Shown: piece by piece, positions 1 to 64,000 of the stretch
Position numbering within the stretch: position 1 is the first letter of the stretch
How the letters are laid out: every line of letters starts with the position of its first letter
NCBI GenBank assembly: GCA_964605525.1
Contig: CAZSCV010000001.1
Span: forward strand, 18,424 to 82,423
Origin: an uncultured Bdellovibrionales bacterium
Lineage (GTDB): Bacteria > Patescibacteriota > Minisyncoccia > Moranbacterales > UBA9337
DNA: 64,000 nt
Direction of reading: 5' to 3'
Program-made: the position numbers and the translations under genes
Notes under the pieces: model-generated
What the model was told of the DNA's origin: nothing
Database searches by the model: none
The model's input: only the letters and a program-made list of their open reading frames with translations

Positions 1-890
1 GTAAAAAATAATCCGGGCATTGAATTTAGTTCAACTATCCAAGGTTTACTCTTTTCATCAAACATTAAGTCAATAGAAAAAATTCTAGGAGAAAATGTTT
101 CAAAGACCTCTTTAACATAACGAATTATCGGCTTCAATGACGCTGGAAGTTTTTCTTTCGGCACAATAGTCAATGACCCACCTTGAGAAAGATTAGCGAG
201 ATAGCTATCTTCCGCTGGTTCTCGCAAATAAGAATATATCAGTTTTTCATTCACAAAAATCAAACGCAAATCATGCATAGAAAAGCTGGTTTTTATTCCC
301 GGAACTCCGGATGAAGAATTGATAAAATCCTGAATAATATACTCCCTGTCAATTTTTATTTTATCAACATTTTTTTTATCTACAATATAAATATTTTTTC
401 CACCACTTTCTGAAATCGGTTTAAGTACAAATTTTTGCGATTTTATTTTTGGAAGAATTTTTTCTAATTTTTTATGATTATTAACAATCCAGCTTTTCTT
501 GCTCCATTTGTCAAAAATCATGCTGGTTATCAGCTTATCATCCAATATCCTAGTAAAATTAAGATTATTAACAATTGAATAATGTTCCAAAATTAATTCT
601 TTTTTATGATAAGCTTCAGTTTCTGCGCCAGTTTTATCATAAATTAAGTCGGGTTTTATATTTTTCATTAATTTCCAAACATTTTTATCCGCATTATATG
701 TCCAAGCATATTTAAAAAAATTTTTCTTAAAATCATACCAAACATAAGAAGCTCGATACATTTGAATATTTTCTTTTGCACAAAGACTATAAAAATATTC
801 ATAACAACACTGATGATCCTTATTTGCAAATGGTCTTTTTTTGTTTAATGGAGTTTTCCCAAAAAGAATTAGGACTTTATTCATACAATC
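1..890 (-). CDS. ATP-grasp family ligase, truncated at window edge (C-terminal part outside window)
   Basis: Not in ORF track because it runs off the window. Minus-strand ATG at 890-888 translates to MNKVLILFGKTPLNKKRPF...FVLKPISESGGKNIYIV...SKPWIVELNSMPGLFFT. G-rich loop and ELNxxPG motif are typical of RimK/YheCD-like ATP-grasp enzymes. Confidence 0.5.
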
Positions 891-896
891 TCAATT

Positions 897-2339
897 TTAT
901 TTATTGACATCAATTAAAAATTTCTTCAAATCTCTCTTTCCTACAATCATTCTAAATTTTAAATCATCCCTTTTGACAATATTTGCACTAGAATAAATCC
1001 ATAGCCCGTTCATAAAAAAAGATAATTTTACATTCGGCCTAATGGAAACTCCATGAGAAGAATACACAATATTGATATTATCCAAGTCTGGCTTTTGAGA
1101 CAGATATTTTTCTCGCAATTCTTTTTCTATTTTTACAGATTCTTCTCTGGTAAAGTTTTGTGGCAATTCTATTTTTTCGAAAAAATCTACGACATCATTA
1201 AATCCCAACTCTCTTGCCAGCTCAACGTCAATTGAAGTGGAATAAGCGCCCGTGTCGATTTTGGCTTCAACTTCAATTTCTTTGCCATTTTTTCCAATGA
1301 GTTTTACTTTTTCCACGGTGCCGATCACTCTTCGCCCGGAAATTTCTTCCAATTCCTCTTCAATCTCCCCTCCAAACAAATCCATTCCCACACGCACCCC
1401 ACGCTTGATCGTTTTTATTTTGAGCCCTTCCACTCTTTCCAGTCTTCCGCGCAATCCCGCCAAATTCGCAATTTGAATGGAAAGTCCGGCGCGCGCATTG
1501 ATTTCCACAAAAACTGGTCCTTTTTCCTTATCAATCGCCACATCCGCTCCCAAAAATCCAAGTCCGGAAATTTCTTGCGCTTTCACTGCTAATTCCAAAA
1601 TATCATTCCAATAGGGAATTCTGATTCCGGAGAGTAAAAGTCTAGTTCCTGGAACATATTCCACGATTTTTGATTTTCCCTGAACCGCGCTAGTTGTCAC
1701 TCCGGTTGCCAGATCAATTCCCAGTCCGATTCCTCCCTGCTGAAGATTGGCTTTACCTCCTGATTCTTTTGTAGGAAGTCGGAGCATTGCCATTACCGGA
1801 ACTTTATTGAAAACAATTACACGAATATCGGGGATACCCTTGTAAGCGTATGTTTTGAATAATTTCAATAATCTTAATCTCTCCTCGAAAAAAGCAATAT
1901 CGCCCTCCCCTGAAATAGAAAAATTTCCATCCAAAATATTTCGAATATGGTTCTTGATATCTTCGACGGTAATAATTGATCCGTCCGCTTTTACCCAAGC
2001 GTCATTTCGTCCTTTTTTTCTTCCATAAACCACCAAAATTCCTTCTCCTCCCAAGCCTCGATTGGGTTTGAGGGCAAAACCGGATGGCAATTTATCCCAA
2101 TCAAAATTATCCAATTCATTATGCGAAGAAATTTTCGCCAACAAATCAGGCACAGGTATTCCGCCTTTTTTCAAGACTTTCTTGCTTAAAATTTTATCAT
2201 CCGCCAAACGGACAGCCCTCTTTCGATTATTAGGACGAATATATTTAAGATTTCTGGAATTCATCCCTAAAATCTTGTGACTATTTTTGAAAAATTTAAA
2301 CATGCTGTATGGTACATGAAACATGGAGCATTTTAACAA
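897..2339 (-). CDS. ATP-grasp peptide ligase (alpha-L-glutamate-ligase-like) fused to a C-terminal retropepsin-like aspartic peptidase domain
   Basis: 480-aa ORF. N-terminal two thirds has ATP-grasp signatures (LKPNRGLGGEGILVV, FVEINARAGLSIQIANL). C-terminal region has KIDTGAYSTSIDVELARELG with a D-T-G-A aspartic-protease motif, as in RimK-associated retropepsin domains. True start may be the internal M at 2264. Confidence 0.55.
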   Translation of the reverse strand: MLKCSMFHVPYSMFKFFKNSHKILGMNSRNLKYIRPNNRKRAVRLADDKILSKKVLKKGGIPVPDLLAKISSHNELDNFDWDKLPSGFALKPNRGLGGEGILVVYGRKKGRNDAWVKADGSIITVEDIKNHIRNILDGNFSISGEGDIAFFEERLRLLKLFKTYAYKGIPDIRVIVFNKVPVMAMLRLPTKESGGKANLQQGGIGLGIDLATGVTTSAVQGKSKIVEYVPGTRLLLSGIRIPYWNDILELAVKAQEISGLGFLGADVAIDKEKGPVFVEINARAGLSIQIANLAGLRGRLERVEGLKIKTIKRGVRVGMDLFGGEIEEELEEISGRRVIGTVEKVKLIGKNGKEIEVEAKIDTGAYSTSIDVELARELGFNDVVDFFEKIELPQNFTREESVKIEKELREKYLSQKPDLDNINIVYSSHGVSIRPNVKLSFFMNGLWIYSSANIVKRDDLKFRMIVGKRDLKKFLIDVNK

Positions 2340-2380
2340 TTTATGTCATATGTTCTATGTTATGCGCTATATGATCAAAT

Positions 2381-3049
2381 TTACATTTCTTTGAAAATTT
2401 CTCGAAATCGATAATATTCATTAAATCGCAATCCGGTCCATTTACCAAGGAAAAAGTTAATTGGAATCGTCAAAAGAACCACCCACGGATGATAAATAAT
2501 CATATTAATGGTTGTATGCAAACCGACCAAATAAAAACAAACTAGAGAAATTATCAGGGTTTCCACTGCCAAAAGCATAGCCGTTCGATTTCCTTTTTCA
2601 ATTTGCGCCGCCACAAATTTTTCCACAATCGCAATCATAATCAAAAGTGGAAAAATGGAAACGGAAGCTAGCCCCGTTCTTTGCAATGACCCTCCAAAGA
2701 CCAAAATTGCCAAAATTGAAAATGAAACAAGCGTAAGGGTTATCGCTACGCGAGGAAGATACAACAAGCGCAATTTCTTAAGCAAATAGCGCGCGATCAT
2801 TCCGGCAAAAATAACACTTACAAAAATTATCGTTCCGTATTTAACTCCGGAAAATCCATTATTATTATTGATTCTCATCGCCAAAAAAGCCAATGTAATA
2901 ATCATTGGAGTGTAAATTCCAAAAGCCTTTATTCCAAAAACCTGGCGAAAAAAAGCAATCAGAGTGGCGATTATTGGAAAAGTAAGAATCAAAATGACTG
3001 TTTCCAGTGGAACTCCCTGATGAACGAAGTAGTTTATTATCGGGTGCAT
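2381..3049 (-). CDS. polytopic membrane protein (about 6-7 TM), candidate partner of the ATP-grasp ligases
   Basis: 222-aa ORF, strongly hydrophobic throughout (IIATLIAFF, IITLAFLAM, VITLTLVSFSILAILVFGG, LLIMIAIV, IISLVCFYLVGL). Co-directional with the ATP-grasp genes, 41-nt gap. Confidence 0.5.
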   Translation of the reverse strand: MHPIINYFVHQGVPLETVILILTFPIIATLIAFFRQVFGIKAFGIYTPMIITLAFLAMRINNNNGFSGVKYGTIIFVSVIFAGMIARYLLKKLRLLYLPRVAITLTLVSFSILAILVFGGSLQRTGLASVSIFPLLIMIAIVEKFVAAQIEKGNRTAMLLAVETLIISLVCFYLVGLHTTINMIIYHPWVVLLTIPINFFLGKWTGLRFNEYYRFREIFKEM

Positions 3050-3066
3050 ATTTCTTTAATTTTTAA

Positions 3067-3585
3067 TTATAAATTATTCATTTTTCGGCTGTTCAAATGG
3101 CAAAGCGCAATAGCAATCGCATCGGCAGTATCGTCAGGCTTGGGGATCTCTTTGAGTTTCAAGATGTTTTTTACCATAATTTGAACTTGTTTTTTTTCCG
3201 CCCGACCGTATCCAGTGAGCGCCTGTTTCACTTGAAGAGGAGTATACTCAAAAACTTTTACACCCATTCTTTCCAGCGCCAGCAATATTCCTCCCCGCGA
3301 TTGACTGACCTTTATCACAGTTTTCACATTCTTGAAAAAAAACAAATCTTCTACTGCTCCCTCACTTGGTGTGTATTTTTTAATAATCTCCTCGATATCA
3401 TCCGACACTTCCTTGAGCCTCTCTGCAGTACTCCGACTTGGAGAAGTGGAAATGTGTCCATAAGCAATTGGAATCACTTTTCCTTTTTCTTCCTCCAATA
3501 TCGCCCATCCGGTGGTAGCTGTTCCAGGATCTACTCCTAAAACTCGCAAGGTTTTGGAAAAATTTTTAATTTTATAAATTGTCAT
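3067..3585 (-). CDS. ruvC: crossover junction endodeoxyribonuclease RuvC
   Basis: LGVDPGTATTGWAILEE catalytic N-terminus and overall RuvC length. Start chosen at internal M (MTIYKIK), overlapping the yebC stop by 14 nt. ORF-track start 3612 is the alternative. Confidence 0.8.
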   Translation of the reverse strand: MTIYKIKNFSKTLRVLGVDPGTATTGWAILEEEKGKVIPIAYGHISTSPSRSTAERLKEVSDDIEEIIKKYTPSEGAVEDLFFFKNVKTVIKVSQSRGGILLALERMGVKVFEYTPLQVKQALTGYGRAEKKQVQIMVKNILKLKEIPKPDDTADAIAIALCHLNSRKMNNL

Positions 3586-4288
3586 AAACCTCTTGAACAT
3601 CATCATTATCATCCAACTGTTCTAGTATTTTTTCATAATCCATTCTTGCATTTTCATCCAATTCAACTTTTTGCAAAGCGGCATAAACCAATTCGGCATT
3701 TTCCACAGAAATTCCGGATTTTTCCAGATTCTCTTTAACCGTTTTCAACTCGGTAGCTTTAGTATAAATTGTCAGTGTTTCGTCCCAATAAATCGTATCT
3801 TCCGCTCCAGCCTCAATCGCCACCAGTTCCATCTCATCCAAATTGCCGGAATTAACTGAAATATTAATATTTCCTACTAATTTAAAAGAATGCATCACTC
3901 CACCGGCGCTAGCCATCTTTCCTCCGCCCTTTATGATAATATTTTTTATCTCTCCTAATGTTCGATTTTTATTATCTGTTGCGGTTTTGATCAACATCAT
4001 CACACCACTTGAACCAAAGGCTTCGTAAATTATTTCTTCAATTTCCGCCCCGTCCTTAAGTTCTCCGGTTCCTTTTTTGATTGCCCGCTCAATATTGTCC
4101 TTTGGCATATTCACTCTTCGTGCCTGATCAATTGCAAATTTGAGCTTCATATTGGATTCGGGGTTTCCTCCGCTTTCTTTGGCGGCAATAGAGATCAAGC
4201 GACCCAACTTCGTAAAAGAACTGGCTCGCTTTGCATCTTGCGCTCCCTTGCGATGTTTTATTCCCGACCATTTATTATGTCCAGACAT
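3572..4288 (-). CDS. yebC: YebC/PmpR family DNA-binding transcriptional regulator
   Basis: MSGHNKWSGIKHRKGAQDAKRASSFTKLGRLISIAAKESGGNPESNMKLKFAIDQARRVNMPKDNIERAIKKGTGE is the YebC signature. Start at MSGHNKW (4288). Classical yebC-ruvC pair. Confidence 0.85.
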   Translation of the reverse strand: MSGHNKWSGIKHRKGAQDAKRASSFTKLGRLISIAAKESGGNPESNMKLKFAIDQARRVNMPKDNIERAIKKGTGELKDGAEIEEIIYEAFGSSGVMMLIKTATDNKNRTLGEIKNIIIKGGGKMASAGGVMHSFKLVGNINISVNSGNLDEMELVAIEAGAEDTIYWDETLTIYTKATELKTVKENLEKSGISVENAELVYAALQKVELDENARMDYEKILEQLDDNDDVQEVYDNL

Positions 4289-4385
4289 AGACTTTATAAA
4301 GCATAAACTACATAGCATCAACAAAATGTCTTCTGCTCTGCGTTTGAGCTGTATGTTTTACGTTTTCATCCTACCATCTTTATCT

Positions 4386-5135
4386 TTATTTTTCAAGGCT
4401 TTTTCCCTTTTCCCACGCCAATTCGAAAAGCGGTCTCATCGAGCGCACCAGCTCATCAGATTCGATGACCACGATAAAAGGATTTTCTTCCAATGAAGTA
4501 ATTGCCAGTTTGTTGTCATAAATCGTAAAATCCATATGCGAATCTTTGAGCTCCGGAAGAATTTTAACTCTTTGGTTAACCTGAATAAATTTTTTCGCCA
4601 ATTCAATCTCATACGGACTATCCGAAATCAAATGACGGAAACCTGATTCGATGATTCCTTTTTGAGCTTTTTTTATCCATTCGGCAATTTTTCCCGAAAA
4701 TCGGTCCTCAATCCTTTGATAAGAAGAAATGAAAAAAGCGTCTTTCGCATTATTCATTTCTCCGTCCCAAATGCGAAGTATCCCTTCTTCGGTATCATAA
4801 TACCTGATTTTCGGTTTCTTACCGCTTTTATTTCCCAATGTCCGCAAAATCGGCAACATTTCGGAAAAATTCCGAGTGATTCCCTTTAACTGCACCAAAA
4901 TAACCGAGGGATCAGTGGCTTGATAAGTATTGATTTTTCGCTCCGGAAGTTCGCTCACATATCCCCGCTTGATCAATCCCTCCAAAAGCACATAAATTAT
5001 CGGGCGTTTCAGTCCGGAAATTTTGGCAATCTCCGTCACATTTCCCCGCCCCAATTCAAGCAAAGCCAAATACACCCGCGCCTCCTTGCCGGTAAATCCC
5101 GATTCTTCAAGTAATTTTATTAAATCTAAGTCCAT
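4386..5135 (-). CDS. TrmB-like winged-helix transcriptional regulator, paralog 1 of 7
   Basis: N-terminal wHTH GKEARVYLALLELGRGNVTEIAKISGLKRPIIYVLLEGLIKRGYV plus the conserved C-terminal block shared by all seven paralogs (...IVVIESDELVRSMRPLFELAWEK). Sits directly upstream of yebC-ruvC on the same strand. Confidence 0.7.
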   Translation of the reverse strand: MDLDLIKLLEESGFTGKEARVYLALLELGRGNVTEIAKISGLKRPIIYVLLEGLIKRGYVSELPERKINTYQATDPSVILVQLKGITRNFSEMLPILRTLGNKSGKKPKIRYYDTEEGILRIWDGEMNNAKDAFFISSYQRIEDRFSGKIAEWIKKAQKGIIESGFRHLISDSPYEIELAKKFIQVNQRVKILPELKDSHMDFTIYDNKLAITSLEENPFIVVIESDELVRSMRPLFELAWEKGKSLEK

Positions 5136-5149
5136 ACTCTTTATTTGTC

Positions 5150-5169
5150 ATTTCCGCGAAGGCGGGAAT
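5150..5169 (-). promoter_or_regulatory. GC-rich 5-prime-leader hairpin of TrmB paralog 1 (sense: ATTCCCGCcttcGCGGAAAT, followed by GACA)
   Basis: 7-bp stem with GAAG/CTTC loop lying 14 nt upstream of the start codon. Near-identical element (ATTCCCGttttcgCGGGAAT + GACA) precedes paralog 7 at 60177-60196. Confidence 0.45.
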
Positions 5170-5377
5170 ATAGTCAACATATCCACTCAATAGTTTAACA
5201 ATTATTTCTATTTTTGTCAATATTTTTGATAAATAATCATTTAAAATCCATAATTTCAGCCAATTTGTTGGATTTATTTATATTTTACGATTGACATTTT
5301 ATCATAAAAATACTATTATCATCTATTCTAGCAATGGAAAGCTGTTTAAAAATTCAATAAATAAAAGGAGAAAATCA

Positions 5378-5833
5378 ATGAAAGCTATCGCACGCTGGCT
5401 AAAAGAGTTTTTTATGGAATATATCTTGCTATTTATTTTGATGATACTGACCATATTTCTTTTCGTTGGGATCTTGTTTCATTTTAATCCGGCACTTCCA
5501 AAAGAAGAAATAATCAAAAAACAACTTACCTGCTATCAAGGAAGGGGTTACTTTTTGGAAAAATTTCTAGATAACGAGATTTTTATTATTCGCACGAAAC
5601 CAATGCCAATTCCAGAACTGGGACTTGATTTTTCTTTGGCAGAAAGAACAAGCGATGGAATGTTGTTTAATGTTTTAATTCCTGTCGGGAGAAATTTGGA
5701 GCCAAAAGATGAGGTACTTTTATTTCAATTCCAAAGCAAAAAAACCGTCTATAGCCAATTTAATGAATTTTTAATCGCAATACCTAAAAAGAATAACGAG
5801 GTGAAAAATCATGATCTGCCGAAATTGCAATAA
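5378..5833 (+). CDS. small membrane protein
   Basis: AAAGGAG RBS 7 nt before ATG at 5378 (MKAIARWLKEFFMEYILLFILMILTIFLFVGILF...). One N-terminal TM helix. ORF-track start at 5291 lacks an RBS. Confidence 0.5.
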   Translation: MKAIARWLKEFFMEYILLFILMILTIFLFVGILFHFNPALPKEEIIKKQLTCYQGRGYFLEKFLDNEIFIIRTKPMPIPELGLDFSLAERTSDGMLFNVLIPVGRNLEPKDEVLLFQFQSKKTVYSQFNEFLIAIPKKNNEVKNHDLPKLQ

Positions 5834-6314
5834 TCCGATTGATAATGACAGCCTGTTCTGCAAACATTGCGGAGCTATGCAAAAAGAAAAATGCCCGGAA
5901 TGCGGGGAAATGGAACTCATCGGCCACCCGGTATGTGAAACCCTTCTCAAAAAAATACGAAGAGAAAAATGGAAATTTATTTCTGACCATACCGAAAAAT
6001 TTCCTAGTTCTGATTCTGGATTGGCTACATTTTTAGCATTTCTAATTGCAGTCCAGGTAGTAATTGCAATTATTGCCGGAATAATTTTGATTCTTTACTT
6101 TTTGGGGTGGGTAAAGGATTTCATCTTTCCGTACGCATTGTGGGCCACGATATTTTTCGGAATAGAAAGTTGGTTATCCTATAAAGCAGCCATGCGATAC
6201 CTAGAGGGTAATGAAAAAAAGATGACTGAGGATAGAATAAAAACAGAGGATAAATTCCTCGCCGAAAACCCCGAATACGCCGAGATTCTTAAAAAGGCAG
6301 AGGAGAAAAAATAA
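5811..6314 (+). CDS. zinc-ribbon membrane protein
   Basis: N-terminal CxxC...CxxC...CPECG...C zinc-ribbon (MICRNCNNPIDNDSLFCKHCGAMQKEKCPECGEMELIGHPVC). Central TM helix (LATFLAFLIAVQVVIAIIAGIILILYFLGW). Overlaps upstream gene by 23 nt, suggesting translational coupling. Confidence 0.5.
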   Translation: MICRNCNNPIDNDSLFCKHCGAMQKEKCPECGEMELIGHPVCETLLKKIRREKWKFISDHTEKFPSSDSGLATFLAFLIAVQVVIAIIAGIILILYFLGWVKDFIFPYALWATIFFGIESWLSYKAAMRYLEGNEKKMTEDRIKTEDKFLAENPEYAEILKKAEEKK

Positions 6315-6325
6315 AATCCTTGCAA

Positions 6326-6366
6326 AAACGGACAGTCGGAAAAAATCCGCTGTCCGTTTTTTTTAT
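6326..6366 (+). terminator. rho-independent terminator
   Basis: ACGGACAG...CTGTCCGT stem followed by a T9 run, immediately after the 6314 stop. Confidence 0.6.
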
Positions 6367-6438
6367 TTTTCAAAAAAGACACCTTTAAAGGTGTTTGAAA
6401 AAAATTAATTAAGTTTTAGTTAAAAAAACTTGTCAAAC

Positions 6439-6450
6439 ATACGCATATGC
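6439..6450. promoter_or_regulatory. ATACGCATATGC palindromic motif, copy 1 (downstream flank of the PaaX/Cas2-like gene)
   Basis: aaaCATACGCATATGCacaa, embedded between an 8-bp inverted repeat TTGTCAAA...TTTGACAA. Same 12-mer recurs at 7300-7311. Confidence 0.4.
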
Positions 6451-6531
6451 ACAATTTGACAAATTGAATTGATAAGCGATATCAATAAACACTATTCAAA
6501 AGTGATATTTAAGTAATATGGTTATCTTTTT

Positions 6532-7143
6532 TTATAATCCAAAGTGCTTTTTTAATTCTTTCTCGTGAAGCATTTTTTCTGCAATAAATATTTCCAGATA
6601 TTGGCTAACATTGAAAAACTCGGCGACAAAAAGCATTTCATCTTCACAATTATAAGGATAAATCCAAACACTTCTTTGAAATTGATATAATCCAAGTTCT
6701 TTTATTTTTCTCCTGAAAGCTTCGCGCGCGCTATTTTTATCAACAGGAATATCGAAGATAACAACCCGCCATTTTCCATCCCATTCTTTCGGTTTGGATA
6801 TTTTCAAAGATTTAAAATAAAATTCTTTTATCCTTTTATTTCCTTTATTTGTAAGTTTGACTTCAGTTTTTCCACTTTTTCTTTTTATTATTTTTACAAA
6901 CTTTCTCCTTTCAAGGCTGTATACGGCATTTATTATTTTCTTATCGGAATATTTTTCCGATCTTTTATATCCACGCGATACTTTTAATATTCCCGGAGCT
7001 ACTGCTCCAACAAAAACAATCCCGCCCAAGCCGATAATAGCCAGGACAACTTTAGCCGCCACAGCCGGAGCTTTTTTGGATTCAAGAAAACTTTCAATAG
7101 CTTCCTTAAAATCAAATGGTTCTTCTTTTTTTGATTTTGACAT
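6532..7143 (-). CDS. membrane-anchored PaaX-like / Cas2-like-fold protein (putative regulator)
   Basis: 203 aa. N-terminal TM helix (AVAAKVVLAIIGLGGIVFVGAVAPGIL), then a wHTH-like segment. C-terminal WRVVIFDIPVDKNSAREAFRRKIKELGLYQFQRSVWIYPY matches the Cas2/PaaX-C pattern (hhhYDI...R.k..k.L...G.r.Q.SVf). Confidence 0.45.
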   Translation of the reverse strand: MSKSKKEEPFDFKEAIESFLESKKAPAVAAKVVLAIIGLGGIVFVGAVAPGILKVSRGYKRSEKYSDKKIINAVYSLERRKFVKIIKRKSGKTEVKLTNKGNKRIKEFYFKSLKISKPKEWDGKWRVVIFDIPVDKNSAREAFRRKIKELGLYQFQRSVWIYPYNCEDEMLFVAEFFNVSQYLEIFIAEKMLHEKELKKHFGL

Positions 7144-7299
7144 TTTTATTTTTATAAAATCGAATCAAATTATTGAAAATTACATTTTTTCCATACAGCA
7201 AAATTATTACTTGCAAATAATGATCATTTTTTTAAGTTAATATTAATGACATGGTTTCAACATAATCAATTATAATAATAAAATTTAAATTTGCCAAAT

Positions 7300-7311
7300 A
7301 TACGCATATGC
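7300..7311. promoter_or_regulatory. ATACGCATATGC palindromic motif, copy 2 (about 160 bp upstream of the PaaX/Cas2-like gene)
   Basis: aaaTATACGCATATGCGattg. Core CGCATATGCG is a perfect palindrome. 15 of 17 positions identical to copy 1. Confidence 0.4.
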
Positions 7312-7399
7312 GATTGAAGGGCAATTTATTATTTTAGTAATAAAATGAGCAAAACAGCGGGAAAATAAAAAAATAAAAAAGCAAGGGAAAATAAATATT

Positions 7400-9394
7400 T
7401 TAAATGAATAATGAATTCAGAAAGGTGTTTATTTTTTGCAGCAAATGTTCAAGGAATTTTTTGGCGTAGTGTTCGGAAGGGATTGATTCGGAGGAAAAGA
7501 AATATTTTCCATTTTCTTGGCGAATGGAAAAATTTTGAATTTTGTCGATATTGAAATCTTCAATCGCATTTGAAAGTTTTCGGTACATCTCCGAACTAAT
7601 CTCAATTTCCACTGGTCTTTGGGTTATTTTTTCAACAAATAAACCGTCTTCATTTTCCTCTCCTGCTCCCTGCACCTCATTGTTCATTGCTCCCTGCTCG
7701 TTATTTCCCGCTTGCTGTTCATTATTCATTGTTAATTGCTCATTATTTTCCGATAATTGTTCCTTATTCATTGTTCCCTGTTCATTATCAACAATCCATT
7801 CCCATTTCTTTCCTTTTTCTTTTTGAAAAATGCTATTATCCTTAATTGATGCTTTTTCCTTATATTTTAAAGAATGGGCAATTTTTCCATCCGGATATCG
7901 CAATTCAACAAAGGCCTGCTTGTTTCCCAGGGAAAAATAACTGTCATCCCGCTTTATTTTTTTTACCTCTCCGGCTTTTATCCTGATAGAGTTGTATATC
8001 GGATGATTGACTAAGGTTTTTTCCGTCGCTCCCGTCGCCACACTCCAGCCTTTCAAATCAACAACTTTATCGGAATTATTTTTTACGCGAATCCACTCTC
8101 CCTCACTATCCAATCCTTCTGGATTGGGCATAATTTCCACAATTTTCACTTCCCGCCTGGGATATTTTTCCACTTCCACTTTGAAGTTTTTCATCACATC
8201 TTCACTTCCGTCGAAAACTTTCACGCTGGCAAGATAATTTCCTTCTTTTTCGTATTTGTGCCTGGTTTTTTCCAAATAACTTTTATGTCCATCCCCAAAA
8301 TCCCACGTTATTTTCAATTCATCTTTATCCTTATCTTTCGCCTCCACCTCAAAATCCGCGTAAATATTTTCATACACATCTTCATCAATTTTCAATTTTA
8401 TCTCCGGAAGATTGTTAAATTTATTTTCTTCTCCGGGGGTCAAAAATTTACTCTGCCGCCATTTTTTTCCATCAAAATTCCATGAAATGTTTTTCTTTGA
8501 TCCTAAATATTTCATCTTTGAAACTTCTTTTCCATTTGGATCGAAAAGATAAACAGATTCATCTCCGGAATTATTCAACGAAAATTTGAAAGATTTTTCA
8601 TCATCTTCTTTTTCTTTTTTATAAACAACAAAATAATCGCCAGCTTTTACGATTGAATCATTCGGGAAAACATATTTTCCCGTTTTTGACTCATCTTTTA
8701 ATATCCAACCAGAAAGATCCTCATTTTTCTTGGAAAAATTATACAATTCAATATATTCTGTTTTTCCTTTTTCCGGATTAGGAAAAATCTCGTTAATTTC
8801 AATCTCCGAAAAATATTTTTTTGGCTCAGATTTTTTCTCCCCCGGCGTTCCTCCAAGAGTCCAGCTTTTTTCCCATCTATTACCCTTTTCATCCCATTCA
8901 ATGCTATATCCTTTCTCACTATTTTCTGTGCTTTCATATAAAATTTCAGTCTCCCAATTTTTACAACCTTCAAAACTTATCTTTATCTCTCCATCTTTTT
9001 TTAGAGAAAAACTTGAATCTACGATTTTTCCCTCATATTTACATTTTTCCTTTCCTTTGCAAAAATTTTCTTCAAATTGTTTTTTATCACTAACTATAAC
9101 AACATATTCATTAGGATCTATTTCCAAATCATCATTGGATTTATGACAAACACCACTATTTTCAACTATTTTTAAATTTTTCTTTTCTACTATAATTTTC
9201 TTGTCAGAATTATTATAAATTTCTATCCATTCCCCTTTACTATCGCTTCCTTCCGGATCAAACATTATCTCCGTAATAATAATCCTGTCATCTTCGGCTT
9301 TTATTTCTTGCACGCATAAAAAACAAAAAGCGCTAAAAATAAAAATTAGCGCTCCTGTTTTTAAAAATACTTTTTTCTTTTTAGAAAAAATCAT
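7400..9394 (-). CDS. secreted protein with three lamin-tail (LTD) domains, a PKD-like domain and a low-complexity NEQ-repeat tail
   Basis: N-terminal signal/TM (LIFIFSAFCFLCVQEIKA). LTD signatures IIITEIMFDPEGSDSKGEWIEIYN, INEIFPNPEKGKTEYIELYN, KIVEIMPNPEGLDSEGEWIRVKN. PKD-like ITWDFGDGHKSYLEKTRHKYEKEGNY. C-terminal NNEQ(L/G)(T/A)MNNEQ repeats. Confidence 0.6.
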   Translation of the reverse strand: MIFSKKKKVFLKTGALIFIFSAFCFLCVQEIKAEDDRIIITEIMFDPEGSDSKGEWIEIYNNSDKKIIVEKKNLKIVENSGVCHKSNDDLEIDPNEYVVIVSDKKQFEENFCKGKEKCKYEGKIVDSSFSLKKDGEIKISFEGCKNWETEILYESTENSEKGYSIEWDEKGNRWEKSWTLGGTPGEKKSEPKKYFSEIEINEIFPNPEKGKTEYIELYNFSKKNEDLSGWILKDESKTGKYVFPNDSIVKAGDYFVVYKKEKEDDEKSFKFSLNNSGDESVYLFDPNGKEVSKMKYLGSKKNISWNFDGKKWRQSKFLTPGEENKFNNLPEIKLKIDEDVYENIYADFEVEAKDKDKDELKITWDFGDGHKSYLEKTRHKYEKEGNYLASVKVFDGSEDVMKNFKVEVEKYPRREVKIVEIMPNPEGLDSEGEWIRVKNNSDKVVDLKGWSVATGATEKTLVNHPIYNSIRIKAGEVKKIKRDDSYFSLGNKQAFVELRYPDGKIAHSLKYKEKASIKDNSIFQKEKGKKWEWIVDNEQGTMNKEQLSENNEQLTMNNEQQAGNNEQGAMNNEVQGAGEENEDGLFVEKITQRPVEIEISSEMYRKLSNAIEDFNIDKIQNFSIRQENGKYFFSSESIPSEHYAKKFLEHLLQKINTFLNSLFI

Positions 9395-9409
9395 CTTTTA
9401 TGGCATACT

Positions 9410-9850
9410 TCAAACAATTTTTCTTTGCGGGGAAGATATTCCCAATTGCTCCTTAACGGCAAAAACTACCTGACTTGGCTTCGTGTTTGCCTTAATAAGA
9501 TATTTTTTTGCACCTAGCGACAATGCTGCATCTCTGTCTCCATTTTGATCGAGATTGGTCAAAACTATAATCGGAATCTTGCTATATTCGGCATTAGAAT
9601 GTATCTTTTCAAGCAAATCAAATCCATCCATTTTCGGCATAATGATATCCAGAGTTATCAAATCTATAAGATCAAAATTTTCTTTTATTTTTTTCAAAAC
9701 TTCCTTTCCATCAGAACAACGTATCACCTCAAATCCATTCGCAATGAAAGCTTTGGCATACATTTCCGAGAGATCACGATCATCTTCGGCAATTAAAATT
9801 GTATTTCTTTTACCTGCCATATTTTTCACAATCCTATATTGCTTGTCCAA
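9410..9850 (-). CDS. orphan response-regulator receiver domain protein (CheY-like, no output domain)
   Basis: NTILIAEDDRDLSEMYAKAFIANGFEVIRCSDGKEVL...LITLDIIMPKMDGFDLLEKI has the D-D...D...K receiver pattern. No histidine kinase in the window. Start may be M at 9820, avoiding overlap with the upstream giant gene. Confidence 0.7.
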   Translation of the reverse strand: MDKQYRIVKNMAGKRNTILIAEDDRDLSEMYAKAFIANGFEVIRCSDGKEVLKKIKENFDLIDLITLDIIMPKMDGFDLLEKIHSNAEYSKIPIIVLTNLDQNGDRDAALSLGAKKYLIKANTKPSQVVFAVKEQLGISSPQRKIV

Positions 9851-12800
9851 CTAAAGATGTTCTGGAAATTATTAGTAATAACTTGAATGATATTCTTTTT
9901 GTCTTTCGGGGTGAGCACTCCGCGATCTTGAGTAATTGAAACATTGCCCGTTTTGTCCTCGGCTTTGACGTTAAAATAATACGCAAGACCTTGTTCTAAC
10001 GTTGTGATAACAGCGGTATGTTTTAAGGTGTAATCCTCACTAGCAACAACTTCACGCTTATTTCCACCAATTCCCTCGCGATAAATAAACATAGTTTTGG
10101 ATGGTTCATCAGTATCCCAAGACAAAATAGTCTGCACTTTTCCCGCTTGCGACAGAGCAGAAGTTGTTCGCAAGTTTTCAATTACGGGAGGGTTTTCATC
10201 CTTGTTTGTAGTATACTTATCAATTTCTTTTTCAGTAGTATTTCCTTCCTTATCGCGAACTTTTACCGATAATTTATACATCACTCCCGATTCCAAATTT
10301 CCCACCTCCAAAGAATGTTCCGTCTTTTGTTCCGGAGATCCTTGAAAATGTTGATCTTCCTCTTTTTCAACATTTGTCAAAGTGACAAAAGCATCGGCTT
10401 CAATATTGGTTTTAAATGAAACTTTAATATTATGTTCGTCAATGGAATCAACCTTAAAATCTTGCACTTCAGGAGGAGCGGGCGTGGAAAACGTATATTC
10501 GGATGAAGAATAAATATTCGAAGATGAGTCTTCTCCTTTGATGCGGAAATAATATTTCGTCCCGGCATTCAAACTGGTCAGATTTATTGCATGCGCCTTG
10601 GATCGGTCGCTATCCTTGGTGATTTCTTTGTCCATTTCTCTACTTTTTCCATATTCCAATTGCGATGTAGCATTGGCGGATGTTTCCCAGGAAACAGTAG
10701 CACTGTCATAATTCACATCAATCACTTCAACATTGAAAATATCAGAAGCTGCCGAAGTTGTGAATGTGTCCGCATCCGACTGTCCGGTATTTCCCAACGA
10801 GTCAACGCTTTTTACATAAAAAGTATATTTTGTGTTAGGCGTCAAATCATTAATTGTAATTTCATGATTAGTAGTAAGAGTGGTTGTATCTCCTTGATCC
10901 TTATAATTTCCTCCTTCCGGTTTATATACAACAACAGAAGTTGCTTCCTTGTCCGTTTTCCAAGAAACCGTAACACTATTAGACAGTGTTTTGGAAACTG
11001 TGGCACTGGCGGAAGAAATATCCGGCGCGGTATACGCCCCCGTAATAAACCCTGCCAAATCCGTATCTTCCGTCGCTGCTCCCAATGTTTTAAAAGTGTA
11101 ATCTCCCGATTCATCTGAATTAGCGGAAGCGTCTTTGGAAATAACTTGATAATGATATGTCGTTCCGGAATCCAAATCTTCCAATAATACATTATGATTA
11201 GTAATCATATCAGTATTTTCAGATGTGGTACTGGAATAGTTCTCGGTTTTTCCATATCTCACCTTTGAAGTTGACACTTCGTTTGTCGTCCAATTGATCA
11301 GTGCTTGGTTTTTTCCGATCAATACTGCCTGAACATTGGAAATGTCCGGCACTTGACTGTCAACTCCCTCGCCCAAAGTTGAACATTCTTCAATATCCGA
11401 CGCACTCACTCCACCCTCGACATTTTCGGAAAGAACCTGATAATAATATTTCACCTGCGGCAATAAGCTTCCAATAGTAACACTGTGCTCTTCTTTTTTC
11501 TCATCCTCTCCTTTTTTGAAATAATCCGCCAAATCATCATCCTCGGAATAAATCACAAAAGCATCTGCATCTTCATTCGTGTCCCATGAAATTGTCAACT
11601 GATTGTTCCCGGAAGTACAATCGGGACCCGAGGAGATATCTGGACCGGATACCGTTTCAAAAGTGTAGTAAGCGCCTCCGTTGTCATACAAGTTGTAATT
11701 TCCGTTTTCATCTTGCAATTTTATTTTGAAATAATAAGTTCTTCCTTGACTCAAATTTTTCAAATTTATCGAATGGGTGGTCGTAAAAGATTTACTGGAA
11801 GACTTTTCTTCATAGTCATCGGAAGAAAAATCTTCCACACTGTCAGAATAATAAATCGAAACAATTGAATCACTATCTGAAACCACGGAAATTTCAGCAT
11901 TATCAGAAGAAGTATCCGAAACAGAATATGTGCTTAATCCTGGAGCAGATGAATCTATCAGTGATTCTGTTGTAAATTTTATCATTGAACTGTCCGCAGT
12001 GTAAAAATATATATCGTTATTAGCAGAATCAACTAATTTAATTCGGTAATAATAAACTTGATTAGATTGCAGATTTTCCAAATAAAATACATGAGTAATT
12101 GAAGCGGTGTCGTTATCCACATAATTATCACAAGTATCCACGTCGCTGATTTGATTTGCTTCATAGCAAAGTCTGGCGGTCGTCTGAGTATTTCCGGAGA
12201 AATAAATCACCGCCTCGGTTTCGCCGGTAATCAAAACGTTAGCACTGGTCGGATCATCAGGAGCAATCAAGTCCGGATGATCTTCTTGCTTTGCCAAAGT
12301 GGAAAAATTGAATTCGTCCGATTCGCTTTGATTTCCATTGATATCCCTAGCTTGAATTTTGTAAGTATATACGGTATTCCTGGAAAGATTATCCAAAACC
12401 ACCGCTCGCTCCATTGTATATGTTTGGCTCCAGCTCGGATCATTATATGAATCACTGGATTTTTTGTACAGGACCCGACTTACCGCTTTCTCGTCAGTTA
12501 TCCATTTAATCACCCCCTTAGTGTCGGTTTTTATTATCGGAGCGCCAAAAACTGCATCGTTCGGAATAATCGTTGGAGCTGCCTGATCATTGTCAGTTCG
12601 AAAATTAAAATAGTGAATTACTCCACGCTCGGGATTTTTGTCCGTGTCATTATCTGCTTCGACATAAAAATAATATTTAGTATTAACAGAAAGTCCGACA
12701 ATATCCGCTTGGCAAATTAAAGTATCGCCGTCGCATTCCGCCGACTGATTGTCCGACGAAGAGAAATCCGGAACATCGCCACTTGTTTGATTAGTATAAT

Positions 12801-15800
12801 AAACTTTTGCCACAGTCGGATTTTCACTCACTGCCCATCTGACAACTGCCTGAGTGTTATATATCTCCGGAATTGTCACGCTACTAATTTGAGCGCCAGA
12901 ACTGGTCAATTCGGTCACGTCATCCGTATCACTATTACCATTAAGATTAGATGATTTGGCGCGAAAATTATATTCAGTGCCGACATCCAATCCGGTGATT
13001 ACTACTTCATGCTCTTCTCCCATTGTCGCCACCGTCACTGATGAACTAGTGCCCTCATTGATAGCGTTAGTGGAATAATATACCTTTGAATCCGAAACTA
13101 CACTACTAGTATTCCAAGTCAATTTCATCCAAGTCGTTCCTTTGTCCGCCACCACCAAGTTTGTGATGCTGGGAGTGGAGGTGATTCCCGAACCTCCTGA
13201 TCCGTCGGGAATAGTGGAATCAATTGAACTGTAGGTTGAAACATTGGCAATATCGTCTTCGCAAGTCAAGCGATAATAATATCGATGATTTTCATCAACG
13301 GCTGTATCCACATAGTAGTTAATCAGATTGTCGATATTTTCATCATAAACTACCTCCGTCCAATCAGAAACCACTCCGGAATCATTAGTCGTACTAACTG
13401 TGCTTCCGCGATACAAATGATACTGAGCAAAGTCATTATTTAAATCGGTATTGACTTCCCAAGAAACAAAAATTCTGTTTTCAATCGGAGTAATATTGTC
13501 ATTGCTGGCATCTTGCGCTTTCACTCCACTCGGAACACCCGGAGAATCAGTGTCATATACAATTGCATCCGAAGATGTAATTGAAATATTTCCATTGGCA
13601 TCACGAAATTGCGCGTAAACAGTTTTACTTCCATCGCCAGCGGTTCCTCCATAAGTTGCATCGAGAATATTCCACTGGGTTTTTGAAACGGCATAGTCTT
13701 CCCAGCTTTTCCAGTCGCTGCCGTTATTTGAAAATCTCATTTGATATCCACTTTGATTATCCTCGGTTGTACTGATAATCAAATCTTCGGTATCGTCATT
13801 GGTTTTGTTCGCGTTTGCCGTTGATGAATCAACCGAGAAAGAATTAACTGTCGGATTTTTCGTGTCAATAGGAAATCCCGCCACATTCGATTCGCCGGTT
13901 CCGACTTGATTGGCGGCATTTCCGTCGTTTGCTGAAATCATTATTCTGGCGGATTCATAATACACATTTGGCAAATCGGTTTTAATTGTCCATGAAACAG
14001 TTTTTCCGCTTCCATTGTCAATTCCCGCGCCGACATCTCCAGTAACAGAAACGCCCTTAAACCAAATAGCTTCTCCGCTAAGATGATTTACTGTACGAGT
14101 ACTGTTGGCACCTCGAGTAATACCAATCAAATCATTGCCAGACTTTCCGGTATATTCGATCTGCTCTTTTTCAATTTGAATCGTTCCGCTACTTGGTAAA
14201 CTTGCCGTATTGGAAACAGTAATTGCCGTCGAATCACTCGCGATAAAATCTTCCTCAAGAGTTGCTCCCAAATCCGCCAAAACAGAAATAGTTTGCGCAG
14301 ATGTGTCTGAATCTGCAACATCATAGGAAACGTTCACGATTCCGGAGGCGTCCTGAGAGGCAATCACCGATCCAACAAGAGGAGCAACATTAACCACATA
14401 TTGCAATTCCGCGCGCGTAACTGTTGCCGATTGACCTCCATTATCAGTTTCTAGAATTATTTTGTATTGCATCCATTGATCATCCGTTCCGTCCCCAATA
14501 TTTATTTCAGCGGGAATAAAACAATCAACTGTTCTGGTTCCCGCATTAACAGTTGACGAACAATTTACCGCATCACTACTTGAAAAATAACTCGATCCCG
14601 TTCCATCCGGTCCAACAAACCCAGTAACAGATCCGGTTTCCGGCGCATCATTTCCAGCATTGGTTGGAGCTGTTTGCGCTTGAAATTTCACGTCAGTCCC
14701 AGATGGAAGATTCTCTTCTTCTTCCCAGATAATATTAGTGAAAGCATTTGTTTCGTCAGAAGCATTATACCAAGAACCCACAAGTGATTGTGTTACGAGT
14801 AATCCGGAAAAATTGCTAATTCTTTCAAATTGAACGGATATATCATTTAATGTCGGGGTTTGGGTTTGATCGGTTGAAGATGTAAGTGTTGCCTGATATT
14901 GAACATATCGCTGCCCATCCGTCACGCAACTGTTTGCAGAAATATCCGCTCCGCTAGAAACCGCTTCGCAACTTGCCCAATCAGTTGCGCCACTCATATC
15001 CAAGTTATCGGAAGTCCTCGCTTTCACGGAAACGGATGAACCGACTGGCGTTGTGTTGGCGTTATATGCCAAATTTCCAAAAGAAATATTTCCTAAGGTG
15101 TCATAAATTGAAGAAGTGTAATTTCCTGTCGTTTGATAATTACTTACATCCACATCGACATTTATTTGGTCCAGCGTCGGGGTTGCGGTTCCCGGACCGG
15201 TAAGTGTCGCCTGGTACCAAAGATACTGGTCGCTTGAACTGGCGCAAGTGGAATTCAAAGCGATAGGAGAAGTGCTTCCATCGCAAGTGTCCGCCGCGAA
15301 ACTCGGCGGAGTGACGGCGCTACTTCCCGATTTGACCTTCACGGTAATATCCCCGCCATTTGATGTTTCGTTCCAAGCGAACGAATTCCACGTCCTGCCA
15401 CCGGTATTTCCGGAAGAAACATACGAAGTATAAGTTCCAGAAAGGTTATAAGAAACATCCGAACATATACAAAGAATCGGCTGAGAAAAAGTACATCCTC
15501 TACTAGACCGCTGTATCCAATCGCTAGTCTGATATCCTATATATCCAGACATACCATTAGATGTCGGGCAATGATAAGTAAGATTATATGACCCACCGTA
15601 ATTTGAATTTGACCACCAATATCCAGAAAAATAATCCAATCCAGTGTTAATATATGACGGAATAGTGCCATCGAGCATATCCGCCCAAGTATTTGTAAAA
15701 AGAGTAGAAGTACCACTAGACTTACTATATTTATAAATAGGACTATTGCTATCAAATCGACCCGTGACTCCATCGGAATCAACATCGATCGTCTGCATAT

Positions 15801-16653
15801 CCTGTATTTCATCGTTTACATCAGTGCTTATAAACCCTTTAACGGATCCGGTATCGCAATTTGGCCTGTTAACACTAGAAGAACACATAGAATCAACGGA
15901 ACTTCGAAGAATATTAGTTCCCAGCATACTGCCTCCTAAATACAAAGTTGATTTTCCGGCAGCAGTTGATAATTTAATACCCGCACCATTACCTACTACT
16001 CCATTTTGCCTCGTATTGGAAAAAGTTCCATACCCCCATCCCCCCTGCTGTCCACTACTGGAAACGGTTGATGTGTCATCGGTTTGCGTGACAGAATAAT
16101 TCGTTACAAATGTATCCAATTGAACAAATCCTTCTGCTCCGCTTCCGCTCATCGCTGTCTGACTAACCGTTCCTGCGTTAAAATCCGTATCCGTCGTCTG
16201 CGTCCAGGATACCGCCTCTGAAGATAAAGTTACTCCATCGCCATCAGCAGTAATATCTTCATCCTTGGAAGCATATTTATCCCAATTGGAAACCGGGGTT
16301 GTTTGATGCGCGACATAATCATTCGGAAAGGCTCCGCCCGTCCAACTGCTCTGCTGCCAATTAAAAGTTGCCGCCTGCGATTTGAACACCGGCAAAATCA
16401 GTTGAATAATTAAAGTAGAAATCACAATAACCGAAATAGCCGAAGACAGGCTTAGTGTCACCCGGCGCACTTTTTTCTGGTATTTTTTTAGTGCAATATA
16501 TGAATCGAAATAAATATCGCACCTCACCTCCCCATCCGGATTCTGATGGCACTGCTGAATGCGAAAGTGGTTATCTTTGGCGCTACGAAAAATCAAATGA
16601 AAATAATCTTTGATTTTTATTTTAATTTTTTCTGTTTTTTGTTTTGAATCCAT
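9826..16653 (-). CDS. giant cell-surface protein with many fibronectin type III-like repeats (2275 aa)
   Basis: Single uninterrupted ORF. N-terminal anchor (VTLSLSSAISVIVISTLIIQLILPVF). Ser/Thr-rich central part. At least 10 FN3-like modules ending in Y-x-[FY]-x-[VI]-x-[AS]-x-D-x-x-G-N (YNFRAKSSNLNGN, YKIQARDINGN, YYYRIKLVDSANN, YYFKIKLQDENGN, YHYQVISKDASAN, YTFYVKSVDSLGN, YYFRIKGEDSSSN, YKLSVKVRDKEGN, YYFNVKAEDKTGN). Confidence 0.7.
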   Translation of the reverse strand: MDSKQKTEKIKIKIKDYFHLIFRSAKDNHFRIQQCHQNPDGEVRCDIYFDSYIALKKYQKKVRRVTLSLSSAISVIVISTLIIQLILPVFKSQAATFNWQQSSWTGGAFPNDYVAHQTTPVSNWDKYASKDEDITADGDGVTLSSEAVSWTQTTDTDFNAGTVSQTAMSGSGAEGFVQLDTFVTNYSVTQTDDTSTVSSSGQQGGWGYGTFSNTRQNGVVGNGAGIKLSTAAGKSTLYLGGSMLGTNILRSSVDSMCSSSVNRPNCDTGSVKGFISTDVNDEIQDMQTIDVDSDGVTGRFDSNSPIYKYSKSSGTSTLFTNTWADMLDGTIPSYINTGLDYFSGYWWSNSNYGGSYNLTYHCPTSNGMSGYIGYQTSDWIQRSSRGCTFSQPILCICSDVSYNLSGTYTSYVSSGNTGGRTWNSFAWNETSNGGDITVKVKSGSSAVTPPSFAADTCDGSTSPIALNSTCASSSDQYLWYQATLTGPGTATPTLDQINVDVDVSNYQTTGNYTSSIYDTLGNISFGNLAYNANTTPVGSSVSVKARTSDNLDMSGATDWASCEAVSSGADISANSCVTDGQRYVQYQATLTSSTDQTQTPTLNDISVQFERISNFSGLLVTQSLVGSWYNASDETNAFTNIIWEEEENLPSGTDVKFQAQTAPTNAGNDAPETGSVTGFVGPDGTGSSYFSSSDAVNCSSTVNAGTRTVDCFIPAEINIGDGTDDQWMQYKIILETDNGGQSATVTRAELQYVVNVAPLVGSVIASQDASGIVNVSYDVADSDTSAQTISVLADLGATLEEDFIASDSTAITVSNTASLPSSGTIQIEKEQIEYTGKSGNDLIGITRGANSTRTVNHLSGEAIWFKGVSVTGDVGAGIDNGSGKTVSWTIKTDLPNVYYESARIMISANDGNAANQVGTGESNVAGFPIDTKNPTVNSFSVDSSTANANKTNDDTEDLIISTTEDNQSGYQMRFSNNGSDWKSWEDYAVSKTQWNILDATYGGTAGDGSKTVYAQFRDANGNISITSSDAIVYDTDSPGVPSGVKAQDASNDNITPIENRIFVSWEVNTDLNNDFAQYHLYRGSTVSTTNDSGVVSDWTEVVYDENIDNLINYYVDTAVDENHRYYYRLTCEDDIANVSTYSSIDSTIPDGSGGSGITSTPSITNLVVADKGTTWMKLTWNTSSVVSDSKVYYSTNAINEGTSSSVTVATMGEEHEVVITGLDVGTEYNFRAKSSNLNGNSDTDDVTELTSSGAQISSVTIPEIYNTQAVVRWAVSENPTVAKVYYTNQTSGDVPDFSSSDNQSAECDGDTLICQADIVGLSVNTKYYFYVEADNDTDKNPERGVIHYFNFRTDNDQAAPTIIPNDAVFGAPIIKTDTKGVIKWITDEKAVSRVLYKKSSDSYNDPSWSQTYTMERAVVLDNLSRNTVYTYKIQARDINGNQSESDEFNFSTLAKQEDHPDLIAPDDPTSANVLITGETEAVIYFSGNTQTTARLCYEANQISDVDTCDNYVDNDTASITHVFYLENLQSNQVYYYRIKLVDSANNDIYFYTADSSMIKFTTESLIDSSAPGLSTYSVSDTSSDNAEISVVSDSDSIVSIYYSDSVEDFSSDDYEEKSSSKSFTTTHSINLKNLSQGRTYYFKIKLQDENGNYNLYDNGGAYYTFETVSGPDISSGPDCTSGNNQLTISWDTNEDADAFVIYSEDDDLADYFKKGEDEKKEEHSVTIGSLLPQVKYYYQVLSENVEGGVSASDIEECSTLGEGVDSQVPDISNVQAVLIGKNQALINWTTNEVSTSKVRYGKTENYSSTTSENTDMITNHNVLLEDLDSGTTYHYQVISKDASANSDESGDYTFKTLGAATEDTDLAGFITGAYTAPDISSASATVSKTLSNSVTVSWKTDKEATSVVVYKPEGGNYKDQGDTTTLTTNHEITINDLTPNTKYTFYVKSVDSLGNTGQSDADTFTTSAASDIFNVEVIDVNYDSATVSWETSANATSQLEYGKSREMDKEITKDSDRSKAHAINLTSLNAGTKYYFRIKGEDSSSNIYSSSEYTFSTPAPPEVQDFKVDSIDEHNIKVSFKTNIEADAFVTLTNVEKEEDQHFQGSPEQKTEHSLEVGNLESGVMYKLSVKVRDKEGNTTEKEIDKYTTNKDENPPVIENLRTTSALSQAGKVQTILSWDTDEPSKTMFIYREGIGGNKREVVASEDYTLKHTAVITTLEQGLAYYFNVKAEDKTGNVSITQDRGVLTPKDKKNIIQVITNNFQNIFSWTSNIGL

Positions 16654-16708
16654 TTTTTAAAAAATGTTTACTTTAAAAATATAGCATACATTTTAAAAAA
16701 ATAAAATT

Positions 16709-16999
16709 TCAACTTCTGACAACGAGCTCAATGACTTCTTTTTTTCCTATTTCTTTGTTTATTTTTCCGATAATTTTTTCCCGGTCCAACATAATTTCAC
16801 TCGCCCAAGCGGAACTGTGCGTTTTAATAAACAGTTTTCCTTTTTTGAAATAATCCGGTCTAACCCTAACAATTCCGGTTTGTCCGTATTCATTTTTAAT
16901 AATTCTGTCAAAAATATAAAAAATTGTCTTGTCGTCCAAGGCAATTTCCTTAACTATCTTTTTGTTTCTTTTTTTAATAAGACTATTTAGAGCTTTCAT
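16709..16999 (-). CDS. DUF721 / DciA-like protein
   Basis: 96-aa basic protein immediately downstream of dnaN on the same strand, the canonical position of DciA/DUF721. KTHSSAWASEIMLDREKIIGKIN resembles the DUF721 C-terminal region. Confidence 0.5.
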   Translation of the reverse strand: MKALNSLIKKRNKKIVKEIALDDKTIFYIFDRIIKNEYGQTGIVRVRPDYFKKGKLFIKTHSSAWASEIMLDREKIIGKINKEIGKKEVIELVVRS

Positions 17000-17016
17000 T
17001 TCGATTATTTTTTACT

Positions 17017-18162
17017 CTAATTTTTTACCGGCATCACAATATACACATATCCATCTTCAACTGTTCCATCTTTTTCGCTTATTGATCTGATTCCTACGGG
17101 AGAATGATTATTATTAGCCAAAATAGCCACCTGGGTGGAGTGAATCGTACCCAATCCATCCAAAACATAACGCGGATTCAAAACTATTTCCTGATCCGGA
17201 CCGACAACATCAGCCTCAAAAACAGCCTCATTCTCACCATAACTTTGAGAATGGGAACTGACGGACAATTTTTTTTCACTTATTGCAAGTTTCATTTCAC
17301 CACTGCGATTATCCGTAAAAATACTTGCTATTTTGGTTGCCCGTAAAAAATCATTTTTTGCCATCACCACTCTTGTCTCAAATTTTTGGGGAAGAATTTG
17401 CCTATAATCCGGATATTTTCCGTTAATTAATCGCGAAACCAACTGGATTCCGTCCAATTCAAAAAATATTTGATTGTCTTCTACAAAAATTTTGACATTC
17501 TTATCCTCGTTTCCAATAATCCGCAACAATTCAAACATTGTACCGGATGGAATTATTATGGAAGTTTCTTTTTCAATATAATTATTGTACTCCTCTCCAT
17601 AATTTCCTTCTTTCAAAACTATCGTCGCTTCTGCCAATCTGAAACTATCCGTAGCTGCCAAAGAGATGCGATCCTTTTCCAAAAACATATTAATTCCCGT
17701 AAACTCAAGCCTGGTCTCGCCAAAAGCGATGCAAGATGAAACCTGGGAAACCGCCTCCTTTATTTCTATTGAATTCAAAATTAACAAACAATCACTTTTC
17801 GGCTCAGGAATGATTGGAAATTCATTTGAGTCAAATCCATTTATTTTTACCTGGTATTGACCGCAAGATACAATTAAAATTTGCCCGGAAACCTCAAGAT
17901 TAATACTTTCTTGAGCAGAAAGATTGGAAGCAAAATTGCTTAATATCTTGGCAGGAACAGTAATTTTTCCCTCTCGCTCAATCTTAGCTCCAATGCTTGA
18001 AAATACACCAATTTCAAGATTAGTAGCCAAAAAACGCAACCGCCCTTTGCTAGTTTCAATTAAAATATTATTCAAGATCGGCAAAGTAGCTTGTTTTCCG
18101 GTAACCTTTTCCGTATTAAAAACAGCTTTTTTAAAATTTTCCTGCGTACAAGTAACTTTCAT
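17017..18162 (-). CDS. dnaN: DNA polymerase III beta sliding clamp
   Basis: 381 aa. N-terminus MKVTCTQENFKKAVFNTEKVTGKQATLPILNNILIETSKGRLRFLATNLEIGV is typical DnaN. Located directly after dnaA. Confidence 0.85.
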   Translation of the reverse strand: MKVTCTQENFKKAVFNTEKVTGKQATLPILNNILIETSKGRLRFLATNLEIGVFSSIGAKIEREGKITVPAKILSNFASNLSAQESINLEVSGQILIVSCGQYQVKINGFDSNEFPIIPEPKSDCLLILNSIEIKEAVSQVSSCIAFGETRLEFTGINMFLEKDRISLAATDSFRLAEATIVLKEGNYGEEYNNYIEKETSIIIPSGTMFELLRIIGNEDKNVKIFVEDNQIFFELDGIQLVSRLINGKYPDYRQILPQKFETRVVMAKNDFLRATKIASIFTDNRSGEMKLAISEKKLSVSSHSQSYGENEAVFEADVVGPDQEIVLNPRYVLDGLGTIHSTQVAILANNNHSPVGIRSISEKDGTVEDGYVYIVMPVKN

Positions 18163-18237
18163 TCTGTTCGTAAATCATGAAACGCATTTTTTTCCGGCAA
18201 ACACAACGGGATATTATGCGTGTCAAGATATGTGTAA

Positions 18238-19644
18238 TTAGTTAAAACTGAAAATTTTATTCTTTAAGATTTTTATATCCTCTTCTAATTTTTCATCTTC
18301 TTTTATTTGCCTGCTTATTTTCTTAAATGCATGCAGTGCCGTTGTGTGGTCCCTTCCTCCAAAAATCTCTCCGATGCCAGGATACGACGCATTTAATTCA
18401 GTTCGAATCAAATACATAGCTATTTGCCTGGGAACAGCTACCCTTTTTTTTCTTCCCTTATTTGCAAGTTCTTTTTCTTCGACTCCATAAAATTCTGCAA
18501 TTACTTTAATAATATCAGCATGATTAATTCCTTTCTTTTTTCTGCTGGCGATAATATCAGACAAAACTTCCTTAACGTAAACCATCGAAGGAGTTTTTTT
18601 ATTCAAATCGCAACTGGCTATTACTCTATTTAATGCTCCCTCCAATTCTCGAATATTGTTTTTTATATTTTCTGCAATAAACCTTACTACATCCTCCTCA
18701 AGGAAGAAATTTTTTTCAGCTGATTTTGCCCGTAAAATCGCCATTCTTGTTTCCAAATCCGGACTGCAAACATCCACAATCATCCCTCCCTCAAACCGGC
18801 TTCGCAAGCGATCCTCGAGAACTTGAATTTCCCGGGGAGGTCTGTCGCTACTAATTACAATTTGCTTATTAAGTTGATATAAAAAATTGAAAATATGGAA
18901 AAAAATATCCTGCGTTTTTTCTTTTCCAGAAATAAATTGAATATCATCGATTATCAACAAGCTTATTTTTTGATATTTCTCCTTAAATTGGTCAATTTTT
19001 TGATTTTTAATCGAATCTACCAATTCCGTAGTAAATCTTTCCGAAGAAATATAAATAATATTTTTTTCTGGATTTTTTTGAATAACCTCATTGCCGATTG
19101 CTTGCAAAAGATGGGTTTTCCCTAGTCCGACACCTCCATAAATAAATAATGGATTATACGTATTTCCCAGTTCTTGAGAAACAGCATAACATGCCGCCCT
19201 GGCTAATTCATTATTTTCTCCGACAATGAAATTTTCAAAGGTATATCTGGGATTTATTTGATAAAAAGCTTGCTTTTGCTGGGCTACTCTATATGTATTT
19301 TCTGCGTTATTCAAATCTACTGTATTATTCGTTCGAATGCCGGAAGATTTTTTTATCATATCAATACTCTTTCCGGACATATTTTTTTCTTGCGGATTAT
19401 AAATCATACAGCTGAGCTCCCTGACATCCTCCTGAAAATTACGAATAGCCTTAACTATATTGGCATTAAATTTGTTTTCCAACCATTCCTTGGCAAATCC
19501 ATTCGGCACGCCAACAACAACCTTACCGCTTTCATTAGAAAGAATGACGGTATCCTTAAACCAAGTAATAAATTGCGCTCTTGAAATAGAAAGCTCTATT
19601 TCTCCCAATACAGCCTGCCAAAGTTCTTCGTTGCTCATTGCCAT
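18238..19644 (-). CDS. dnaA: chromosomal replication initiator DnaA
   Basis: Walker A GGVGLGKTHLLQAIGNEV, AAA+ core, and C-terminal DNA-binding domain IAEFYGVEEKELANKGRKKRVAVPRQIAMYLIRTELNASYPGIGEIFGGRDHTTALHAFKKI. Confidence 0.95.
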   Translation of the reverse strand: MAMSNEELWQAVLGEIELSISRAQFITWFKDTVILSNESGKVVVGVPNGFAKEWLENKFNANIVKAIRNFQEDVRELSCMIYNPQEKNMSGKSIDMIKKSSGIRTNNTVDLNNAENTYRVAQQKQAFYQINPRYTFENFIVGENNELARAACYAVSQELGNTYNPLFIYGGVGLGKTHLLQAIGNEVIQKNPEKNIIYISSERFTTELVDSIKNQKIDQFKEKYQKISLLIIDDIQFISGKEKTQDIFFHIFNFLYQLNKQIVISSDRPPREIQVLEDRLRSRFEGGMIVDVCSPDLETRMAILRAKSAEKNFFLEEDVVRFIAENIKNNIRELEGALNRVIASCDLNKKTPSMVYVKEVLSDIIASRKKKGINHADIIKVIAEFYGVEEKELANKGRKKRVAVPRQIAMYLIRTELNASYPGIGEIFGGRDHTTALHAFKKISRQIKEDEKLEEDIKILKNKIFSFN

Positions 19645-20000
19645 TTTTTTGGTAAATAATGCGGATTAGTTAAGACATCTGCAAATCTATGCAAGTGAGG
19701 TAAGTAAAATGGATTATAGCATAATGAAGTTATTCACACTATATTTCTTGTGTATAAATCTGTTGATAACCTGTGTAAAAAAATTATCCACCCTCTTTAT
19801 ATTTTTTATTATACCTCAAATATCCTTTTGTTATCAATAAAATATACCAATTATTTTTTATTAACATTTTTTCTAAAAAACTGTGAGCATTATTGACCTT
19901 TTTCTTTTATGCTGATATACTACACATCAGTCATAATCATAAAGCTCAATCTACAACAGTCTTAATTCTAACAGTCAGGGCTGTTTAGCTGAACAATTCG
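19645..20000. other. oriC-like AT-rich spacer between divergent dnaA and rpmH with degenerate DnaA boxes
   Basis: 9-mers one mismatch from TTATCCACA/TGTGGATAA: TTATTCACA about 19730, TGTGTATAA about 19750, TTATCCACC about 19784. Long A/T tract 19801-19880 is a DUE candidate. Classical rpmH/dnaA divergent arrangement. Confidence 0.5.
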
Positions 20001-20141
20001 ATGTCTACAAAAAGAACATACCAACCGAAAAAACTTCGAAGAAAAAGAAGGCATGGATTCACAAAGAGAATGTCTACTAAAAACGGACAGGAAGTGATAA
20101 AAAGAAGACGCCAGAAAGGGAGAAAAGTTCTTTCGGCTTAA
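20001..20141 (+). CDS. rpmH: 50S ribosomal protein L34
   Basis: Hand-translated (46 aa, below ORF-track cutoff): [46 protein letters not shown]. Canonical L34 sequence, followed by rnpA. Confidence 0.9.
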
Positions 20142-20155
20142 TCTTAGTCAGCTCA

Positions 20156-20506
20156 ATGTTACCAAAAAAGAATCGCCTGCTAAAATCAGAAGACTTCAAA
20201 AATACTTCCTCACGCGGAAGCTATTTTTCTTTTCAAAATCTCTCCTTGAAATTCAAAAAAAACAACCTGCCCTACTCTCGCATAGGTTTTTCGATAGGAA
20301 AAACCATTTCTTCAAAGGCAGTCGAACGCAATCGCGTCAAGCGACTTCTCAGAGAATCTTTTCATCAATTTTTACTAGAAATTACCCCCGGATTCGATAT
20401 TGTGGTATATTTTAAGAGAGATAATGAATCGTCCATACTAATTGATGGTAAAAAAACTTCCGAGAGGATACATTTTTTACTAAAAAAAACAGGTTTGCTC
20501 AAGTAA
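20156..20506 (+). CDS. rnpA: ribonuclease P protein component
   Basis: 116-aa basic protein MLPKKNRLLKSEDFKNTSSRGSYFSFQNLSL...AVERNRVKRLLRESF, directly after rpmH. Confidence 0.8.
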   Translation: MLPKKNRLLKSEDFKNTSSRGSYFSFQNLSLKFKKNNLPYSRIGFSIGKTISSKAVERNRVKRLLRESFHQFLLEITPGFDIVVYFKRDNESSILIDGKKTSERIHFLLKKTGLLK

Positions 20507-20605
20507 AAAGTTAATTTTTCTAAAAAATAATACTCGATAGCTCTGGATTAATCTTTTGTAATTTATTAAATTGCATTGAAAAAATCTTAAGCGCGCAAAA
20601 ATAAA

Positions 20606-21319
20606 ATGTCTGCACTTTTCTCCATCTTCGTTTCTCAGCCAATCTTGAACACCCTGGTTTTCCTATACAATATAATCCCAGGACACGATTTTGGAATAGC
20701 CATCATACTTACCACAATCATATTAAAATCAGTCCTGCTGCCTCTTTCAAAAAAACAAATAGAATCCCAGAAAAAACTCCAAGATCTCCAGCCTCAAATA
20801 AAAGAATTGCAAGAAAAAAATAAAAATGACAAAGAAAAGCAAACAAAGGAGCTAATGCAGTTTTACAAAGATAATAAAGTTAATCCGTTTGGTGGATGCC
20901 TGCCATTAATTGTTCAATTGATTTTTTTAATTGCCATTTATCGCATTATTATCCAAATTTCCGCTTCCGGTTTCATTATTAATGGACAAAATTTATACTC
21001 TTTTGTTGCTAATCCCGGCAATATAAACCATCTTTTCATTGGATTGGTAGACCTTACGAAACCTAATATCATTTTAGCTGTTTTAGCTGCAGCTGCCCAA
21101 TTTTGGCAAACAAAAATGCTTATGCAAAAACAGCCCATATCTCCTGCCAAAGACGGTGCGCCTGATTTTGCTCAAATGATGAGCAAGCAGATGCTATTTC
21201 TCGGACCGATTATGACACTCTTTATTGGAATAAAATTCGCCGCCGGCCTGGCTCTTTATTGGTTGGTTTCCACTCTTTTCGCCGTATTCCAGCAGCTTTA
21301 TATTTTCAAAAAAAAATAA
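20606..21319 (+). CDS. yidC: membrane protein insertase YidC (short form)
   Basis: 237 aa, 5 TM. GIAIILTTIILKSVLLPLSKKQIESQKKLQDLQPQIKELQEK and conserved FGGCLPLIVQLIFLIAIY and WLVSTLFAVFQQLYIF motifs. In the rpmH-rnpA-yidC-jag operon. Confidence 0.8.
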   Translation: MSALFSIFVSQPILNTLVFLYNIIPGHDFGIAIILTTIILKSVLLPLSKKQIESQKKLQDLQPQIKELQEKNKNDKEKQTKELMQFYKDNKVNPFGGCLPLIVQLIFLIAIYRIIIQISASGFIINGQNLYSFVANPGNINHLFIGLVDLTKPNIILAVLAAAAQFWQTKMLMQKQPISPAKDGAPDFAQMMSKQMLFLGPIMTLFIGIKFAAGLALYWLVSTLFAVFQQLYIFKKK

Positions 21320-21384
21320 TTCAAAACAATGCTTCAACTATTCCTTTTTTCTGGCTTTCTGCTATCATTATAAAAAGATAAATA

Positions 21385-21876
21385 ATGAATTTACAAATAT
21401 CTATGAATGAAAATAACAGCGAAATCATCCAGAAATCAGTTAAGGAAATTCTTTCTTTAATGGGGTTTGACTGCCAAGTGGAAATAAAGACTGAAACCAT
21501 AGATGACCAAGAAAGCATGGTTTGCAATGTTTTAATTGAGGAGGATTCAAATTTCATTATCGGTCAGCATGGAACAAACCTCCAATCGCTCCAGCATATC
21601 GCCCGATTGATTACTAGAAAAAAAACAGACGATCCTGTGAAATTCATCCTGGATGTTAATTCTTATCGCCAACAAAAAAACCAGGACATTATCGAACAAG
21701 CCCGGGAGTTGGCAAAACAAGCGTTGAGAGAGAAGAAATCCGTTGCCATGCGCCCAATGTCTGCTTATGAGAGAAGACTGGTTCATATGGAATTCAGTGG
21801 AAGTGAAGACATCTCTACTGAAAGTATTGGCGAAGGGGAAGAAAAAAAAATCATTATCAGACCTTCCTCAATCTAA
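21385..21876 (+). CDS. jag: Jag/KhpB-like RNA-binding protein (KH and R3H domains)
   Basis: 163 aa after yidC. R3H-like ...RPMSAYERRLVHMEFSGSEDISTESIGEGEEKKIIIRP at the C-terminus. Confidence 0.7.
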   Translation: MNLQISMNENNSEIIQKSVKEILSLMGFDCQVEIKTETIDDQESMVCNVLIEEDSNFIIGQHGTNLQSLQHIARLITRKKTDDPVKFILDVNSYRQQKNQDIIEQARELAKQALREKKSVAMRPMSAYERRLVHMEFSGSEDISTESIGEGEEKKIIIRPSSI

Positions 21877-21915
21877 CCACAAAACTTGTTTTTACATTTT
21901 GAATTTTTTTATACT

Positions 21916-23334
21916 ATGCTCGCCAGAAAAATAGCTTATAATGTCGCTTTCAATGCGACTACGAAAGTACTTTCCACGATCTTGGCACTTGTTGGAATCG
22001 GTTTCATCACTCGCTATCTGGGGCAAGAAGGATTCGGGGAATACGCCACCGCTTTGGCGTTTTTTTCCTTTTTTGGAGCATTGGCGGATTTGGGACTTTA
22101 CTCCGTCGCTACCCGCGAAATTTCACGCGAAGGCGCTAACGAAGATGAAATTATCGGAAATGTTTTTTCTTTGCGCATTTTTACCGCGATGTTGGTTTTT
22201 ATTATTTCCCCCTTGATAATATACTTCTTCCCATATTCGCCGGAAGTAAAGAAAGCGATTCTGCTGACCGCCGCCGCTTTTGTTTTTTCTTCCGGATACA
22301 TGGTTCTTAATGGAATTTTCCAGAAAAATCTGACAATGTACCGGGTCGCAATTGTCGAACTGGTTGGAAAAGTCTTGCAAACAGGAATAATAATCATAGC
22401 AGTTGTAAGAGATTGGGGATTTTTAGCTATAATGTCTTCTCTTTTGGCATATATGGCGTTTAATTTCTTTTTTGTATTATTGCTTAGCCGGAAATATGTC
22501 AAATTTCATTTGCATTTTAATTTTCCTTATTGGAAAAAATTCCTTAAAATGTCCGCCCCAATGGGAATTTCCGTCATCATCACCTTTCTTTATTTCAAAA
22601 TGGACACAATTTTACTTTCAGTGTTAAAAGGCAGTGCAGAAGTGGGAATATACAACGCCGCTTACAAAATCCTTGAAAACATCACTTTTTTTCCTGCAAT
22701 GATTGTCGGTCTCACTCTTCCGCTCACTTCAAAATTTATTTTCACAGACAAAAAGAAATTCGCAGAAATTTCCAACAAAACCGCCAAAGTATTTTTTCTA
22801 CTGATCATTCCTTTGTTTGTCGCGGTTATGTTTTTGGCCGAAGATATTATGCTCCTTATCGGTGGCGCTGAATTTGCCGTTTCCGCCAATACTTTGCGTA
22901 TTTTGATAATCGCTCTTGTGTTTATTTTCTTTGGAAACTTCTTCAACAATATTCTTTTGGCGGGCAACTTACAAAAGAAAATGATGGTTGCCTTGGGATT
23001 TTGCGCCGCTTTCAATATCGGCGCCAACTTTGTGATGATTCCGCTTTATTCCTATACTGGAGCCGCCATCACTTCGGCGCTGACTGAAATGCTGGTCATT
23101 GCCATAACCTCCTTTTTAGTCTTTAAATACTTAGATTACGTTCCTAAAATTGAAAACTGGCTACGCTTTGTTTTTTCCGGCTTGATGATGGCAATATTTT
23201 TGTTTTTATTCCGCGGTCAAAATTTCTTCCTCCTCGCCCTCGGCTCCAGCGCCATCTATTTTCTCTTCCTCTGGCTAACCCGAGCCATCACCGCCACCGA
23301 AATCAAAAGCATTATGCAAAAAGACGTTGCGTGA
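21916..23334 (+). CDS. polysaccharide/oligosaccharide flippase (Wzx/MurJ-like MOP superfamily)
   Basis: About 470 aa, 12-14 TM. MLARKIAYNVAFNATTKVLSTILALVGIGFITRYLGQEGFGEYATALAFFSFFGALADLGL is typical of the PST/Wzx family. Start set at second M (21916). Confidence 0.6.
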   Translation: MLARKIAYNVAFNATTKVLSTILALVGIGFITRYLGQEGFGEYATALAFFSFFGALADLGLYSVATREISREGANEDEIIGNVFSLRIFTAMLVFIISPLIIYFFPYSPEVKKAILLTAAAFVFSSGYMVLNGIFQKNLTMYRVAIVELVGKVLQTGIIIIAVVRDWGFLAIMSSLLAYMAFNFFFVLLLSRKYVKFHLHFNFPYWKKFLKMSAPMGISVIITFLYFKMDTILLSVLKGSAEVGIYNAAYKILENITFFPAMIVGLTLPLTSKFIFTDKKKFAEISNKTAKVFFLLIIPLFVAVMFLAEDIMLLIGGAEFAVSANTLRILIIALVFIFFGNFFNNILLAGNLQKKMMVALGFCAAFNIGANFVMIPLYSYTGAAITSALTEMLVIAITSFLVFKYLDYVPKIENWLRFVFSGLMMAIFLFLFRGQNFFLLALGSSAIYFLFLWLTRAITATEIKSIMQKDVA

Positions 23335-23348
23335 AAATTTTACAATTA

Positions 23349-23388
23349 AAAAAAGTCCGAGAGAGTTTTCTCTCGGACTTTTATTTTT
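23349..23388. terminator. bidirectional rho-independent terminator between convergent genes
   Basis: AAAAA GTCCGAGAGAG ttt CTCTCGGAC TTTTATTTTT. Perfect 11-bp stem flanked by A- and T-runs. Confidence 0.6.
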
Positions 23389-23391
23389 CAA

Positions 23392-24519
23392 TTACCACAA
23401 CCCAGCTCGCTTCCGATAGGCCTCAATCTCCGCAAGAGTTCTTTCAATGCCGCCAAAGAGTTCAGGAAAAAGAAATTCATACTGCCCGGCATGAAGCTGG
23501 AGAAAATCAGAAATAACTGGGAGCGGCAAATTCTCCAAAGAACGAAATAAAAAATTTGCCAATCCCCTTTTACTTTTCGAAAGATCTTTCCATTCCACAT
23601 CAGTAAAAACCCTGTGCAATATTCGCAAAGCCTCGCTCTTTCTATTGCTCATTGTGCCAACTCTTTTTAGCAGTTTTAAAAGAGAAATATACAAAATATC
23701 ATCCGCTTCTTCTATAGCCGCTATTAATCGTTCTAATCCAACGACACTAATAAACAAAGAGCGATCCCATTCCCTGAGATTAACTACGTAACTTTCTTTG
23801 TTTTGAATTGTGATTATTGGTATCATATTCAATCTTTCGATTGTTCCAATATCCAGCCACTGACCATTTGGCAATAAATACAAAAATTCATTACGATATC
23901 CCCAAGGAACAACAATATTGTACCAGTTAGATGTGAGATAATTATCCCTCGTATCAACCCCTTCGAGCTGATTTTCCATAAGTCCACATTTCGAAAAGGT
24001 ATCGCGCAAACAATCTTCGTCTATATAGGCATCGACGAGAACTTTCCTCTCCTGTTTTTCTTTTTTTCGACTCATTTCGATGTTGCTAGCCGTATTTCCG
24101 GAAAAATAAGTGACCTTGATTCTTGATTGATCTAAGCCGATTGCGATAAAAAAATCCAGCATAGTCCTTACAATCCCTTCATAACAAGTCCTTGCGCTAT
24201 CAACACCAATGACCTTTCCGCCCGCAATTGTCGCAAGAGTAAAAAGTCCCAAGTGCTGTCCGTTGCCATTAACATCACGGCAATAAAAATTCTCAAAATC
24301 TCGCATCCTAATCGCCGGCTGAATTTTTTGGAAATTATCGCCAATTGCAATATCGACAAAATTTCCGTATTTTTCAAACCATTGCATTTCATCTAAGCAA
24401 TAACAGAACTGCCCTGGATATAATGGCGATGAAATAGGTGTGTTTTTCAAAATTGAAATACCACTATTCTTATGAATAATCTTGATTTTCTCCATTACTA
24501 TTTTAGCGGTTTTCTCCAT
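23392..24519 (-). CDS. stand-alone class II aminoacyl-tRNA-synthetase-like catalytic core (AlaRS-like signatures); function unknown
   Basis: 375 aa. Class II motif-2-like WGYRNEFLYLLPNGQWLDIGTIERL. Motif-3-like FISVVGLERLIAAIEE. FEKYGNF...GDNFQK resembles the AlaRS FEMLGNFSFGDYFK block. No anticodon-binding, editing or C-Ala domains. Confidence 0.4.
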   Translation of the reverse strand: MEKTAKIVMEKIKIIHKNSGISILKNTPISSPLYPGQFCYCLDEMQWFEKYGNFVDIAIGDNFQKIQPAIRMRDFENFYCRDVNGNGQHLGLFTLATIAGGKVIGVDSARTCYEGIVRTMLDFFIAIGLDQSRIKVTYFSGNTASNIEMSRKKEKQERKVLVDAYIDEDCLRDTFSKCGLMENQLEGVDTRDNYLTSNWYNIVVPWGYRNEFLYLLPNGQWLDIGTIERLNMIPIITIQNKESYVVNLREWDRSLFISVVGLERLIAAIEEADDILYISLLKLLKRVGTMSNRKSEALRILHRVFTDVEWKDLSKSKRGLANFLFRSLENLPLPVISDFLQLHAGQYEFLFPELFGGIERTLAEIEAYRKRAGLW

Positions 24520-24715
24520 TGAGATTCTCCTGTTAATTTATGGGTTTCAAGTTTAACTATTATGTTTTCAAAGATCAACAAGCAAGCATATCATTTCCAA
24601 TAGAATAAACAATAAAATTGCCCGTTTTTATTATTTTGTTGACTTTTTGCTTAATATAAAGTATAATTAAGCTATAAAAAAACGGCGGTTTTGCCGTCAT
24701 TAATAAAAATATCTT

Positions 24716-25453
24716 ATGAGTATCCTTAATAAACTTCAAAAACTCAGCCTAAGCGAAATCCAGTCCAAAGCGTATATTGCCCTTTTACAGATTGGCGAGG
24801 GCAGCGCTTTGCAAGTTTCCCGCAATGCAAACCTCCCAAAATCAACGGTTTTTGAAACGCTTAAATCCCTTAACGGATTAAATCTAATTTCTAAGAGGTC
24901 ACAAGGGAACAAAAATATTTTCTTTGTTTCAGATCCACGCATTATCTTGGATAACATAAAAGAACAAGCACGAACAGCTGAAGACATCCTTCCGGAACTT
25001 CGCGGACTATACAAAGCTTTTAACAAAAATGCGCAAGTACGTTTTTTTGAAGGACCAAAAGCTATTGAAATAATTATAAACGAAACATTGATGGAAGCAA
25101 AAGAATTAAAATTAATAGGATCTATTTCTGATACAGTTGAATTCTACCCTAAATACTTTCCCCGATTCTCAATACAACGCGTTAAACGCAAAATACCTCT
25201 TCGTATACTCACAAACGACTCAGAGACAGCACAAGAAAATATTCTTCTAGATAAAAGAAAATTGCGCACAACCAAAATAATCCAAAATAAAGAATTTTCC
25301 TCAATGATTTGGATGTGGTCTGGTAAAATCGGCATAATTGCCACGCGAGGAAAACAATTTGCGATGGTTATCGATGAACCCGGAATATTCGGCATTCAAA
25401 CCGCAATGTTTGATTTAATTTGGGATTCGCTTCCGGAAAGTAAACAATATTGA
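24716..25453 (+). CDS. TrmB-like winged-helix transcriptional regulator, paralog 2 of 7
   Basis: SEIQSKAYIALLQIGEGSALQVSRNANLPKSTVFETLKSLNGLNLISK wHTH. Conserved C-terminal block ...FAMVIDEPGIFGIQTAMFDLIWDSLPE. Promoter TTGACT-N17-TATAAT at about 24628-24656. Small GC hairpin ACGGCGgttttGCCGT in the leader. Confidence 0.7.
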   Translation: MSILNKLQKLSLSEIQSKAYIALLQIGEGSALQVSRNANLPKSTVFETLKSLNGLNLISKRSQGNKNIFFVSDPRIILDNIKEQARTAEDILPELRGLYKAFNKNAQVRFFEGPKAIEIIINETLMEAKELKLIGSISDTVEFYPKYFPRFSIQRVKRKIPLRILTNDSETAQENILLDKRKLRTTKIIQNKEFSSMIWMWSGKIGIIATRGKQFAMVIDEPGIFGIQTAMFDLIWDSLPESKQY

Positions 25454-25479
25454 TTTAATATTTTCCAATTCTTCCAAAA

Positions 25480-26250
25480 TTACTTTTGCGACAGTGTCCA
25501 AAGTTTTTTGAACATTTCACGCATATTGAAAGCTAGCGCATGATCATGCAGTTCTACTAGATAAAATGGGTGCTGCCGCGTGTTTATCATTATTAAATAA
25601 TCCCCAGCTACCCATACGCTTGAAGTGAAATTGAGATCATCCGCAAAACGCACATCCCTTTTATGCTTGAAATTTTTTTTAGCTTGCTTTTTCTCTATTT
25701 CTGACACATTGGTAAAAATTTGCCCGCGAAGATTCTTAGCATACGGCGTCTCCCATGAAGCATTTATCCATTTTTCGTAATTTTCCACGAAGCTATGATC
25801 CTGAAATCCCCACCAAACTCCATCAGACCCGACAACTGCCTTTGACCACTTGATCAAATTATCAAAAAGAAATTTTTCCAATCCATCCTCTTCAATAAAA
25901 ACAATTTTAGGAACAGGATATAGTTTTTCCGCGGTAATCAGATTCAGCTCCCCGACAGCCTTTTTTATCAAAACCTCTTTGTCTTTGATTTCCCGACGCA
26001 TCTGATCCAAGATTTTTTCTAAATTTTTAGGCGGCAAAGGGACATAATACAACGATTTGGAACTTATATCTTCAGCTATGATGCCCTTTGACAACAAATT
26101 TCCCGCAACGCTATACAAAGTCGCCCTGTTTAATTTCGTAATTTTCGCCAAAACAGCAGGCTTTACCTTGCCGCTTTTCAATAAGGCTAGGTAAACTTTG
26201 ATTTCTTTGTCATTCAAGCCTAGATTTTTCAAAATTTGATGGATACTCAT
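25480..26250 (-). CDS. TrmB-like winged-helix transcriptional regulator, paralog 3 of 7
   Basis: DKEIKVYLALLKSGKVKPAVLAKITKLNRATLYSVAGNLLSKGII wHTH. Conserved C-terminal block. Promoter TTGACA-N17-TATAAT ends 6 nt before ATG (near-leaderless). Surrounded by a 30-bp near-palindrome centred on CAATTG. Confidence 0.7.
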   Translation of the reverse strand: MSIHQILKNLGLNDKEIKVYLALLKSGKVKPAVLAKITKLNRATLYSVAGNLLSKGIIAEDISSKSLYYVPLPPKNLEKILDQMRREIKDKEVLIKKAVGELNLITAEKLYPVPKIVFIEEDGLEKFLFDNLIKWSKAVVGSDGVWWGFQDHSFVENYEKWINASWETPYAKNLRGQIFTNVSEIEKKQAKKNFKHKRDVRFADDLNFTSSVWVAGDYLIMINTRQHPFYLVELHDHALAFNMREMFKKLWTLSQK

Positions 26251-26417
26251 ATGTCCATTATACTCTGTTGTTGAAATATTGTCAACAATTGTTCGACAAA
26301 TATTGACAATATTTTTATTTTGGACTATATTGCCCTATTGTGATGGAATTGTCCACCATAATACCTATTCTTTAAAAATCAAATAATTCGAAACAATCAT
26401 TAAATCAGGAGGAAATT

Positions 26418-26840
26418 ATGACTTGGCAAATTTACCTATTTCTAACAATTTTGTTCTGGGGCGGATACAATATTTCCTATAGGTTCACAACAAATAAAAT
26501 AGATTTTGCGCTTTTATTATTCATAGTTGGAATAGTACATGCATTAACAGCTATCCCTTGGGCAGTGTCTGGTTACATGAAAAAAGGATTCATACTTCAT
26601 TCCGATAGCGGCATTAGTATAGCCATTCTCATGGGAGTTTTTATGACTTTAGGTGGAATAGCTTTTACTCGCGCCTTTAGTTTGGGAATCCCAGTTTCTG
26701 TGGCTACGCCAGGATACAGCGTCGGAGTTATACTTCTGAGCGCCATTACTGGGATTGTTTTAGGTGAATCACTTACACTGCAATGGGTTGTAGGAATGAT
26801 TATGGGCATAGTGTCGGTTTATCTTTTAACAATAAAATAG
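26418..26840 (+). CDS. EamA-like small DMT-family membrane protein (4 TM)
   Basis: CAGGAGG RBS. 140 aa, four hydrophobic helices, MTWQIYLFLTILFWGGYNISYRF is an EamA-like N-terminus. Confidence 0.5.
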   Translation: MTWQIYLFLTILFWGGYNISYRFTTNKIDFALLLFIVGIVHALTAIPWAVSGYMKKGFILHSDSGISIAILMGVFMTLGGIAFTRAFSLGIPVSVATPGYSVGVILLSAITGIVLGESLTLQWVVGMIMGIVSVYLLTIK

Positions 26841-26851
26841 GGGGGAAAGTT

Positions 26852-27421
26852 ATGAAAAAAATTATTTTATTGGCAATCTTGTACATTAGTCTTACGACAA
26901 ATATTGTCATGGCAACTACTCCGATTTCAGGAGATGTAGAAGTGCGCGAAATCGTCACTAGCAATAAATCTTCCCAGCAATTGAATTTCTATGGATCTAG
27001 CTTGGTTGATGGGAACATCCTTGGCATCTCCGGAGTTGCCAGCGTCAGCAAGGATTATTCCGAAGCATACATCGGACCGATTTGGATGCCCGCACCATGG
27101 ATTTCCCTCGAAGCCGGCGTCGGACTTCAACAGATTGAAAATGGATCACCATTGAGATATGCCTTGGCAGGCTGGATCGGAAATTCGATCGGATCCCTCT
27201 ACTACATCCGGGAAATGGGCGCCGACAGTGATGACTGGTGGGAAAAGTTGCGGATATTTGCCAATCTCGGAGAATTTGCCAAAATTGGCGTTGTTTACGA
27301 GAAGGGATATGATTGGGGACCGATAATCGAAATTCCAATCCCATCATCCCGATTCAAAATTCGGGCAACCTGGCACCCCGAACCAAATATCGCACACTTC
27401 AGTTTGTTTTTTAACTTCTAA
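26852..27421 (+). CDS. secreted protein with signal peptide and aromatic C-terminus (possible beta-barrel)
   Basis: GGGGGGAAAG RBS. MKKIILLAILYISLTTNIVMA signal peptide. Alternating hydrophobic pattern. C-terminus ...HFSLFFNF ends in Phe, an OMP-like signature. Terminator-like hairpin AAGCGG...CCGCTTTTT at about 27452-27480. Confidence 0.5.
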   Translation: MKKIILLAILYISLTTNIVMATTPISGDVEVREIVTSNKSSQQLNFYGSSLVDGNILGISGVASVSKDYSEAYIGPIWMPAPWISLEAGVGLQQIENGSPLRYALAGWIGNSIGSLYYIREMGADSDDWWEKLRIFANLGEFAKIGVVYEKGYDWGPIIEIPIPSSRFKIRATWHPEPNIAHFSLFFNF

Positions 27422-27571
27422 TTTAGGAGATTTTATATCCAGATCTAACGAAAGCGGCACCAAATGGCACCGCTTTTTATATTTATCAAGTAATAAAAAA
27501 ACAGGAGGCCAGCGCTATGCGCAAAGCCTCCTATGCAACTTGTCTTCACGAAATCAAGGAATTATCTCCTT

Positions 27572-27760
27572 TTATAAGGGGCCGCTATAGAACCCCTTAT
27601 CACGATAATCCCTATCATTATCTCGGGAAAGCTCTTTGATAATTCTATCGATTGCTCCTTTTTCTTCTCCTGTAAAACCTTTCATTTCCTCAAGTTCTTC
27701 TCCACGTTCAATTGATGAATGATCACACATTTGTCTACCACAAATTTTACAACATTTCAT
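27572..27760 (-). CDS. small Cys-rich acidic protein (62 aa)
   Basis: GGGAGG RBS immediately upstream of ATG. MKCCKICGRQMCDHSSIERGEELEEMKGFTGEEKG... has 5 Cys and 1 His in the first 14 residues. Own terminator (AGGAGGC...GCCTCCT plus T-run on minus strand, about 27505-27535). Lies 72 nt downstream of TrmB paralog 4. Confidence 0.4.
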   Translation of the reverse strand: MKCCKICGRQMCDHSSIERGEELEEMKGFTGEEKGAIDRIIKELSRDNDRDYRDKGFYSGPL

Positions 27761-27832
27761 CTTTCTACCTCCCTTGTTAAATTAAAATCTATTACCACCC
27801 TCACACACCTCTTAAATAGATTTCTGACTTCC

Positions 27833-28612
27833 CTACTTTTCCAACATCTTCCACATCATCTCAAAATATTGCCGGTGGGTTTCGGCGAAGTCCCTACTTT
27901 CTATTACGACGATAATGTTTTCCTCCTTGGTTGAGAACATTGCAATCTTGTTTCCGAAAATTATTTCCGTCGAAGGAAATTGGAACTCTTTCGGAGCAAG
28001 GCGCGTTTCTCGGTTGTGCTTCAAATCTATTTTTTGAAGCTTTTGCGCCGACTGCGAATCTTCATTGATAGCTCGGCTGGAAAAACCCAGACGAACTTTC
28101 TTTTTTTGGATCTCTTCCAAAAAACTTTCACCCGCAAATTCAATGAATGTTTCAATACGAGCCAAACTCAAAAAGTTTTTGTCCTTGGAAGAAAAAATAT
28201 CATTCCAAACTTTTTTGAACCCTTTTTCTCCCTCATAAACCCTAATCTGGGGTTTAAAGGAATCGCCTAGATAGATGGCATTGATCGTCGGTAGGATGTC
28301 CTCCACGATTTTTTTGGATTTTTGCAATTCATGATGTTTTTCATCTAGAAGCGCATACAGCTTGCCAGTCGGATTTTCAGAAATCAACCTCCTTTTCTTA
28401 CCTTTCTTTATTTCCGTGACAAATCCTTTAATTTTCAACTTTTCAACAATATCATAAACCGTCCCGCGGCTTAATTCAGTGCCTTCAGAAATTGAAGGAA
28501 TAGAAGCTTCGCTATTTTCCATAACTGACAGATATATCAAAGATTCCTTATCAGTTAATCCTAATTGTAAAAGACCGCTCAGAACCTCCTTTTTTTGAAT
28601 TTTGCTTAACAT
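27833..28612 (-). CDS. TrmB-like winged-helix transcriptional regulator, paralog 4 of 7
   Basis: LTDKESLIYLSVMENSEASIPSISEGTELSRGTVYDIVEKLKIKGFV wHTH. Conserved C-terminal block ...IIVVIESRDFAETHRQYFEMMWKMLEK. Promoter TTGATA-N17-TATATT ends 2 nt before ATG (leaderless). Confidence 0.7.
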   Translation of the reverse strand: MLSKIQKKEVLSGLLQLGLTDKESLIYLSVMENSEASIPSISEGTELSRGTVYDIVEKLKIKGFVTEIKKGKKRRLISENPTGKLYALLDEKHHELQKSKKIVEDILPTINAIYLGDSFKPQIRVYEGEKGFKKVWNDIFSSKDKNFLSLARIETFIEFAGESFLEEIQKKKVRLGFSSRAINEDSQSAQKLQKIDLKHNRETRLAPKEFQFPSTEIIFGNKIAMFSTKEENIIVVIESRDFAETHRQYFEMMWKMLEK

Positions 28613-28705
28613 AATAATATATACTTAATTTTTATTATTATCAATACTATCCGTCATTTTAAATTATCTAATGAATATATAACCCTTATTTAAGGCAAAA
28701 TAATG

Positions 28706-28740
28706 CAAAATAAAAAATGACGGGATGTATCGTCATTTTA
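28706..28740 (-). terminator. rho-independent terminator of the AAA-ATPase gene
   Basis: AAAATGACG ggatgtat CGTCATTTT. Perfect 9-bp stem with T-run on the minus strand. Confidence 0.5.
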
Positions 28741-28773
28741 ACAAAAAATGTCTCTTATGTCAATAACATAGGC

Positions 28774-28795
28774 CTAATTATACCTAAATTATACC
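28774..28795. repeat. direct repeat A flanking AAA-ATPase cassette 1 (CTAATTATACCTAAATTATACC)
   Basis: Near-identical 21-22-mer recurs at 30095-30115 (CTAATTAGCCTAAATTATACC) in the same orientation. The two bracket the ATPase gene plus its operator/promoter. Confidence 0.45.
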
Positions 28796-28813
28796 CATTT
28801 TGTACCTATTTTT

Positions 28814-29998
28814 TTATTTCACCTTTTCCAATTCATTGATTTTATCCAAATCAAAAATATCCCTGATTAATATTTTATTTTTTGCCTTAATATTATTGAA
28901 TAAATCCTCCTGTTTCCGGGGCATTTCTGAATTATATTTCACTTCAATCAAGGTTTTATTTTCCGTTAAAAAATCAATTTCATTGCCATCTTGGTATACA
29001 TATCGCGGATTAAGCTTCTTTATTTTCAGATAAACATAATTTTCAAGCAAACTGCCTTTATCGCGAAAGCCCGTAAAATATACGCGCATGCCTAAGTCGG
29101 CAGCATAAATCTTTTTGGCCGACAACAAGCGCTCATTGGTTTTGCCGAAACGCGGCACCAAAAAAATCAAATAAGAATCAGCAAACATCTGCAGATATCG
29201 CTTGGCTGAATCCGGTGAAATATCCAAAATTTTAGCAATCTTATTGATACTGCAAACCTTGCCCGCCCTTTCCATTAGCAACAGAAAAAAATCCTTGAGA
29301 ATTTGCACATCTTTTACGCCATAAAAAGCGGCGATGTCTTTTTGGATTATGTCATCCACCAATTCTTTCAAATACTCGATGTTGCCGGTCAAAACATATT
29401 CCGGCATTCCACCGACCTGCATAAAATCTTCGAAATAACTTTTCAGCAAATGTTTATCAGTTTTTTTAATCACAACTTTTTTAAATTGCAAATATTCTTC
29501 AAAATCCAACGGCAAAACTTCAACTATCATATTGCGCCCTGTCAAAAATGCTTTCCTGCTTTTCAGGAGTGAAGCACTGGATGATGAAGCATAAACTTTG
29601 GCATTTTGCTGGTCATAGATGTTTTTAAGTTGCAACTCAAAATCTTTTTGATACGTCACCTCATCCAAAAACAAAAATATTTTTTCAGAAAAATTCAATC
29701 TATGGATTTTTCTATACTCCTCGATAATCTCCAAAATACTCTTGCCTGTCAAAAGATAATCATCCAGGCTGACATAGAAAATCAATTTTGGATCAACTTT
29801 CCTTTGATCTATAAGATGTCGGATAATCTGCTTCATTAAAGTAGTCTTGCCCACGCGCCGCAAACCAGTCAAAATAGTCACCTGCCTACTTGCCAGATTA
29901 TCCTTCAAAACTTCCAAAATGCGCGGTCTTTCAATGATGTTTTCCGCCTTAAATTCAGTTTCCCACCAAGGATTATAGCGATATAATATTTGTTCCAT
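28814..29998 (-). CDS. AAA+ ATPase (AAA_14 + DUF4143-type, family recalled), copy 1
   Basis: Walker A TGLRRVGKTTLMKQ. Walker B IFLFLDEV. C-terminal KYN...D[FL] block resembles the DUF4143 family. Start set at ATG 29998 (MEQILYRYNPWW) because the ORF-track start at 30055 is a TTG codon lying inside the promoter. Confidence 0.65.
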   Translation of the reverse strand: MEQILYRYNPWWETEFKAENIIERPRILEVLKDNLASRQVTILTGLRRVGKTTLMKQIIRHLIDQRKVDPKLIFYVSLDDYLLTGKSILEIIEEYRKIHRLNFSEKIFLFLDEVTYQKDFELQLKNIYDQQNAKVYASSSSASLLKSRKAFLTGRNMIVEVLPLDFEEYLQFKKVVIKKTDKHLLKSYFEDFMQVGGMPEYVLTGNIEYLKELVDDIIQKDIAAFYGVKDVQILKDFFLLLMERAGKVCSINKIAKILDISPDSAKRYLQMFADSYLIFLVPRFGKTNERLLSAKKIYAADLGMRVYFTGFRDKGSLLENYVYLKIKKLNPRYVYQDGNEIDFLTENKTLIEVKYNSEMPRKQEDLFNNIKAKNKILIRDIFDLDKINELEKVK

Positions 29999-30027
29999 AA
30001 AACTATTTTTACTATTTACAAATACAT

Positions 30028-30079
30028 TATACGATACTATCGTATAATTTGTCAAATATCTATACGATAGTATCGTATA
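30028..30079 (-). promoter_or_regulatory. promoter with twin 19-bp palindromic operators (TATACGATA-c/g-TATCGTATA) upstream of AAA-ATPase 1
   Basis: Sense strand: TATACGATACTATCGTATA-gatat-TTGACA-aat-TATACGATAGTATCGTATAAT. One palindrome abuts the -35. The other fills the 18-nt spacer and supplies the TATAAT -10. Palindromes at 30028-30046 and 30061-30079. Confidence 0.5.
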
Positions 30080-30094
30080 TCGTTATCAAGAAGT

Positions 30095-30115
30095 CTAATT
30101 AGCCTAAATTATACC
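30095..30115. repeat. direct repeat B flanking AAA-ATPase cassette 1 (CTAATTAGCCTAAATTATACC)
   Basis: Pairs with 28774-28795 and is 1.3 kb away in the same orientation. Confidence 0.45.
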
Positions 30116-30274
30116 TAAGCTCGATTTTCTTATTATTCGTAAAAATTTTTATACTTTCCCTGCCCCTTTCCAAGCCAATTCAAAAATGGCTTTTTGAGCA
30201 TTGGCGATTTCAGTTACAATTCAATGATTTTCAAAATAGCTGGCTTTTTACTCACTTTTTGCTAGAATTGGAAT

Positions 30275-31138
30275 ATGGAAAAATATCCCAAGATATTTGT
30301 TGTTGTGCTCAATTACAATGGAAAACGAACGCTAATGGAATGCTTGCGGTCGGTTTTTGACTGCGATTATTCCAATTTTGAAGTTGTTTTGGTGGATAAT
30401 AATTCAACTGACGGATCTTTTGAAACCGCCAAAACGAAATATCCAAAAATTCACTTCATTAAAAACAGTAAAAACATCGGCTTTGGAGCGGGAAATAATA
30501 TTGGAATCCGTTTTTCCTTAGAAAAAATGGCAGATTTCGTGTTCTTACTTAACAATGACGCTTACTTGGAAAAATCAACCCTATCCATATTAACAGAAGA
30601 AGCACAGAAAAATCCCTCTTCAGGCATTTTGAATCCACTCATCTTAAATAAAAGCGACGATAGCATTTGGTTTTCCGGAGGAAACATTGACTGGCTTAGG
30701 ATGCGCGCATACCATCTTCACGCACCACAGAAAGCGCTCGACACGTTCAAAACCGCATATGCCACCGGATGTGCCATGTTGGTAAAAAAAGACGTGTACA
30801 AGAAAATAGGACTTTTCGATGAAAATTTCTTTTTATATTATGAAGATGCTGATTTTTCCGTCCGCGCCAAAAGAAAAGGGTTTACTATATTAGTGGTTCC
30901 ACGATCCACAGTTTGGCACGATGAGCAAAGTACAAATAGCCCGCAAAAATTATACTGGCTAGTTTTATCTGGAATCTTATTTTTTAAAAAAAATATGCCC
31001 GCTTGTCTGCGTCCCTGGTTTTATTTTTATCTCTGGATAAGGAAAATGAAAAATATACTGGATTTGCACGAGAATAAAAACAATCAAAGCGCTCAAAAAA
31101 TAGCCCGGGCGTTTCTTGACGCAAAAAAATACCACTAA
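30275..31138 (+). CDS. family 2 glycosyltransferase
   Basis: IFVVVLNYNGKRTLMECLRSVFDCDYSNFEVVLVDNNSTDGS plus DxD-like LNNDAY are classical GT2 (GT-A) signatures. Confidence 0.8.
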   Translation: MEKYPKIFVVVLNYNGKRTLMECLRSVFDCDYSNFEVVLVDNNSTDGSFETAKTKYPKIHFIKNSKNIGFGAGNNIGIRFSLEKMADFVFLLNNDAYLEKSTLSILTEEAQKNPSSGILNPLILNKSDDSIWFSGGNIDWLRMRAYHLHAPQKALDTFKTAYATGCAMLVKKDVYKKIGLFDENFFLYYEDADFSVRAKRKGFTILVVPRSTVWHDEQSTNSPQKLYWLVLSGILFFKKNMPACLRPWFYFYLWIRKMKNILDLHENKNNQSAQKIARAFLDAKKYH

Positions 31139-31157
31139 TCGGCAATTTCTTATTTTT

Positions 31158-32429
31158 ATGTATTATTATCTACTTCTTTTTTTGGCACTTTATCTGCCAT
31201 TTCAAATTGCCCTCAATCCAACACAAGGAATTGATCTTGCTTCTGTAAGAATCCTTGCGTTGCTTATTTTCTTTCTCTGGCTTCTTCGGGGATTAAAAGA
31301 AAAAAAACTCGTATTAACATCTTCCTCTGTTTCCCCATTGATCATTTCTTTTCTCTTTTTTTGCTTATTTTCAACTTTTGCCTCCCAGAATATCCAATGG
31401 TCCGTCAGAAAATTATTATTTCTTCTTTCTTTTTTCCCTCTATTTTTTGTCATTTCCGCCTCTTTATGGAACAAAGAAAAAATAAAATTATTGTCAAATC
31501 TCCTTGTCCTAGGAGCATTTTTAACTGCAATCATTGGACTATTTCAATTTTCTCTTCAATTTATCTTAGGAATAGATACATCCCTATCTCTGTGGGAAAA
31601 AATAACCACACCATTGCTGGGAAACTCTTTTTCTCAATCAGTTTTCCAGCATAGCAGTTGGCTTGTTAATATCAACAATCGCACATTTTTTCGAGCCACA
31701 TCTCTTTTTCCCGATCCACATATGCTTTCTTTTTATTTAAATATGCTTTTCCCTTTATCCTTAGCGATTTACTTCTCTTCTTTTGAAAAAAAATATGCCT
31801 TTATTTCAGCAGTTATCCTTTTGGCAAGCCTGCTGACTTTTTCCCGCGGAGGATATTTTGGATTATTAGCTGGGACAATTTTCTTTTTTTCGTTTTTCCT
31901 GGCACGCAAAAAATATCAACTCAAAACCGCTTCAACTGTTGCGATTTTCTTCGCGAGCATCCTAGTTATTTTTTTCGTTTTTTTTACAACGCCCATAGGT
32001 CAGCGTTTTTTTTCCAGCTTTAATTCGCAGGAAGGTTCGAATTCAGAAAGAATCAAAATTTGGAACAAAACGATTGAAATTATTCAAGAAAATCCCCTCC
32101 TTGGGGTTGGCATTGGAAATTATCCTCTTTCAATTGAGCCTGCTTCCACCTATCGAGATCCCATCTATGCCCACAATACCTATCTTGATTTGGCAGTTGA
32201 AACTGGAATCATAACTTCCTTAATTTGGATTGCCATTCTCTTTTTATCTATTTTCAATTTAACACAAAACAAAACATCTCTCATTTTTCTGGGTTTTTCC
32301 AGTGGAATTGTCTCTTTTTCCGCTCACTCTTTTTTTGACACCGCTATTTTTTCCGTCCACGTACTTCCTCTTCTGATCATTTTTATCGCTTTTTCCGCCA
32401 TAAAAGAAAAATCATATGAATTGGTTTAA
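31158..32429 (+). CDS. O-antigen ligase/polymerase-like (Wzy_C) membrane protein 1
   Basis: 12 TM. YAHNTYLDLAVETGIITSLIWIAILF matches the Wzy_C motif (aHNsyL...E.G..G). ORF-track start 31116 overlaps the GT2 gene, so start placed at MYYYLLLF. Confidence 0.55.
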   Translation: MYYYLLLFLALYLPFQIALNPTQGIDLASVRILALLIFFLWLLRGLKEKKLVLTSSSVSPLIISFLFFCLFSTFASQNIQWSVRKLLFLLSFFPLFFVISASLWNKEKIKLLSNLLVLGAFLTAIIGLFQFSLQFILGIDTSLSLWEKITTPLLGNSFSQSVFQHSSWLVNINNRTFFRATSLFPDPHMLSFYLNMLFPLSLAIYFSSFEKKYAFISAVILLASLLTFSRGGYFGLLAGTIFFFSFFLARKKYQLKTASTVAIFFASILVIFFVFFTTPIGQRFFSSFNSQEGSNSERIKIWNKTIEIIQENPLLGVGIGNYPLSIEPASTYRDPIYAHNTYLDLAVETGIITSLIWIAILFLSIFNLTQNKTSLIFLGFSSGIVSFSAHSFFDTAIFSVHVLPLLIIFIAFSAIKEKSYELV

Positions 32430-33648
32430 TTGGCAACAAAAAGAAAACCTAGTTTCAATCCTTTGTCTTCATTCTCTTTATTTGGTTGTTTTTTTTGCTC
32501 CCGTATACTTAATCCGCCTATCAATCGCAAACATTCCGACTAATTTGCTGGAGATTTTTATTCTTATTTCCTTTTTTTTATGCATTTTCTCTTGTAAAAA
32601 AATTCAAATTAAAAAATTATATGCAATTAAAAAATTTCTTATTATCATTTTATTTCTTTTGCTTGGCTTAATCACCTCCTCTATTTTTGGAAAAAATCCG
32701 CTGACTGAGTTGGGAATAATAAAAAGCTGGTTCCTTTTCCCCTTGCTTTTTTCATTGCTTATTTTTGTAAAAATAGACACTTTTAAAAAAATTGAAGCTA
32801 TCTTAAAATACTATTATTTCTCCTCTTTGACATTGTCCCTGCTTGGAATTATATACATTGCAAGCGGAAAACTAACCTATGACGGGCGACTGAGCCTTTT
32901 TTATTTATCGCCCAATCATTTTTCAATGCTGCTAGCCCCGGCGGCTCTAATCGGCTTTTATTTCATATTTTCTACTCAAAAAACCGCCCTTTTTCAATTT
33001 TTTCAATTTATCATTCTTTTAAATTTTTATTTCACCTATTCATATTCCGCCTGGATAGCGGTTATTTTCAGCTTATTTCTGTTTCTACTTTTAACTAAAA
33101 GGGCTTTTTTTTCAAAACCAATTCACATTCTCGGCATCTTTATTGTTTCCTCTGTTTTATTGATTTCCCAGTTTCAAAATCCAAAAATTCAAAACATTTT
33201 CAATTCAAAAAATCATTCTTCCCTCGAGTCACGCCTGATCATCTGGAAAGTATCCAAAAAGATAATCTCCGAGAATTTCATTTGGGGAATTGGACCGGGA
33301 AATTTCCAAGAAACATACTTGTCTTGCCAAAAATATTTTCCGCCTTATCCGGAATGGGCAGTCCCGCAACCACATAATATCTTTCTTGCTTTTTGGCTTC
33401 AAACTGGAATTATTGGATTATTATCTTTCTTGTTGCTTATTTTTCTTTGGATGAAAGATCTTTTTTTCTTTACAATAAAAAACGACAGCACTCAATTTAA
33501 AAAAATGAGCGCCCTTCTTTTAGTTATTATGCTTTATATACTGCTTCACGGATTACTCGACACACCTTATTGGAAAAATGACCTTTCTCTTTACTTCTGG
33601 ATATTTTTTATTCTCGGTCTGATTTTAAAAGAAAACATTACAAATTAA
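32416..33648 (+). CDS. O-antigen ligase/polymerase-like (Wzy_C) membrane protein 2
   Basis: Polytopic. PQPHNIFLAFWLQTGIIGLLSFLLL Wzy_C-like motif. 14-nt overlap with the preceding paralog. Confidence 0.55.
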   Translation: MNWFNWQQKENLVSILCLHSLYLVVFFAPVYLIRLSIANIPTNLLEIFILISFFLCIFSCKKIQIKKLYAIKKFLIIILFLLLGLITSSIFGKNPLTELGIIKSWFLFPLLFSLLIFVKIDTFKKIEAILKYYYFSSLTLSLLGIIYIASGKLTYDGRLSLFYLSPNHFSMLLAPAALIGFYFIFSTQKTALFQFFQFIILLNFYFTYSYSAWIAVIFSLFLFLLLTKRAFFSKPIHILGIFIVSSVLLISQFQNPKIQNIFNSKNHSSLESRLIIWKVSKKIISENFIWGIGPGNFQETYLSCQKYFPPYPEWAVPQPHNIFLAFWLQTGIIGLLSFLLLIFLWMKDLFFFTIKNDSTQFKKMSALLLVIMLYILLHGLLDTPYWKNDLSLYFWIFFILGLILKENITN

Positions 33649-34780
33649 TTCTATATAGTTTTTCATCCAGTCTATTTGTAAAAAATAAAGCATCCTCAGA
33701 AGGGGATAAAAATAATCCCTTAGCATCATAATCACTTGTAATTTCGTTCAATTCAACTAACCGATTCCTTTCTCCGGTTTGAATATTTATTTTCCAGAAG
33801 ATATCTTTGGTAAAAAATTTTTCATTCTGATAATCATCCGGCATCATCATATCCGAGTCAATGGATGATGGGACTGCACAATAAATAAAAACATCATCCT
33901 TTGACCAGACACATTTTGAAACAAGTGTGGGCATTTTCAAATCTTCATAATTCTCCCCATTTCCATTTGAAAATCCCAATTCCATCTTTCCTGCAAATGA
34001 ACTGATTAAAACCTTATCCCCCCTATTAGACCACAAATAATCCGCCCCGTAGCGCTCAGTTTCTTTTCCAATATTCTCCGCCTCACTTACCACACCATCG
34101 ATAAAACTCACTGTTGAAGCTTTTTTCAATTGAGTTTTTTCATTTGCAAATGGAAAACTCCAAAAGAAAATATTATTCTTACCAACGGTTGCGTAAATTG
34201 ACACCATCTTCCAGGGAATATTGGCAATTTTTCTTGCATTTTTTCCATCAAAATCAGCAATCATCAAAATGCGCGATCCATCAGAAGGATTGAATTTTTT
34301 ATACAAAATACGCTCATCCGATCCTGACCAAACCGCATAATCCATATTCTCTTCGTATTTATGGACTGTTCCTGTTTTGCCGTCATACCAGGCATAATAT
34401 TTTTCTCCATTCTCTCCTGCCATCAAAATAATAGCTCTGGCTCTGCTTGGCGACCAAATAAAATCTTTAATTCCCGTAATCGGACTTCTATTTGAATTTT
34501 TTCTCAATTCGCCCGTGAAAGAAACCGAAAAAAGCTCCCCGGACGGAGAAAAATAATTAATCTTATTATTCTCGGAATCAACCTTAGGAAAAAGCATACC
34601 GCTATCGCCTAGAGAAATAATTTTTTTTACAGATTCCTCATTTTTAAAAACGCCCAATGTTTCATTCTCGTTGTTAATCGTATTTTCCGCTTTCTGGGAG
34701 CGAAAAGAAACATTATATGCCACAAAAAAAATCAACACGAAAATAAGCGCTACTAAGGAAAATATGAATAATTTTTTCAT
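33638..34780 (-). CDS. membrane-anchored TolB-like beta-propeller (PD40-repeat) protein
   Basis: N-terminal TM (LFIFSLVALIFVLIFFVAY). Repeated [FY]xWSxxxxxxhh blades (FIWSPSRARAIIL, YAVWSGSDERILY, YLWSNRGDKVLIS, CVWSKDDVFIYCA, LFLSPSEDALFFT). Confidence 0.5.
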   Translation of the reverse strand: MKKLFIFSLVALIFVLIFFVAYNVSFRSQKAENTINNENETLGVFKNEESVKKIISLGDSGMLFPKVDSENNKINYFSPSGELFSVSFTGELRKNSNRSPITGIKDFIWSPSRARAIILMAGENGEKYYAWYDGKTGTVHKYEENMDYAVWSGSDERILYKKFNPSDGSRILMIADFDGKNARKIANIPWKMVSIYATVGKNNIFFWSFPFANEKTQLKKASTVSFIDGVVSEAENIGKETERYGADYLWSNRGDKVLISSFAGKMELGFSNGNGENYEDLKMPTLVSKCVWSKDDVFIYCAVPSSIDSDMMMPDDYQNEKFFTKDIFWKINIQTGERNRLVELNEITSDYDAKGLFLSPSEDALFFTNRLDEKLYRINL

Positions 34781-34789
34781 TTTTTTTGT

Positions 34790-37609
34790 TTAATTTCTAT
34801 TTTTTTCACCAACTTCACTCGGGTAAAAACCAAATATTAAACTCGCGGTTGCAACCAAAACAAATATCGTCAAAATAATCCTAAGCAAGAAAAATATTTC
34901 TCCTGATATATTCGCGGAAAGAGTTGCCAAAATTTTTCCAATTCCGCTTTTATTAGCGAGTGGATTTCCAGCTTCGATTTCTATTTGCACCGATTCATTC
35001 ATTGTAATTTCAGTTGAATTTGATTGTTGAATTCCCCAAAACTTCTGAAGCGCTCTTCGTACGTCCGTTGATTGAACATATTCGGCTTCCAAGGAAACAT
35101 TATATACGCTCCCTATCGGTTTATCGACTGTAAAAAATATTCTTTCAGTTGAGACATCTGCTTGCTCAATGCCATCTATAAACCATTTTAGCGTTGAATC
35201 ACTCTCAATAAACTCCGGGTGAAACTCCCCGATAAGTGAAACTCCACTTCCAGGAGTACTTACAAACAAATTTTCGCTATAATTAACCAGGTCGTCTGAA
35301 GGAGTATTGCCCGTTATATCGACATAACTTCCCAAAACCTTTCTTTCAGATCCCGCTTCTGGAATAAGTTTCAAATATGGATTAACAATTTCAAATCTTC
35401 TCATAAGATTAATTCCCAAACTACCCTCTCTCGAACTTCCATTAATGTCATTTGCAGTCAAACTAAGATCAAATGTCTTTCCTGCTTCTCCGGCAACAGG
35501 AAAAAATATAACATTTGTTTGTCTTGTATCTTGACAACTTGCGCTCATATCTTGATTGCATTGCAAATCCGATCCATTTACCTCCCATGAATAATTCGAC
35601 AAATCATCCGACGCAATTCTCGCGCCGATAATTTGACCGGCAGCCACATAACAAGTTTTATCTTCCGCACATATTTCATCATTCAAGGACATTTCTAGTG
35701 TATTTGGGTCTAAATTAACATTATATAAGCTAATGCGGTCAGAACTTGAAGTAATTCGAATGATCACATCTGAACGTCCTGCCCTAGTTAAGCCAGAATC
35801 AAAAACCTCCTCAACTTCAATATAAATTCTCAGATACCCAACACCTTCATTATTAAATATTGCATCATAATTATTACTATTATTTGCAACATTTAAATTA
35901 AATTTAAGTTCAGAGATATTATTACCCTCAAGCAAACTCATTTCCGTTTCTTGACGAAAACTCGATAAAGCGGAAATACTTTCCCAATCATCCAAATCCA
36001 AACTCATTCTTTTACTTGGAGTATTAAGTCTTTTCACATCCCATCTATAATAAGTTTGACTAGTATCATGATCTCCATTCATAGAAACAGCTTGAACGAA
36101 AACCATATCCCCCATTTTCCCCCCACTGGCGTCATTATTAGGAGAGTCTGGTCCATATTCCAATGAAACTTCCAAATTAGTTGGCTGTCCGCCCTCAACA
36201 GGATCGACTAAATTATCCTCGAGACAATCATTTATATCCATAGTTGCAGTAGGAATAGTTACGGGATACCCCTTGATGATTTTTTGATAACTTCCTATAT
36301 TTTGTACGTCGCATTTATTTTTTGGAAGCGCCCACATAATCATCATTGAAGCATTATCATGTTTAGTTGGAATAATAGATTTTCCTTCTACTACAACACC
36401 CACCTTATCCCCAGGCATATAGTTCCATGTAAATCCATCAACTCCCAGTCCAGCAATTGTTGCTTCATCGTTCTGCCCCCTATCTGCAGTATCAGGATCC
36501 CTAGGATTTGTTCCCCAAAATTCTTCCTCAGTTGTACCAAAACTATTATTGCCCGTTATATTACTATCGGAATTTGGAAATAAATGTTCACAAGCACTCG
36601 CTATTGTTGAGCTAGCTAATTGATCCGCCCTACAATAAGTTATCGGCGTTCCTGAAGCGGAACAAGATAAAGATCCGCCCCCAAGATCAGCGCAACTCGG
36701 ATCTAAAAATGTATCGGAAATGCAATAAGGCTGTGTTCCCAATGGACAACTCGCAGTACAAATATCTTCCCCGGGATTACTCGGATCAGAATAGCATTGC
36801 GAAAGATTGCAATAAACATCGAACCCCGAATCAGTACAAGTATCATACTCAGTAAATAATCCACTAATTATGCCTCCCGAAAATTCTCCGTCACTGGAAC
36901 ACGTTTCAACATAATCTTTAACACACGTCACATTTTGAGAAGGACAACTGCTAAGCGTATTTGGCACTATTGCTCCGGTAAGAAAACTGGTACTTTCATC
37001 ATTCCCTCCGCTATCTGCTAATTCATAATTATCTCCATTTGAAAAACTATGCACATAGCAATATGCCGGGGATAGATTATTATCCCCGCCAAAACGAGCG
37101 CGGTACCCATCATCATCCCACGATCCTTGCGTATTTATTCGATCATCAAATCCATTTTGAGCAATAATCCTACTTGCCTCAACTTTCCAATCTTCTTCAT
37201 TCACCCTATTGTCATCATTAACATCACAAGATGATTGATAGTCGGAACTTCCTCGTGAAGCAATTTCACATCCTTCGTGTTTTATATACCAAGTAAAATA
37301 TAATGATTCCTTTTGATTACTAAAATAAGATGGCAATGCTTTGGCAATTATCTTCTCCCCAGGCTTAGGATTGGATGGTGAAAATGATAACATAACTTCT
37401 GGCGGAGTTGTCTTTCCGTCCGCGACATTCAAGCTTTCTCCTAAACTTTGAACGGAAGCACTGTTTATATGATATCTTTGCTCTAAATCAGTCGCAACCT
37501 CATTGGCTGATGGAATATGCAGAGCCATAACAGGGTACGAACCAAAAAGAAAAAGTTCAACGAATATCCATAATAATAGAACAATTTTATTTTTTCTATG
37601 TTTTTTCAT
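34790..37609 (-). CDS. large Cys-rich secreted protein with C-terminal membrane anchor (939 aa)
   Basis: Signal/TM at N-terminus (IVLLLWIFVELFLFGSYPVMALHIPSA). More than 50 cysteines in the central region (CxxxC-rich modules). C-terminal TM FFLLRIILTIFVLVATASLIFGFY and short cytoplasmic tail. Confidence 0.5.
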   Translation of the reverse strand: MKKHRKNKIVLLLWIFVELFLFGSYPVMALHIPSANEVATDLEQRYHINSASVQSLGESLNVADGKTTPPEVMLSFSPSNPKPGEKIIAKALPSYFSNQKESLYFTWYIKHEGCEIASRGSSDYQSSCDVNDDNRVNEEDWKVEASRIIAQNGFDDRINTQGSWDDDGYRARFGGDNNLSPAYCYVHSFSNGDNYELADSGGNDESTSFLTGAIVPNTLSSCPSQNVTCVKDYVETCSSDGEFSGGIISGLFTEYDTCTDSGFDVYCNLSQCYSDPSNPGEDICTASCPLGTQPYCISDTFLDPSCADLGGGSLSCSASGTPITYCRADQLASSTIASACEHLFPNSDSNITGNNSFGTTEEEFWGTNPRDPDTADRGQNDEATIAGLGVDGFTWNYMPGDKVGVVVEGKSIIPTKHDNASMMIMWALPKNKCDVQNIGSYQKIIKGYPVTIPTATMDINDCLEDNLVDPVEGGQPTNLEVSLEYGPDSPNNDASGGKMGDMVFVQAVSMNGDHDTSQTYYRWDVKRLNTPSKRMSLDLDDWESISALSSFRQETEMSLLEGNNISELKFNLNVANNSNNYDAIFNNEGVGYLRIYIEVEEVFDSGLTRAGRSDVIIRITSSSDRISLYNVNLDPNTLEMSLNDEICAEDKTCYVAAGQIIGARIASDDLSNYSWEVNGSDLQCNQDMSASCQDTRQTNVIFFPVAGEAGKTFDLSLTANDINGSSREGSLGINLMRRFEIVNPYLKLIPEAGSERKVLGSYVDITGNTPSDDLVNYSENLFVSTPGSGVSLIGEFHPEFIESDSTLKWFIDGIEQADVSTERIFFTVDKPIGSVYNVSLEAEYVQSTDVRRALQKFWGIQQSNSTEITMNESVQIEIEAGNPLANKSGIGKILATLSANISGEIFFLLRIILTIFVLVATASLIFGFYPSEVGEKNRN

Positions 37610-37650
37610 ATTTTTAAAATTTCTTTAAATAGTTTATTTTAAATATTTAT

Positions 37651-38322
37651 CTATATTTTTGTTATTTTAAGGAAGATTATATCCAATAAAATAATGGCTA
37701 TCCAACCAAAAATAAATGAATACCAAATTGCACGGCTTTTATAGGCAATCCATCCGCCCAATAAGTTTATCACCATATAAGGGAAAAAATTCCAATTCAA
37801 ATTATCTATTAAAGCCAGTAAAATTGTAAAAATTGCAAATTGCAAAAAAACTGCACCTTTTTTAAAATATTTTTCAAAAAAATTCAAAATCCAGCCATGA
37901 AAAAAGAACTCGTACAAAAATAAAAAAAATCCAACCAGAAAAACCTCGTAAATCACAAATAATCCAAAATTATTGCTTACTGATTGTGGAATTCGATACT
38001 CATTGGAAAAATTTGAATATTTATACGCCACCAACATAATTAAAGAAAACACAAACAAAAAAATAACTATCAAATAAATTCCAGTATTCATTCTTCCTGA
38101 TTGGATTCCATATTCTTTCATTGATTCGCCTAACACTATTTTAATATATAGCCACGGAACAATCAAAAAAAATGAAAATCCGACAATAAAATCTTGCAAG
38201 GCATTATTTCTGGGAAAAATCCCAACCAAAATCAAACAAATTATTGCAACAGCGGAAGTTATCCAAATTTCTTTTTTTATTAACATTTTTTTATTAAATA
38301 CTAACTTAAAATTATTTCTCAC
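37651..38322 (-). CDS. polytopic membrane protein (possible CPBP/Abi-like)
   Basis: 223 aa, 6 TM. YEFFFHGWILNFF weakly resembles the EExxxR/FxxxH motifs of CAAX-protease-like proteins. Low certainty. Confidence 0.35.
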   Translation of the reverse strand: MRNNFKLVFNKKMLIKKEIWITSAVAIICLILVGIFPRNNALQDFIVGFSFFLIVPWLYIKIVLGESMKEYGIQSGRMNTGIYLIVIFLFVFSLIMLVAYKYSNFSNEYRIPQSVSNNFGLFVIYEVFLVGFFLFLYEFFFHGWILNFFEKYFKKGAVFLQFAIFTILLALIDNLNWNFFPYMVINLLGGWIAYKSRAIWYSFIFGWIAIILLDIIFLKITKI

Positions 38323-38614
38323 CGGAAAGTTTGAATTCCGCTTTTCTTTTCATATGAGCAAATACCACTATTGCGCAATTACTTGGCACCATTCCCAGGA
38401 AAAAAAAATCTATTACTTTCGCTATGACGAAAGTCATCAGAGGGCTTGTTTTTGGCACATAAGACCTCTGCCAAATTCCAAAAATGAACCCGGCCACAGC
38501 TTCGGTTACGATATTTAAAAAAGGTACCAGCCCAAGACCGTCAAATATTATCGCCAAAACAAGCATACCAACCGGAAAACTCATGGATTTTTGATTCGCC
38601 TTATTTCCGCTCAT
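38312..38614 (-). CDS. small 3-TM membrane protein
   Basis: 100 aa (VGMLVLAIIFDGLGLVPFLNIV, AVAGFIFGIW, FVIAKVIDFFFLGMV). 11-nt overlap with the downstream gene, co-operonic with the VirB4-like ATPase. Confidence 0.35.
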   Translation of the reverse strand: MSGNKANQKSMSFPVGMLVLAIIFDGLGLVPFLNIVTEAVAGFIFGIWQRSYVPKTSPLMTFVIAKVIDFFFLGMVPSNCAIVVFAHMKRKAEFKLSGEK

Positions 38615-38666
38615 ATTTTTTTCTTGCCCGTCTTAATGCCTGCCATTTTTTCAAAATTAAACCGCT

Positions 38667-40466
38667 CTATTCCCCTGCCAATTCTCTTTTTGCATTTTCA
38701 ATTTCCAGCAACTGCCTCGGATCGGAGGTTATTATTTGATCTTCGCTATATGATGCAATCACTCGAATCGCCACATGCTTATTTCCAGCAAAAAATATCC
38801 CTTCTCCCACATTGCTCTCCAAAAGCAAAAATTTTTCCTGTTCAGTCAGATAAAACGTTTCCGCGATAGCATCGATAGATGCTGGCGACTGCTTCAGGAG
38901 AAGCTGAATAGATGAGTTGGTAATTATCGGCTTTCCATATTGGGAAGAAATAAAATCATTAATATCCTGTGTAATTGTTGTAAGGCCGGTATAATATTTT
39001 CGACATCTCTTGGCAATTCCAAAAAGAAAAGAAGCGGCATCCTCATTTTTCATCATTATCCAGGCTTCATCCACAACTACTATTCTTTTCTTAAGATTGC
39101 TTCGCATCTCATTCCAAATAAAATGAAGTACGATATACATTGCAATTGGTCGCAATTCCTCTTCAAGGTCTCTAATATTGAAAACCACCAACTGATTGTC
39201 GATTTTAACACTGGTCGGCTTATTTAAAAATCCGGCAAAAATACCTTCCGTATACTTTTCCATTCTTGTTGCTAATGATTCGGAACCCTCCATATTTTGC
39301 AAAACCGCATACAAATCAGACAATACGGGAAAATCTCCAGGCGCCAAACTATTAAAATCACTTTGCGGAGAAATATCTCTAATGGCATAGGATTCTCGAA
39401 TCCCCCTTTCAAGGATTGAATCTTCTTCCGGAGTGATATCCCGCATCATAAGATGCATAAGTCCCATTAAATTAGCCACATTACTTCTCATTGCTTCCTC
39501 GGGATCATCATCTTCACCAAGTTTCGGTATGTCAAACGGATTCAAATGCGACTGCGAATTGAGAGATATCGGAACAAACGATCCGCCCACTGTTTCGCAT
39601 AAATGTTTATACTCATTTTCCGGATCAATCACGATCACGTTTGTGTCCATCATCAATGAACGCAAAATTTCCAATTTTATGGTATAACTTTTTCCCGCTC
39701 CGGACTTAGCAAATACTGTCATATTAGCATTTTCCATTTCAAACCGGTCAAAAAGTATCAAACTGTTATTATGCCGATTTATTCCATAGAGAATTCCCTT
39801 ATTTGATGTAAGATCAGATGAAACAAAAGGGAAACTTGTTGAAAGCGGAGATGTATTCAAATTGTTGGCGACATCCAGCTCATCATTAGCCAATGGAATT
39901 GTTGATGAAATGCCCTGCTCCATACGGAAAACCGCCGGCTTGATATACACCAACTGCGCCTCTAAGATAGCCTCGATACTTTCACCTATTTTATTCACCT
40001 CTTCAACGCTTGAACCATAAACAGTCATATATAAACTGAACCTGAAAAATTTTTCAGTTCCTTCTTGCAGTTTATTCCGCAAATCCTCGATATTATTAAG
40101 CGCCGATTCCAATATCGGATCTCTGATTTTTCCCTTTCCGGCTTCAATTGAAATTTCAGACATTACCTGGGTTGCTTTTTTTCTTAGGTTTTTCAAAACA
40201 TCTGCCGTATCCATTGGATGGATGAAAATTGCCGTATCCATTGAAAAATCCGCATTGATAATTGGCGAAAACCAATTCGTGCTCAAAAATTTGGGAAAAG
40301 CAAAAACAAACAAGGTTTTCACATGCACCCCGCCTATTTCGATATGATTTGAATCAACCTTAAGCGCTGATGGTGCAATCAAATCCTTCACAGTCGCCAA
40401 TCCCTCCTGATAAAGATATTCTTCATCCGGTTCGCTGTTTTTCTTTTTTGTAAAACTTCCAAACAT
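38667..40466 (-). CDS. VirB4/TrbE-like secretion ATPase, C-terminal P-loop NTPase module
   Basis: Walker A FAKSGAGKSYTIK. Walker B RIVVVDEAWIMM. Arginine-finger region. About 600 aa VirB4/DUF87-type architecture. ATG lies 5 nt after the stop of the preceding ORF with no RBS. Confidence 0.6.
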   Translation of the reverse strand: MFGSFTKKKNSEPDEEYLYQEGLATVKDLIAPSALKVDSNHIEIGGVHVKTLFVFAFPKFLSTNWFSPIINADFSMDTAIFIHPMDTADVLKNLRKKATQVMSEISIEAGKGKIRDPILESALNNIEDLRNKLQEGTEKFFRFSLYMTVYGSSVEEVNKIGESIEAILEAQLVYIKPAVFRMEQGISSTIPLANDELDVANNLNTSPLSTSFPFVSSDLTSNKGILYGINRHNNSLILFDRFEMENANMTVFAKSGAGKSYTIKLEILRSLMMDTNVIVIDPENEYKHLCETVGGSFVPISLNSQSHLNPFDIPKLGEDDDPEEAMRSNVANLMGLMHLMMRDITPEEDSILERGIRESYAIRDISPQSDFNSLAPGDFPVLSDLYAVLQNMEGSESLATRMEKYTEGIFAGFLNKPTSVKIDNQLVVFNIRDLEEELRPIAMYIVLHFIWNEMRSNLKKRIVVVDEAWIMMKNEDAASFLFGIAKRCRKYYTGLTTITQDINDFISSQYGKPIITNSSIQLLLKQSPASIDAIAETFYLTEQEKFLLLESNVGEGIFFAGNKHVAIRVIASYSEDQIITSDPRQLLEIENAKRELAGE

Positions 40467-40471
40467 ATTTT

Positions 40472-41152
40472 TTATTCCAATTCTATTTTCTCAACATTCT
40501 TTATTATAGCATTAACCGTCAAACTTGGATTATATGAGTTATAATACAGCTCTATCAATTCTTCAGTTTCCAGTGGCGTCATCTTCAGTCCCGCTCCTCC
40601 AAGCGCAGCCTCCACTTGTTTTGCTCTTTGCCACAACTGACTCACATGGGCCTCAAAAAACTCCTTTCTTACCATCACTTGTTGTTTTGGGTTAAAAATA
40701 TCAATTAATTTTTCAAAAAATCCTTCGCTCTTGCTTTCTACTGGAGAAAAAGGAATCACTACATAAAAGAACTTAGACATAATTTGCGTCATATCAGTAA
40801 GTCTTTTGATAAAATTTCCGTATTCAGCTATTTGCATTCGAAGCAATTCATTTTTTTGCACTTTTTCTTTTTCCGCTATAATTTTCAAATAAGGATTTAT
40901 ATTAAACCTTCTCGAACTGATAACGATTTGCACCGGAAAATCCAAAGAATTTAAAAAATTTTGATACTGGCTAATAATCGCGTCCTGCTCTTCGGTCGAT
41001 TTGAGATCAAAGTTTATGGAAGAAACAAGAAAAACCATTCGCAATGACCCATTTTTCATTACAACCACACCATTTCGTATCTCTTCGATATCGACATATT
41101 TTTGCGAACTGTTTTCGCTTCTGCTTTTTTTATTTTCGTGCAATAGTTCCAT
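40472..41152 (-). CDS. VirB4-like N-terminal domain encoded as a separate ORF (split VirB4)
   Basis: RNGVVVMKNGSLRMVFLVSSINFDLKSTEEQDAIISQYQNFLNSL resembles the VirB4 N-terminal domain motif (...tkdGsl...f.l.g.d...s.ee.......l...l). Stop TAA at 40472-40474 followed by aaaat and ATG of the ATPase module. Confidence 0.4.
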   Translation of the reverse strand: MELLHENKKSRSENSSQKYVDIEEIRNGVVVMKNGSLRMVFLVSSINFDLKSTEEQDAIISQYQNFLNSLDFPVQIVISSRRFNINPYLKIIAEKEKVQKNELLRMQIAEYGNFIKRLTDMTQIMSKFFYVVIPFSPVESKSEGFFEKLIDIFNPKQQVMVRKEFFEAHVSQLWQRAKQVEAALGGAGLKMTPLETEELIELYYNSYNPSLTVNAIIKNVEKIELE

Positions 41153-41215
41153 TTTTTGTTTGCTATTTTTAATTTCTTTCCAATATTACCAACATCGCTC
41201 TCATTTGATCTTTTA

Positions 41216-41611
41216 CTATTTTCTATCAAGAATACTGGCCAATTCCCTTATTCTATCCTGGTTTATTTCCTTTTTTTCCGGCGCTGGTCCGCTTTTGGAA
41301 ACTTCTTTTGGCGCGCTCTTTTGCGCCTTCCGCCCTTCTTTCTTCCAAACATACACTTTCGGGCGGAAAAAAAACATTCCGGCGGAAAAAATAAACGTTA
41401 TCAATGATTGATTATATGGCCGATAAAAGGCCAGTGCCAAAAAAAACAATGCAAGCGGAATAGCAATTGCAAAAAAAACTCCTTGCGTCACAACATTCCA
41501 CAAAATCAGCAAAATAACTCCCAAAATAAACATCCAAAGCAGCGCCTTTCCCGTAAAAGGGCCAACAATTTTATCTTCAACATCAATAAATTGGGGTGTT
41601 CCAAATAACAT
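41216..41611 (-). CDS. VirB3/PrgI-like small membrane protein
   Basis: 131 aa. Two TM helices (ALLWMFILGVILLILWNVV, VFFAIAIPLALFFLALAF) after a short N-terminal segment FIDVEDKIVGPFTGKA. Positioned immediately upstream of the VirB4 genes as in Gram-positive-type T4SS. Confidence 0.35.
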   Translation of the reverse strand: MLFGTPQFIDVEDKIVGPFTGKALLWMFILGVILLILWNVVTQGVFFAIAIPLALFFLALAFYRPYNQSLITFIFSAGMFFFRPKVYVWKKEGRKAQKSAPKEVSKSGPAPEKKEINQDRIRELASILDRK

Positions 41612-42907
41612 CTACTTTTTCAGATCAATTACATTTGACGGGGTTTCAAAATCCCGCTTCTTATCCTTATTTGAAAACAAGCTCAAGGGCTTGATTATAT
41701 AAGGATTTTCTTCTTCATCGTCCTCTTTTTTTTGCTGTCGCTTTCTTTCATCCTCTTTTTGGGCCGCCTCTTTTCTCTCTCTTTCTATTTTTCCTCTTTC
41801 TATTTCTTCAGCTAATTTTTTTTCCGCCTCCTCCTTCTCCTTTCGCTCTTTCCTTTTTTCAATATCTTGCTGCTCAGCCTTTTTCTGTTTTTCAATTTCA
41901 AGAATTTTTTCCGCTTGTTTCTCTTTTTCTCTTTTAGCCATCTCGGCTTCTACTCCCAATTGATTATTTTTTTCTTTTTTATCCATTATTGAATATCCCC
42001 CGGAAACAACGGCTTCTTCTTGAATTTTTCGATTCAATTTGGCCAGCCCCGCCGGTTCTTCTTCCACTTTCTTGACCGGCTTTATTCTTTCCGCATTGCC
42101 GGAAGACTCTTCTTTTTTAACTGCTGGCTTTGAAACCGGAAAGAATTTGTGAAAATTGCTTTTCAGACTACCTTCTTTTATTGGCATTTTTCTGTCTTTG
42201 TATTCAGGAAAAATCACTTTTTTTTCTTCCTGATCAATATCCATCAATTCCCCGTCTTCCAGTGATTTTATAATTGCCATCATTTTTTGGCGTTCTTCGG
42301 CGCTCAAATTTTTGGCATTTTTTCCGTGGTACAAATAATCCCCTCTTTGCATCAAATCGTGCTTTCCCGCACCCATTTCATGATAATAATCATCAATCCA
42401 GTTTTTTATTGAGGGACGAATCGCATCAGAAAACCCTCTTCCTTTCAATGAAATCCCCGAGAGAGCCTGCTCGCCAATTTCCGGAATCTTCTTCATCACA
42501 TCTTCAATATTCATTTTCACGATATTTTTATTTGCTCCTAAACTTTCATCATTAATAATTGTTCGCAAAACCTCTTGCGTTATTTTTTTTGCATTTTCTT
42601 CATCTATTCCTGTTTCTTTTATTAAAACGCTTGCAAATTCATCCTTTTTCACCTCGCCAAAATAATAACTGCGCACCAAACGGGCAATTGAAGCAGTTTT
42701 TTGCAAATCAAATCCAAAACCTTGTCCAATCTTAAAAATCTTTTCCCCGGTTACATAAGACGCCAGCTTATCTTTTACGTTCTCTGGTAATTTCAAAAAT
42801 TTTTCTTGCCTCTCAATTATTTGCTCATCAGTTTCATCTTCATTTTTCAGAGTAACTGAAACCAATTGAGGAATAGTATTTCTATTTTTTATTAGCTTAT
42901 CCTCCAT
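41612..42907 (-). CDS. cytoplasmic protein with conserved N-domain and long Lys/Glu-rich coiled-coil tail
   Basis: 431 aa. C-terminal EKEKQAEKILEIEKQKKAEQQDIEKRKERKEKEEAEKKLAEEIERGKIERERKEAAQKEDERKRQQKK low-complexity coiled coil. No TM. Within the T4SS-like operon. Confidence 0.45.
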   Translation of the reverse strand: MEDKLIKNRNTIPQLVSVTLKNEDETDEQIIERQEKFLKLPENVKDKLASYVTGEKIFKIGQGFGFDLQKTASIARLVRSYYFGEVKKDEFASVLIKETGIDEENAKKITQEVLRTIINDESLGANKNIVKMNIEDVMKKIPEIGEQALSGISLKGRGFSDAIRPSIKNWIDDYYHEMGAGKHDLMQRGDYLYHGKNAKNLSAEERQKMMAIIKSLEDGELMDIDQEEKKVIFPEYKDRKMPIKEGSLKSNFHKFFPVSKPAVKKEESSGNAERIKPVKKVEEEPAGLAKLNRKIQEEAVVSGGYSIMDKKEKNNQLGVEAEMAKREKEKQAEKILEIEKQKKAEQQDIEKRKERKEKEEAEKKLAEEIERGKIERERKEAAQKEDERKRQQKKEDDEEENPYIIKPLSLFSNKDKKRDFETPSNVIDLKK

Positions 42908-42944
42908 TTTTTTTCCAAATTATTATACTTTTCTTTACTTACAC

Positions 42945-44870
42945 CTACCACATTCTATTATTTTTTCCGGCTTTCAAATTCGTTCCACTCATTCCTTTTC
43001 GTATATTTGCTTGCCCCTCATCCCCATGTTCAAGATATGCCGCCATAGCTCCTGTTGTAATATCAGCATCACTTAAAACATTTTCCAAATCCAACTTCTT
43101 CCAATCATCTGTTTTTATATTCATAAATTCTTTTTGTGCAACATTTTTTCTTTCCGAAGAAATTGCAACCAAGTTAGATGGAGCAATTCCCTTATTCTTT
43201 ATATTTTCTCCTGCTTTTTGATTAATAATCAAATCAATTCTCTTTTCCTTAACCTTCGAATCAAGAATTTCTTTCAGAGCATTATCTCCCTTAACTGCGA
43301 CAGTTGCAGTATCAAACTGCATTTGAGCTGTAATTTTATTTCCTTTTTCATCAGTATAATCCCTAAATCCTTTATTTTCAGCCAATTCCATTGCAGCTGC
43401 TTTTTTCTCAATACTACTTCCAGTTTGAAGACTTTTCCTAACTTCACTATCGGAAACTTTATCTTCCTTCCACTCTTTTCGTAAAGTAGCAACTTTCTTT
43501 CTTTCATAATCTCTTTGAGCTTCATCACCCGCACTCCATTTACCTTTTGACATCCTTGCTCCCATTTTCTCCTCCCTTAATGCTCTTGCTTCAGATCCAC
43601 CATATTTAAATTTTCCAATACCTAATTGTCTTCCTGCAATATTTCCTGTTTTCTTAAACTCATCTACAGCCTTACTTGCTCCACCTGAAATACCAGTCGC
43701 GCCCAATCCAAATGCCATCGCTTTTCCTGGTGCTTTCCTAAATTTTGTTCCTATATCTTTTGCAACCGATGTTATTTTTCCTGCGCCGTAAATATTCATT
43801 TTTGTGGCAACTAGCATTCCCGACCAAAGAATTATCATTGGAATAAAAAAGAAAGAAGCTGTTGCAAGTAAGTCGCCATTTTCAGCTGGAATTTTGTAAT
43901 TAGCCGCCAACGTATTTATACTGTCCGCGCCAATAAGCCTTGTGTTTCCAAGTTCATCCATAAGCCGCAAGGATAAAAGAAACATAAACATCATAATTGG
44001 CCCAACAAGAGCATACTTAAACAAATAATCCCACCATTCTCCCATTTTTGAAAAACTGGGAAAAATCGGACCCACAAAACCCAGTGGGGAAAAAATAATT
44101 ATCAAAGCTAGGACAATTATTCGCACTAGGAAAATTCCCGCCATAGCAATAAGGGTTATCGCCATTAGGAATGAAAAAACAATAAGAAGAAGTAATTTTA
44201 CTGTCAAATCAGAATCGGAATTAATCGAAGAGGAACCCTCTGGAATAACCAAATTAACTAACTTTGAATTATCAAGAAAAGCGGCGGAAATACTATCACT
44301 TGAATAATTATACCCTGGAAAAGCTTGTTCGATAAAAAAATACATCGTTACATTTGTTGTATCAATAATAAAACGTGAAACCGGAAAACTAAAATTCACC
44401 AAAAGCGCCATCAAGACCACCATAAGTAAAATATTTTTTTTCAAAAGATGATATTTATCAATTTGAAAAACTGTTGAAAAGGCACTAAAAAGAAGCACTA
44501 AAATGAAACTCAGATTCATAAAATCCCGCACAATCAACCAACCGGAATAAACTCCATCACTGCGAATTATTCCACTTATATTAGTCGGATTAATAGACCA
44601 ATCAAACACAAGCCCTGCCATCCAAATAAAAAAAGTAAGCAGTAGCCAAGCTCCATACAAAAGATAATTAATTCCCAATATAAATCCATTTTGCAAACTA
44701 TCCAAAGTTGAATCTACTGGGTTTAAAAAATCAAATGCGGCATTGGCTTGATTTAAGAAACCTCCACTTGCTTCTATGGAAAAATTAAAAACAAAAAAGA
44801 ATATCACAAAGACCAATAAAATTTTGGTAATATTTTTTTTATTTAAATTGTTTTTTATTTTTTGTTTCAT
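42945..44870 (-). CDS. VirB6/TrbL-like polytopic membrane protein with C-terminal hydrophilic domain
   Basis: 641 aa. N-terminal signal/TM, at least 7 further TM helices in the first 400 aa, then a charged soluble tail. Size and topology fit VirB6-type channel components. Call is by architecture only. Confidence 0.4.
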   Translation of the reverse strand: MKQKIKNNLNKKNITKILLVFVIFFFVFNFSIEASGGFLNQANAAFDFLNPVDSTLDSLQNGFILGINYLLYGAWLLLTFFIWMAGLVFDWSINPTNISGIIRSDGVYSGWLIVRDFMNLSFILVLLFSAFSTVFQIDKYHLLKKNILLMVVLMALLVNFSFPVSRFIIDTTNVTMYFFIEQAFPGYNYSSDSISAAFLDNSKLVNLVIPEGSSSINSDSDLTVKLLLLIVFSFLMAITLIAMAGIFLVRIIVLALIIIFSPLGFVGPIFPSFSKMGEWWDYLFKYALVGPIMMFMFLLSLRLMDELGNTRLIGADSINTLAANYKIPAENGDLLATASFFFIPMIILWSGMLVATKMNIYGAGKITSVAKDIGTKFRKAPGKAMAFGLGATGISGGASKAVDEFKKTGNIAGRQLGIGKFKYGGSEARALREEKMGARMSKGKWSAGDEAQRDYERKKVATLRKEWKEDKVSDSEVRKSLQTGSSIEKKAAAMELAENKGFRDYTDEKGNKITAQMQFDTATVAVKGDNALKEILDSKVKEKRIDLIINQKAGENIKNKGIAPSNLVAISSERKNVAQKEFMNIKTDDWKKLDLENVLSDADITTGAMAAYLEHGDEGQANIRKGMSGTNLKAGKNNRMW

Positions 44871-45144
44871 CTCTATTACTGTCCGTGGAATAATATTTCA
44901 CCTAAAACAAAAGTTTCTTTTTCTACTCAAATATTATATCAGATTTTTAAAAATAAACAAAATAACTAAAAAGATAAAAAGATGCTTTTTTTGAAAACTC
45001 TTTTTATTTTTTTCAATTTGAAGGAGTAGTGGTTATTATATACTGTATATATATATAATTTATTAATATATATTATTAAGAAGAGATAAATTGTTGATAA
45101 ATAAAAATAAGACAATAAATAAAAGAAAAAACAGTAGAATAATT

Positions 45145-45311
45145 TGTGGATAAGAAGTAAGAAAAAGAAGGTGTAAAATCTGGGGAAAAGGGTGGATAAA
45201 ATTAAATAAGGTGGGAAAAATAAAAATATGTAAAAATATCAACAGAAAGAGCTGGGAGATATGGACAGGGATATTAACAGAAAAATGGCGGTTTTAAACA
45301 GGTTATCCACA
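45145..45311. promoter_or_regulatory. AT-rich intergenic region with two perfect, oppositely oriented DnaA boxes and one near-perfect box, upstream of the T4SS-like operon
   Basis: TGTGGATAA at 45145-45153 (perfect). GGTGGATAA at 45191-45199. TTATCCACA at 45303-45311 (perfect). Surrounded by TATATATATATAAT-type tracts (about 45040-45080). Confidence 0.45.
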
Positions 45312-45321
45312 AATAAGTGAA

Positions 45322-45360
45322 TAAAAAATACTCACCACTTATTTGGGTGAGTATTTTTTA
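45322..45360. terminator. bidirectional rho-independent terminator downstream of the LysM-CHAP gene
   Basis: AAAAATACTCACC acttatttg GGTGAGTATTTTTT. Perfect 12-bp stem flanked by A- and T-runs. Confidence 0.6.
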
Positions 45361-45383
45361 AGGAAAATAAAGTTATTTTTTTA

Positions 45384-46631
45384 TTAATAAATATAACCTT
45401 TAATAACTCTGCTGGCGGTAGATATCGTTCGGGTACTTTTCTTTCCCCAGCCTTTATAATTCATCTCGGATACAGTAATTGTGTTTTTACTAACACTTTC
45501 AACAATAGCCACATGACCCCACCAAGATTCTGAGGAAACCATAATAGAGCCTTTTTGTGGGGTTTTTCCGGTTTTATATCCCATAATTTTAGCTTGATAT
45601 AGCCAAGTTCCAGCATTTCCACCCCAAGGAATAAAGCGTTTTTGGGCTACATACCAAGTACAATAGCCATATGGGAAGATGTGTCCAGCTCCTGCTTTTC
45701 CTTTAAGTTCCTTTAAACCTGAAGTTGTTGGTGTTCCTCCTGAGGGAGTGGCATATTCTCTGCGGTCAATAATAGAAGAGGTATTTTGATTTTGTGTGGG
45801 AATTTCTTTTTGTCCTCCGGGAATAATGATTTCTTGTTTTTCCTTTAACTCCCCATTGGCGGGTAAATCATTGAAAGAAATAATTTTACTTTTATCAGCC
45901 TCATATTCTTTAGCGATTGAGTCAATAGTATCCCCATTTTTCACAACATAAGTTAACCCGGCTACTGGAAGAATAAAGATTTGGTCGCCAGGCATAATAG
46001 AATCAATATCTTCAATGTCATTAGCCCATAAAATGGTGTTAATGGTAATATTGTTTGCTTTAGCGATAGCGCCAAGATTTTCACCTTCTTTAACTGTGTG
46101 GATTTTAACCCCCCCGTTTTCTTCTGGATCTTTTAATGTCGGACTGGAATCAGCTAAAAGCACCTGATTTTGTGAATCTTTTAATATTTCATTCTCTTCT
46201 TCTTTTGGATTTGGATTTACTGAAGTGCTAGCCATTGCGAGGGGAACTAAAACTAGGTCATTCTTTTGCATAACCTGTCCGCTAAAAAAAGCGTTTTGGG
46301 AATTGTTAACCTCGTCATTTTTCCAATAGCCAAACAAAAAACCGCTCGACTTTCCTTCGGCTGCCAAATTAGTAGAGGCTACTAAGATAGCGCTAGAAAT
46401 TACAACAACCAGCGCTGAGTAGTTTCTGAGCATATGAAGAACCGGAATGGTTCGCCTTTGCTTGATAAAGGTGGTGATGTTTTTTTGTCTGCGGTAAAGG
46501 CTTTTCTGTATTTTTTTTGTTTCGAGTTTTTTGAAAACATTGGCAATAAACAAAAGTTGTTTACTAATAGGTTTAATTCTTTCTGTTGGTTTTAATGGTA
46601 GATTCATAAAATATCGGTAAAACCGATCCAA
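45384..46631 (-). CDS. membrane-anchored cell-wall hydrolase with two LysM domains and a C-terminal CHAP domain
   Basis: TM near N-terminus (ALVVVISSAILVAST). LysM repeats TVKEGENLGAIAKANNITINTILWAN and YVVKNGDTIDSIAKEYEADKSKIISFN. CHAP motifs CTWYVAQKR...GNAGTW...GHVAIVESV with a Cys...His dyad. Confidence 0.7.
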   Translation of the reverse strand: MDRFYRYFMNLPLKPTERIKPISKQLLFIANVFKKLETKKIQKSLYRRQKNITTFIKQRRTIPVLHMLRNYSALVVVISSAILVASTNLAAEGKSSGFLFGYWKNDEVNNSQNAFFSGQVMQKNDLVLVPLAMASTSVNPNPKEEENEILKDSQNQVLLADSSPTLKDPEENGGVKIHTVKEGENLGAIAKANNITINTILWANDIEDIDSIMPGDQIFILPVAGLTYVVKNGDTIDSIAKEYEADKSKIISFNDLPANGELKEKQEIIIPGGQKEIPTQNQNTSSIIDRREYATPSGGTPTTSGLKELKGKAGAGHIFPYGYCTWYVAQKRFIPWGGNAGTWLYQAKIMGYKTGKTPQKGSIMVSSESWWGHVAIVESVSKNTITVSEMNYKGWGKKSTRTISTASRVIKGYIY

Positions 46632-46865
46632 TCAATGAATCATCTAATAAAACCCTAATTATTATTTCTTGCATTCAATTATATGGCGGAAGGAAGGGTT
46701 TGTCAACGTAAATTTCAGAAGTTATCAACAGCCAGAATAATCGCTTAGGCAGGGGCGTTTTGAAGGAGAATGATATTTATTAAAGGGTAGCTTTTTAAAA
46801 AAAGAGAAATGAGGTAGAATTAGCTCATTAAGCGACGGACTAAGAATGTTTTTTAAAAAAGGATA

Positions 46866-47789
46866 ATGTTTAGTGTTCAAAAAATGAAAAAAATAGAAAA
46901 TTTGACAGTTGAATTTCTTGAGCATCTGGAGATTGAATTGGGAAGATCGCAAAAAACCATTGAAAACTATCATCACTACGTGAAAAGATTTTTACAGTGG
47001 GCGAAAATAAGCGCGCCGGATCAAATAACCCTGGATCTGGTTAGAAAATATAGATTATATCTGAATCGCTTGGAGGATGAAAAGGGTAATTTATTAAAAA
47101 AAACCACCCAAAATTACCATATCATAGCCTTGCGAAATTTTCTCAAATATCTGGCTAAAAGAGATATATCCTCGCTTTCGGCGGAAAAATTGGAAGTGGG
47201 TAGGAATCCGCAAAAAGAAGTGGAATTTCTGAATGGAGATGAAGTGGGGCGCATCTTGCAATGTGTTAATGGAGAGGATTTGAAATCTTTGCGCGACCGG
47301 TCAATTCTGGAGCTTTTGTTTTCTGCCGGGCTTCGAGTTTCAGAGCTTACTGGTATTAATAGAGATCAAATTAACCTAAAAAATCAAGAGTTTAGTGTGC
47401 GTGGAAAGGGTGATAAGGTGCGAGTGGTTTTTATTTCTGATACTGCCAAGCAAATTCTGGAAAGATATATAAGCAAAAGGGTTGATATTGACCAGGCGCT
47501 GTTTGTAAGGATTATGAAAAATCCGCAAAATAAGGAAGATTTGCGGTTGACCCCGCGCAGTATTCAGCGAATAGTCAAATATTATGCACATAAGGCGGGT
47601 ATCGTGAAAGATGTTCATCCACACACACTCAGGCACAGCTTCGCGACTGATTTACTCAGCAACGGCGCGGATATTCGCTCAGTTCAGGCAATGCTCGGAC
47701 ATTCTTCAATCACCACCACACAGATTTATACACATGTTACTAACAGACAATTAAAAGATATCCACAAGAAGTTTCATCGAAAAAAGTGA
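46866..47789 (+). CDS. xerC: tyrosine site-specific recombinase, XerC/XerD-like
   Basis: N-terminal core-binding domain (LEHLEIELGRSQKTIENYHHYVKRF). C-terminal catalytic RHSFATDLLSNGADIRSVQAMLGHSSITTTQIYTHV with the R...H-x-x-R...Y tetrad. Likely true start MKKIENL at 46884. Confidence 0.75.
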   Translation: MFSVQKMKKIENLTVEFLEHLEIELGRSQKTIENYHHYVKRFLQWAKISAPDQITLDLVRKYRLYLNRLEDEKGNLLKKTTQNYHIIALRNFLKYLAKRDISSLSAEKLEVGRNPQKEVEFLNGDEVGRILQCVNGEDLKSLRDRSILELLFSAGLRVSELTGINRDQINLKNQEFSVRGKGDKVRVVFISDTAKQILERYISKRVDIDQALFVRIMKNPQNKEDLRLTPRSIQRIVKYYAHKAGIVKDVHPHTLRHSFATDLLSNGADIRSVQAMLGHSSITTTQIYTHVTNRQLKDIHKKFHRKK

Positions 47790-47885
47790 GTAAATAGTGA
47801 AAGCTTAGCTTGTAAACTAATCTTTCTTTAATAATAACAATAGTGCTACTGCAAAATTTTGCGATCGTGATTATTTTACAAGTTT

Positions 47886-48665
47886 TTATTTTTTTGTTGC
47901 AGTTAGAAAAAATAGCTGCCAATTTAATTGAAAATAGCCATTTGTTTTATTTAAGCCCAATATTTTTTTTGCTAATTCCAATGATTTTTGTTTAGCGCAA
48001 TTTGCATTGTGAAGTAAATGAATAAAATTTTTCGCCTCATCGATATTTTTGAAATTCCATGGCATATTCAAAACCTCAATCTTTACCTCCGAAAAACCTA
48101 TATTTTTAAGAATTTTTTGAAGACGTTCTTTTGAAAAAAAATCATGCGGATGTCCATTGGGATAACAAAAAAGCGGATTATCAAGGGCATTAAAATATTT
48201 TTGAGTATTGGTGTTGTGTAAAACATCAGCTATTACTAACTTTCCATTCGGCTTGAGTAAGTTGTAAGTTTCTTTTAATAATTTAATCCTGCCGCTTTCT
48301 CCCGAGTCATCTTTTTTGTTGTCAAAATGGTGAAGAGTTGCGAGTGTCGCGACTTTATCAAACTTATTGAAATATATTTTAGAAAAAAAGTTTTTTTCTT
48401 TTGGTTTGATTAAAATGGTTTTTATTGGTAGTTTGGTGGTTTTTCTTTTTATTTCATTTAAATTACCATTATTAATATCAGCAGTAAAAACATGAGTGCA
48501 TAATTTTGCTAAGGGTATGGTTAAAAATCCGCTTCCGGTTCCAATTTCTAAAACAATATCTTCTTTTCGAGGATTTATTAGGGAAATAATTTTTTCAAGC
48601 TCATTTTTTCTAACACCTAAGTTATTTAGATGCGCTTTTCGATAGTTTTTCCAACGATTTTTCAT
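47886..48665 (-). CDS. class I SAM-dependent methyltransferase
   Basis: VLEIGTGSGFLTIPLAKL (motif I GxGxG) and LKPNGKLVIADV (motif post-II). N-terminal region loosely KsgA/Erm-like. Immediately downstream of the radical SAM gene. Confidence 0.6.
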   Translation of the reverse strand: MKNRWKNYRKAHLNNLGVRKNELEKIISLINPRKEDIVLEIGTGSGFLTIPLAKLCTHVFTADINNGNLNEIKRKTTKLPIKTILIKPKEKNFFSKIYFNKFDKVATLATLHHFDNKKDDSGESGRIKLLKETYNLLKPNGKLVIADVLHNTNTQKYFNALDNPLFCYPNGHPHDFFSKERLQKILKNIGFSEVKIEVLNMPWNFKNIDEAKNFIHLLHNANCAKQKSLELAKKILGLNKTNGYFQLNWQLFFLTATKK

Positions 48666-48731
48666 TTATTTTTTTGATAATTAAAAAATTTAGGTCGATC
48701 TGGTTTTTTAAAAAACCAGATCGACTAGTTA

Positions 48732-50063
48732 TCAAACTTTTGAAAGAAAATTTTGATATATTTTAATCAAAACCTCCTTTGATAGTGGTGTTTTGAGCAC
48801 AGGATAAGAGCAGTCAGATTCAAGGAAGTCACTGCGAATTATCCAATCGTTTTTAATGCACTGGCGATAGAATTCTGTTCCAGGAAATGGTGTAATGAAG
48901 GCAACATACGTGTGTTTTATTAGGCCTTTTTTTACAAAAAAGAGGTAATCGTTTAATGATTTGTGTAATTTTCTCTCGGTTTCCCATGGATAGCCAATCA
49001 TTAAACTACTCCAGACATCAATCCCTGCTTCTGTGGCTGTTTCAACTGCTGTTTTGACTTGTTCGGGGTTTGTTCCTTTGCCAAGTCTTCGTAGTGTTTC
49101 GGGATTCATAGACTCGATACCGAAAAAAAGTCCATTGCATCCTGCTTTTTTCATCAGCGCTAGATTAATCTTCCCTCTTGAAACATCATCTACTCGTGCA
49201 AAACAGCGCCAGTGAATTTCCCGCGACAACCCCCCTCTGATTAATCCTCTGCAAAATTTTTCGACCCGAATTGGATCAAATGTGAAAAGTTCATCGCAAA
49301 AAAAGAACCATGTTCGATCAAAAGTATCATAAAGAAATTGAATTTCTTTTATGATTCTTTCGGCAGAGCAAGCAACCACCTTTCCCGGATTCGAAATTGG
49401 AGTAGCACAATATTTGCATCTGAATTTGCAACCGCGGGTCGTGTGTAAGTATTCCAAGAATGGCGACTCATCTATTGAATGGTATTTTTCATAAGGCAAA
49501 TCGCTACGATCCGCAATTGGAAGTGTGTCAAGGTTGGAAATTCTTTGTCTGCTTTTTGTTGCGAATAATTCGCCATTTCGTATAAAAGCAATGCCGTCAA
49601 CTTCAGAGAAATTACTGCCTATCTTAAGTGTCTGTACGAGTTCCAAAAGGGTAATTTCACCTTCAAATGGAACTGCAAAATCAATTTCCGGATGATTTTT
49701 TAGGGTTTGACTGAGTGTTGACGAGCCATACTTTGTTTCGTCAACAAAAATTCCCGTAATATGTTCGCCGCCAAAAACCGTAACAATGTTTGGCTTTTTT
49801 ATTTTTAGCGATCTTGCCAGGAGAACTCCATTTGGAAAAACACAACTCATAGTTGAAAATCCAACAACATTGGGATTGAAAGAAATAATTTTTTCAATCA
49901 TTTCTTCATCCGTTTCATCAATTTGATGAAATACTCGAACATCAGCATATCCATTTGCCTTAAGATATGCCATTAAATAGCAAGCTCCTAATGGTGGGCG
50001 AGCAACATTGCCCATTGCGTTCATATTCTTTTGGCCGCATGGCACAACCAGTGCTATTTTCAT
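48732..50063 (-). CDS. B12-binding domain radical SAM protein
   Basis: AGGAGG RBS before MKIALVVPC (start 50063). N-terminal cobalamin-binding-like Rossmann segment (VVGFSTMSCVFPNGVLLARSLK). CxxxCxxC cluster TTRGCKFRCKYCATP. Confidence 0.75.
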   Translation of the reverse strand: MKIALVVPCGQKNMNAMGNVARPPLGACYLMAYLKANGYADVRVFHQIDETDEEMIEKIISFNPNVVGFSTMSCVFPNGVLLARSLKIKKPNIVTVFGGEHITGIFVDETKYGSSTLSQTLKNHPEIDFAVPFEGEITLLELVQTLKIGSNFSEVDGIAFIRNGELFATKSRQRISNLDTLPIADRSDLPYEKYHSIDESPFLEYLHTTRGCKFRCKYCATPISNPGKVVACSAERIIKEIQFLYDTFDRTWFFFCDELFTFDPIRVEKFCRGLIRGGLSREIHWRCFARVDDVSRGKINLALMKKAGCNGLFFGIESMNPETLRRLGKGTNPEQVKTAVETATEAGIDVWSSLMIGYPWETERKLHKSLNDYLFFVKKGLIKHTYVAFITPFPGTEFYRQCIKNDWIIRSDFLESDCSYPVLKTPLSKEVLIKIYQNFLSKV

Positions 50064-50269
50064 CGTAACCTCCTTTTTTAGTTTAATGAACAATATCAAT
50101 TTCTTGTGAACTTGATATGATAATATAATATTTTTTAGGAAAAATGTCAAAAAATCCGATGATTTATTTAGATAAATGTAAAAAATGCTTAAAAGTGGCT
50201 ATTATTGACAGTAAAATTAAAACGATATAATATAATAATGTCATCGGAAAAACCGACATTTATAAAAAT

Positions 50270-50995
50270 ATGCTGGAAGCACTCAAAAAAATAGGAATGG
50301 AAAGCAAGCAAGCTAAAATATATTTAGCTTGTCTTGAAATTGGACAAGCTTCTATTATTGATGTTTCCAGAAAAACCGGCATTAAGCGAACAACAGTATA
50401 TGAAAACATTGAACAAATGACCCAAGAAGGCTTTATTCAAGAGACTTTTCAAGGTAAAAAAAGAAAATTTGTAGCATTGGAGCCTCGGGAGTTGAAAGAA
50501 TTATTAAGAAAAAGAGAAAATTTATTAAATCAGATAATGCCTCAGCTTCTTGCGATGGGCAATGCAAGCACGGTAAAGCCAAAAATTTGGACACAGCAGG
50601 GAAAAGAAGGAATGCTTGCAGTCTACGAAGATTCTTTGAATTATCCAGATAGCGAGGTAGTCGGCTGGGCTTCCGGTGAAGTAATTAAGCTTTTTTCCCA
50701 ACAAGAATGTGATGATTATATCCAAAAGAGAATTAAGAAGAAAATAATGCAGACATTAATTATGCCAAGCGACAAGGCTTCGAGTAATTTTGCAGAAAAT
50801 AACAAATATCAGTTGCGAAAAACAAAAATCGTTGATTTTGAGGAGTATCCATTTAAAATTGAAATAAATATGTACGCCAATCGGGTGGCTATTTTTTCCG
50901 TAAAAGACAAAATGGCAGTTATTTTGGAGTCGGAACCGATTGCTTCGGCAATGAGGATGATTTTCCGAATGTGTTGGAAAGGCTTACCGGAGTAA
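50270..50995 (+). CDS. TrmB-like winged-helix transcriptional regulator, paralog 5 of 7
   Basis: SKQAKIYLACLEIGQASIIDVSRKTGIKRTTVYENIEQMTQEGFI wHTH. Conserved C-terminal block ...MAVILESEPIASAMRMIFRMCWKGLPE. Only 29 nt upstream of uvrD on the same strand. Confidence 0.7.
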   Translation: MLEALKKIGMESKQAKIYLACLEIGQASIIDVSRKTGIKRTTVYENIEQMTQEGFIQETFQGKKRKFVALEPRELKELLRKRENLLNQIMPQLLAMGNASTVKPKIWTQQGKEGMLAVYEDSLNYPDSEVVGWASGEVIKLFSQQECDDYIQKRIKKKIMQTLIMPSDKASSNFAENNKYQLRKTKIVDFEEYPFKIEINMYANRVAIFSVKDKMAVILESEPIASAMRMIFRMCWKGLPE

Positions 50996-51024
50996 TTTTA
51001 ATCTTTTTGTGTTAAACTGAAATA

Positions 51025-53187
51025 ATGAACAAACTACTTGAACAATTGAATGTAGCGCAGAGGGAGGCGGTGGAGGCTACTGAGGGGCCAGTTTTAGTGA
51101 TTGCTGGGGCTGGATCGGGAAAGACTCGCGTGCTTACTCACCGAGTCGCTTATTTAATAACAGAAAAAGGCGTAAAACCGCAAAATATTCTAGCTGTAAC
51201 ATTTACCAATAAAGCCGCGCAAGAAATGAAAGAGCGAATAAATAAATTGTTAGCGGATGGGTTTAATGCTTCACGTTCCACTTCGCACGTTAATGTTGGT
51301 ACTTTTCATTCAATTTGTGTAAAAATATTGCGCAGAGAGATTGATAAACTTGGTTATCAAAAGTCCTTTAATATTTTTGATGACCAGGATCAGAAAGTTT
51401 TAATGAAAAAAGTTGTCAAGGAATTGGAGATTAATACCGAACAATTCAACCCCAAAACTTTTTTAGCCGTTATTAGTAAGGCAAAAAATGAACTTCGGGA
51501 TGAGTATGCTTTTGAGGTTGGAATCGGAGGGTATTACGAAGAGATTGTGGCAAAAGTGTACAAAAAATATCAGAAGGAATTGAGGGAAATTAACGCTTTG
51601 GATTTTGACGACCTAATTCGATTGACTATTGAGCTTTTTCAGAAATTCCCCGAGATATTGGAGAAATATCAAAATCTTTTCAAATATATTTTAGTGGATG
51701 AATACCAGGATACTAATCATGCGCAATATACTTTAGTGCGATTGTTGGCTCAAAAACATCAAAATCTTTGTGTCGTTGGCGATGATTGGCAGTCAATTTA
51801 TGGCTGGAGGCAGGCAGATATCCGCAATATTTTGAGTTTCGAGAAAGATTATCCGCAAGCGAAATTAATAACATTGGAGCAAAACTATCGTTCCACGCAG
51901 AATATATTAGACGCTGCTTACGGCGTTATTTCTCAGAATGTAAACAGAAAAGACAAAAAAGTGTGGACGGACAACAAGGAAGGTCATCAAATTGTTTCAT
52001 TTGAAGCGCAAGATGAGCGCGAAGAGGCTGAATTTGTGGCACGCACAATAAGAGAAGAGCAGATGAATGAAGGAGCGCCGGGTAAATTTTCAGATTTTGC
52101 TGTGTTATACCGAACAAACGCACAATCGCGAGCCTTAGAAGAGGTTTTCTTGCGAGAAGATATTCCCTATCGAATTATCGGCGGATTAAAATTCTATCAA
52201 CGAAAGGAAATCAAAGATGTCATTGCTTATCTACATCTTATGCAGAATGGATTAGACTATGTATCCCTGGAGCGGGTTATTAATGAGCCAAAGAGAGGAA
52301 TCGGAAAAGCCACGTTAGGAAAATGGATTACTTTTTCGAAAAAAGTAGGAAAGAATCTCATCTTGACAGGATTAGGTATGGATAATGAATCCGGATTGAA
52401 TAAGGGAAAAGTCGATGAAATTAAAAAGTTCTGTGATTTTATCGTTCGGATGCAGGATTTAAGGGAAAAAATTGAGTTGGCGGATCTTATTGAAAAGGTT
52501 TTTTATGAAAGCGGTTATGAAAAAGTATTGTCGAGCATGGGAGCAGATGGCGAAATGCGATTGGAAAATGTAAGGGAGCTTCTTAGTGTGGCGGGAAAAT
52601 ATGCCGGAGTAAAAGCAAATGAATCCCTTGATTTGTTCTTGGAGGAAGTGGCACTAGCTAGTGATACTGACAATATTGAAAAAAGAGAAAATTCAGTGCA
52701 TTTAATGACGCTTCATAGTGCTAAGGGTCTTGAATTTCCTTCGGTTTTCATTGTGGGGCTTGAGGAGGGCATTCTCCCGCATTCACGAAGTATGCTTAGT
52801 GAGAGTGAAATGGAAGAAGAAAGAAGATTGATGTATGTGGGTATTACACGAGCAATGAAAAAAGTTTATCTGTTGTTTACTCAAATGAGAATGATTTTTG
52901 GCTCAACACAAGCCAATCCCCCTTCGCGATTTCTGGAAGATATTCCCCGGCATCTTATATTACCGGAAAGTACGAAGTGCGAAAAACAAAAAGAAAAACG
53001 ATTGGATAAGCACACAGCACATTCTGCATCTCAACTTTCGCGCTTTAGGGATGGACAAAGGATTATTCATGCTAACTTTGGAGAAGGAATAATTATTTCT
53101 ATTACTAATGATATAGCAACAATTGCCTTCCCTCACAAAGGAATTAAACGAATATCTCTTTCAATAGCGCCAATAAAAGAAGCGTAA
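51025..53187 (+). CDS. uvrD: ATP-dependent DNA helicase UvrD/PcrA family
   Basis: Q-motif/Walker A LNVAQREAVEATEGPVLVIAGAGSGKTRVLTHR. Motifs II (ILVDEYQDTN), III, V and VI (VGITRAMKKVYL) in order. 720 aa. Confidence 0.85.
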   Translation: MNKLLEQLNVAQREAVEATEGPVLVIAGAGSGKTRVLTHRVAYLITEKGVKPQNILAVTFTNKAAQEMKERINKLLADGFNASRSTSHVNVGTFHSICVKILRREIDKLGYQKSFNIFDDQDQKVLMKKVVKELEINTEQFNPKTFLAVISKAKNELRDEYAFEVGIGGYYEEIVAKVYKKYQKELREINALDFDDLIRLTIELFQKFPEILEKYQNLFKYILVDEYQDTNHAQYTLVRLLAQKHQNLCVVGDDWQSIYGWRQADIRNILSFEKDYPQAKLITLEQNYRSTQNILDAAYGVISQNVNRKDKKVWTDNKEGHQIVSFEAQDEREEAEFVARTIREEQMNEGAPGKFSDFAVLYRTNAQSRALEEVFLREDIPYRIIGGLKFYQRKEIKDVIAYLHLMQNGLDYVSLERVINEPKRGIGKATLGKWITFSKKVGKNLILTGLGMDNESGLNKGKVDEIKKFCDFIVRMQDLREKIELADLIEKVFYESGYEKVLSSMGADGEMRLENVRELLSVAGKYAGVKANESLDLFLEEVALASDTDNIEKRENSVHLMTLHSAKGLEFPSVFIVGLEEGILPHSRSMLSESEMEEERRLMYVGITRAMKKVYLLFTQMRMIFGSTQANPPSRFLEDIPRHLILPESTKCEKQKEKRLDKHTAHSASQLSRFRDGQRIIHANFGEGIIISITNDIATIAFPHKGIKRISLSIAPIKEA

Positions 53188-53340
53188 GTTATATTATAAA
53201 ATAAAAGTAATCTTTTGTCAAATAAAGTTAGGAAGTAAGCCATATTTTGTGGGTATTTTTTTGTCTGAATTTATTAAAAAATAAGCATAGATAGTGTGTT
53301 ATATAATTAATGACTTCTAAATCATTGATTGGGATATATA

Positions 53341-53358
53341 TTGTTCCACGTGGAACAA
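53341..53358. promoter_or_regulatory. parS-like palindrome 1 (TTGTTCCACGTGGAACAA; core TGTTCCACGTGGAACA)
   Basis: Perfect 18-bp palindrome whose 16-bp core equals the perfect-palindrome form of the ParB-binding parS consensus tGTTNCACGTGAAACa. Confidence 0.55.
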
Positions 53359-53511
53359 TTATAAGATGATTTTTATTTTTTTATTTTTTTATTTTTTTTA
53401 TATAATCTGAAAGAGTCAAATGAGTATTTTTATGAATAAATTCAAGGAATGTGGAGTTATTTCTGAAATTTAACAGTATTGTAATGATTTGATGTATATT
53501 TTTTTACACAA

Positions 53512-53529
53512 TTGTTCCATGTGGAACAA
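53512..53529. promoter_or_regulatory. parS-like palindrome 2 (variant TTGTTCCATGTGGAACAA)
   Basis: One C-to-T change in the CACGTG core. Flanks extend the dyad (ACACAATTGTTCC...GGAACAATTGTGT). Confidence 0.45.
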
Positions 53530-53706
53530 TTGTGTAAATGTATAACTTGAATAATTGAAATATTTTTTTTGTATCTATTTATTTGTTAAAAAAGAATTAT
53601 TAAAAAAGTCTAAATAATTAGTAGGAAGACAAAGAACTTTTTTGTGATTGATATATTGCGATGTTATATATTGCAAGTTTGAATTCCTAGAAAGCATATT
53701 TTGTAA

Positions 53707-53724
53707 TTGTTCCACGTGGAACAA
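53707..53724. promoter_or_regulatory. parS-like palindrome 3
   Basis: TGTAATTGTTCCACGTGGAACAATTACA. Core perfect, flanking dyad extended with compensatory changes. Confidence 0.55.
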
Positions 53725-53879
53725 TTACAAGAATACAAACTTTTTGATAAAAAATAAATCAGCATAGCTAAGGGATATTTTTTGATTGATTGCAGCAATG
53801 GGTATTTTTTTAAATTTTGATCGGTAATGGCCTGTTGAAGTTGATTTTTATCATAAGCAGAGATTTATATAGATGTATA

Positions 53880-53897
53880 ATGTTCCACGTGGAACAT
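53880..53897. promoter_or_regulatory. parS-like palindrome 4 (ATGTTCCACGTGGAACAT)
   Basis: 16-bp core perfect. Outer position changed symmetrically (A...T). Confidence 0.55.
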
Positions 53898-54050
53898 TGA
53901 AGTTGTTTGGTATATTTTTTTAGTAAAAAACTTTAATAATATCCAAAAAAGTGCTGTTTTTTAATTAGTTGCGATAAATAAGATATTTTTCTATTCTTTT
54001 AATAGGGCTGATTTTAAAATAAAAAAGTAATGATTTATATGAAAGTATAA

Positions 54051-54068
54051 TTGTTCCACGTGGAACAA
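54051..54068. promoter_or_regulatory. parS-like palindrome 5
   Basis: TATAATTGTTCCACGTGGAACAATTATA, a perfect 28-bp extended dyad. Confidence 0.55.
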
Positions 54069-54184
54069 TTATACTAGGCGGATTATTTCTCGTTTAGTGT
54101 TTGTTGTATTTATTTTAATAATTAGTGATACATCGGAAGGTTTGATAGATTTTTTTTGCGTAGTATGGGTTTGTTTTTATTATA

Positions 54185-54202
54185 TTGTTCCACGTGGAAC
54201 AA
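54185..54202. promoter_or_regulatory. parS-like palindrome 6
   Basis: TATATTGTTCCACGTGGAACAATTAGG. Core perfect. Confidence 0.55.
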
Positions 54203-54497
54203 TTAGGGTTAATTTTATGTTTGAATGTATGCAAATGTGGATAACTTATAAGAGATACTTAAAACAAAGGGTTTTTCTTATTAAAAGCTGTGGATAATGT
54301 GTGAATTAAAATAGATACTAGCCTATTTTAGTTGACAAAAAAGTAAATATATTGCATAGTATAAATATATAATAGTTTCAAATTATTTTTTTTAAAAAGT
54401 GTTAAGCGGGATGAATTCAATGATTTAGAGCCCACTTCTTTTGTGTTTTTGTTGACGGTTTGTTTTATTTCGTTTATGATTGGCTTGTTGAAAATAA

Positions 54498-54570
54498 GGG
54501 CCATTAGCTCAATTGGTAGAGCGCTTCCATGGCATGGAAGAGGCAGCCGGTTCGAATCCGGCATGGTCCA
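54498..54570 (+). tRNA. tRNA-Ala (anticodon GGC)
   Basis: Hand-folded cloverleaf GGGCCAT/ATGGTCC acceptor with G3:U70 Ala identity pair. D-arm GCTC/GAGC. Anticodon stem CTTCC/GGAAG, loop ATGGCAT. T-arm GCCGG TTCGAAT CCGGC. Discriminator A. No encoded CCA. Confidence 0.85.
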
Positions 54571-54679
54571 CTACGCAAAATTTATTATTAACAATAAATT
54601 TTTGTGTAGTGGCCACGTTTGTGGTTTTTTGTTTATTTAAAACTGCGATTGTGATATTGTAGTAGTGTATAAACTTATT

Positions 54680-54754
54680 GTCCTTGTAGTTCAATGGATA
54701 GAACGAGTCCCTCCTAAGGACTAAATGCAGGTTCGATTCCTGCCAAGGACACCA
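54680..54754 (+). tRNA. tRNA-Arg (anticodon CCT)
   Basis: Acceptor GTCCTTG/CAAGGAC. Anticodon stem AGTCC/GGACT, loop CTCCTAA. T-arm GCAGG TTCGATT CCTGC. Discriminator A plus encoded CCA. Confidence 0.85.
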
Positions 54755-54794
54755 CGTAAAATTCGCTACGCTCATCACGTGGCATAGCAAACTT

Positions 54795-56294
54795 ATGATT
54801 AGGAAAATTCCATCTCAAATTGTTGAGGTGCTTGAAAAAATTCAAAAAGCGGGGTTCGAAGCGTACATTGTTGGTGGATGTGTGCGTGATTTGTTGTGCC
54901 ACAAAGATCCAAAGGACTGGGACTTGACAACAAATGCCAGACCAAATGAGATTTTGAATATTTTTGGAGAAGAGAATGCTTTTTATGAAAATGATTTTGG
55001 AACAGTAGGGGTGAAGATTGGGAGCAAAGAATCAGGAATTGTGAATCAAGAAGAAAAGAAAGAAATTGTGGAGGTGACGACTTATCGAATTGAAAGTAAA
55101 TATTCCGATCGGAGAAGACCGGACGAGGTGAAATTCGCCAAAACGCTGGAAGAAGATTTGAGTCGGCGGGATTTTACGGTAAACGCGATTGCCCTGCGAG
55201 TTACGGACTTCACAAAATTGCAAACGGGAGCGGATGGATATGAAATTATTGATTTATTCGGAGGACGGAAAGATATCGAGGATAGGATTATTCGAGCGGT
55301 GGGTGCTGCAAGCAAAAGATTTGATGAGGATGCTCTGCGGATGATGCGGGCGGTGCGCTTCCACGCGCAATTGGGGTTTGATATTGAGAAAAAAACTTTC
55401 AAAGCGATCAAAGAAAACGCTTTTTTAATGAAACATATTTCCGCGGAAAGAGTAAAAGATGAATTTTCCAAAATAATTTTGTCAAGCAATCCAGCGGAAG
55501 GGGTGGATATGCTTCACGAAACTGGGCTTTTGAATTTTGTGATTCCGGAATTGGAAAACGGAGTAGATGTGGGACAAAACCGCCATCATATTCACACAAT
55601 ATACAAGCACAACTTGTTGGCACTCAAATTTTGCCCTTCAAAAAAACTTGAAGTGCGTCTGGCGGCGCTACTTCACGACATCGCCAAACCTCAAACCAAA
55701 AGAGGCGAGGGGTATTATTCAACTTTCTATAATCACGACCATGTGGGCGCGCGCGTGGCAAAAAAGATTTTGCAGCGGCTCAAGTTTTCCAATGAAATTA
55801 CCAACAAAGTCGTTCTTCTGATTAATAATCATATGTTTTATTATAATCCCGAAGAAGTTGGGGAGGCTTCAGTGCGCCGTTTGATTCAAAAAGTCGGATT
55901 GGAAAATATGAAAGACTTGATGGATGTGCGAATCGCTGACCGACTGGGGAGCGGAACGCCAAAAGCTAAGCCGTACAAATTGCGCCATTTGGAATATTTG
56001 ATCGACAAAGTTTCCAAAGATGCGGTATCGGTAAAAATGCTGAAAATCGGCGGTAATGATTTGATAAAAGAATTGAAACTTGCCCCCGGTCCGAAAATCG
56101 GAGCGATTTTGGATGTGCTTTTGGCAGAAGTGATTGAAGACGCAAAAAAGAATAACCGCCAGTATTTGCTCAAAAAAGCGACGGAACTTGACAAGGAAGA
56201 TCTGTCAAAATTGCGCGAAATGGCAAAAGAAAAAATAGAGGAGAAAAAAGAGGAGGATGACAAGGAGTTGAAAGGGAAGCATTGGGTGAAATAA
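54795..56294 (+). CDS. cca: CCA-adding tRNA nucleotidyltransferase with HD domain (class II Pol-beta NTase family)
   Basis: GGCVRDLLCHKDPKDWDLTT motif, RRDFTVNAIAL. HD-domain histidines LLHDIAKP...NHDHVG. 499 aa with a KE-rich C-terminal tail. Immediately downstream of two tRNA genes. Confidence 0.8.
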   Translation: MIRKIPSQIVEVLEKIQKAGFEAYIVGGCVRDLLCHKDPKDWDLTTNARPNEILNIFGEENAFYENDFGTVGVKIGSKESGIVNQEEKKEIVEVTTYRIESKYSDRRRPDEVKFAKTLEEDLSRRDFTVNAIALRVTDFTKLQTGADGYEIIDLFGGRKDIEDRIIRAVGAASKRFDEDALRMMRAVRFHAQLGFDIEKKTFKAIKENAFLMKHISAERVKDEFSKIILSSNPAEGVDMLHETGLLNFVIPELENGVDVGQNRHHIHTIYKHNLLALKFCPSKKLEVRLAALLHDIAKPQTKRGEGYYSTFYNHDHVGARVAKKILQRLKFSNEITNKVVLLINNHMFYYNPEEVGEASVRRLIQKVGLENMKDLMDVRIADRLGSGTPKAKPYKLRHLEYLIDKVSKDAVSVKMLKIGGNDLIKELKLAPGPKIGAILDVLLAEVIEDAKKNNRQYLLKKATELDKEDLSKLREMAKEKIEEKKEEDDKELKGKHWVK

Positions 56295-56321
56295 ACTTTA
56301 TTATTTGGTAAAAAAGAAAAA

Positions 56322-56390
56322 AGCCAGGAACCGTGATGGGTTGCTGGCTTTTGAAATAAAAAAGGCGGGGAACTGCGATGAGTTTCCGCC
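56322..56390 (+). terminator. tandem terminator hairpins after the CCA gene; second one (56354-56380) belongs to the GATGAG-loop family
   Basis: AGCCAGGAACC...GGTTGCTGGCTTTTG, then AAAAAGGCGGGGAACTGCGATGAGTTTCCGCCTTGTTTTTTT. Confidence 0.5.
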
Positions 56391-56494
56391 TTGTTTTTTT
56401 GCCTACAATAAGCTAAAAATATTTGATTTGGACCAAAAAGAGCAGAATTAACAAAAAGTCTTGACTTTTTTCCAGTTTAGTGTAAAATGGTAAT

Positions 56495-57625
56495 ATGAAT
56501 AGATTTCAACAGCAACAAATCATTCAAGACTTAGCCAAGAAAATGGTTTTCATTACCGGTCCGAGACAAGTCGGGAAAACCTGGCTGGCTAAAGAGATTA
56601 GCAAGGGTTTCAAATCCCCCCTGTATCTTAATTATGACAACTTTGACCAGCGCCAAATCATCCAAAAAGAACAATGGCCGCAAGCAACCGATCTTCTGAT
56701 TTTTGATGAAATCCATAAAATGCCGGATTGGAAGAATTATCTGAAGGGAGTTTATGATACAAAAAATGAGACCACGAAAATTTTGGTGACTGGCAGTGCC
56801 AGATTGGAAACTTTTCGTCAATCCGGAGACTCTTTGGCTGGCCGATTTTTTGCGCACAAACTATTGCCATTTTCTTTGGCTGAATTGCGCAAGATAGATT
56901 CCACAAAAGAATCTTTGATTGATTCATTGATCCAGAGGGGTGGTTTCCCAGAACCATTTTTAGCCGCAACTGACATTGAAGCGGAAAGATGGCGCAATCA
57001 GTATATCGATGGCTTGGTTCGACATGATATTTTGGATTTTGAAAATATTCATGATTTCAAATCAGTCCAACTCGTTTTTGAATTATTGCGCCGAAGGACT
57101 GGTTCGCCAATCTCGCTAAATTCAATTGCTATCGATGTCGGAATTTCACCTGTAACGGTTAATAAATATCTGCAAATATTTGAAGCGCTCTATATTGTTT
57201 TTCGCGTCACACCCTATTCAAAAAATATCGCCCGCTCAATTTTAAAAGAATCAAAAGTATATTTTTTTGATAATGGATTAGTAATTGGGGACGATGGCGC
57301 TAAAATTGAAAATTTTGTCGCTATCTCTTTGTTAAAAAACATCTCCGCCAAAAATGATCTATTGGGGGAGCGCGGCGAACTTAAATATGTGCGCACCAAG
57401 GATGGCAAAGAAGTTGATTTTGCAATAATCAATGGAGAAAATGAAATCGAGGAACTTATCGAAGTAAAAAAACAGGATAATAATCTAAGTAAAACTTTGA
57501 AATATTTTGTAGAAAAATATAGCCTTAAAGGAATTCAACTGGTTAAAGAATTGAAAAATGAAAAACAAATCGGCAATATCCGAATTCTGAAAATGGAGAA
57601 CTATTTAAAAAATTTGTTTCTATAA
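56495..57625 (+). CDS. AAA+ ATPase (AAA_14 + DUF4143-type, family recalled), copy 2
   Basis: Walker A ITGPRQVGKTWLAKE. Walker B LLIFDEIH. Same architecture as copy 1 (28814-29998). Promoter TTGACT-N17-TAAAAT upstream. Confidence 0.65.
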   Translation: MNRFQQQQIIQDLAKKMVFITGPRQVGKTWLAKEISKGFKSPLYLNYDNFDQRQIIQKEQWPQATDLLIFDEIHKMPDWKNYLKGVYDTKNETTKILVTGSARLETFRQSGDSLAGRFFAHKLLPFSLAELRKIDSTKESLIDSLIQRGGFPEPFLAATDIEAERWRNQYIDGLVRHDILDFENIHDFKSVQLVFELLRRRTGSPISLNSIAIDVGISPVTVNKYLQIFEALYIVFRVTPYSKNIARSILKESKVYFFDNGLVIGDDGAKIENFVAISLLKNISAKNDLLGERGELKYVRTKDGKEVDFAIINGENEIEELIEVKKQDNNLSKTLKYFVEKYSLKGIQLVKELKNEKQIGNIRILKMENYLKNLFL

Positions 57626-57644
57626 AAAACAGCGCTTAGGCAAA

Positions 57645-57726
57645 TAAAAAAGGCGGAGAACTCGATGAGTTTCCGCCTTTGAGCTTGAACTTTTCAGGCA
57701 AGAAAGTTAGAGTCAACTTTCTTGCC
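57645..57726. terminator. two consecutive hairpins after AAA-ATPase 2: GATGAG-loop hairpin (57652-57677) and perfect 12-bp inverted repeat GGCAAGAAAGTT...AACTTTCTTGCC (57697-57726)
   Basis: AAAAAAGGCGGAGAACTCGATGAGTTTCCGCCTTT is about 90% identical to the hairpin at 56349-56385 on the other side of the ATPase gene. Confidence 0.5.
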
Positions 57727-57755
57727 AATGTTTATCACCCCCTTTTCTTATCCCC

Positions 57756-58115
57756 CTAACGATATATAATGTATTTTGCAAAGGGAATTTCTTCTCTATG
57801 AAACATGTATCCATTAGCCGGAGAAAAGACTACCCTAATCTCGATAATACTGTAATCGTTTCTCGCATTTTTTTGGATAAAAATGCAGCGCGGCCAGATG
57901 TCTTGATGGTCAAGAAAATACTTGAAATTATCGTTAAACAGAAGATTGTTTATTTGTTCCTTAGTCATGGAACACTTTTTAACCCCACTTTTGAAAAAAC
58001 TTGGGGTGCCAATTTCTTTCCACGAGATATTCCCTAAAAGGAATATTGCACGTCTATTTCCTGAGACACAAGTAATGGTTTTGTGGTTTTCGAAAAAGTA
58101 ATGCATGACGCTCAT
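57756..58115 (-). CDS. hypothetical protein (119 aa)
   Basis: AAGGAGAG RBS 7 nt upstream of ATG (MSVMHYFFENHK...). No recognisable domain. Confidence 0.35.
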   Translation of the reverse strand: MSVMHYFFENHKTITCVSGNRRAIFLLGNISWKEIGTPSFFKSGVKKCSMTKEQINNLLFNDNFKYFLDHQDIWPRCIFIQKNARNDYSIIEIRVVFSPANGYMFHREEIPFAKYIIYR

Positions 58116-58359
58116 AGTCGCTCTCCTTGAAATATGTGCTCATTATTGAGCTTTTTTATAAAATGATTTTTAAAAAAACTGTTGTCATGAATCTTTTTGC
58201 TGTTCTCATCATGACTCTGTAGTATATCGCAAATTGGCAAACTATGTGGAAGTGGTTTCCAAATTTATTGCTAAAATTGACAAATTATGGCTTATCTGAT
58301 ATACTAAAAGTGTTGAAATATAATCCACAACATTCACCCTGTCAAATAAATTTTAAGTT

Positions 58360-59130
58360 TTGATTATGATAAAGAGTCTTTTAGAACAACTGAATTTCTC
58401 GGAAAAAGAGTCCGCTATTTATCTAGCGCTTTTGGAAATGGGTTCAACGAAACCCAGTATTTTAGCCAAAAAAACTGGCCTGAATCGCACCACCGTCTAT
58501 GATATTTGCGAGCTTTTGATGCAAAAAGGTTTGATTTCGAAATATAAAAAAGGCGCCGGCACATTCTTTAATGCGCTGGATCCCAAACATTTACTGACAT
58601 ATCTTGACCGAGAAAGAGAAGAAAAGGCCAAAGAGATTGAAAAACAGAAGGGCAAGGTTTCTGAACTTCTGCCCCAGCTTTTGTCGATGCAAAACATTTA
58701 TGGCGCCAGTAAGCCGAAAGTGCAGTTTTTTGAAGGAGAAAAGGGGATGCGCGAGGCTTATGAAGACACGCTTACCAGCAAGGAAATTATCCTAGCTTAT
58801 GCCAATCCGCAGACGATGCATGAGGGTCTGCCCAATTTCTTTCCGGAATATTACAAGCGCCGGGCGGAAAAAAGAATCTTTATTAAAGCCATCATTCCCA
58901 GAAACAAGATGTCTTTGGAAAGAATGGCGCACAATCAGGAAGAAATGCGCGATACCCGCTTTTTGCCCGAAGAAAAAATGACTTTTTCGCCAGAAGTGAA
59001 TATCTATAACAACAAAATGCTCATCGCCTCATGGAAAGAAAAAATAGCTATCATTATCGAATCGAAAGAGTTGGTCGATTTGCAAAAAATGACCTTCGAT
59101 TTATTGTGGGAAAGTTTGCCGAGAAATTAA
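58360..59130 (+). CDS. TrmB-like winged-helix transcriptional regulator, paralog 6 of 7
   Basis: SEKESAIYLALLEMGSTKPSILAKKTGLNRTTVYDICELLMQKGLI wHTH. C-terminal block ...KIAIIIESKELVDLQKMTFDLLWESLPRN. Promoter AAAATTGACAAATTATGG...TATACT. Confidence 0.7.
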   Translation: MIMIKSLLEQLNFSEKESAIYLALLEMGSTKPSILAKKTGLNRTTVYDICELLMQKGLISKYKKGAGTFFNALDPKHLLTYLDREREEKAKEIEKQKGKVSELLPQLLSMQNIYGASKPKVQFFEGEKGMREAYEDTLTSKEIILAYANPQTMHEGLPNFFPEYYKRRAEKRIFIKAIIPRNKMSLERMAHNQEEMRDTRFLPEEKMTFSPEVNIYNNKMLIASWKEKIAIIIESKELVDLQKMTFDLLWESLPRN

Positions 59131-59210
59131 AAAATATTTCGGGTTTAAGGAGTTTCGGCCTTTGCAGAGGAGGATTATTTCCAATATTTTGGCAGGAGGC
59201 AATCAGGCAA
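59129..59210 (+). pseudogene. remnant of recQ 5-prime end (about 25 codons) left by segmental duplication
   Basis: aaaaaatatttcgggtttaaggagtttcggcctttgcagaggaggattatttccaatattttggcagga is about 90% identical to 61005-61075 (start of recQ). In recQ frame it reads [23 protein letters not shown] then stop after 8 more codons. Confidence 0.5.
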
Positions 59211-59404
59211 ATTATGCAATTGCATGATATTATACATTTAGTATAACAAATACGTTATACTAAATGTTAAATTATACTCAAATTATGTCCAAGATGGCTA
59301 GAAAACTTAATCCGAAAATTCCTTGCCATCGTGTTATCCGAACGGATGGAAAAATTGGCGGGTATAACCGCGGTGAAGATAAAAAACGGGAAATTTTGGA
59401 AAAA

Positions 59405-59440
59405 GAAAAAAGCCGGAAGTTTTGATGAGCTTCCGGCGGT
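59405..59440 (-). terminator. GATGAG-loop terminator hairpin for the 59470-59895 gene
   Basis: AAAAAAGCCGGAAGttttgatgagCTTCCGGC. 8-bp stem, T-run on the minus strand. Confidence 0.5.
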
Positions 59441-59469
59441 AAGAATACCCTATTTCAGTAAGCAAGAGA

Positions 59470-59895
59470 TTATTTCATAATCTCTTCTAAATTCTCCAAA
59501 CCTTCTTTCCAGTTATCAGCAAGAGGAACAGGAGCAATTTTTGCTGTTGGATATAAGTCCGGTAGCTGATTAACAAAAACCTCGGCATATTGCCATAATG
59601 TTGACCAGCTCTTGGCGTTATAAACAATAGCCACTGGAATTGTTTTATTGGTACTGAGGATTTGACCGATGCACATGAAAACAACCGCAGTTGTCATCAC
59701 AAAAGTACATTCATTGATAATAGATGCGACCAGAACGCCGTCTATAGGAACATTTTGAATAATATTTTTTGTATCTTCCAGATTTGTTGCTATTAAATAT
59801 TCATATTTTCTATTTTTATTCAATCTATCTCCGTTCAATTTTTTCTTTGCTTCATTCGCTGTTTCTTGTGTTGCCACAAGTAGGATTTTTTTCAT
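59470..59895 (-). CDS. hypothetical protein (141 aa), possible flavodoxin/Rossmann-like fold
   Basis: AAGGAG RBS before MKKILLVATQETANEAKKKL... Alternating beta-alpha pattern (ILLVA...YLIATNL...IDGVLVASI). ORF-track N-terminal extension lacks an RBS. Confidence 0.4.
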   Translation of the reverse strand: MKKILLVATQETANEAKKKLNGDRLNKNRKYEYLIATNLEDTKNIIQNVPIDGVLVASIINECTFVMTTAVVFMCIGQILSTNKTIPVAIVYNAKSWSTLWQYAEVFVNQLPDLYPTAKIAPVPLADNWKEGLENLEEIMK

Positions 59896-60176
59896 ACTAG
59901 TCTCCTTTTTAAAGATTGAGTTTGGAATTGAGCTAAAGCGTGACAAGGTTTTGAATGAACTTTTGTTAAGACTCGATTCTTTTTCGACTTCTTGTCTCAA
60001 CAAACCAGTATGTATCCAAAAGAAAATATTGTCAATAATTGGCGTCAAATTATTTAAGTTAGATTTTTAGCAAAAGAGAAAAATAGCTTTAAAATGAAGT
60101 AATATTGACAAAATATGGTAGTACGATATGATTATTATGTTGACGGAAAGTGCCGACAACTATTTTATTTTACTGG

Positions 60177-60196
60177 ATTCCCGTTTTCGCGGGAAT
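60177..60196 (+). promoter_or_regulatory. GC-rich 5-prime-leader hairpin of TrmB paralog 7 (ATTCCCGttttcgCGGGAAT, followed by GACA)
   Basis: 6-bp stem 9 nt upstream of ATG 60206. Preceded by promoter TTGACA-N16-TATGAT (about 60100-60127). Homologous to the paralog 1 leader element. Confidence 0.45.
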
Positions 60197-60205
60197 GACA
60201 TAGAA

Positions 60206-60952
60206 ATGCAAATCAAAGAATTTTTACAGAAGTTTGATATTGATGGGAAAAAAGCGGATGTTTATCTGGCAGTTTTGGAATTGGGGAGTGGAACTGCCAA
60301 TGAGATTGCTAAAAAGTCTGAAATTAAAAGAACGACTTGCTATGATGTCTTGCAAGATTTGGAAAAACCCGGTTTGGTTTATGAAACCAGCAAAGGCAAA
60401 AAAAGGCTTTTTGTGGCGGAGGATCCGGAAAAATTGCGCAAAAAAATAAGCGAAAAGGAAAAACTTCTTGATGAAATGCTCCCTGAGTTGCGATCTTTCT
60501 ACAATATCAAAGGGACAAAACCGAAAATCAGGTTTTATGAGGGCAAAGAGGGATTGCGCGAGGTATATGCGGATACCCTGAATTATTCCGGAGAAATGCT
60601 GGTATTTGCGTCGGAAGACGTAGCGAAAATTTTGGGGATGAATTGGACGAACGATTATTTGGCAAAAAGAGTGAAAAAAGAATTGCGGGTACGAGCGATT
60701 ATGCCAAAGACAAAAATTATTGAACAAGATTTTGTTTCGAAAGACCAAAAACAACTTCGCGCCTCCAAGTTGGTTGATGCGAAAAAATATCCTTTTTCTA
60801 TCGAAATCAACATTTATGGTCATCAAAAAGTAGCACTAATGTCTTCGCGAGAAGAAATGGGAATTATTATTGAAGGTGCGGAGATTTACAACACTCTGAA
60901 GCTTATTTTTGAATTATTGTGGGATAATCTGCCAGAGATTGAAATAAGCTAA
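60206..60952 (+). CDS. TrmB-like winged-helix transcriptional regulator, paralog 7 of 7
   Basis: GKKADVYLAVLELGSGTANEIAKKSEIKRTTCYDVLQDLEKPGLV wHTH. C-terminal block ...MGIIIEGAEIYNTLKLIFELLWDNLPE. 39 nt upstream of recQ. Start placed at MQIKEF (after the leader hairpin). Confidence 0.7.
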   Translation: MQIKEFLQKFDIDGKKADVYLAVLELGSGTANEIAKKSEIKRTTCYDVLQDLEKPGLVYETSKGKKRLFVAEDPEKLRKKISEKEKLLDEMLPELRSFYNIKGTKPKIRFYEGKEGLREVYADTLNYSGEMLVFASEDVAKILGMNWTNDYLAKRVKKELRVRAIMPKTKIIEQDFVSKDQKQLRASKLVDAKKYPFSIEINIYGHQKVALMSSREEMGIIIEGAEIYNTLKLIFELLWDNLPEIEIS

Positions 60953-60991
60953 TTAAATAATGAAAAGATAAGGGAAGCAAGAAAATCAACA

Positions 60992-63166
60992 ATGAAAACA
61001 CTTTTGAAAAAATATTTTGGGTTTGAGGAGTTTCGGCCTTTGCAGGGGGAGATTATTTCCAATATTCTGGCAGGAAGGGACACTTTCGTTTTGATGCCGA
61101 CTGGCGGAGGAAAATCGCTTTGCTATCAGCTTCCCGCGCTCAAATTTCCCGGAATCACGATCGTGATTTCTCCTTTGATCGCTTTGATGAAGGACCAGGT
61201 TGATTCACTGAAGGCTAGTGGCGTAGCGGCGGAGTTTTTAAATTCTTCGCTTTCTGCCGGAGAAATTGAGAGAATAAAAAAGGAAGCGCAGGAAAGAAAG
61301 GTTAAGCTTCTCTATATTGCTCCCGAGCGGATGGCGATGCGGGATTTTGAAGATTTTTTGGCAGAATTGAAGCCTAATTTGATCGCGGTGGACGAGGCTC
61401 ATTGTATTTCAGAATGGGGGCATGATTTCCGTCCGGATTATCGCAATCTTCGAAGGCTCAAGGATATTTTTCCCGGCGTGCCGATCGTAGCGCTCACTGC
61501 GACGGCAACGGAAAAGGTACGAGAAGATATTTTGAGTCAGCTCAATTTCCAAAACCACAAAACATTCATTTCCAGTTTCAACCGGGAAAATTTGTTTTTT
61601 CGGGTGGTGGAAAAAAGAAACGCTTTTCCCAAATTATTGAAATTATTGGAAAACCGCAAGAAAGACTCCGTGATAATTTATTGTTTTTCACGAAAAGATA
61701 CGGAAAATTTGACGGCGGATTTGCGGGCGGAAGGTTTTTCGGCGTTGGCATACCATGCCGGATTGGATTCGGCGAAGCGGAAAAAGGCACAGGAGGCGTT
61801 TATCCGCGATGAGGCGAATATTATCGTGGCGACAATCGCTTTCGGAATGGGAATTGACAAACCGAACGTGCGCTTGGTGGTGCATTATACTTTTCCCAAA
61901 TCATTGGAAGGATATTATCAAGAAGTGGGGCGGGCGGGACGCGACGGATTGCCGGCGGAATGCGTGATGTTTTATACTTATGCCGATGCGCGCAAGCATC
62001 AATATTTCCTAAATGATATTTCTGACGAGGCTTTGCGCAATCAAACGGCGAAAAAACTGCAAGAAGTGATGGATTATGCCGATTTGGAGTTTTGCCGGAG
62101 GCGACACCTGCTTTCTTACTTTGGAGAGGAATATGGAAAAGAAAATTGCGGAGGGTGCGACGTTTGTCTTTCGGATAAAAAAGAAAAAGAAATGTTTGAC
62201 GCAACAGTTGTGGCACAAAAAATTCTCTCAGCGATGGTGCGCACCGGACAGCGGTTCGGCGCCGGGTATATCGCGGACATTCTTTGCGGGAAAAATAAAA
62301 AAATGATTCGCGGTCGAAAACACGACAAACTTTCAGTTTTTGGAATTGTGAATGATTTTTCAGTTGATCAATTGCGAGAAATAATTCGCTTGCTTTTGGG
62401 CGTTGGATTGATTGAAAAATCTCAAGGGGAATATCCGACATTGATTCTTTCAGTCAGGGGAAAGAAATTTTTGAATGACAAGGAAAAACTGTTTTTGCCC
62501 AAGCTGGAAGAGGAAGTTTTTGATGATAGTTTCAAAATTGAGGATGATTTTGAATATGACGGACAATTGTTTGAAAAATTGCGCTCGCTTCGCCGAGAAA
62601 TCGCCAGTGAATTAAATGTCCCGCCATTTGTGGTTTTTTCTGACGTATCGTTGCGGGAAATGGCGTATTATTTTCCTTCTGACAGTGAAAGTTTTTTACG
62701 TGTAGCGGGAGTAGGGGAATTGAAGCTCAAAAATTTTGGAAAAAAGTTTTTGCAGGAAATAAACCGGTACGCGAAAGAAAACAACATTGCCCCGAAAGAA
62801 TTTCCGATTTTAAAAAGAAGGGGGAGTGAAGAAAAGAGACTGGGAACGAAGAAACCGAAAAAGGGGAACGTTACGAGCGGAACTTTTCGAATTACACGCG
62901 AATTTTTAGAAAAGAAGATATCTCTTGTTCAAATCGCCAAAAAAAGAGGACTGACCGTAGGCACCATTATTTCGCATATTGAAAAAATTAAAAATTCAGG
63001 AGAAAAACTGGATATTGATTATCTGAAACCGGAAAAAGAAATTTTTGAAGAAGTCAAAAAAGCTTTTGAGAAATGCGGAACGAGCGCCTTGAGTCCAATA
63101 CACAGGCAACTGAAAGGAAGATACGATTACGATACAATCCGATTAGTGAGGGTATTTTTGGATTGA
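60992..63166 (+). CDS. recQ: ATP-dependent DNA helicase RecQ
   Basis: [58 protein letters not shown] (DEAH box). RQC zinc cluster [12 protein letters not shown]...CGGCDVC. HRDC-like C-terminal region. 724 aa. Confidence 0.85.
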
Positions 63167-63171
63167 AGAAA

Positions 63172-63237
63172 TAAAAAAAATCCTGGAAACTGTGCTGTCA
63201 TATTTGACAGGTGCGATGAGTTTTCAGGATTTTTTCT
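63172..63237. terminator. bidirectional terminator between recQ and the receiver-domain gene, GATGAG-loop family
   Basis: AAAAAAAATCCTGGAAACT...GTGCGATGAGTTTTCAGGATTTTTT with a nested inner hairpin CTGTCAtatttGACAG. Confidence 0.55.
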
Positions 63238-63245
63238 GCGGAACT

Positions 63246-63611
63246 TTAGTGCATTTTAGATAAAGTGCACTCTAATTCATTTAGGAATACCGGCTTTTGG
63301 ATGCAGAGTATTTTGTGTTGTTTGGAAAAATTCAAACACTCCTCTGAGATGTAGCCAGTAATAAGAATAATTTTTTTTTCAATTCCCGGATATTCTCCTA
63401 TAACTAATTTGCAGATATCCAGACCAGTTATATTAGGCATTCCAACATCCAGGATGATGGCGTGAAAATTTTCAAGTTTTATTTTTAACAATGCTAAATT
63501 TCCTTCAGACACAGTGATTACTTCCCATTTTTTTCCGAAAAAAGTTTTAAATATTTCCAAAATTGTTATTTCATCATCAACTACTAAAATTTTTTTCTTT
63601 TTATTTAACAT
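63246..63611 (-). CDS. orphan response-regulator receiver domain protein
   Basis: KILVVDDEITILEIFKTFFGKKWEVITVSEGNLALLKIKLENFHAIILDVGMPNITGLDICK has the DD...D receiver pattern. 121 aa, no output domain. Confidence 0.65.
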   Translation of the reverse strand: MLNKKKKILVVDDEITILEIFKTFFGKKWEVITVSEGNLALLKIKLENFHAIILDVGMPNITGLDICKLVIGEYPGIEKKIILITGYISEECLNFSKQHKILCIQKPVFLNELECTLSKMH

Positions 63612-63794
63612 TTTCTTCTCCTTTTTAAGGAACTATTTGAAAACCCCTCATCATTTCTTTGTTAATTACTACGAAAAAGATATTTTAAAATTTCTATGGT
63701 AAAAACAGAAACTCGTTGTTTATTGTTAAAGTAGAGATATGAATATGAAATACGGATATGCTATACTAAATATATAATACAAGACATCAAATAA

Positions 63795-64000
63795 ATGGCT
63801 TCAATTGTTGCGCATATTGTTTATGCGCGGAAATATTTTGAGAAGTTTGAGCCGGTGGAGTTGGATCGGGATGAGTTTATTTTGGGTAGCGTATTCCCGG
63901 ATATTCGGCGAATTGACGAAAGCATTTCGCGTAAGGACACACATTTGCATTTTTCTCCAATAGATTTGAATTTCAAAGGACTTTCTTCGTTTTCTGCCGG
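63795..64000 (+). CDS. hypothetical protein, 5-prime part only (runs off window)
   Basis: ATG at 63795. MASIVAHIVYARKYFEKFEPVELDRDEFILGSVFPDIRRIDESISRKDTHLHF... Possibly a metal-dependent hydrolase (H...D pattern). Too short to call. Confidence 0.3.
   Translation, partial: MASIVAHIVYARKYFEKFEPVELDRDEFILGSVFPDIRRIDESISRKDTHLHFSPIDLNFKGLSSFSA

Follow-up and report, generated by a model that had tools for sequence, protein, structure and literature searches.

In restriction-modification circuits of the C.PvuII and C.AhdI type, the promoter of a mobile nuclease-encoding unit has two adjacent palindromic operators, to which a product of that unit binds. After entry into a new host there is a burst of expression, followed by shut-off. 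DnaA is autoregulated through repeated sites that lie immediately upstream of its own gene.

Among candidate defence systems, PDC-S01 is reported to be the fourth most common in prokaryotes, with about 39,000 instances; it is a candidate only, with validation of a defence role pending (PMC12988326). In PADLOC this candidate combines AAA_14 with DUF4143 (COG1373), and DUF4143 has been classed as PD-(D/E)XK (PMC3424549). In the literature searched, DUF4143 is seldom mentioned, the operator sequence described below was not found, and for the PDC-S01 family neither regulation, nor DNA specificity, nor a characterised member was found.

A gene of this type lies in the window, which is the whole 64-kb stretch of DNA that was analysed. 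With a probability of roughly 65%, it is a self-contained, horizontally mobile PDC-S01-type module with a perfect sigma-70 promoter and twin palindromes, inserted between a GT2 gene and the TrmB4 gene, and its protein would repress its own promoter.

The coding sequence is located on the minus strand at 28814-29998, with its ATG at 29998, and encodes 394 amino acids. A longer open reading frame, started by TTG and extending to 30055, was rejected as the coding sequence because it runs into the promoter and disagrees with the homologs. The protein consists of an AAA+ ATPase domain (approximately residues 25-200), a helical lid, a winged helix (residues 231-299) and a PD-(D/E)xK nuclease-like domain (residues 300-360). 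Pfam finds AAA_14 (8.4e-30, residues 38-170) followed by DUF4143 (5e-22, residues 219-356), and the PADLOC model for PDC-S01, PDLC04787, matches the full length of the protein (3.4e-71). The P-loop and the nuclease catalytic residues are intact. Walker A (GLRRxGKT), Walker B (DE, residues 112-113) and the PD-(D/E)xK residues E319, D342 and E352-x-K354 are all invariant or nearly so among homologs. Judged by its sequence, the ATPase is a candidate defence protein of PDC-S01 type, with AAA+ ATPase, winged helix and PD-(D/E)xK nuclease in one polypeptide.

The AF2 model of the ATPase (pLDDT 83.8) places the winged helix at the residues given above. It is the best-conserved domain of the protein, with 71% mean identity, and 42% of its columns are at least 95% conserved, versus 21-31% in the other domains. 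The genes next to it in the window code for glycosyltransferases and TrmB proteins and do not make up a defence island, and a second ATPase paralog is found at 56495-57625. Base composition gives no sign of foreign DNA, as the GC content of the gene is 0.354 and that of the window 0.363.

The promoter of the gene occupies 30026-30055 on the minus strand, the strand of the ATPase, and matches the sigma-70 consensus at 12 of 12 positions. It consists of TTGACA (30055-30050), an 18-nt spacer and TATAAT (30031-30026). Two 19-bp palindromes, both predicted operators, are interlocked with it. The proximal one, TATACGATACTATCGTATA at 30028-30046, has the form TATACGATA-N-TATCGTATA. It starts 3 nt past the -35, fills the spacer and overlaps the -10 by 4 nt, the last of the palindrome and the first of the hexamer. 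The distal one, TATACGATAGTATCGTATA at 30061-30079, lies upstream of the -35 and is separated from it by 5 nt. The palindromes are exact reverse complements of one another, including the central base, and the distance from start to start is 33 bp, or three helical turns, so that both lie on the same face of the helix. The first-pass annotation had described such twin palindromes, one abutting the -35 and one supplying the -10, and the coordinates together with the consensus promoter confirm the description. It had also proposed a search for further copies; these two are the only ones in the window, even when 3 mismatches are allowed (expected 0.04). A reading of the palindromes as structured RNA was rejected, because they lie upstream of the inferred transcription start; an Rfam search over 27300-30400 returned sub-threshold noise only.

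Related loci carry the same arrangement. The comparison covers 79 loci from genome_contigs with 49-97% identity, chosen by protein similarity and so representing one subfamily, from more than 10 phyla: Moranbacteria, Paceibacterota, Bacteroidota, Ignavibacteria, Desulfobacterota, Spirochaetota, Gammaproteobacteria, Acidobacteriota, Calditrichota and others. All 79 have at least one operator-like site, TATACGAT-N3-ATCGTATA, within 150 nt upstream of the gene, and 50 have two or more. The density of these sites is 11.5 per kb upstream versus 0.078 per kb elsewhere. Neighbouring sites are 33 bp apart in 52 of 57 pairs. Such a pair is present in 65 of the 79 loci, 57 of which have a -10 that matches at five or more of its six positions. 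Usually the pair flanks the -35 and the proximal site supplies the -10. Two phased palindromes overlapping the core promoter of their own gene, the layout of an autoregulated operator-promoter module, are found both in the window and in these relatives. The earlier reading of the palindromes as operators is borne out to the extent that they are a fixed attribute of this ATPase gene family.

The surroundings of the gene vary. Close homologs (78-86% identity) lie amid unrelated housekeeping genes, such as murE/ilvA, C39 peptidase/dnaG and recO/aminotransferase, and the ATPase is the sole gene that constantly accompanies the operators. In a Desulfobacterota clade the proximal operator is half-degenerate and only the half that bears the -10 persists, so part of the operator conservation could be promoter conservation.

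A single locus, L066, has variant outer operator bases (CTTACGAT..ATCGTAAG), and it is also the only one substituted at the otherwise invariant N252 (N252Y), in keeping with operator recognition by the winged helix.

Because the ATPase is the one constant gene and the winged helix its best-conserved domain, we infer that the gene is autorepressed, by the ATPase and not by TrmB4. The ATPase probably represses its own gene via its own winged helix. It had been stated that no repressor is adjacent; this overlooks the predicted DNA-binding domain inside the ATPase itself. The protein would bind the palindromes by the winged helix, with one dimer per palindrome, and pairs of dimers or a higher oligomer may span both. 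Bound in this way, it would occlude RNA polymerase and produce tight negative autoregulation. On entering a naive cell, the gene would be transcribed from its consensus promoter until enough of the protein has built up, by the same logic as restriction-modification controller proteins. The ATPase cycle, or whatever sets off the nuclease, may be linked to release from the operators.

Evidence for the insertion is provided by an orthologous locus, L110, in which GT2 and TrmB4 are adjacent, separated by 275 nt, with no ATPase gene between them. The extra DNA of the window relative to L110 starts and ends at two repeat copies, with the junctions falling on the outer flanks of these copies in the alignment. 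Since L110 has GT2 next to TrmB4 and no ATPase, the alignment indicates that the ATPase gene and its control region were inserted between the two. The inserted unit of gene plus control region, as first proposed, stands, with an empty site in L110 and edges at the two repeats. By the same kind of comparison, the TrmB4 promoter with the palindrome/hairpin that follows it (28714-28763, minus strand; TTGACA-17-TGtTAAAAT, then ATGACG-N8-CGTCAT) belongs to the ancestral sequence and lies outside the insert, being conserved in L107, L110, L111, L113 and L114. These five ATPase-less loci are from relatives at 67-80% identity and not from isogenic strains.

The repeats at the edges are real. The exact 13-mer CCTAAATTATACC occurs in the window only at 28783-28795 and 30103-30115 (expected 0.16 at one mismatch); immediately before it stands CTAATTA, followed by TA or by G. 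The direct repeats of 21 bp that had been reported on both sides of the gene are present at both ends, as copies of 21 and 22 nt that differ by one indel. They are copies of a recurrent 45-50-nt element, which contains three direct TAGGTATAA half-sites at 11-bp spacing and an inverted one forming TAGGTnTAATTAGACCTA. Copy A (28769-28808, minus strand), at the right edge of the insert, is intact and reads TAGGTACAA-aa-TGGGTATAA-tt-TAGGTATAA-TTAGGCCTA. It follows the ATPase stop codon after a gap of 5 nt, and another 5 nt separate its end from the TrmB4 -35. Copy B (30090-30117, minus strand), at the left edge relative to L110, is decayed and reads TAGGTATAATT TAGG-CTAATT AGACTTC. It has a 1-nt deletion in the window, and in L051 it is further decayed, with changes that include an 11-bp deletion.

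The element also occurs on other contigs, upstream of Fic genes and of ATPase paralogs with 27-29% identity, and a conserved hairpin often accompanies it. The promoters of the Fic loci incorporate it: TTGACA is followed, after 16 nt, by the first TATAAT of the element. In L095 and L099 two copies bracket TTGACA, and one of them supplies the -10 of the Fic gene. An ATPase homolog with 86% identity, in another context, has a single copy, upstream. Across related genomes the 21-mer is a recurrent intergenic or promoter-like motif, which the first-pass annotation had named as grounds for giving up a paired insertion signature; within the window it is found only around the ATPase gene.

It is possible, at well under even odds, that the element is the operator or promoter module of a separate regulator of accessory genes, and that it flanks the ATPase incidentally, as regulatory sequence or as decaying remnants. 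The spacing and orientation of the half-sites, the promoter-embedded copies of L095 and L099, the closeness of copy A to the TrmB4 -35 and the decay of copy B are all in keeping with this. However, the element has no candidate regulator linked to it, the other TrmB4 orthologs do without it, and its occurrence with the conserved hairpin at the ends of units points to a structural or cassette role.

Such a cassette role can be proposed only tentatively, and we consider it rather improbable. The 45-50-nt TAGGTATAATT element and the hairpin, here called T, would mark the termini of cassettes of an undescribed family, which carry a promoter but no recombinase and shuttle defence-type genes (PDC-S01 ATPases, Fic) among Moranbacteria-like CPR genomes, within a wider habit of repeat-flanked single-gene insertions. 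Hairpin T, AAAAAGCGGTGCC-ATTT-GGTGCCGCTTT, is found at 27451-27482 on the minus strand, and in L051 it lies directly 3' of the ATPase stop. Its fuller form is AAAAAAG-GGCGGTGCC-ATTT-GGCGCCGCC-TTT, and it also flanks other element-bearing units elsewhere. Insertions of this wider kind would have direct repeats of 20-70 nt at their flanks. The element stands on both sides of the present gene (ATPase 1), and the hairpin on both sides of ATPase 2, of the L005 ATPase and of the L099 Fic gene. A 69-nt duplication of the recQ 5' end is found at 59129/61007, and a 40-nt duplication of the TrmB4 3' end in L110. The locus L106, which was compared as the empty site of the L005 module, lacks a 4.8-kb block, not a single gene, and is without hairpin T.

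The original interpretation, that the 21-mers are attL/attR sites or a target-site duplication left by site-specific insertion of a single gene, is unlikely. It would explain why the DNA that is extra relative to L110 begins and ends at the two copies; in the MAFFT alignment the element faces an AT-rich sequence of L110 (GATAATTTTTTTGAAATAAT) with weak similarity to it, and direct repeats of 40-69 nt also enclose other single-gene inserts of these genomes. Against it, the comparison of empty sites that had been suggested does yield an ATPase-less allele, L110, but none of the five ATPase-less loci contains a copy of the element upstream of TrmB4, and a target duplication is rejected on this ground. 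The element also stands once upstream of the 86% homolog and recurs before Fic genes and distant ATPase paralogs, which does not fit an att site. A site-specific integrative element would leave a single copy of the repeat at its empty site and have a recombinase within it or nearby; here the five relatives lack the element, and neither the unit nor its immediate surroundings encode a recombinase. The closest such gene, at 46866-47789, lies about 17 kb away and is the only tyrosine recombinase gene of the window. The unit does not belong to an insertion sequence or transposon either: it is a single open reading frame with no transposase domain, and its repeats, of about 40 nt, are in direct orientation and recur at other loci.

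The palindromes, too, can be read in other ways than as targets of autorepression. Chiefly, they could be where the PD-(D/E)xK nuclease of the ATPase recognises, cuts or mobilises DNA, in a homing- or transposase-like manner; this would account for the spread of the module, and the overlap with the promoter would be secondary. We regard this as very unlikely. The sites do always travel with a gene that is clearly mobile, and a long palindrome resembles the site of a rare cutter. In L077, twin operators occur without an adjoining gene, two gene-less copies being found inside repeats of about 110 nt, so the sites can exist apart from autoregulation. But the sites are present at one end of the gene only, they hold a fixed register with -35 and -10 (33 bp apart, -10 embedded) in the 65 loci with a pair, and cleavage would destroy the promoter of the gene itself. 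Viral contigs also count against cleavage, since the five exact operator matches in IMG/VR are all single sites, with no ATPase homolog in the locus. These same matches, and the failure of the repeat element to match anything in IMG/VR, led to the rejection of a phage origin.

Least probable is a trans-acting host repressor, TrmB4 or another TrmB paralog, with the ATPase as regulated cargo only: TrmB4 is 200 bp away, at least seven TrmB-family genes lie in the window and repressors encoded elsewhere are common, but the operators are kept over more than 10 phyla without a shared neighbour gene, the different palindrome ATGACG-N8-CGTCAT that is conserved in six TrmB4 promoters is absent from the region upstream of the ATPase (29999-30274), which places the gene outside a TrmB4 regulon, L051 lacks TrmB4 and has both operators intact, the TrmB paralogs are mutually only 20-37% identical, and the L005 module is unaccompanied by a TrmB4 ortholog. 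From the comparison of loci, L051 has probably lost TrmB4; its ATPase-to-hairpin junction resembles those of L005 and L096, a point against the loss. The opposite view, that the TrmB4 segment of the window is an insertion relative to L051, is the less likely one, since TrmB4 is syntenic in other genomes.

If autorepression by the ATPase is true, a large cross-phylum subfamily of PDC-S01 consists of sequence-specific DNA binders with a 19-bp target and self-controlled synthesis. Self-repression would explain how a potentially toxic nuclease gene moves between phyla as a single plug-in unit. It would also offer an inexpensive experimental system, as the sigma-70 consensus promoter should work in E. 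coli, and a readout for the signal that frees the protein from DNA, a step at which the ATPase cycle could plausibly be coupled with the sensing of DNA and the activation of the nuclease. The insertions bounded by repeats suggest that CPR bacteria acquire genes by an uncharacterised route.

Several known systems share part of this arrangement. Integron cassettes and pdif modules are also single-gene units at variable positions, bounded by recurring short sequences (here the element and hairpin T) and encoding no recombinase. Integron cassettes have attC downstream of an ORF that usually lacks a promoter, and depend on an IntI/attI platform. Unlike them, the present units have promoter-like boxes in an element that stands 5' of the cargo in all instances, a consensus promoter in the case of the ATPase unit, no attC-like imperfect hairpin architecture, no IntI-like gene seen (the sole tyrosine recombinase of the window being distant, as noted), and neither element nor hairpin at the empty sites examined. 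The loop of hairpin T, at 3-4 nt, is too short for the core of a tyrosine recombinase.

Orc1/Cdc6 proteins have the same order of an AAA+ module followed by a winged helix, which in them binds DNA, and the top Foldseek match of the ATPase model in the PDB is 2qby_A, Orc1/Cdc6 on origin DNA (E 1e-7). The TM-score is only 0.35 at 15% identity, no Cdc6 Pfam match is found, and a PDB sequence search with the ATPase returned no match, which places it outside that family. The ATPase also differs in having an extra C-terminal nuclease-like domain and in being accessory and horizontally transferred.

Its likeness to PDC-S01 is closer, extending to the domain order, the intact motifs, the single-gene unit and the patchy distribution. 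The twin operator is limited to the present subfamily, as the second paralog in the window and the L096 paralog are without it.

Controller proteins of restriction-modification systems and their C-boxes resemble the module in that a mobile nuclease unit has paired palindromes at its promoter, which the product of the unit itself is proposed to bind. There, the regulator is a separate small protein with an Xre-type HTH, and one operator activates. Here, the DNA-binding domain would lie within the ATPase-nuclease, and both sites are placed to repress. The protein is not a member of the controller family, having its winged helix in a 394-aa ATPase and no Xre-type HTH Pfam match, and the scanned neighbour genes include neither a methyltransferase partner nor an Xre-type regulator. 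With DnaA, finally, the module shares sites that are repeated, phased and directly upstream of their own gene.

The ATPase gene lies on the minus strand (28814-29998, with its ATG at 29998). Its promoter, on the same strand, matches the consensus at 12 of 12 positions, with TTGACA at 30055-30050, an 18-nt spacer and TATAAT at 30031-30026. This promoter is bracketed by two 19-bp palindromes that are exact reverse complements of one another. The proximal palindrome (30028-30046) fills the spacer and gives TATA to the -10, and the distal one (30061-30079) ends 5 nt before the -35. With up to three mismatches allowed, no other match occurs in the window (0.04 expected). When positions and promoter register were checked, the twin palindromes were as the first-pass annotation had described them.

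The same promoter and palindromes are found in all ATPase homologs of 78-86% identity, although these are flanked by unrelated housekeeping genes (murE/ilvA; C39 peptidase/dnaG; recO/aminotransferase). Across 185,579 species genomes, a scan yielded 80 ATPase loci of 49-97% identity from more than 10 phyla, 79 of them scorable. Operator-like sites were defined as TATACGAT-N3-ATCGTATA with at most 4 mismatches in 16 positions, no more than 150 nt upstream of the ATPase. All 79 loci have at least one such site and 50 have at least two (some have three); 52 of 57 neighbouring pairs are spaced by 33 bp. Upstream of the gene there are 11.5 sites per kb, compared with 0.078 per kb in the remainder of the loci. 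Under a looser threshold, 65/79 loci show a 33-bp pair, and in 57 of these 65 the proximal site carries a -10 with at least 5/6 matches. Judged by this distribution, the palindromes belong to the ATPase gene, and the earlier reading of them as operators is supported and can be extended to a cross-phylum subfamily. Because only 5-8 nt separate the -10 from the start codon in 40 of the 65 loci, most family members outside the CPR are probably leaderless.

Palindromes were also seen in other settings. In a Melioribacteraceae locus (L077), two extra twin operators with 33-bp spacing and a weak -35 (5170-5290 and 5868-5985) form part of ~110-nt repeats that lie beyond the 3' end of the ATPase gene. 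Neither is followed by an ATPase gene, and a nucleotidyltransferase-like ORF lies ~330 nt after one of the two. Within the window, a different palindrome, ATTGTTCCACGTGGAACAAT, is present in six copies, 134-195 nt apart (53337-54222). The genes on either side encode a UvrD-like helicase (51025-53187) and the CCA-adding enzyme (54795-56294), and the ~1.6 kb between them, where the copies lie, contains no ORF as long as 120 aa. Each arm is loosely like a DnaA box; dnaA is at 18238-19644.

The ATPase gene, which comes from a Moranbacteria-like CPR bacterium and is carried in identical form by GCA_007376605.1, encodes a protein of 394 aa that matches Pfam AAA_14 and DUF4143. Its AlphaFold model (pLDDT 83.8) has an AAA+ core, a helical lid, a winged helix (231-299) and a PD-(D/E)xK-like domain (300-360). 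Walker A, Walker B and E319/D342/E352/K354 are kept in the family. A sequence search of solved structures gave no match; the top fold match of the model is Orc1/Cdc6 on origin DNA (E 1e-7, TM 0.35).

Which protein binds the palindromes? Since no neighbouring gene is conserved across the related loci, only the ATPase is left as a constant candidate. The winged helix is its best-conserved domain, with 71% mean identity and 42% of columns at least 95% conserved, versus 21-31% in the ATPase, lid and nuclease domains. Near-invariant residues are S250, N252, K253, D263, R267, R283, G285, K286, N288 and K296. Outer operator bases are changed in L066 alone, and N252 is replaced in that locus alone; this single case is suggestive of a tie between winged helix and operator. 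From the constancy of the gene, the conservation of its winged helix and this co-change, we infer negative autoregulation. The first-pass annotation had found no adjacent repressor; the ATPase, through its own winged helix, is probably the repressor of its own promoter. It would bind as one dimer per palindrome, with both palindromes on the same face of the helix, and would thereby occlude a promoter that needs no activator.

An alternative regulator is TrmB4, encoded by the TrmB-family gene ~200 bp away. This is unlikely. TrmB4 orthologs have a conserved palindrome of their own, ATGACG-N8-CGTCAT, which is absent from the ATPase promoter, and the operators are perfect in L051, a locus with a 97%-identical ATPase that lacks TrmB4. 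The TrmB4 palindrome, a hairpin with a T-run, comes directly after the TrmB4 promoter, the two together spanning 28714-28763; a second ATGACGG is found ~70 nt downstream (about 28650-28665). Both are kept in all orthologs examined (L107, L110, L111, L113, L114), and the hairpin probably serves TrmB4 as its own operator or as a leader attenuator. The window holds at least seven TrmB-family genes (4386, 24716, 25480, 27833, 50270, 58360 and a PaaX-like gene at 6532). When window segments 27417-27484 and 23140-23546 were compared with L051 5201-5859, the TrmB4 unit and a 3.9-kb block (23546-27417; two TrmB paralogs, an EamA-like gene and a 212-aa ORF) were both missing from L051. TrmB paralogs are thus located in DNA that varies between strains.

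TrmB4 itself is conserved and syntenic (orthologs 67-80% identical), and its upstream side is variable, with GT2 (a glycosyltransferase gene), a TrmB paralog, Wzy, AbiEi/AbiEii or the ATPase. At L110, GT2 and TrmB4 adjoin, with 275 nt between them and no ATPase. In local alignments the extra DNA of the window lies between ~30117 and 28769, and thus consists of repeat copy B, the operators, the gene and repeat copy A. None of five TrmB4 ortholog loci without the ATPase (0/5) has the repeats, so no target duplication is visible and, on this comparison, both copies lie within the inserted DNA. GC content gave no sign of foreign origin for the gene. In L114, an AbiEi/AbiEii pair (2473-3748) occupies the position of the ATPase, which suggests that this position is a hotspot for defence-type genes.

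In the window, 28783 and 30103 are the sole positions of the direct repeats' 13-mer core. Each 21-mer belongs to a longer element in which a TAGGTATAA half-site is present three times in direct orientation, spaced by 11 bp, and once inverted, completing the palindrome TAGGTnTAATTAGACCTA. The element is intact in copy A (28769-28808). Copy B (30090-30117) is missing the first half-site and 1 nt, and decay has gone further in L051 (11-nt deletion). In another genomic context, a single intact copy precedes the operators of an 86% homolog (L005/L010). Seven further contigs with the element came from a scan of JGI metagenomes, and a search of IMG/VR found no copy. Because the element stands upstream of two Fic genes (where the promoter is TTGACA plus the element's first TATAAT), of two ATPases that share 27-29% identity with this one, and of further ORFs, we regard it as recurrent and not specific to the ATPase gene. 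The cassette proposed earlier is backed as an insertion by the empty site, and its repeats are indeed present at both gene ends, but they are copies of a shared element rather than gene-specific att sites. In L095 and L097, the gene after the element-bearing Fic or ATPase gene begins MNESETRAEYIDPK..., a start that seems similar to the N-terminal part of type I restriction R subunits. If this is correct, these element-bearing genes are in restriction-modification or defence contexts.

A hairpin, AAAAAAG-GGCGGTGCC-ATTT-GGCGCCGCC-TTT, is found only beside units with the TAGGTATAATT element, always in cargo orientation. It lies at 27451-27482 in the window, directly after the ATPase stop in L051 (5214), on both sides of the ATPase unit in L005 (2280 and 3696) and of the Fic unit in L099 (404 and 1945), and after an ATPase paralog in L096 (5062). 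L005 and L099 share a ~110-nt module of hairpin, ~30-nt spacer and element.

Other single-gene inserts, too, lie between long direct repeats. The TATACGAT operators are absent from a second AAA_14/DUF4143 paralog (56495-57625, plus strand; 27% identical to the first), whose promoter reads TTGACT-17-TGTAAAAT and has the ATG 7 nt downstream of its -10. Near-identical terminator-like hairpins, AAAAAAGGCGGgGAACT(g)CGATGAGTTTCCGCCTT, lie on both sides (56347-56392 and 57634-57679). A 69-nt direct repeat, 91% identical (59129-59197 and 61007-61075), duplicates the 5' end of a recQ-like gene (60992-63166). It encloses a 1.9-kb segment with ORFs at 59470-60048 (minus) and 60128-60952 (plus), which looks like another repeat-bounded insertion. 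Finally, in L110 a 40-nt repeat of the TrmB4 3' end, 93% identical (4740-4779 and 5678-5717), flanks a 938-bp insert with a 260-aa gene. A cassette system might lie behind this wider pattern of hairpins and repeat-flanked inserts; so might circular intermediates that recombine at short homologies.

Literature searches turned up no account of such a regulatory architecture. From its sequence, the ATPase locus would be an autorepressed mobile nuclease module. DUF4143 belongs to the PD-(D/E)XK class, with function unknown (PMC3424549). The ATPase matches the PADLOC candidate PDC-S01 (3e-71), which is still unvalidated and is reported to be the fourth most common defence candidate (PMC12988326).

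Follow-up and report, generated by a model that had tools for sequence, protein, structure and literature searches.

The gene cluster at positions 33638–46631 of the window, by which we mean the whole 64,000-nucleotide stretch of DNA that was analysed, is very probably a chromosomal and vertically inherited type IV secretion system (T4SS) of the Patescibacteria clade, carried by a member of Candidatus Moranbacteria (Parcubacteria group) and derived from the conjugation machinery of monoderms (MPF-FATA). By analogy with its relatives the machine would serve as an epibiont-host interface and not in conjugation, and we hold this explanation as a whole with high confidence. The initial annotation had likewise proposed that the T4SS serves a small-genome episymbiont in its interaction with a host and is not a conjugative element, a view supported by the Patescibacteria relatives, the dnaA context, the synteny and the nature of the neighbouring Xer recombinase. 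T4SSs of this type, which ultrasmall Patescibacteria have close to the origin of replication, have already been published (PMC10633639, PMC12102498), and the locus is no new kind of system. What is new compared to the main text of PMC12102498 is the conserved set of downstream surface-protein genes and the putative promoter inside a cluster of DnaA-box-like sites at the GC-skew minimum.

The loci of the best 80 VirB4 relatives all come from Patescibacteria-type MAGs, with 52–97% identity and the same gene order, and some of them bear plainly wrong automatic names. Among plasmids, the best VirB4s, which come from Firmicutes and Actinobacteria, share only 27–34% identity. These values (52–97% vs at most 34%), taken from an identity comparison and not from a phylogeny, fit a membership of the Patescibacteria clade. 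That VirB4 clade is monophyletic, nested in MPF-FATA and rarely exchanged between classes (PMC12102498), and a survey of 3,035 genomes described its T4SSs as relaxase-free, possessing TrsD and located near dnaA (PMC12102498, Quinonero-Coronel 2025). The synteny comparison showed that the gene order is maintained across the taxonomic order, with arrangement and content retained in dozens of genomes at 25–45% identity.

All ten open reading frames (ORFs) of the minus-strand gene train reported earlier were found at the coordinates given, and every one is intact. VirB6, the propeller gene and the seven genes between them are close-packed, with gaps of 0–63 nt, and it is likely from this layout that these nine form the operon: VirB6, the helical protein, PrgI/VirB3, TrsD and VirB4 make up the core, followed by four membrane and surface genes. 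The LysM-CHAP gene had been counted into the same train, but it is a unit of its own, because it is cut off by a 513-nt gap with a terminator and has a separate promoter. The description of the system as "minimal" was misleading, since five extra conserved genes accompany the core, and the train encodes a single large exoprotein and not several giants; the 2275-aa giant (9826–16653) belongs to the dnaA-dnaN train.

The VirB6/TrbL-like polytopic membrane protein (42945–44870, minus strand), an "extended VirB6", has hydropathy peaks consistent with about 6 or 7 transmembrane (TM) segments and a long hydrophilic C-terminal extension. Alone it gave no Pfam match; its assignment is upheld through the family, whose profile has TrwI/VirB6 as its top PDB match (E 6.5e-4) and in which 12/42 members match the Pfam TrbL/VirB6 model (best 6.8e-10). 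Next comes the KE-rich protein (41612–42907, minus strand), which is soluble and without TM segments, with a conserved N-domain (residues 1–235), a disordered linker and a single long KE-rich helix (316–400). Its family sits constantly between VirB6 and PrgI, and the search for known relatives found none. The two-TM protein at 41216–41611 (minus strand) matches PrgI weakly when searched alone (E 0.0017), whereas all 35 of 35 members of its family do so (best 3.4e-12) and 14 also match TcpE; the earlier VirB3-like assignment is thereby confirmed as PrgI/VirB3/TcpE-like.

The VirB4-like ATPase had been described as lying in two pieces. The VirB4 identity stands, as the product of 38667–40466 (minus strand), the C-terminal two thirds with the P-loop domain, belongs by profile to the CD1110 family of VirB4 (NF045971, 369 bits against a curated cutoff of 325), matches P-loop_TraG (E 3.7e-28) and has both the Walker A (AKSGAGKS) and Walker B (IVVVDE) motifs intact. 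The split is no breakage. The upstream ORF (40472–41152, minus strand) is a TrsD/TraC-like protein, that is, the N-terminal domain of VirB4 as its own gene; its NCBIfam matches fall on TrsD and on the N-terminal positions of VirB4 models, the precomputed Pfam assignment is PF26593 (TraC-like), and together the two proteins tile one full VirB4 model. TrsD is an ORF separate from VirB4 in 73/74 relatives, which rules out a broken virB4 gene.

The gene upstream of the 513-nt gap (45384–46631, minus strand) encodes a peptidoglycan hydrolase that is anchored to the membrane at its N-terminus and carries two LysM domains and a CHAP domain, the domains that the initial annotation had named (Pfam E 9e-19 for LysM and 3e-17 for CHAP). 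It is a candidate for the VirB1-like wall-opening enzyme, in a separate transcription unit, and a CHAP gene at this position was seen in only 9 related loci, to which its linkage to the T4SS is limited. Its perfect promoter (TTGACA-17-TATAAT) lies at 46706–46678 and its terminator, a hairpin followed by a T-run, at 45323–45354. The AT-rich non-coding gap itself (44871–45383) contains four DnaA-box-like sites (45092, 45145, 45191 and 45303) and a conserved extended -10 element (TGATATAAT, 44933–44941) located 62 nt 5' of the VirB6 ATG, which is likely, judged from the sequence, to be the promoter of the operon. Cumulative GC skew reaches its minimum near 45.0 kb, and the gap is a candidate oriC. 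In this genus the putative operon promoter lies inside the DnaA-box cluster where the GC skew is lowest, so that expression of the operon could be directly coupled to the origin of replication or to DnaA.

Two small membrane proteins follow VirB4, in agreement with the first description. One is a hydrophobic protein of 100 aa (38312–38614, minus strand), a short and diverged representative of a family which in Moranbacteria always comes after VirB4 (38/41 loci) and whose alignment shows a shared D and P. Neither the protein nor its family gave a consistent Pfam or NCBIfam match or fell into a known family, and the family does not look like pilins, with a T4SS_pilin match in 1/31 members (E 0.06). 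The other is a CPBP/Rce1-like six-TM protein (37651–38322, minus strand), whose probable start codon, an ATG at 38286 that gives 211 aa, is also the one that gene callers choose. The Pfam Rce1-like match of 22.0 bits is below the cutoff of 22.4, while in its family, present in 35/35 loci, 19/31 members match (best 2.5e-8). CPBP/Rce1 intramembrane glutamic proteases have the motifs EExxxR, FxxxH and HxxxN. In the 31 family sequences there is no conserved His column, a conserved Gln stands where the first His is expected and only an E-F-F-F-R/H-G motif is retained; with the His motifs missing and the score under the cutoff, we do not consider the protein a canonical CPBP/Rce1 protease.

The 939-aa protein (34790–37609, minus strand) has 22 Cys, begins with a signal-like helix and ends with a TM helix, which bears out the earlier description of a Cys-rich anchored exoprotein, and it is predicted to consist mainly of tandem Ig-like beta-sandwich domains. 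It had been suggested as a cargo of the T4SS, but the signal-like N-terminus and the anchor at the C-terminus that it has itself give it the look of a structural or surface component instead. The last gene of the operon (33638–34780, minus strand) encodes an N-terminally anchored beta-propeller, also recognised from the start as TolB-like, whose family profile matches TolB structures (E 8e-8). These downstream accessory genes are conserved in from 23/23 to 38/41 Moranbacteria loci, with the propeller present in 23/23.

No relaxase and no VirD4/TcpA-type coupling protein (T4CP) was found in Pfam and NCBIfam scans of 59 ORFs, which include every ORF of at least 90 aa in the window not nested in a longer gene; the T4SS-DNA_transf and TraD matches were sub-threshold and on VirB4 itself only (E 0.038 and 0.046). 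The intergenic gaps contain no pilin-like small ORF and no further small ORF for a membrane protein, and no VirB2-like pilin was recognisable in the 64 kb. The reported lack of relaxase, VirD4 and pilin thus holds within the window. For VirD4 it holds for the 64 kb and not for the genome, because VirD4-like genes of Patescibacteria commonly sit elsewhere, and VirB2-like pilin genes near virB4 are frequent but not universal in the group (PMC12102498). For a VirB8-like protein (NTF2-fold, PrgL/TraM/TcpC), no protein of the train gave a Pfam or NCBIfam match, and the two folded unknowns, the helical and the 939-aa protein, are predicted to be helical or Ig-like and not NTF2-like.

The closest known counterpart is the Patescibacteria-clade T4SS as in Southlakia epibionticum (SEML1_0006–0019), which likewise has VirB4 with a separate TrsD, PrgI/VirB3, VirB6 and a nearby wall hydrolase, lacks a relaxase and a linked coupling protein, and is chromosomal and close to dnaA/dnaN/rnpA. 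The saccharibacterial locus differs in its six essential pilins, a VirB2-like pilin array not being found here. MPF-FATA systems (TrsC-TrsD-TrsE-TrsG of pGO1/pSK41, PrgH-I-J-K of pCF10 and the CD1110 family of Clostridioides transposons) share the core order VirB6, VirB3, (TrsD), VirB4 and the lack of outer-membrane components; a hydrolase completes that order, of the CHAP type like the candidate wall enzyme that lies adjacent here as a separate unit. They differ in the low identity of even the closest plasmid VirB4s and in having a relaxase, T4CP, VirB8-like protein and PrgB-type adhesin, none of which was found in the 64-kb window, whereas the system described here has an extra gene between VirB6 and VirB3 and is chromosomal and vertically inherited. 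On the megaplasmid of the Firmicute Pontibacillus sp. ALD_SL1 (NZ_CP062975.1), a replicon typed as non-mobilizable, a 779-aa VirB6-like (matched by our VirB6 family profile, 1.5e-18), a 116-aa PrgI-like and a 274-aa TrsD-like protein (30% identical to the TrsD of the window) precede a 621-aa VirB4 in the same order, with a large peptidoglycan peptidase after VirB4. That cluster differs in having an annotated Mbov_0395 pilin-like gene upstream, and in lacking the helical, small membrane, CPBP-like and Ig-array proteins.

Helicobacter ComB and archaeal Ced, which take up DNA, function without relaxase and VirD4, and ComB possesses VirB7–10 outer-membrane parts. Membership in this group was rejected: the VirB4 of the window gives only a weak CedB match (E 3.6e-15, 56 bits where the cutoff is 700), and the VirB7–10 of ComB are absent here. 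ComB is cited as a precedent in the literature.

From known T4SS biology we infer how the parts may work together. VirB4, with TrsD providing the N-terminal domain in trans, would dock on a membrane platform of VirB3 and VirB6 and power the passage of macromolecules through it, while the LysM-CHAP hydrolase would open the wall locally. It is conceivable that the anchored propeller and the Ig-array protein constitute the extracellular part, crossing the wall and touching the host cell, and that they substitute for VirB8 and the pilus, both of which are missing. The roles suggested here for the five non-core genes are drawn from synteny, spacing and topology only.

The sequence is compatible with export, contact and import alike. 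We slightly prefer an uptake of host macromolecules, to which we give nearly an even chance, because no coupling protein was found here, the only one tested was reportedly dispensable, and the organism is a monoderm with a Sec pathway. A delivery of protein effectors or toxins to the bacterial host, as by effector-translocating T4SSs and as favoured in the initial annotation, is plausible though somewhat less probable; it has been speculated on in the literature, and the operon encodes surface proteins suited to contact. A coupling protein normally recruits the cytoplasmic substrates of a T4SS. Its absence from the window argues against export, and so do the lack of any recognisable toxin domain that would mark an effector candidate in the operon, the export and anchor signals of the Cys-rich protein's own, and the reported dispensability of the single coupling protein tested (PMC12102498).

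It could also be that only the five genes from VirB6 to VirB4 are the machine and that the other four are an unrelated envelope module, tied for example to the adjacent Wzy/glycosyltransferase genes, with no more than a transcript or a neighbourhood in common with the machine. No homologue of the four occurs in known T4SSs, TolB-like propellers are frequent among envelope proteins, and the Pontibacillus cluster lacks three of the four, the sole propeller-profile match (E 4e-07) being on the opposite strand. The synteny of the Moranbacteria extends also over the convergent pair of Wzy genes, and therefore part of the accessory conservation may be plain collinearity. The gaps after VirB4, however, are only 52, 25, 41 and 9 nt, with no convincing terminator, and among relatives the flank upstream of the cluster changes while the downstream block is constant. 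Furthermore, in 19/25 more distant loci, where the other flanks differ and dnaA takes the place of Wzy, the propeller is still co-oriented and lies 1.4–5.9 kb downstream of VirB4. This makes a separate module unlikely.

The window is chromosomal, with dnaA (18238–19644), dnaN, DciA, rnpA and yidC. A decayed ICE, that is, a Firmicute-type remnant without relaxase and coupling protein whose integrase would be the tyrosine recombinase divergently placed 235 nt upstream of the CHAP gene, is very improbable: the VirB4 does belong to a conjugal-transfer family (CD1110) and its nearest non-CPR relatives are plasmid-borne and mostly typed conjugative, but the recombinase scores as a housekeeping XerC/D/XerA (242 bits, cutoff 220) and is 62–97% identical in relatives, more than the T4SS accessory genes, the ORFs and ATPase motifs are intact, there is no compositional break, and the retained order and content and the seldom exchanged clade (PMC12102498) speak against it as well. 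A conjugative element is rejected on the same grounds, with neither relaxase nor T4CP in the 59 ORFs, an Xer that is not an element integrase, and a synteny that is order-wide and not patchy.

Returning to the Patescibacteria-clade T4SS, a tentative joint reading, which we regard as possible but doubtful, is that a Paceibacteria-type core has gained an extracellular apparatus of its own, to which is added, in this genus, the position of the putative promoter in the DnaA-box cluster at the GC-skew minimum. The apparatus may comprise an anchored TolB-like propeller throughout the class and, in Moranbacteria, additionally the disulfide-rich Ig-array protein, the His-less CPBP-like protein and the small membrane protein. 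If this is true, these proteins together take over from VirB8, pilus and adhesin and provide the contact with the host or the conduit to it.

The Patescibacteria T4SS is essential in the Saccharibacterium Southlakia epibionticum (PMC10633639, Wang 2023), and no T4SS before it had been reported as indispensable for the growth of its own carrier bacterium. Its direction and substrate pose a central question about the feeding of ultrasmall epibionts on their hosts. The locus described here is a clean and complete Moranbacteria example of this system, and the propeller, the Ig-array protein, the CPBP-like protein and the KE-rich helical protein, which are unmentioned in the main text of PMC12102498, are conserved, uncharacterised partners and concrete targets for later work.

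The ten head-to-tail open reading frames (ORFs) that the initial annotation had described on the minus strand at 33,638-46,631 are confirmed. Profile searches identified three of them directly, and the weak scorers through their families, whose alignments were built from homologous ORFs extracted from 80 related VirB4 loci. The CHAP hydrolase (45384-46631, minus strand) has two LysM domains and one CHAP domain. The VirB4 ATPase (38667-40466, minus strand) belongs to the CD1110 family, 369 bits as compared to a curated cutoff of 325, and its Walker A and Walker B motifs are intact. The TrsD-like protein (40472-41152, minus strand) matches the TrsD family as well as several VirB4 models at their N-terminal positions, and is TraC-like in the precomputed Pfam assignment. 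The 131-aa protein alone reaches PrgI with an E-value of 0.0017, and PrgI was matched by all 35 members of its family that were tested (best 3.4e-12), TcpE also by 14. The 641-aa polytopic protein alone gave no match in Pfam; with its family profile, the top PDB match is TrwI, the VirB6 protein of R388, across the membrane helices (E 6.5e-4), and 12 of 42 family members match Pfam TrbL/VirB6 (best 6.8e-10). PDB sequence searches with two of the operon proteins gave no match.

The ATPase had been described as a VirB4 in two pieces. There are indeed two ORFs, but they are not a broken gene. A frameshifted VirB4 can be rejected, since TrsD and VirB4 are read in different frames, a clean ATG lies 5 nt past the upstream stop, and 73 of 74 relatives encode TrsD as an ORF of its own. 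The one apparent fusion is a single 873-aa ORF in the Liptonbacteria locus L073 (9143-11764).

A VirB4 scan with one genome per species gave the best 80 loci, which are 52-97% identical. Those of them that bear a lineage name come from Candidatus Moranbacteria/Moraniibacteriota, Parcubacteria, Paceibacterota and other Patescibacteria, and some bear plainly wrong automatic names. A Moraniibacteriota MAG (97%) and Moranbacteria GW2011_GWE2_35_2 (89%) match best, and the best plasmid matches, in Firmicutes and Actinobacteria, reach only 27-34%. The window holds dnaA, dnaN, DciA, rnpA, yidC and a small rpmH ORF, so that it is a piece of chromosome around the genes for replication initiation. We scanned 59 of its ORFs against Pfam and/or NCBIfam, including every non-nested ORF of at least 90 aa, and found no relaxase or coupling-protein family except sub-threshold matches on VirB4 itself. 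The divergent tyrosine recombinase was rejected as the integrase of an integrative conjugative element, as it scores as XerC/D/XerA; it is conserved more than the accessory genes among relatives, which fits a housekeeping enzyme. The earlier reading of a non-conjugative type IV secretion system (T4SS) is sound. Seven paralogous TrmB-type winged-helix regulators of about 240-275 aa (4386-5135, 24716-25453, 25480-26250, 27833-28612, 50270-50995, 58360-59130 and 60128-60952) are an unusual density of one regulator family in 64 kb, and two AAA_14 + DUF4143 ATPase genes lie at 28814-30055 and 56495-57625.

The gene order is kept among relatives, counted as profile matches in loci with sufficient flanking sequence. 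The helical protein stands between VirB6 and PrgI in 33/33 Moranbacteria-type loci and in 10/27 more distant ones. The small membrane protein was found in 38 of 41 Moranbacteria-type loci, and the CPBP-like protein (35/35), the Ig-array protein (28/28) and the TolB-like propeller (23/23) in all of them, with an identity of only 25-45% for the accessory proteins across the counted loci. The propeller is also present in 19 of 25 more distant loci, where it is still co-oriented, 1.4-5.9 kb 3' of VirB4, although the other flanks differ. The family profile of this 380-aa protein matches TolB structures (E 8e-8). Two tandem Wzy_C (O-antigen-ligase-like) genes at 31116-33648 converge on the operon end, overlapping the propeller gene by 11 nt, and about 25 Moranbacteria loci keep the pair at this place.

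The 100-aa protein belongs, as a short and diverged member, to a family of membrane proteins that in Moranbacteria always comes 3' of VirB4. It was rejected as a VirB2 pilin; its family matches nothing known, pilin models included, and it has no signal peptide. A basic loop in the family points to cytoplasmic ends. The intergenic gaps contain no further small membrane ORF, and no recognisable pilin lies in the 64 kb, in agreement with the initial annotation. A paralogue of this small protein lies immediately 5' of VirB6 in the related locus L003 (4883-5314).

The 939-aa Ig-array protein has 308 homologues, none with a functional name, and the lineage-named ones are all Moranbacteria; an exhaustive search gave 512 representative clusters. 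Of its 22 cysteines many are invariant, and its AlphaFold model (pLDDT 81) begins with a helix, continues as a long series of beta-sandwich domains and ends in a membrane helix. Of the giant anchored exoproteins claimed for the gene train, this Cys-rich protein is the only one in it; the other giant, of 2275 aa, is outside the T4SS train. The latter (9826-16653) has repeated fibronectin-III / purple-acid-phosphatase-N domains. Its gene, one for a response-regulator receiver and one for a 664-aa lamin-tail/PKD protein occupy 7400-16653 on the minus strand, after dnaA-dnaN-DciA. The 431-aa KE-rich helical protein lacks a membrane segment, and its model (pLDDT 76) has a confidently predicted N-domain of helices, followed by a disordered linker and a single long helix. 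The 223-aa CPBP-like protein is borderline against Rce1-like/CPBP (22.0 as compared to 22.4 bits), and the family is matched by 19 of 31 relatives. Because the CPBP-like and Ig-array genes are adjacent in all the loci counted for each, we considered whether the former sorts the latter, as a protease acting on its C-terminal anchor. This idea is weakened, as the CPBP-like family has no conserved histidine, so that the canonical catalytic set is absent, and the anchor has no basic tail.

The intergenic gaps from VirB6 to the propeller are 0-63 nt. The CHAP gene has a perfect sigma-70 consensus on its 5' side (46706-46678) and a hairpin with a T-run (45323-45354) 30 nt past its stop. The hairpin is kept in the closest relative with compensatory changes; in the next relative the hairpin is a different one. 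Between the CHAP and VirB6 genes lies an AT-rich gap of 513 nt, with a conserved extended -10 (TGATATAAT, 44933-44941) 62 nt 5' of the VirB6 start. The terminator and promoter were located by alignment of close relatives; an automatic scan was uninformative, with counts near shuffle expectation. CHAP occurs 5' of VirB6 in only 9 related loci, and in its place 15 or 16 other Moranbacteria loci encode a pair of secreted proteins, each about 350 aa long. Of the single ten-gene operon proposed initially, it is thus likely that the nine genes from VirB6 to the propeller form the operon and that the hydrolase is only their neighbour. Where the Xer-CHAP pair is replaced (L006, L008, L011, L014, L016, L018, L024, L026, L028, L031-L035 and L042), the two secreted proteins are co-oriented. 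Asp-rich, thrombospondin-type-3-like repeats are found in the first, and no homologue of either lies within the window. No Shine-Dalgarno-like motif is visible at the nine operon starts, and eight show five or more A's in a row at the ATG or one or two bases from it.

A hidden small gene in the 513-nt gap was rejected, as its 59-aa ORF is of low complexity and the likeness to ORFs in the two closest relatives (L001 and L054) is explained by DNA conservation. The gap (44871-45383) contains two perfect and two one-mismatch DnaA boxes, with five perfect boxes in the whole 64 kb, has 26% G+C and lies exactly at the cumulative GC-skew minimum. The skew is negative over 1-44 kb irrespective of gene strand and positive past 50 kb. 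The box cluster is common only to L001 and L054. The gap, 25 kb from dnaA, is a candidate replication origin (oriC) or DnaA-controlled promoter. Another 1.6 kb without a notable ORF (53188-54794) holds tRNA-Ala (54498), tRNA-Arg (54680) and perfect DnaA boxes at 54236 and 54289, and has no Rfam match beyond the tRNAs.

In Southlakia epibionticum, a T4SS cluster (tags 0006-0019) is essential for epibiotic growth, resembles Gram-positive conjugative systems and has no recognisable relaxase or coupling proteins (Wang et al. 2023, PMC10633639). VirB4 was found in 2,417 of 3,035 Patescibacteria genomes, almost all of it in a single clade within MPF-FATA, with TrsD as the commonest partner and PrgI/VirB3, VirB6 and VirB1-like hydrolases also present; relaxases are rare, coupling proteins usually lie elsewhere, and the clusters are often near dnaA, dnaN and rnpA (Quinonero-Coronel et al. 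2025, PMC12102498). The main text of that survey does not mention the propeller, the CPBP-like protein or the Cys-rich surface protein, and our literature search found no paper tying Moranbacteria to type IV secretion. A cluster on a megaplasmid of Pontibacillus sp. ALD_SL1 (L081), a Firmicute, has the same core order of VirB6-like, PrgI-like, TrsD-like, VirB4 and wall peptidase, but lacks the helical, small membrane, CPBP-like and Ig-array proteins present here, and the propeller profile finds a single match there (E 4e-07), on the opposite strand. It is possibly a non-conjugative Firmicutes relative. Within L081 (7474-17027) there is an annotated Mbov_0395 pilin-like gene, flagellar genes adjoin, and the replicon is typed as non-mobilizable.

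From known T4SS biology, a VirB4/TrsD motor is probably seated on a VirB3/VirB6 platform; the anchored propeller and Ig-array protein would form the outer part, and the hydrolase would open the wall. A 2025 review regards Patescibacteria T4SSs as newcomers of unknown function (PMC12857230), and a perspective calls their role completely unknown and names effector delivery or nucleotide uptake as guesses (PMC11665869). We slightly favour uptake as the direction of transport, because there is no linked coupling protein and the bacterium itself is a monoderm whose surface proteins are exported by Sec. The system belongs to a kind described before, and the initial annotation fits the published picture; the conserved accessory genes and the promoter next to the putative origin are modest additions worth recording.

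Follow-up and report, generated by a model that had tools for sequence, protein, structure and literature searches.

The presence of six near-identical palindromes in AT-rich, non-coding DNA between the uvrD gene and a pair of tRNA genes raises the question of what kind of element this cluster represents, and whether it plays a role in chromosome segregation or in some other process. Read from the sequence, the six palindromes very probably constitute the parS centromere of the chromosome in a member of the Moranbacteria (Patescibacteria), an interpretation based on the identity of the 16-mer, its proximity to the predicted replication origin, its restriction to a single conserved locus in the DNA covered, and the selection that appears to act on the DNA itself. 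The central proposal of the earlier note on this DNA, that of ParB-type parS sites in a centromere-like, origin-proximal cluster, appears to hold, given the validation of the 16-mer in other bacteria, its links to parAB elsewhere, and the selection observed in the relatives. What looks like an odd array would then be an expected chromosomal centromere and, for the window (the whole 64-kb stretch of DNA that was analyzed), the result is mostly clarifying. Clustered chromosomal parS is a known and ordinary element, and the more novel aspects of the locus are the clade-wide, gene-embedded form of the array and its apparent decay to a bare array.

The 16-mer TGTTCCACGTGGAACA is found at positions 53342, 53708, 53881, 54052, and 54186, and a variant copy, TGTTCCATGTGGAACA, with a single central C>T change at 53520, is located at 53513. 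No other match with up to two mismatches is present in the window, nor are there further parS sites at this threshold in the 73 kb formed by the window and the next 9 kb (L121). The six copies compare with zero matches in dinucleotide-preserving shuffles of the window. In terms of the parS consensus, the array (53342-54201, or 0.86 kb) comprises five exact matches to TGTTNCACGTGNAACA and one copy with a single mismatch, which leaves 95 of the 96 core bases intact. The motif and the coordinates had been given correctly in the earlier note, whose count of six perfect copies has to be reduced to five, given that the copy at 53513 is imperfect. The start-to-start distances are 171, 195, 173, 171, and 134 bp, in agreement with the range of 134-195 bp proposed initially.

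The length of the palindrome varies from site to site. Site 1 (53340-53359) contains a perfect 16-mer (53342-53357) within a 20-bp palindrome, while site 2 (53503-53538), with its 16-mer at 53513-53528, is a 36-bp palindrome that is perfect except for the C>T change at 53520. Site 3 (53701-53730) has a perfect 16-mer (53708-53723) within a perfect 30-bp palindrome, and site 4 (53879-53898) has a perfect 16-mer (53881-53896) in a 20-bp palindrome with the flank variant AATG...CATT. The perfect 16-mer of site 5 (54052-54067) lies within a perfect 32-bp palindrome (54044-54075), and that of site 6 (54186-54201) within a 20-bp palindrome (54184-54203).

The array is not an artefact of the assembly, since contig L122, which comes from a second metagenome sample, matches the window at 100% identity along 4249 bp that contain the whole array with its variant copy. 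Two short-read contigs (L001 and L123) end or start within the array, where the perfect repeats break short-read assemblies, a point of practical interest for the closing of CPR genomes. No repeat array is reported here by Tandem Repeats Finder, and local alignments of all pairs of spacers score like shuffled sequence (z -1.4 to 2.3). As the spacers are mutually unrelated, the duplication of a unit of approximately 171 bp is ruled out, and the locus is better described as a cluster of sites than as the tandem array it was taken to be.

All the sites lie in an AT-rich region (53188-54497, GC 0.22-0.27) between uvrD (51025-53187, identified by Pfam), on the left, and tRNA-Ala(GGC). Leaving aside one ORF antisense to the tRNA, the longest ORF in this region is 66 aa, and the region has no match to any Rfam family, which bears out the description of the array as filling the non-coding interval between uvrD and the tRNA. 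In the Moranbacteria/Patescibacteria, the synteny of the parS locus is anchored by the conserved tRNA-Ala(GGC) and tRNA-Arg(CCT) genes (54498-54754, forward strand, in the window). The window contains chromosomal, CPR-like genes (dnaA, dnaN, rnpA, yidC, and jag), with gyrA located just outside, and the replicon is chromosomal. TrmB-like and AAA_14/DUF4143 genes are also numerous in the window, which has, in addition, a VirB4/TraG-like cluster that includes a LysM-CHAP hydrolase, and a Xer-type recombinase.

The palindrome in other bacteria

The sequence TGTTCCACGTGGAACA is the parS of Pseudomonas aeruginosa and Pseudomonas putida (PMC7022226, Table 1), and has served as the Bdellovibrio bacteriovorus parS in assays of ParB binding and CTPase activity (bioRxiv 10.1101/2023.06.27.546657). 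In Myxococcus xanthus, there are 22 parS sites with the near-identical consensus TGTTCCACGTGGAACG (PMC7022226, Table 1). The likeness to parS1-4 of the two Pseudomonas species and to the parS of Bdellovibrio is thus one of an identical 16-mer, for which ParB binding and a role in segregation have been demonstrated in those organisms, although the two to four sites found there are spread over kilobases, some of them in promoters or genes, whereas in the window, six sites are packed together.

A scan across phyla for two perfect 16-mers separated by 150-180 bp, with one genome per species, recovered at least 119 species or loci. Among the matches listed, the clusters contain 2-26 sites, and belong to the Planctomycetota, Acidobacteriota, Bacteroidota, Bacillota, Bdellovibrionota, Myxococcota, Patescibacteria, and other phyla. 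When 8 kb per locus was searched by tblastn with the Spo0J and Soj proteins of Bacillus subtilis (the Spo0J probe being 100% identical to the database protein), parB was found beside the cluster in 44 of the 119 loci among the matches listed, and parA and/or parB in 51. The presence of parAB beside many of these loci indicates that tight arrays of this palindrome are a type of chromosomal centromere found widely among bacteria. The assumption that chromosomal parS sites are normally single and dispersed within genes does not stand in the light of clusters in at least 119 species, and of the 22 sites in Myxococcus (PMC7022226).

The Myxococcus xanthus cluster is similar to the array of the window in that many near-identical parS sites are packed into a few kilobases of the origin-proximal region, and in the myxobacterial locus of Corallococcus (L051), for example, 17 sites occupy 2.8 kb. 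The array of the window differs in its smaller number of sites, its AT-rich, non-coding setting, and its longer palindromes. The clusters of many other phyla adjoin parAB, whereas the array of the window has no parAB for tens of kilobases. In Bacillus subtilis, parS sites are located inside coding sequences (within spo0J, for example), as they are in the relatives of the window, but these are single sites in different genes, whereas in the Moranbacteria, 5-17 perfect sites lie in one Wzy_C-type gene, and the array of the window is non-coding, unlike the gene-internal sites of B. subtilis.

Plasmid centromeres, such as sopC of the F plasmid and the iteron-like parC/parS, also combine several ParB-type sites in a short non-coding stretch. 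In these arrays, however, the whole unit is duplicated head-to-tail with a fixed spacing, whereas in the window, the palindrome alone recurs, at irregular intervals. A tandem-repeat centromere of the sopC type was rejected on these grounds, that is, the lack of a Tandem Repeats Finder array, spacers whose similarity is at chance level, and a spacing that ranges from 134 to 195 bp. The resemblance to a plasmid-style centromere suggested initially is, then, not one of construction, given that the spacers are not repeated as they are in an iteron or sopC array, and the frequency of dense parS arrays across phyla also means that the locus should not be read as plasmid-like.

The Noc-binding sites (NBS, ATTTCCCGGGAAAT) of the Bacillota are dispersed in the chromosome and are excluded from the terminus. 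Like the sites of the window, they are palindromes, bound in their case by a ParB paralogue, but they are dispersed rather than clustered near the origin. The sites of the window, with their CACGTG center and TGTT/AACA ends, do not match ATTTCCCGGGAAAT, and an assignment to this class was rejected.

The locus in the Patescibacteria relatives

The cluster is located directly upstream of tRNA-Ala(GGC) in the window and in 16 other places of Patescibacteria type (L102, L087, L036, L038, L048, L056, L085, L093, L016, L060, L084, L124/L125, L126, L040, L047, and L110), with tRNA-Arg(CCT) as the usual next gene and, in many cases, the gene of the CCA-adding enzyme downstream as well. Three of these (L040, L047, and L110) are Bdellovibrionales by label, yet have the same synteny. 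The CCA-adding enzyme encoded downstream of the array in the window is 70% identical to those of L102, a Moraniibacteriota MAG, and L087, the Parcubacteria group bacterium GW2011_GWD2_38_11, which are the two nearest relatives. The comparison of the orthologous region proposed in the earlier note has thus found a cluster that is conserved beside tRNA-Ala(GGC), and that is mostly embedded in a gene.

In 11 of the relatives, a single ORF, 436-729 codons long from stop to stop, contains the whole array of 5-17 perfect sites, and the shortest of these ORFs is truncated by the end of its locus. The ORF of L087 matches the Pfam family Wzy_C (O-antigen ligase type), and in the 20-kb loci of the relatives, every parS site is inside the Wzy_C-type gene, within a single stretch of 1.2-1.8 kb. 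The palindrome is free of stop codons in all six frames and, within one ORF, it is read in three frames, as FHVE, CSTWN, or VPRGT. In MAFFT alignments of these proteins, which are 28-43% identical, the parS peptides occupy homologous positions between hydrophobic segments.

A protein search recovered 715 members of the family, in which all the named ones are Moranbacteria, Parcubacteria, or Patescibacteria. Among the best 120 of the 715, parS-type peptides are present in 113, with a median of six each, a proportion that is an upper estimate, given that a word-based search favors proteins sharing these peptides; in the same best 120, none of the 675 parS peptides falls in a transmembrane-like window.

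The clearest evidence on the action of selection comes from the codons. In the 11 orthologous ORFs, 115 of the 116 FHVE, CSTWN, and VPRGT peptides are encoded by the exact parS DNA, with the one exception using the other canonical half-site, TTTCAC, whereas the codon usage of the same ORFs would lead to the exact parS codons in about 1%, 0.3%, and 0.3% of the cases. This discrepancy points to selection on the DNA and, together with the constant location of the locus beside tRNA-Ala(GGC), indicates that the sites are conserved under selection among the relatives. The Moranbacteria locus thus provides a clear natural example of codon choice in a gene being overridden by selection on the DNA.

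The array of the window lacks this host gene. The two flanks of L102, one encoding a TSP3-repeat protein and the other carrying tRNA-Ala, tRNA-Arg, and the gene of the CCA enzyme, match those of L087, and where L087 carries the Wzy_C gene, L102 has a non-coding array with seven perfect sites. In the window, the tRNA side is arranged as in L102 and L087, and uvrD is found on the opposite side. Once the parS sites are masked, no similarity to Wzy_C is left in either the window or L102. The matches of the unmasked profile to the spacers of the window, considered as a possible Wzy_C remnant, were rejected, as they correspond to peptides coded by parS itself, on both strands. Judged from synteny rather than from a phylogeny, the host gene has likely decayed in the lineage of the window, while the parS sites have been kept.

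Selection on the sites probably continues in the window, to judge from the persistence of 95 of the 96 core bases among spacers that have retained no similarity to the Wzy_C gene or to one another. The sites might instead be the neutral, unbound relic of an ancestral gene-embedded array, which has either not yet decayed or is kept by hairpin-templated repair. This would be compatible with the absence of the host gene from both the window and L102, with the one site that is already mismatched, and with the reduction to six sites, in comparison with up to 17 perfect ones in the relatives. Neutral decay, however, would not be expected to leave the cores almost untouched where the spacers are saturated with change, and L102 has independently retained its seven perfect sites in non-coding DNA, which makes a neutral relic unlikely. 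A functional parS cluster in the window would be a centromere that has outlived its host gene, and the Moranbacteria locus may serve to explore the number of parS sites required by a small genome.

Partition genes and the replication origin

No parA or parB gene was detected in the window by Pfam searches of the plausible ORFs of at least 100 aa, or by tblastn with Spo0J and Soj, which confirms what had been noted at the outset. Neither gene was found in the 9 kb beyond the window on one side, and the 10 kb around the arrays of those relatives that were examined in the Patescibacteria, including the flanks of two long contigs, likewise contain no parA or parB. A protein search with Spo0J, which returns only close relatives of the query, recovered Bacillus alone, and no literature documenting ParB/parS in the CPR or in this clade was found. 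The observations counted against a parS centromere are the lack of a ParA or ParB gene in the window, in the next 9 kb, and in the 10-kb flanks of the relatives, the single central mismatch, and the length of the 30-36-bp palindromes.

The lack of ParB near any of the Patescibacteria arrays examined leaves room for a different palindrome-binding protein, such as a TrmB-like winged-helix regulator, for which the array would be a set of operators unrelated to segregation. The window contains seven genes of the TrmB family, one of which (50270-50995) is directly upstream of uvrD. The sequence, however, is base-for-base that of the universal parS, which lies beside parAB in other phyla, and the sites are found at one origin-proximal locus in the 73 kb covered, rather than ahead of regulated genes, while in the relatives, they are located inside coding sequence. 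An operator array is, on this evidence, very unlikely.

The position of the array in relation to the origin was assessed through the GC skew and the DnaA boxes. The cumulative skew drops to approximately 44.9 kb and climbs thereafter. The genes of the forward strand have negative skews to the left of about 45 kb, whereas uvrD, to the right, has values of +0.15 to +0.39 and, because forward-strand genes differ in skew across this switch point, the switch appears to reflect replication rather than transcription. An intergenic region of about 514 bp (44871-45383), with 21% GC, is located at the minimum of the cumulative skew, contains two perfect DnaA boxes and two with one mismatch, and is probably oriC. 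The array lies approximately 8 kb to the right of this predicted origin, in the origin-proximal position typical of parS, and dnaA (18238-19644, with dnaN also within 17-19.6 kb) is located on the opposite side, at a distance of 25 kb. The distance of about 34 kb between the array and dnaA stated in the earlier note is correct, at 33.7 kb, but the relevant distance is that of approximately 8 kb to the predicted oriC. The array may thus help to locate the region of the origin in the genome of an uncultivated CPR bacterium, some 25 kb from dnaA.

Just past the last parS site, in the interval 54236-54297 of the reverse strand, TTATCCACA is found at 54236 and, 53 bp further on, at 54289, forming another pair of perfect DnaA boxes, which recurs with identical spacing in L102, the closest relative. 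Apart from the window and L102, the pair is seen only in L036, where it takes another form. It is absent from the gene-embedded arrays of the relatives, and was discarded as a general trait of the locus. This conserved pair, and the 22-27% GC of the surrounding 1.3 kb, might suggest that the region is oriC itself, or a site for the titration of DnaA, with the parS sites as accessories. An origin at the array was rejected on the basis of the GC skew, given that its sign flips at about 45 kb, and that the positive values of the right replichore are already found in uvrD, which lies on the left of the array, while the gene-embedded arrays do without the pair of boxes. An origin or a titration site at this point is thus highly improbable.

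As a parS centromere, the array of the window would be expected to function through the established ParABS pathway, from which ParB binding, sliding, and the downstream partners are inferred here. In this pathway, ParB dimers with bound CTP would recognize the individual 16-bp sites and close into clamps, which would then move onto the adjacent DNA by sliding. With six such loading sites packed into 0.86 kb, a single dense partition complex would form on the right-hand side of oriC, and ParA and/or SMC may act on this complex to separate the newly replicated origins.

Extended dyad symmetry

In all six copies, the dyad symmetry includes two flanking bases beyond the core. The consensus of the flanks across 559 perfect sites is T or A, followed by T, T, and T, and the 20-bp palindromes are accounted for by first flank positions that follow this cross-phylum consensus. 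In three of the six sites, the symmetry extends by 7, 8, and 10 bp, and the resulting palindromes (30, 32, and 36 bp) differ in the sequence of their arms. In a control in which the left flank of one site was paired with the right flank of another from its locus, extensions of at least 5 bp beyond the core were found in 3-5% of the pairs, compared with 10-30% of the observed sites, and extensions of at least 7 bp in 0.2-0.9%, compared with 1.6-15%. At a control frequency near 0.009, the chance of three extended sites out of six is about 1e-5.

The flanking symmetry described in the earlier note is therefore real for two bases in all six copies and for a further extension in three, although the other copies lack any long extension. 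The symmetry attributed to compensatory changes is genuine in these three copies, but it need not mean selection. The extended palindromes are predicted to form DNA hairpins of -12 to -15 kcal/mol, with the C>T change of site 2 in the predicted loop, and the long arms may be the result of quasi-palindrome mutation templated by hairpins, of selection that favors cruciforms, or of more extensive contacts with ParB. To our knowledge, palindromes of 30-36 bp exceed the requirements of any known ParB footprint, and a property besides recognition by ParB, such as hairpin formation, may also act on these sites.

These observations lead us to lean, by a small degree, towards a broader scenario, in which the Moranbacteria have a dedicated centromere locus by tRNA-Ala(GGC), embedded ancestrally in the loop-coding parts of a Wzy_C gene, with 5-17 perfect sites read in three frames and maintained by DNA-level selection. 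In the window, this gene would have dissolved, leaving the bare array as a relic of the centromere, and the 30-36 bp palindromes would record a hairpin-driven process, either template-switch extension or cruciform selection, that operates at clustered parS sites in many phyla.

Hairpins might also be the primary function of the array, as terminators or insulators, in DNA or RNA, between uvrD and the tRNA operon, or as REP/MITE-like palindromes, and the three perfect palindromes of 30-36 bp with their predicted hairpins, the two sites flagged by a terminator scan, and the excess of extended symmetry at clustered parS sites in all phyla would fit such a role, but it deserves very little credence, given that the invariant part is the 16-bp ParB site, rather than the stem length or the outer arms, that three sites have palindromes of only 20 bp, that the T-runs are absent or inconsistent in strand, that the copies are not dispersed in the 73 kb covered and have no Rfam match, and that the unit size does not fit CRISPR or TIGR arrays, with no Tas-like gene present.

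Intrinsic terminators were rejected, with the two flagged sites of the six lying on opposite strands, and no structured RNA or known RNA family was found at the array in the Rfam search. CRISPR and TIGR guide arrays were also discarded, as the spacers are irregular, at 114-175 bp, while TIGR units are of 36 nt, and Pfam detects no Cas gene and no Nop-domain or Tas-like gene in the window. The TATA(A/T)T-like hexamers thought to precede each copy do not represent promoters ahead of the sites, given that 13 promoter-like sites compare with 11.8 expected in DNA of 22-27% GC, and these hexamers reflect the base composition of the region.

parS arrays within a Wzy_C-type gene

In relatives of the window genome, the whole parS array lies in-frame within a conserved gene encoding a Wzy_C-type membrane protein, with 5–17 perfect sites, as in L087, one of the two closest relatives (4630-6411, minus strand), and in the further loci L016, L036, L037, L048, L056, L085, L093, L105, L110, L040, and L124-L126. 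The gene-embedded sites are translated in all three frames (FHVE/CSTWN/VPRGT), and the resulting peptides, which are encoded by exact parS codons in 115 of the 116 cases, occupy homologous loop positions of the Wzy_C-type proteins.

This Moranbacteria-type gene, with its parS sites, is also present in metagenome-assembled genomes labelled Bdellovibrionales (L040, L047, L105, and L110), and these labels are probably wrong. Synteny with tRNA-Ala(GGC) is common to L040, L047, and L110, while in L105 this tRNA was not found in the 8 kb covered. The bacterial parAB genes and parS sites of L103, a contig labelled Methanothrix, are probably the result of bin contamination.

Short-read assemblies of the same sample are interrupted here, with the contig L001 ending 57 bp beyond the first parS and the contig L123 beginning inside the array, and the perfect palindromes thus fragment assemblies at this locus. 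The array of L102, the other closest relative, contains a run of N.

A possible lost site and the DnaA boxes

The sequence at window 54306-54331 (TTAAAATAGATACTAGCCTATTTTAG) aligns with the seventh parS of L102 (TTAAAATGTTCCACGTGGAACATTTTAA), and may represent a lost site, given that its outer arms are retained, while the core has been replaced, although the alignment could also have arisen by chance in AT-rich DNA.

A pair of perfect DnaA boxes, 53 bp apart, follows the last parS and precedes the promoter of tRNA-Ala (54236-54297, minus strand). L102 has a matching pair at 3475-3534, with nearly the same spacing (51 bp), and no such pair was found in the gene-embedded arrays. Four further DnaA boxes, two of them perfect and two nearly so, are found in the intergenic region at window 44871-45383, which has a GC content of 21%, coincides with the GC-skew minimum, and is probably the oriC, judging from these sequence features. 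This candidate origin is 25 kb from dnaA, and is flanked by a gene cluster resembling a type IV secretion system and a LysM-CHAP gene.

Other features of the window

This minus-strand cluster (33638-46631) includes a VirB4/TraG-like ATPase (38667-40466, minus strand), the LysM-CHAP hydrolase (45384-46631, minus strand), and several large proteins that match no Pfam family, and is followed by a Xer-type recombinase (46866-47789). The cluster is similar to the chromosomal type IV secretion system that bioRxiv 10.1101/2025.01.22.634366 describes for Patescibacteria.

The 64-kb window also contains seven paralogous genes of approximately 250 amino acids each, with an N-terminal TrmB winged helix (4386-5135, 24716-25453, 25480-26250, 27833-28612, 50270-50995, 58360-59130, and 60128-60952), and two AAA_14/DUF4143 genes (28814-30055 and 56495-57625).

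Directly past the uvrD stop codon, and oriented back into this gene, is a perfect sigma-70 consensus (TTGACA, 17 bp, TATAAT; 53193-53221, minus strand). Within uvrD, at 52786-52884 (plus strand), there is a sub-threshold match (41 bits, where the gathering score is 65) to Rfam n00280, a C. difficile sRNA situated in a helicase gene, which probably reflects conserved helicase coding sequence.
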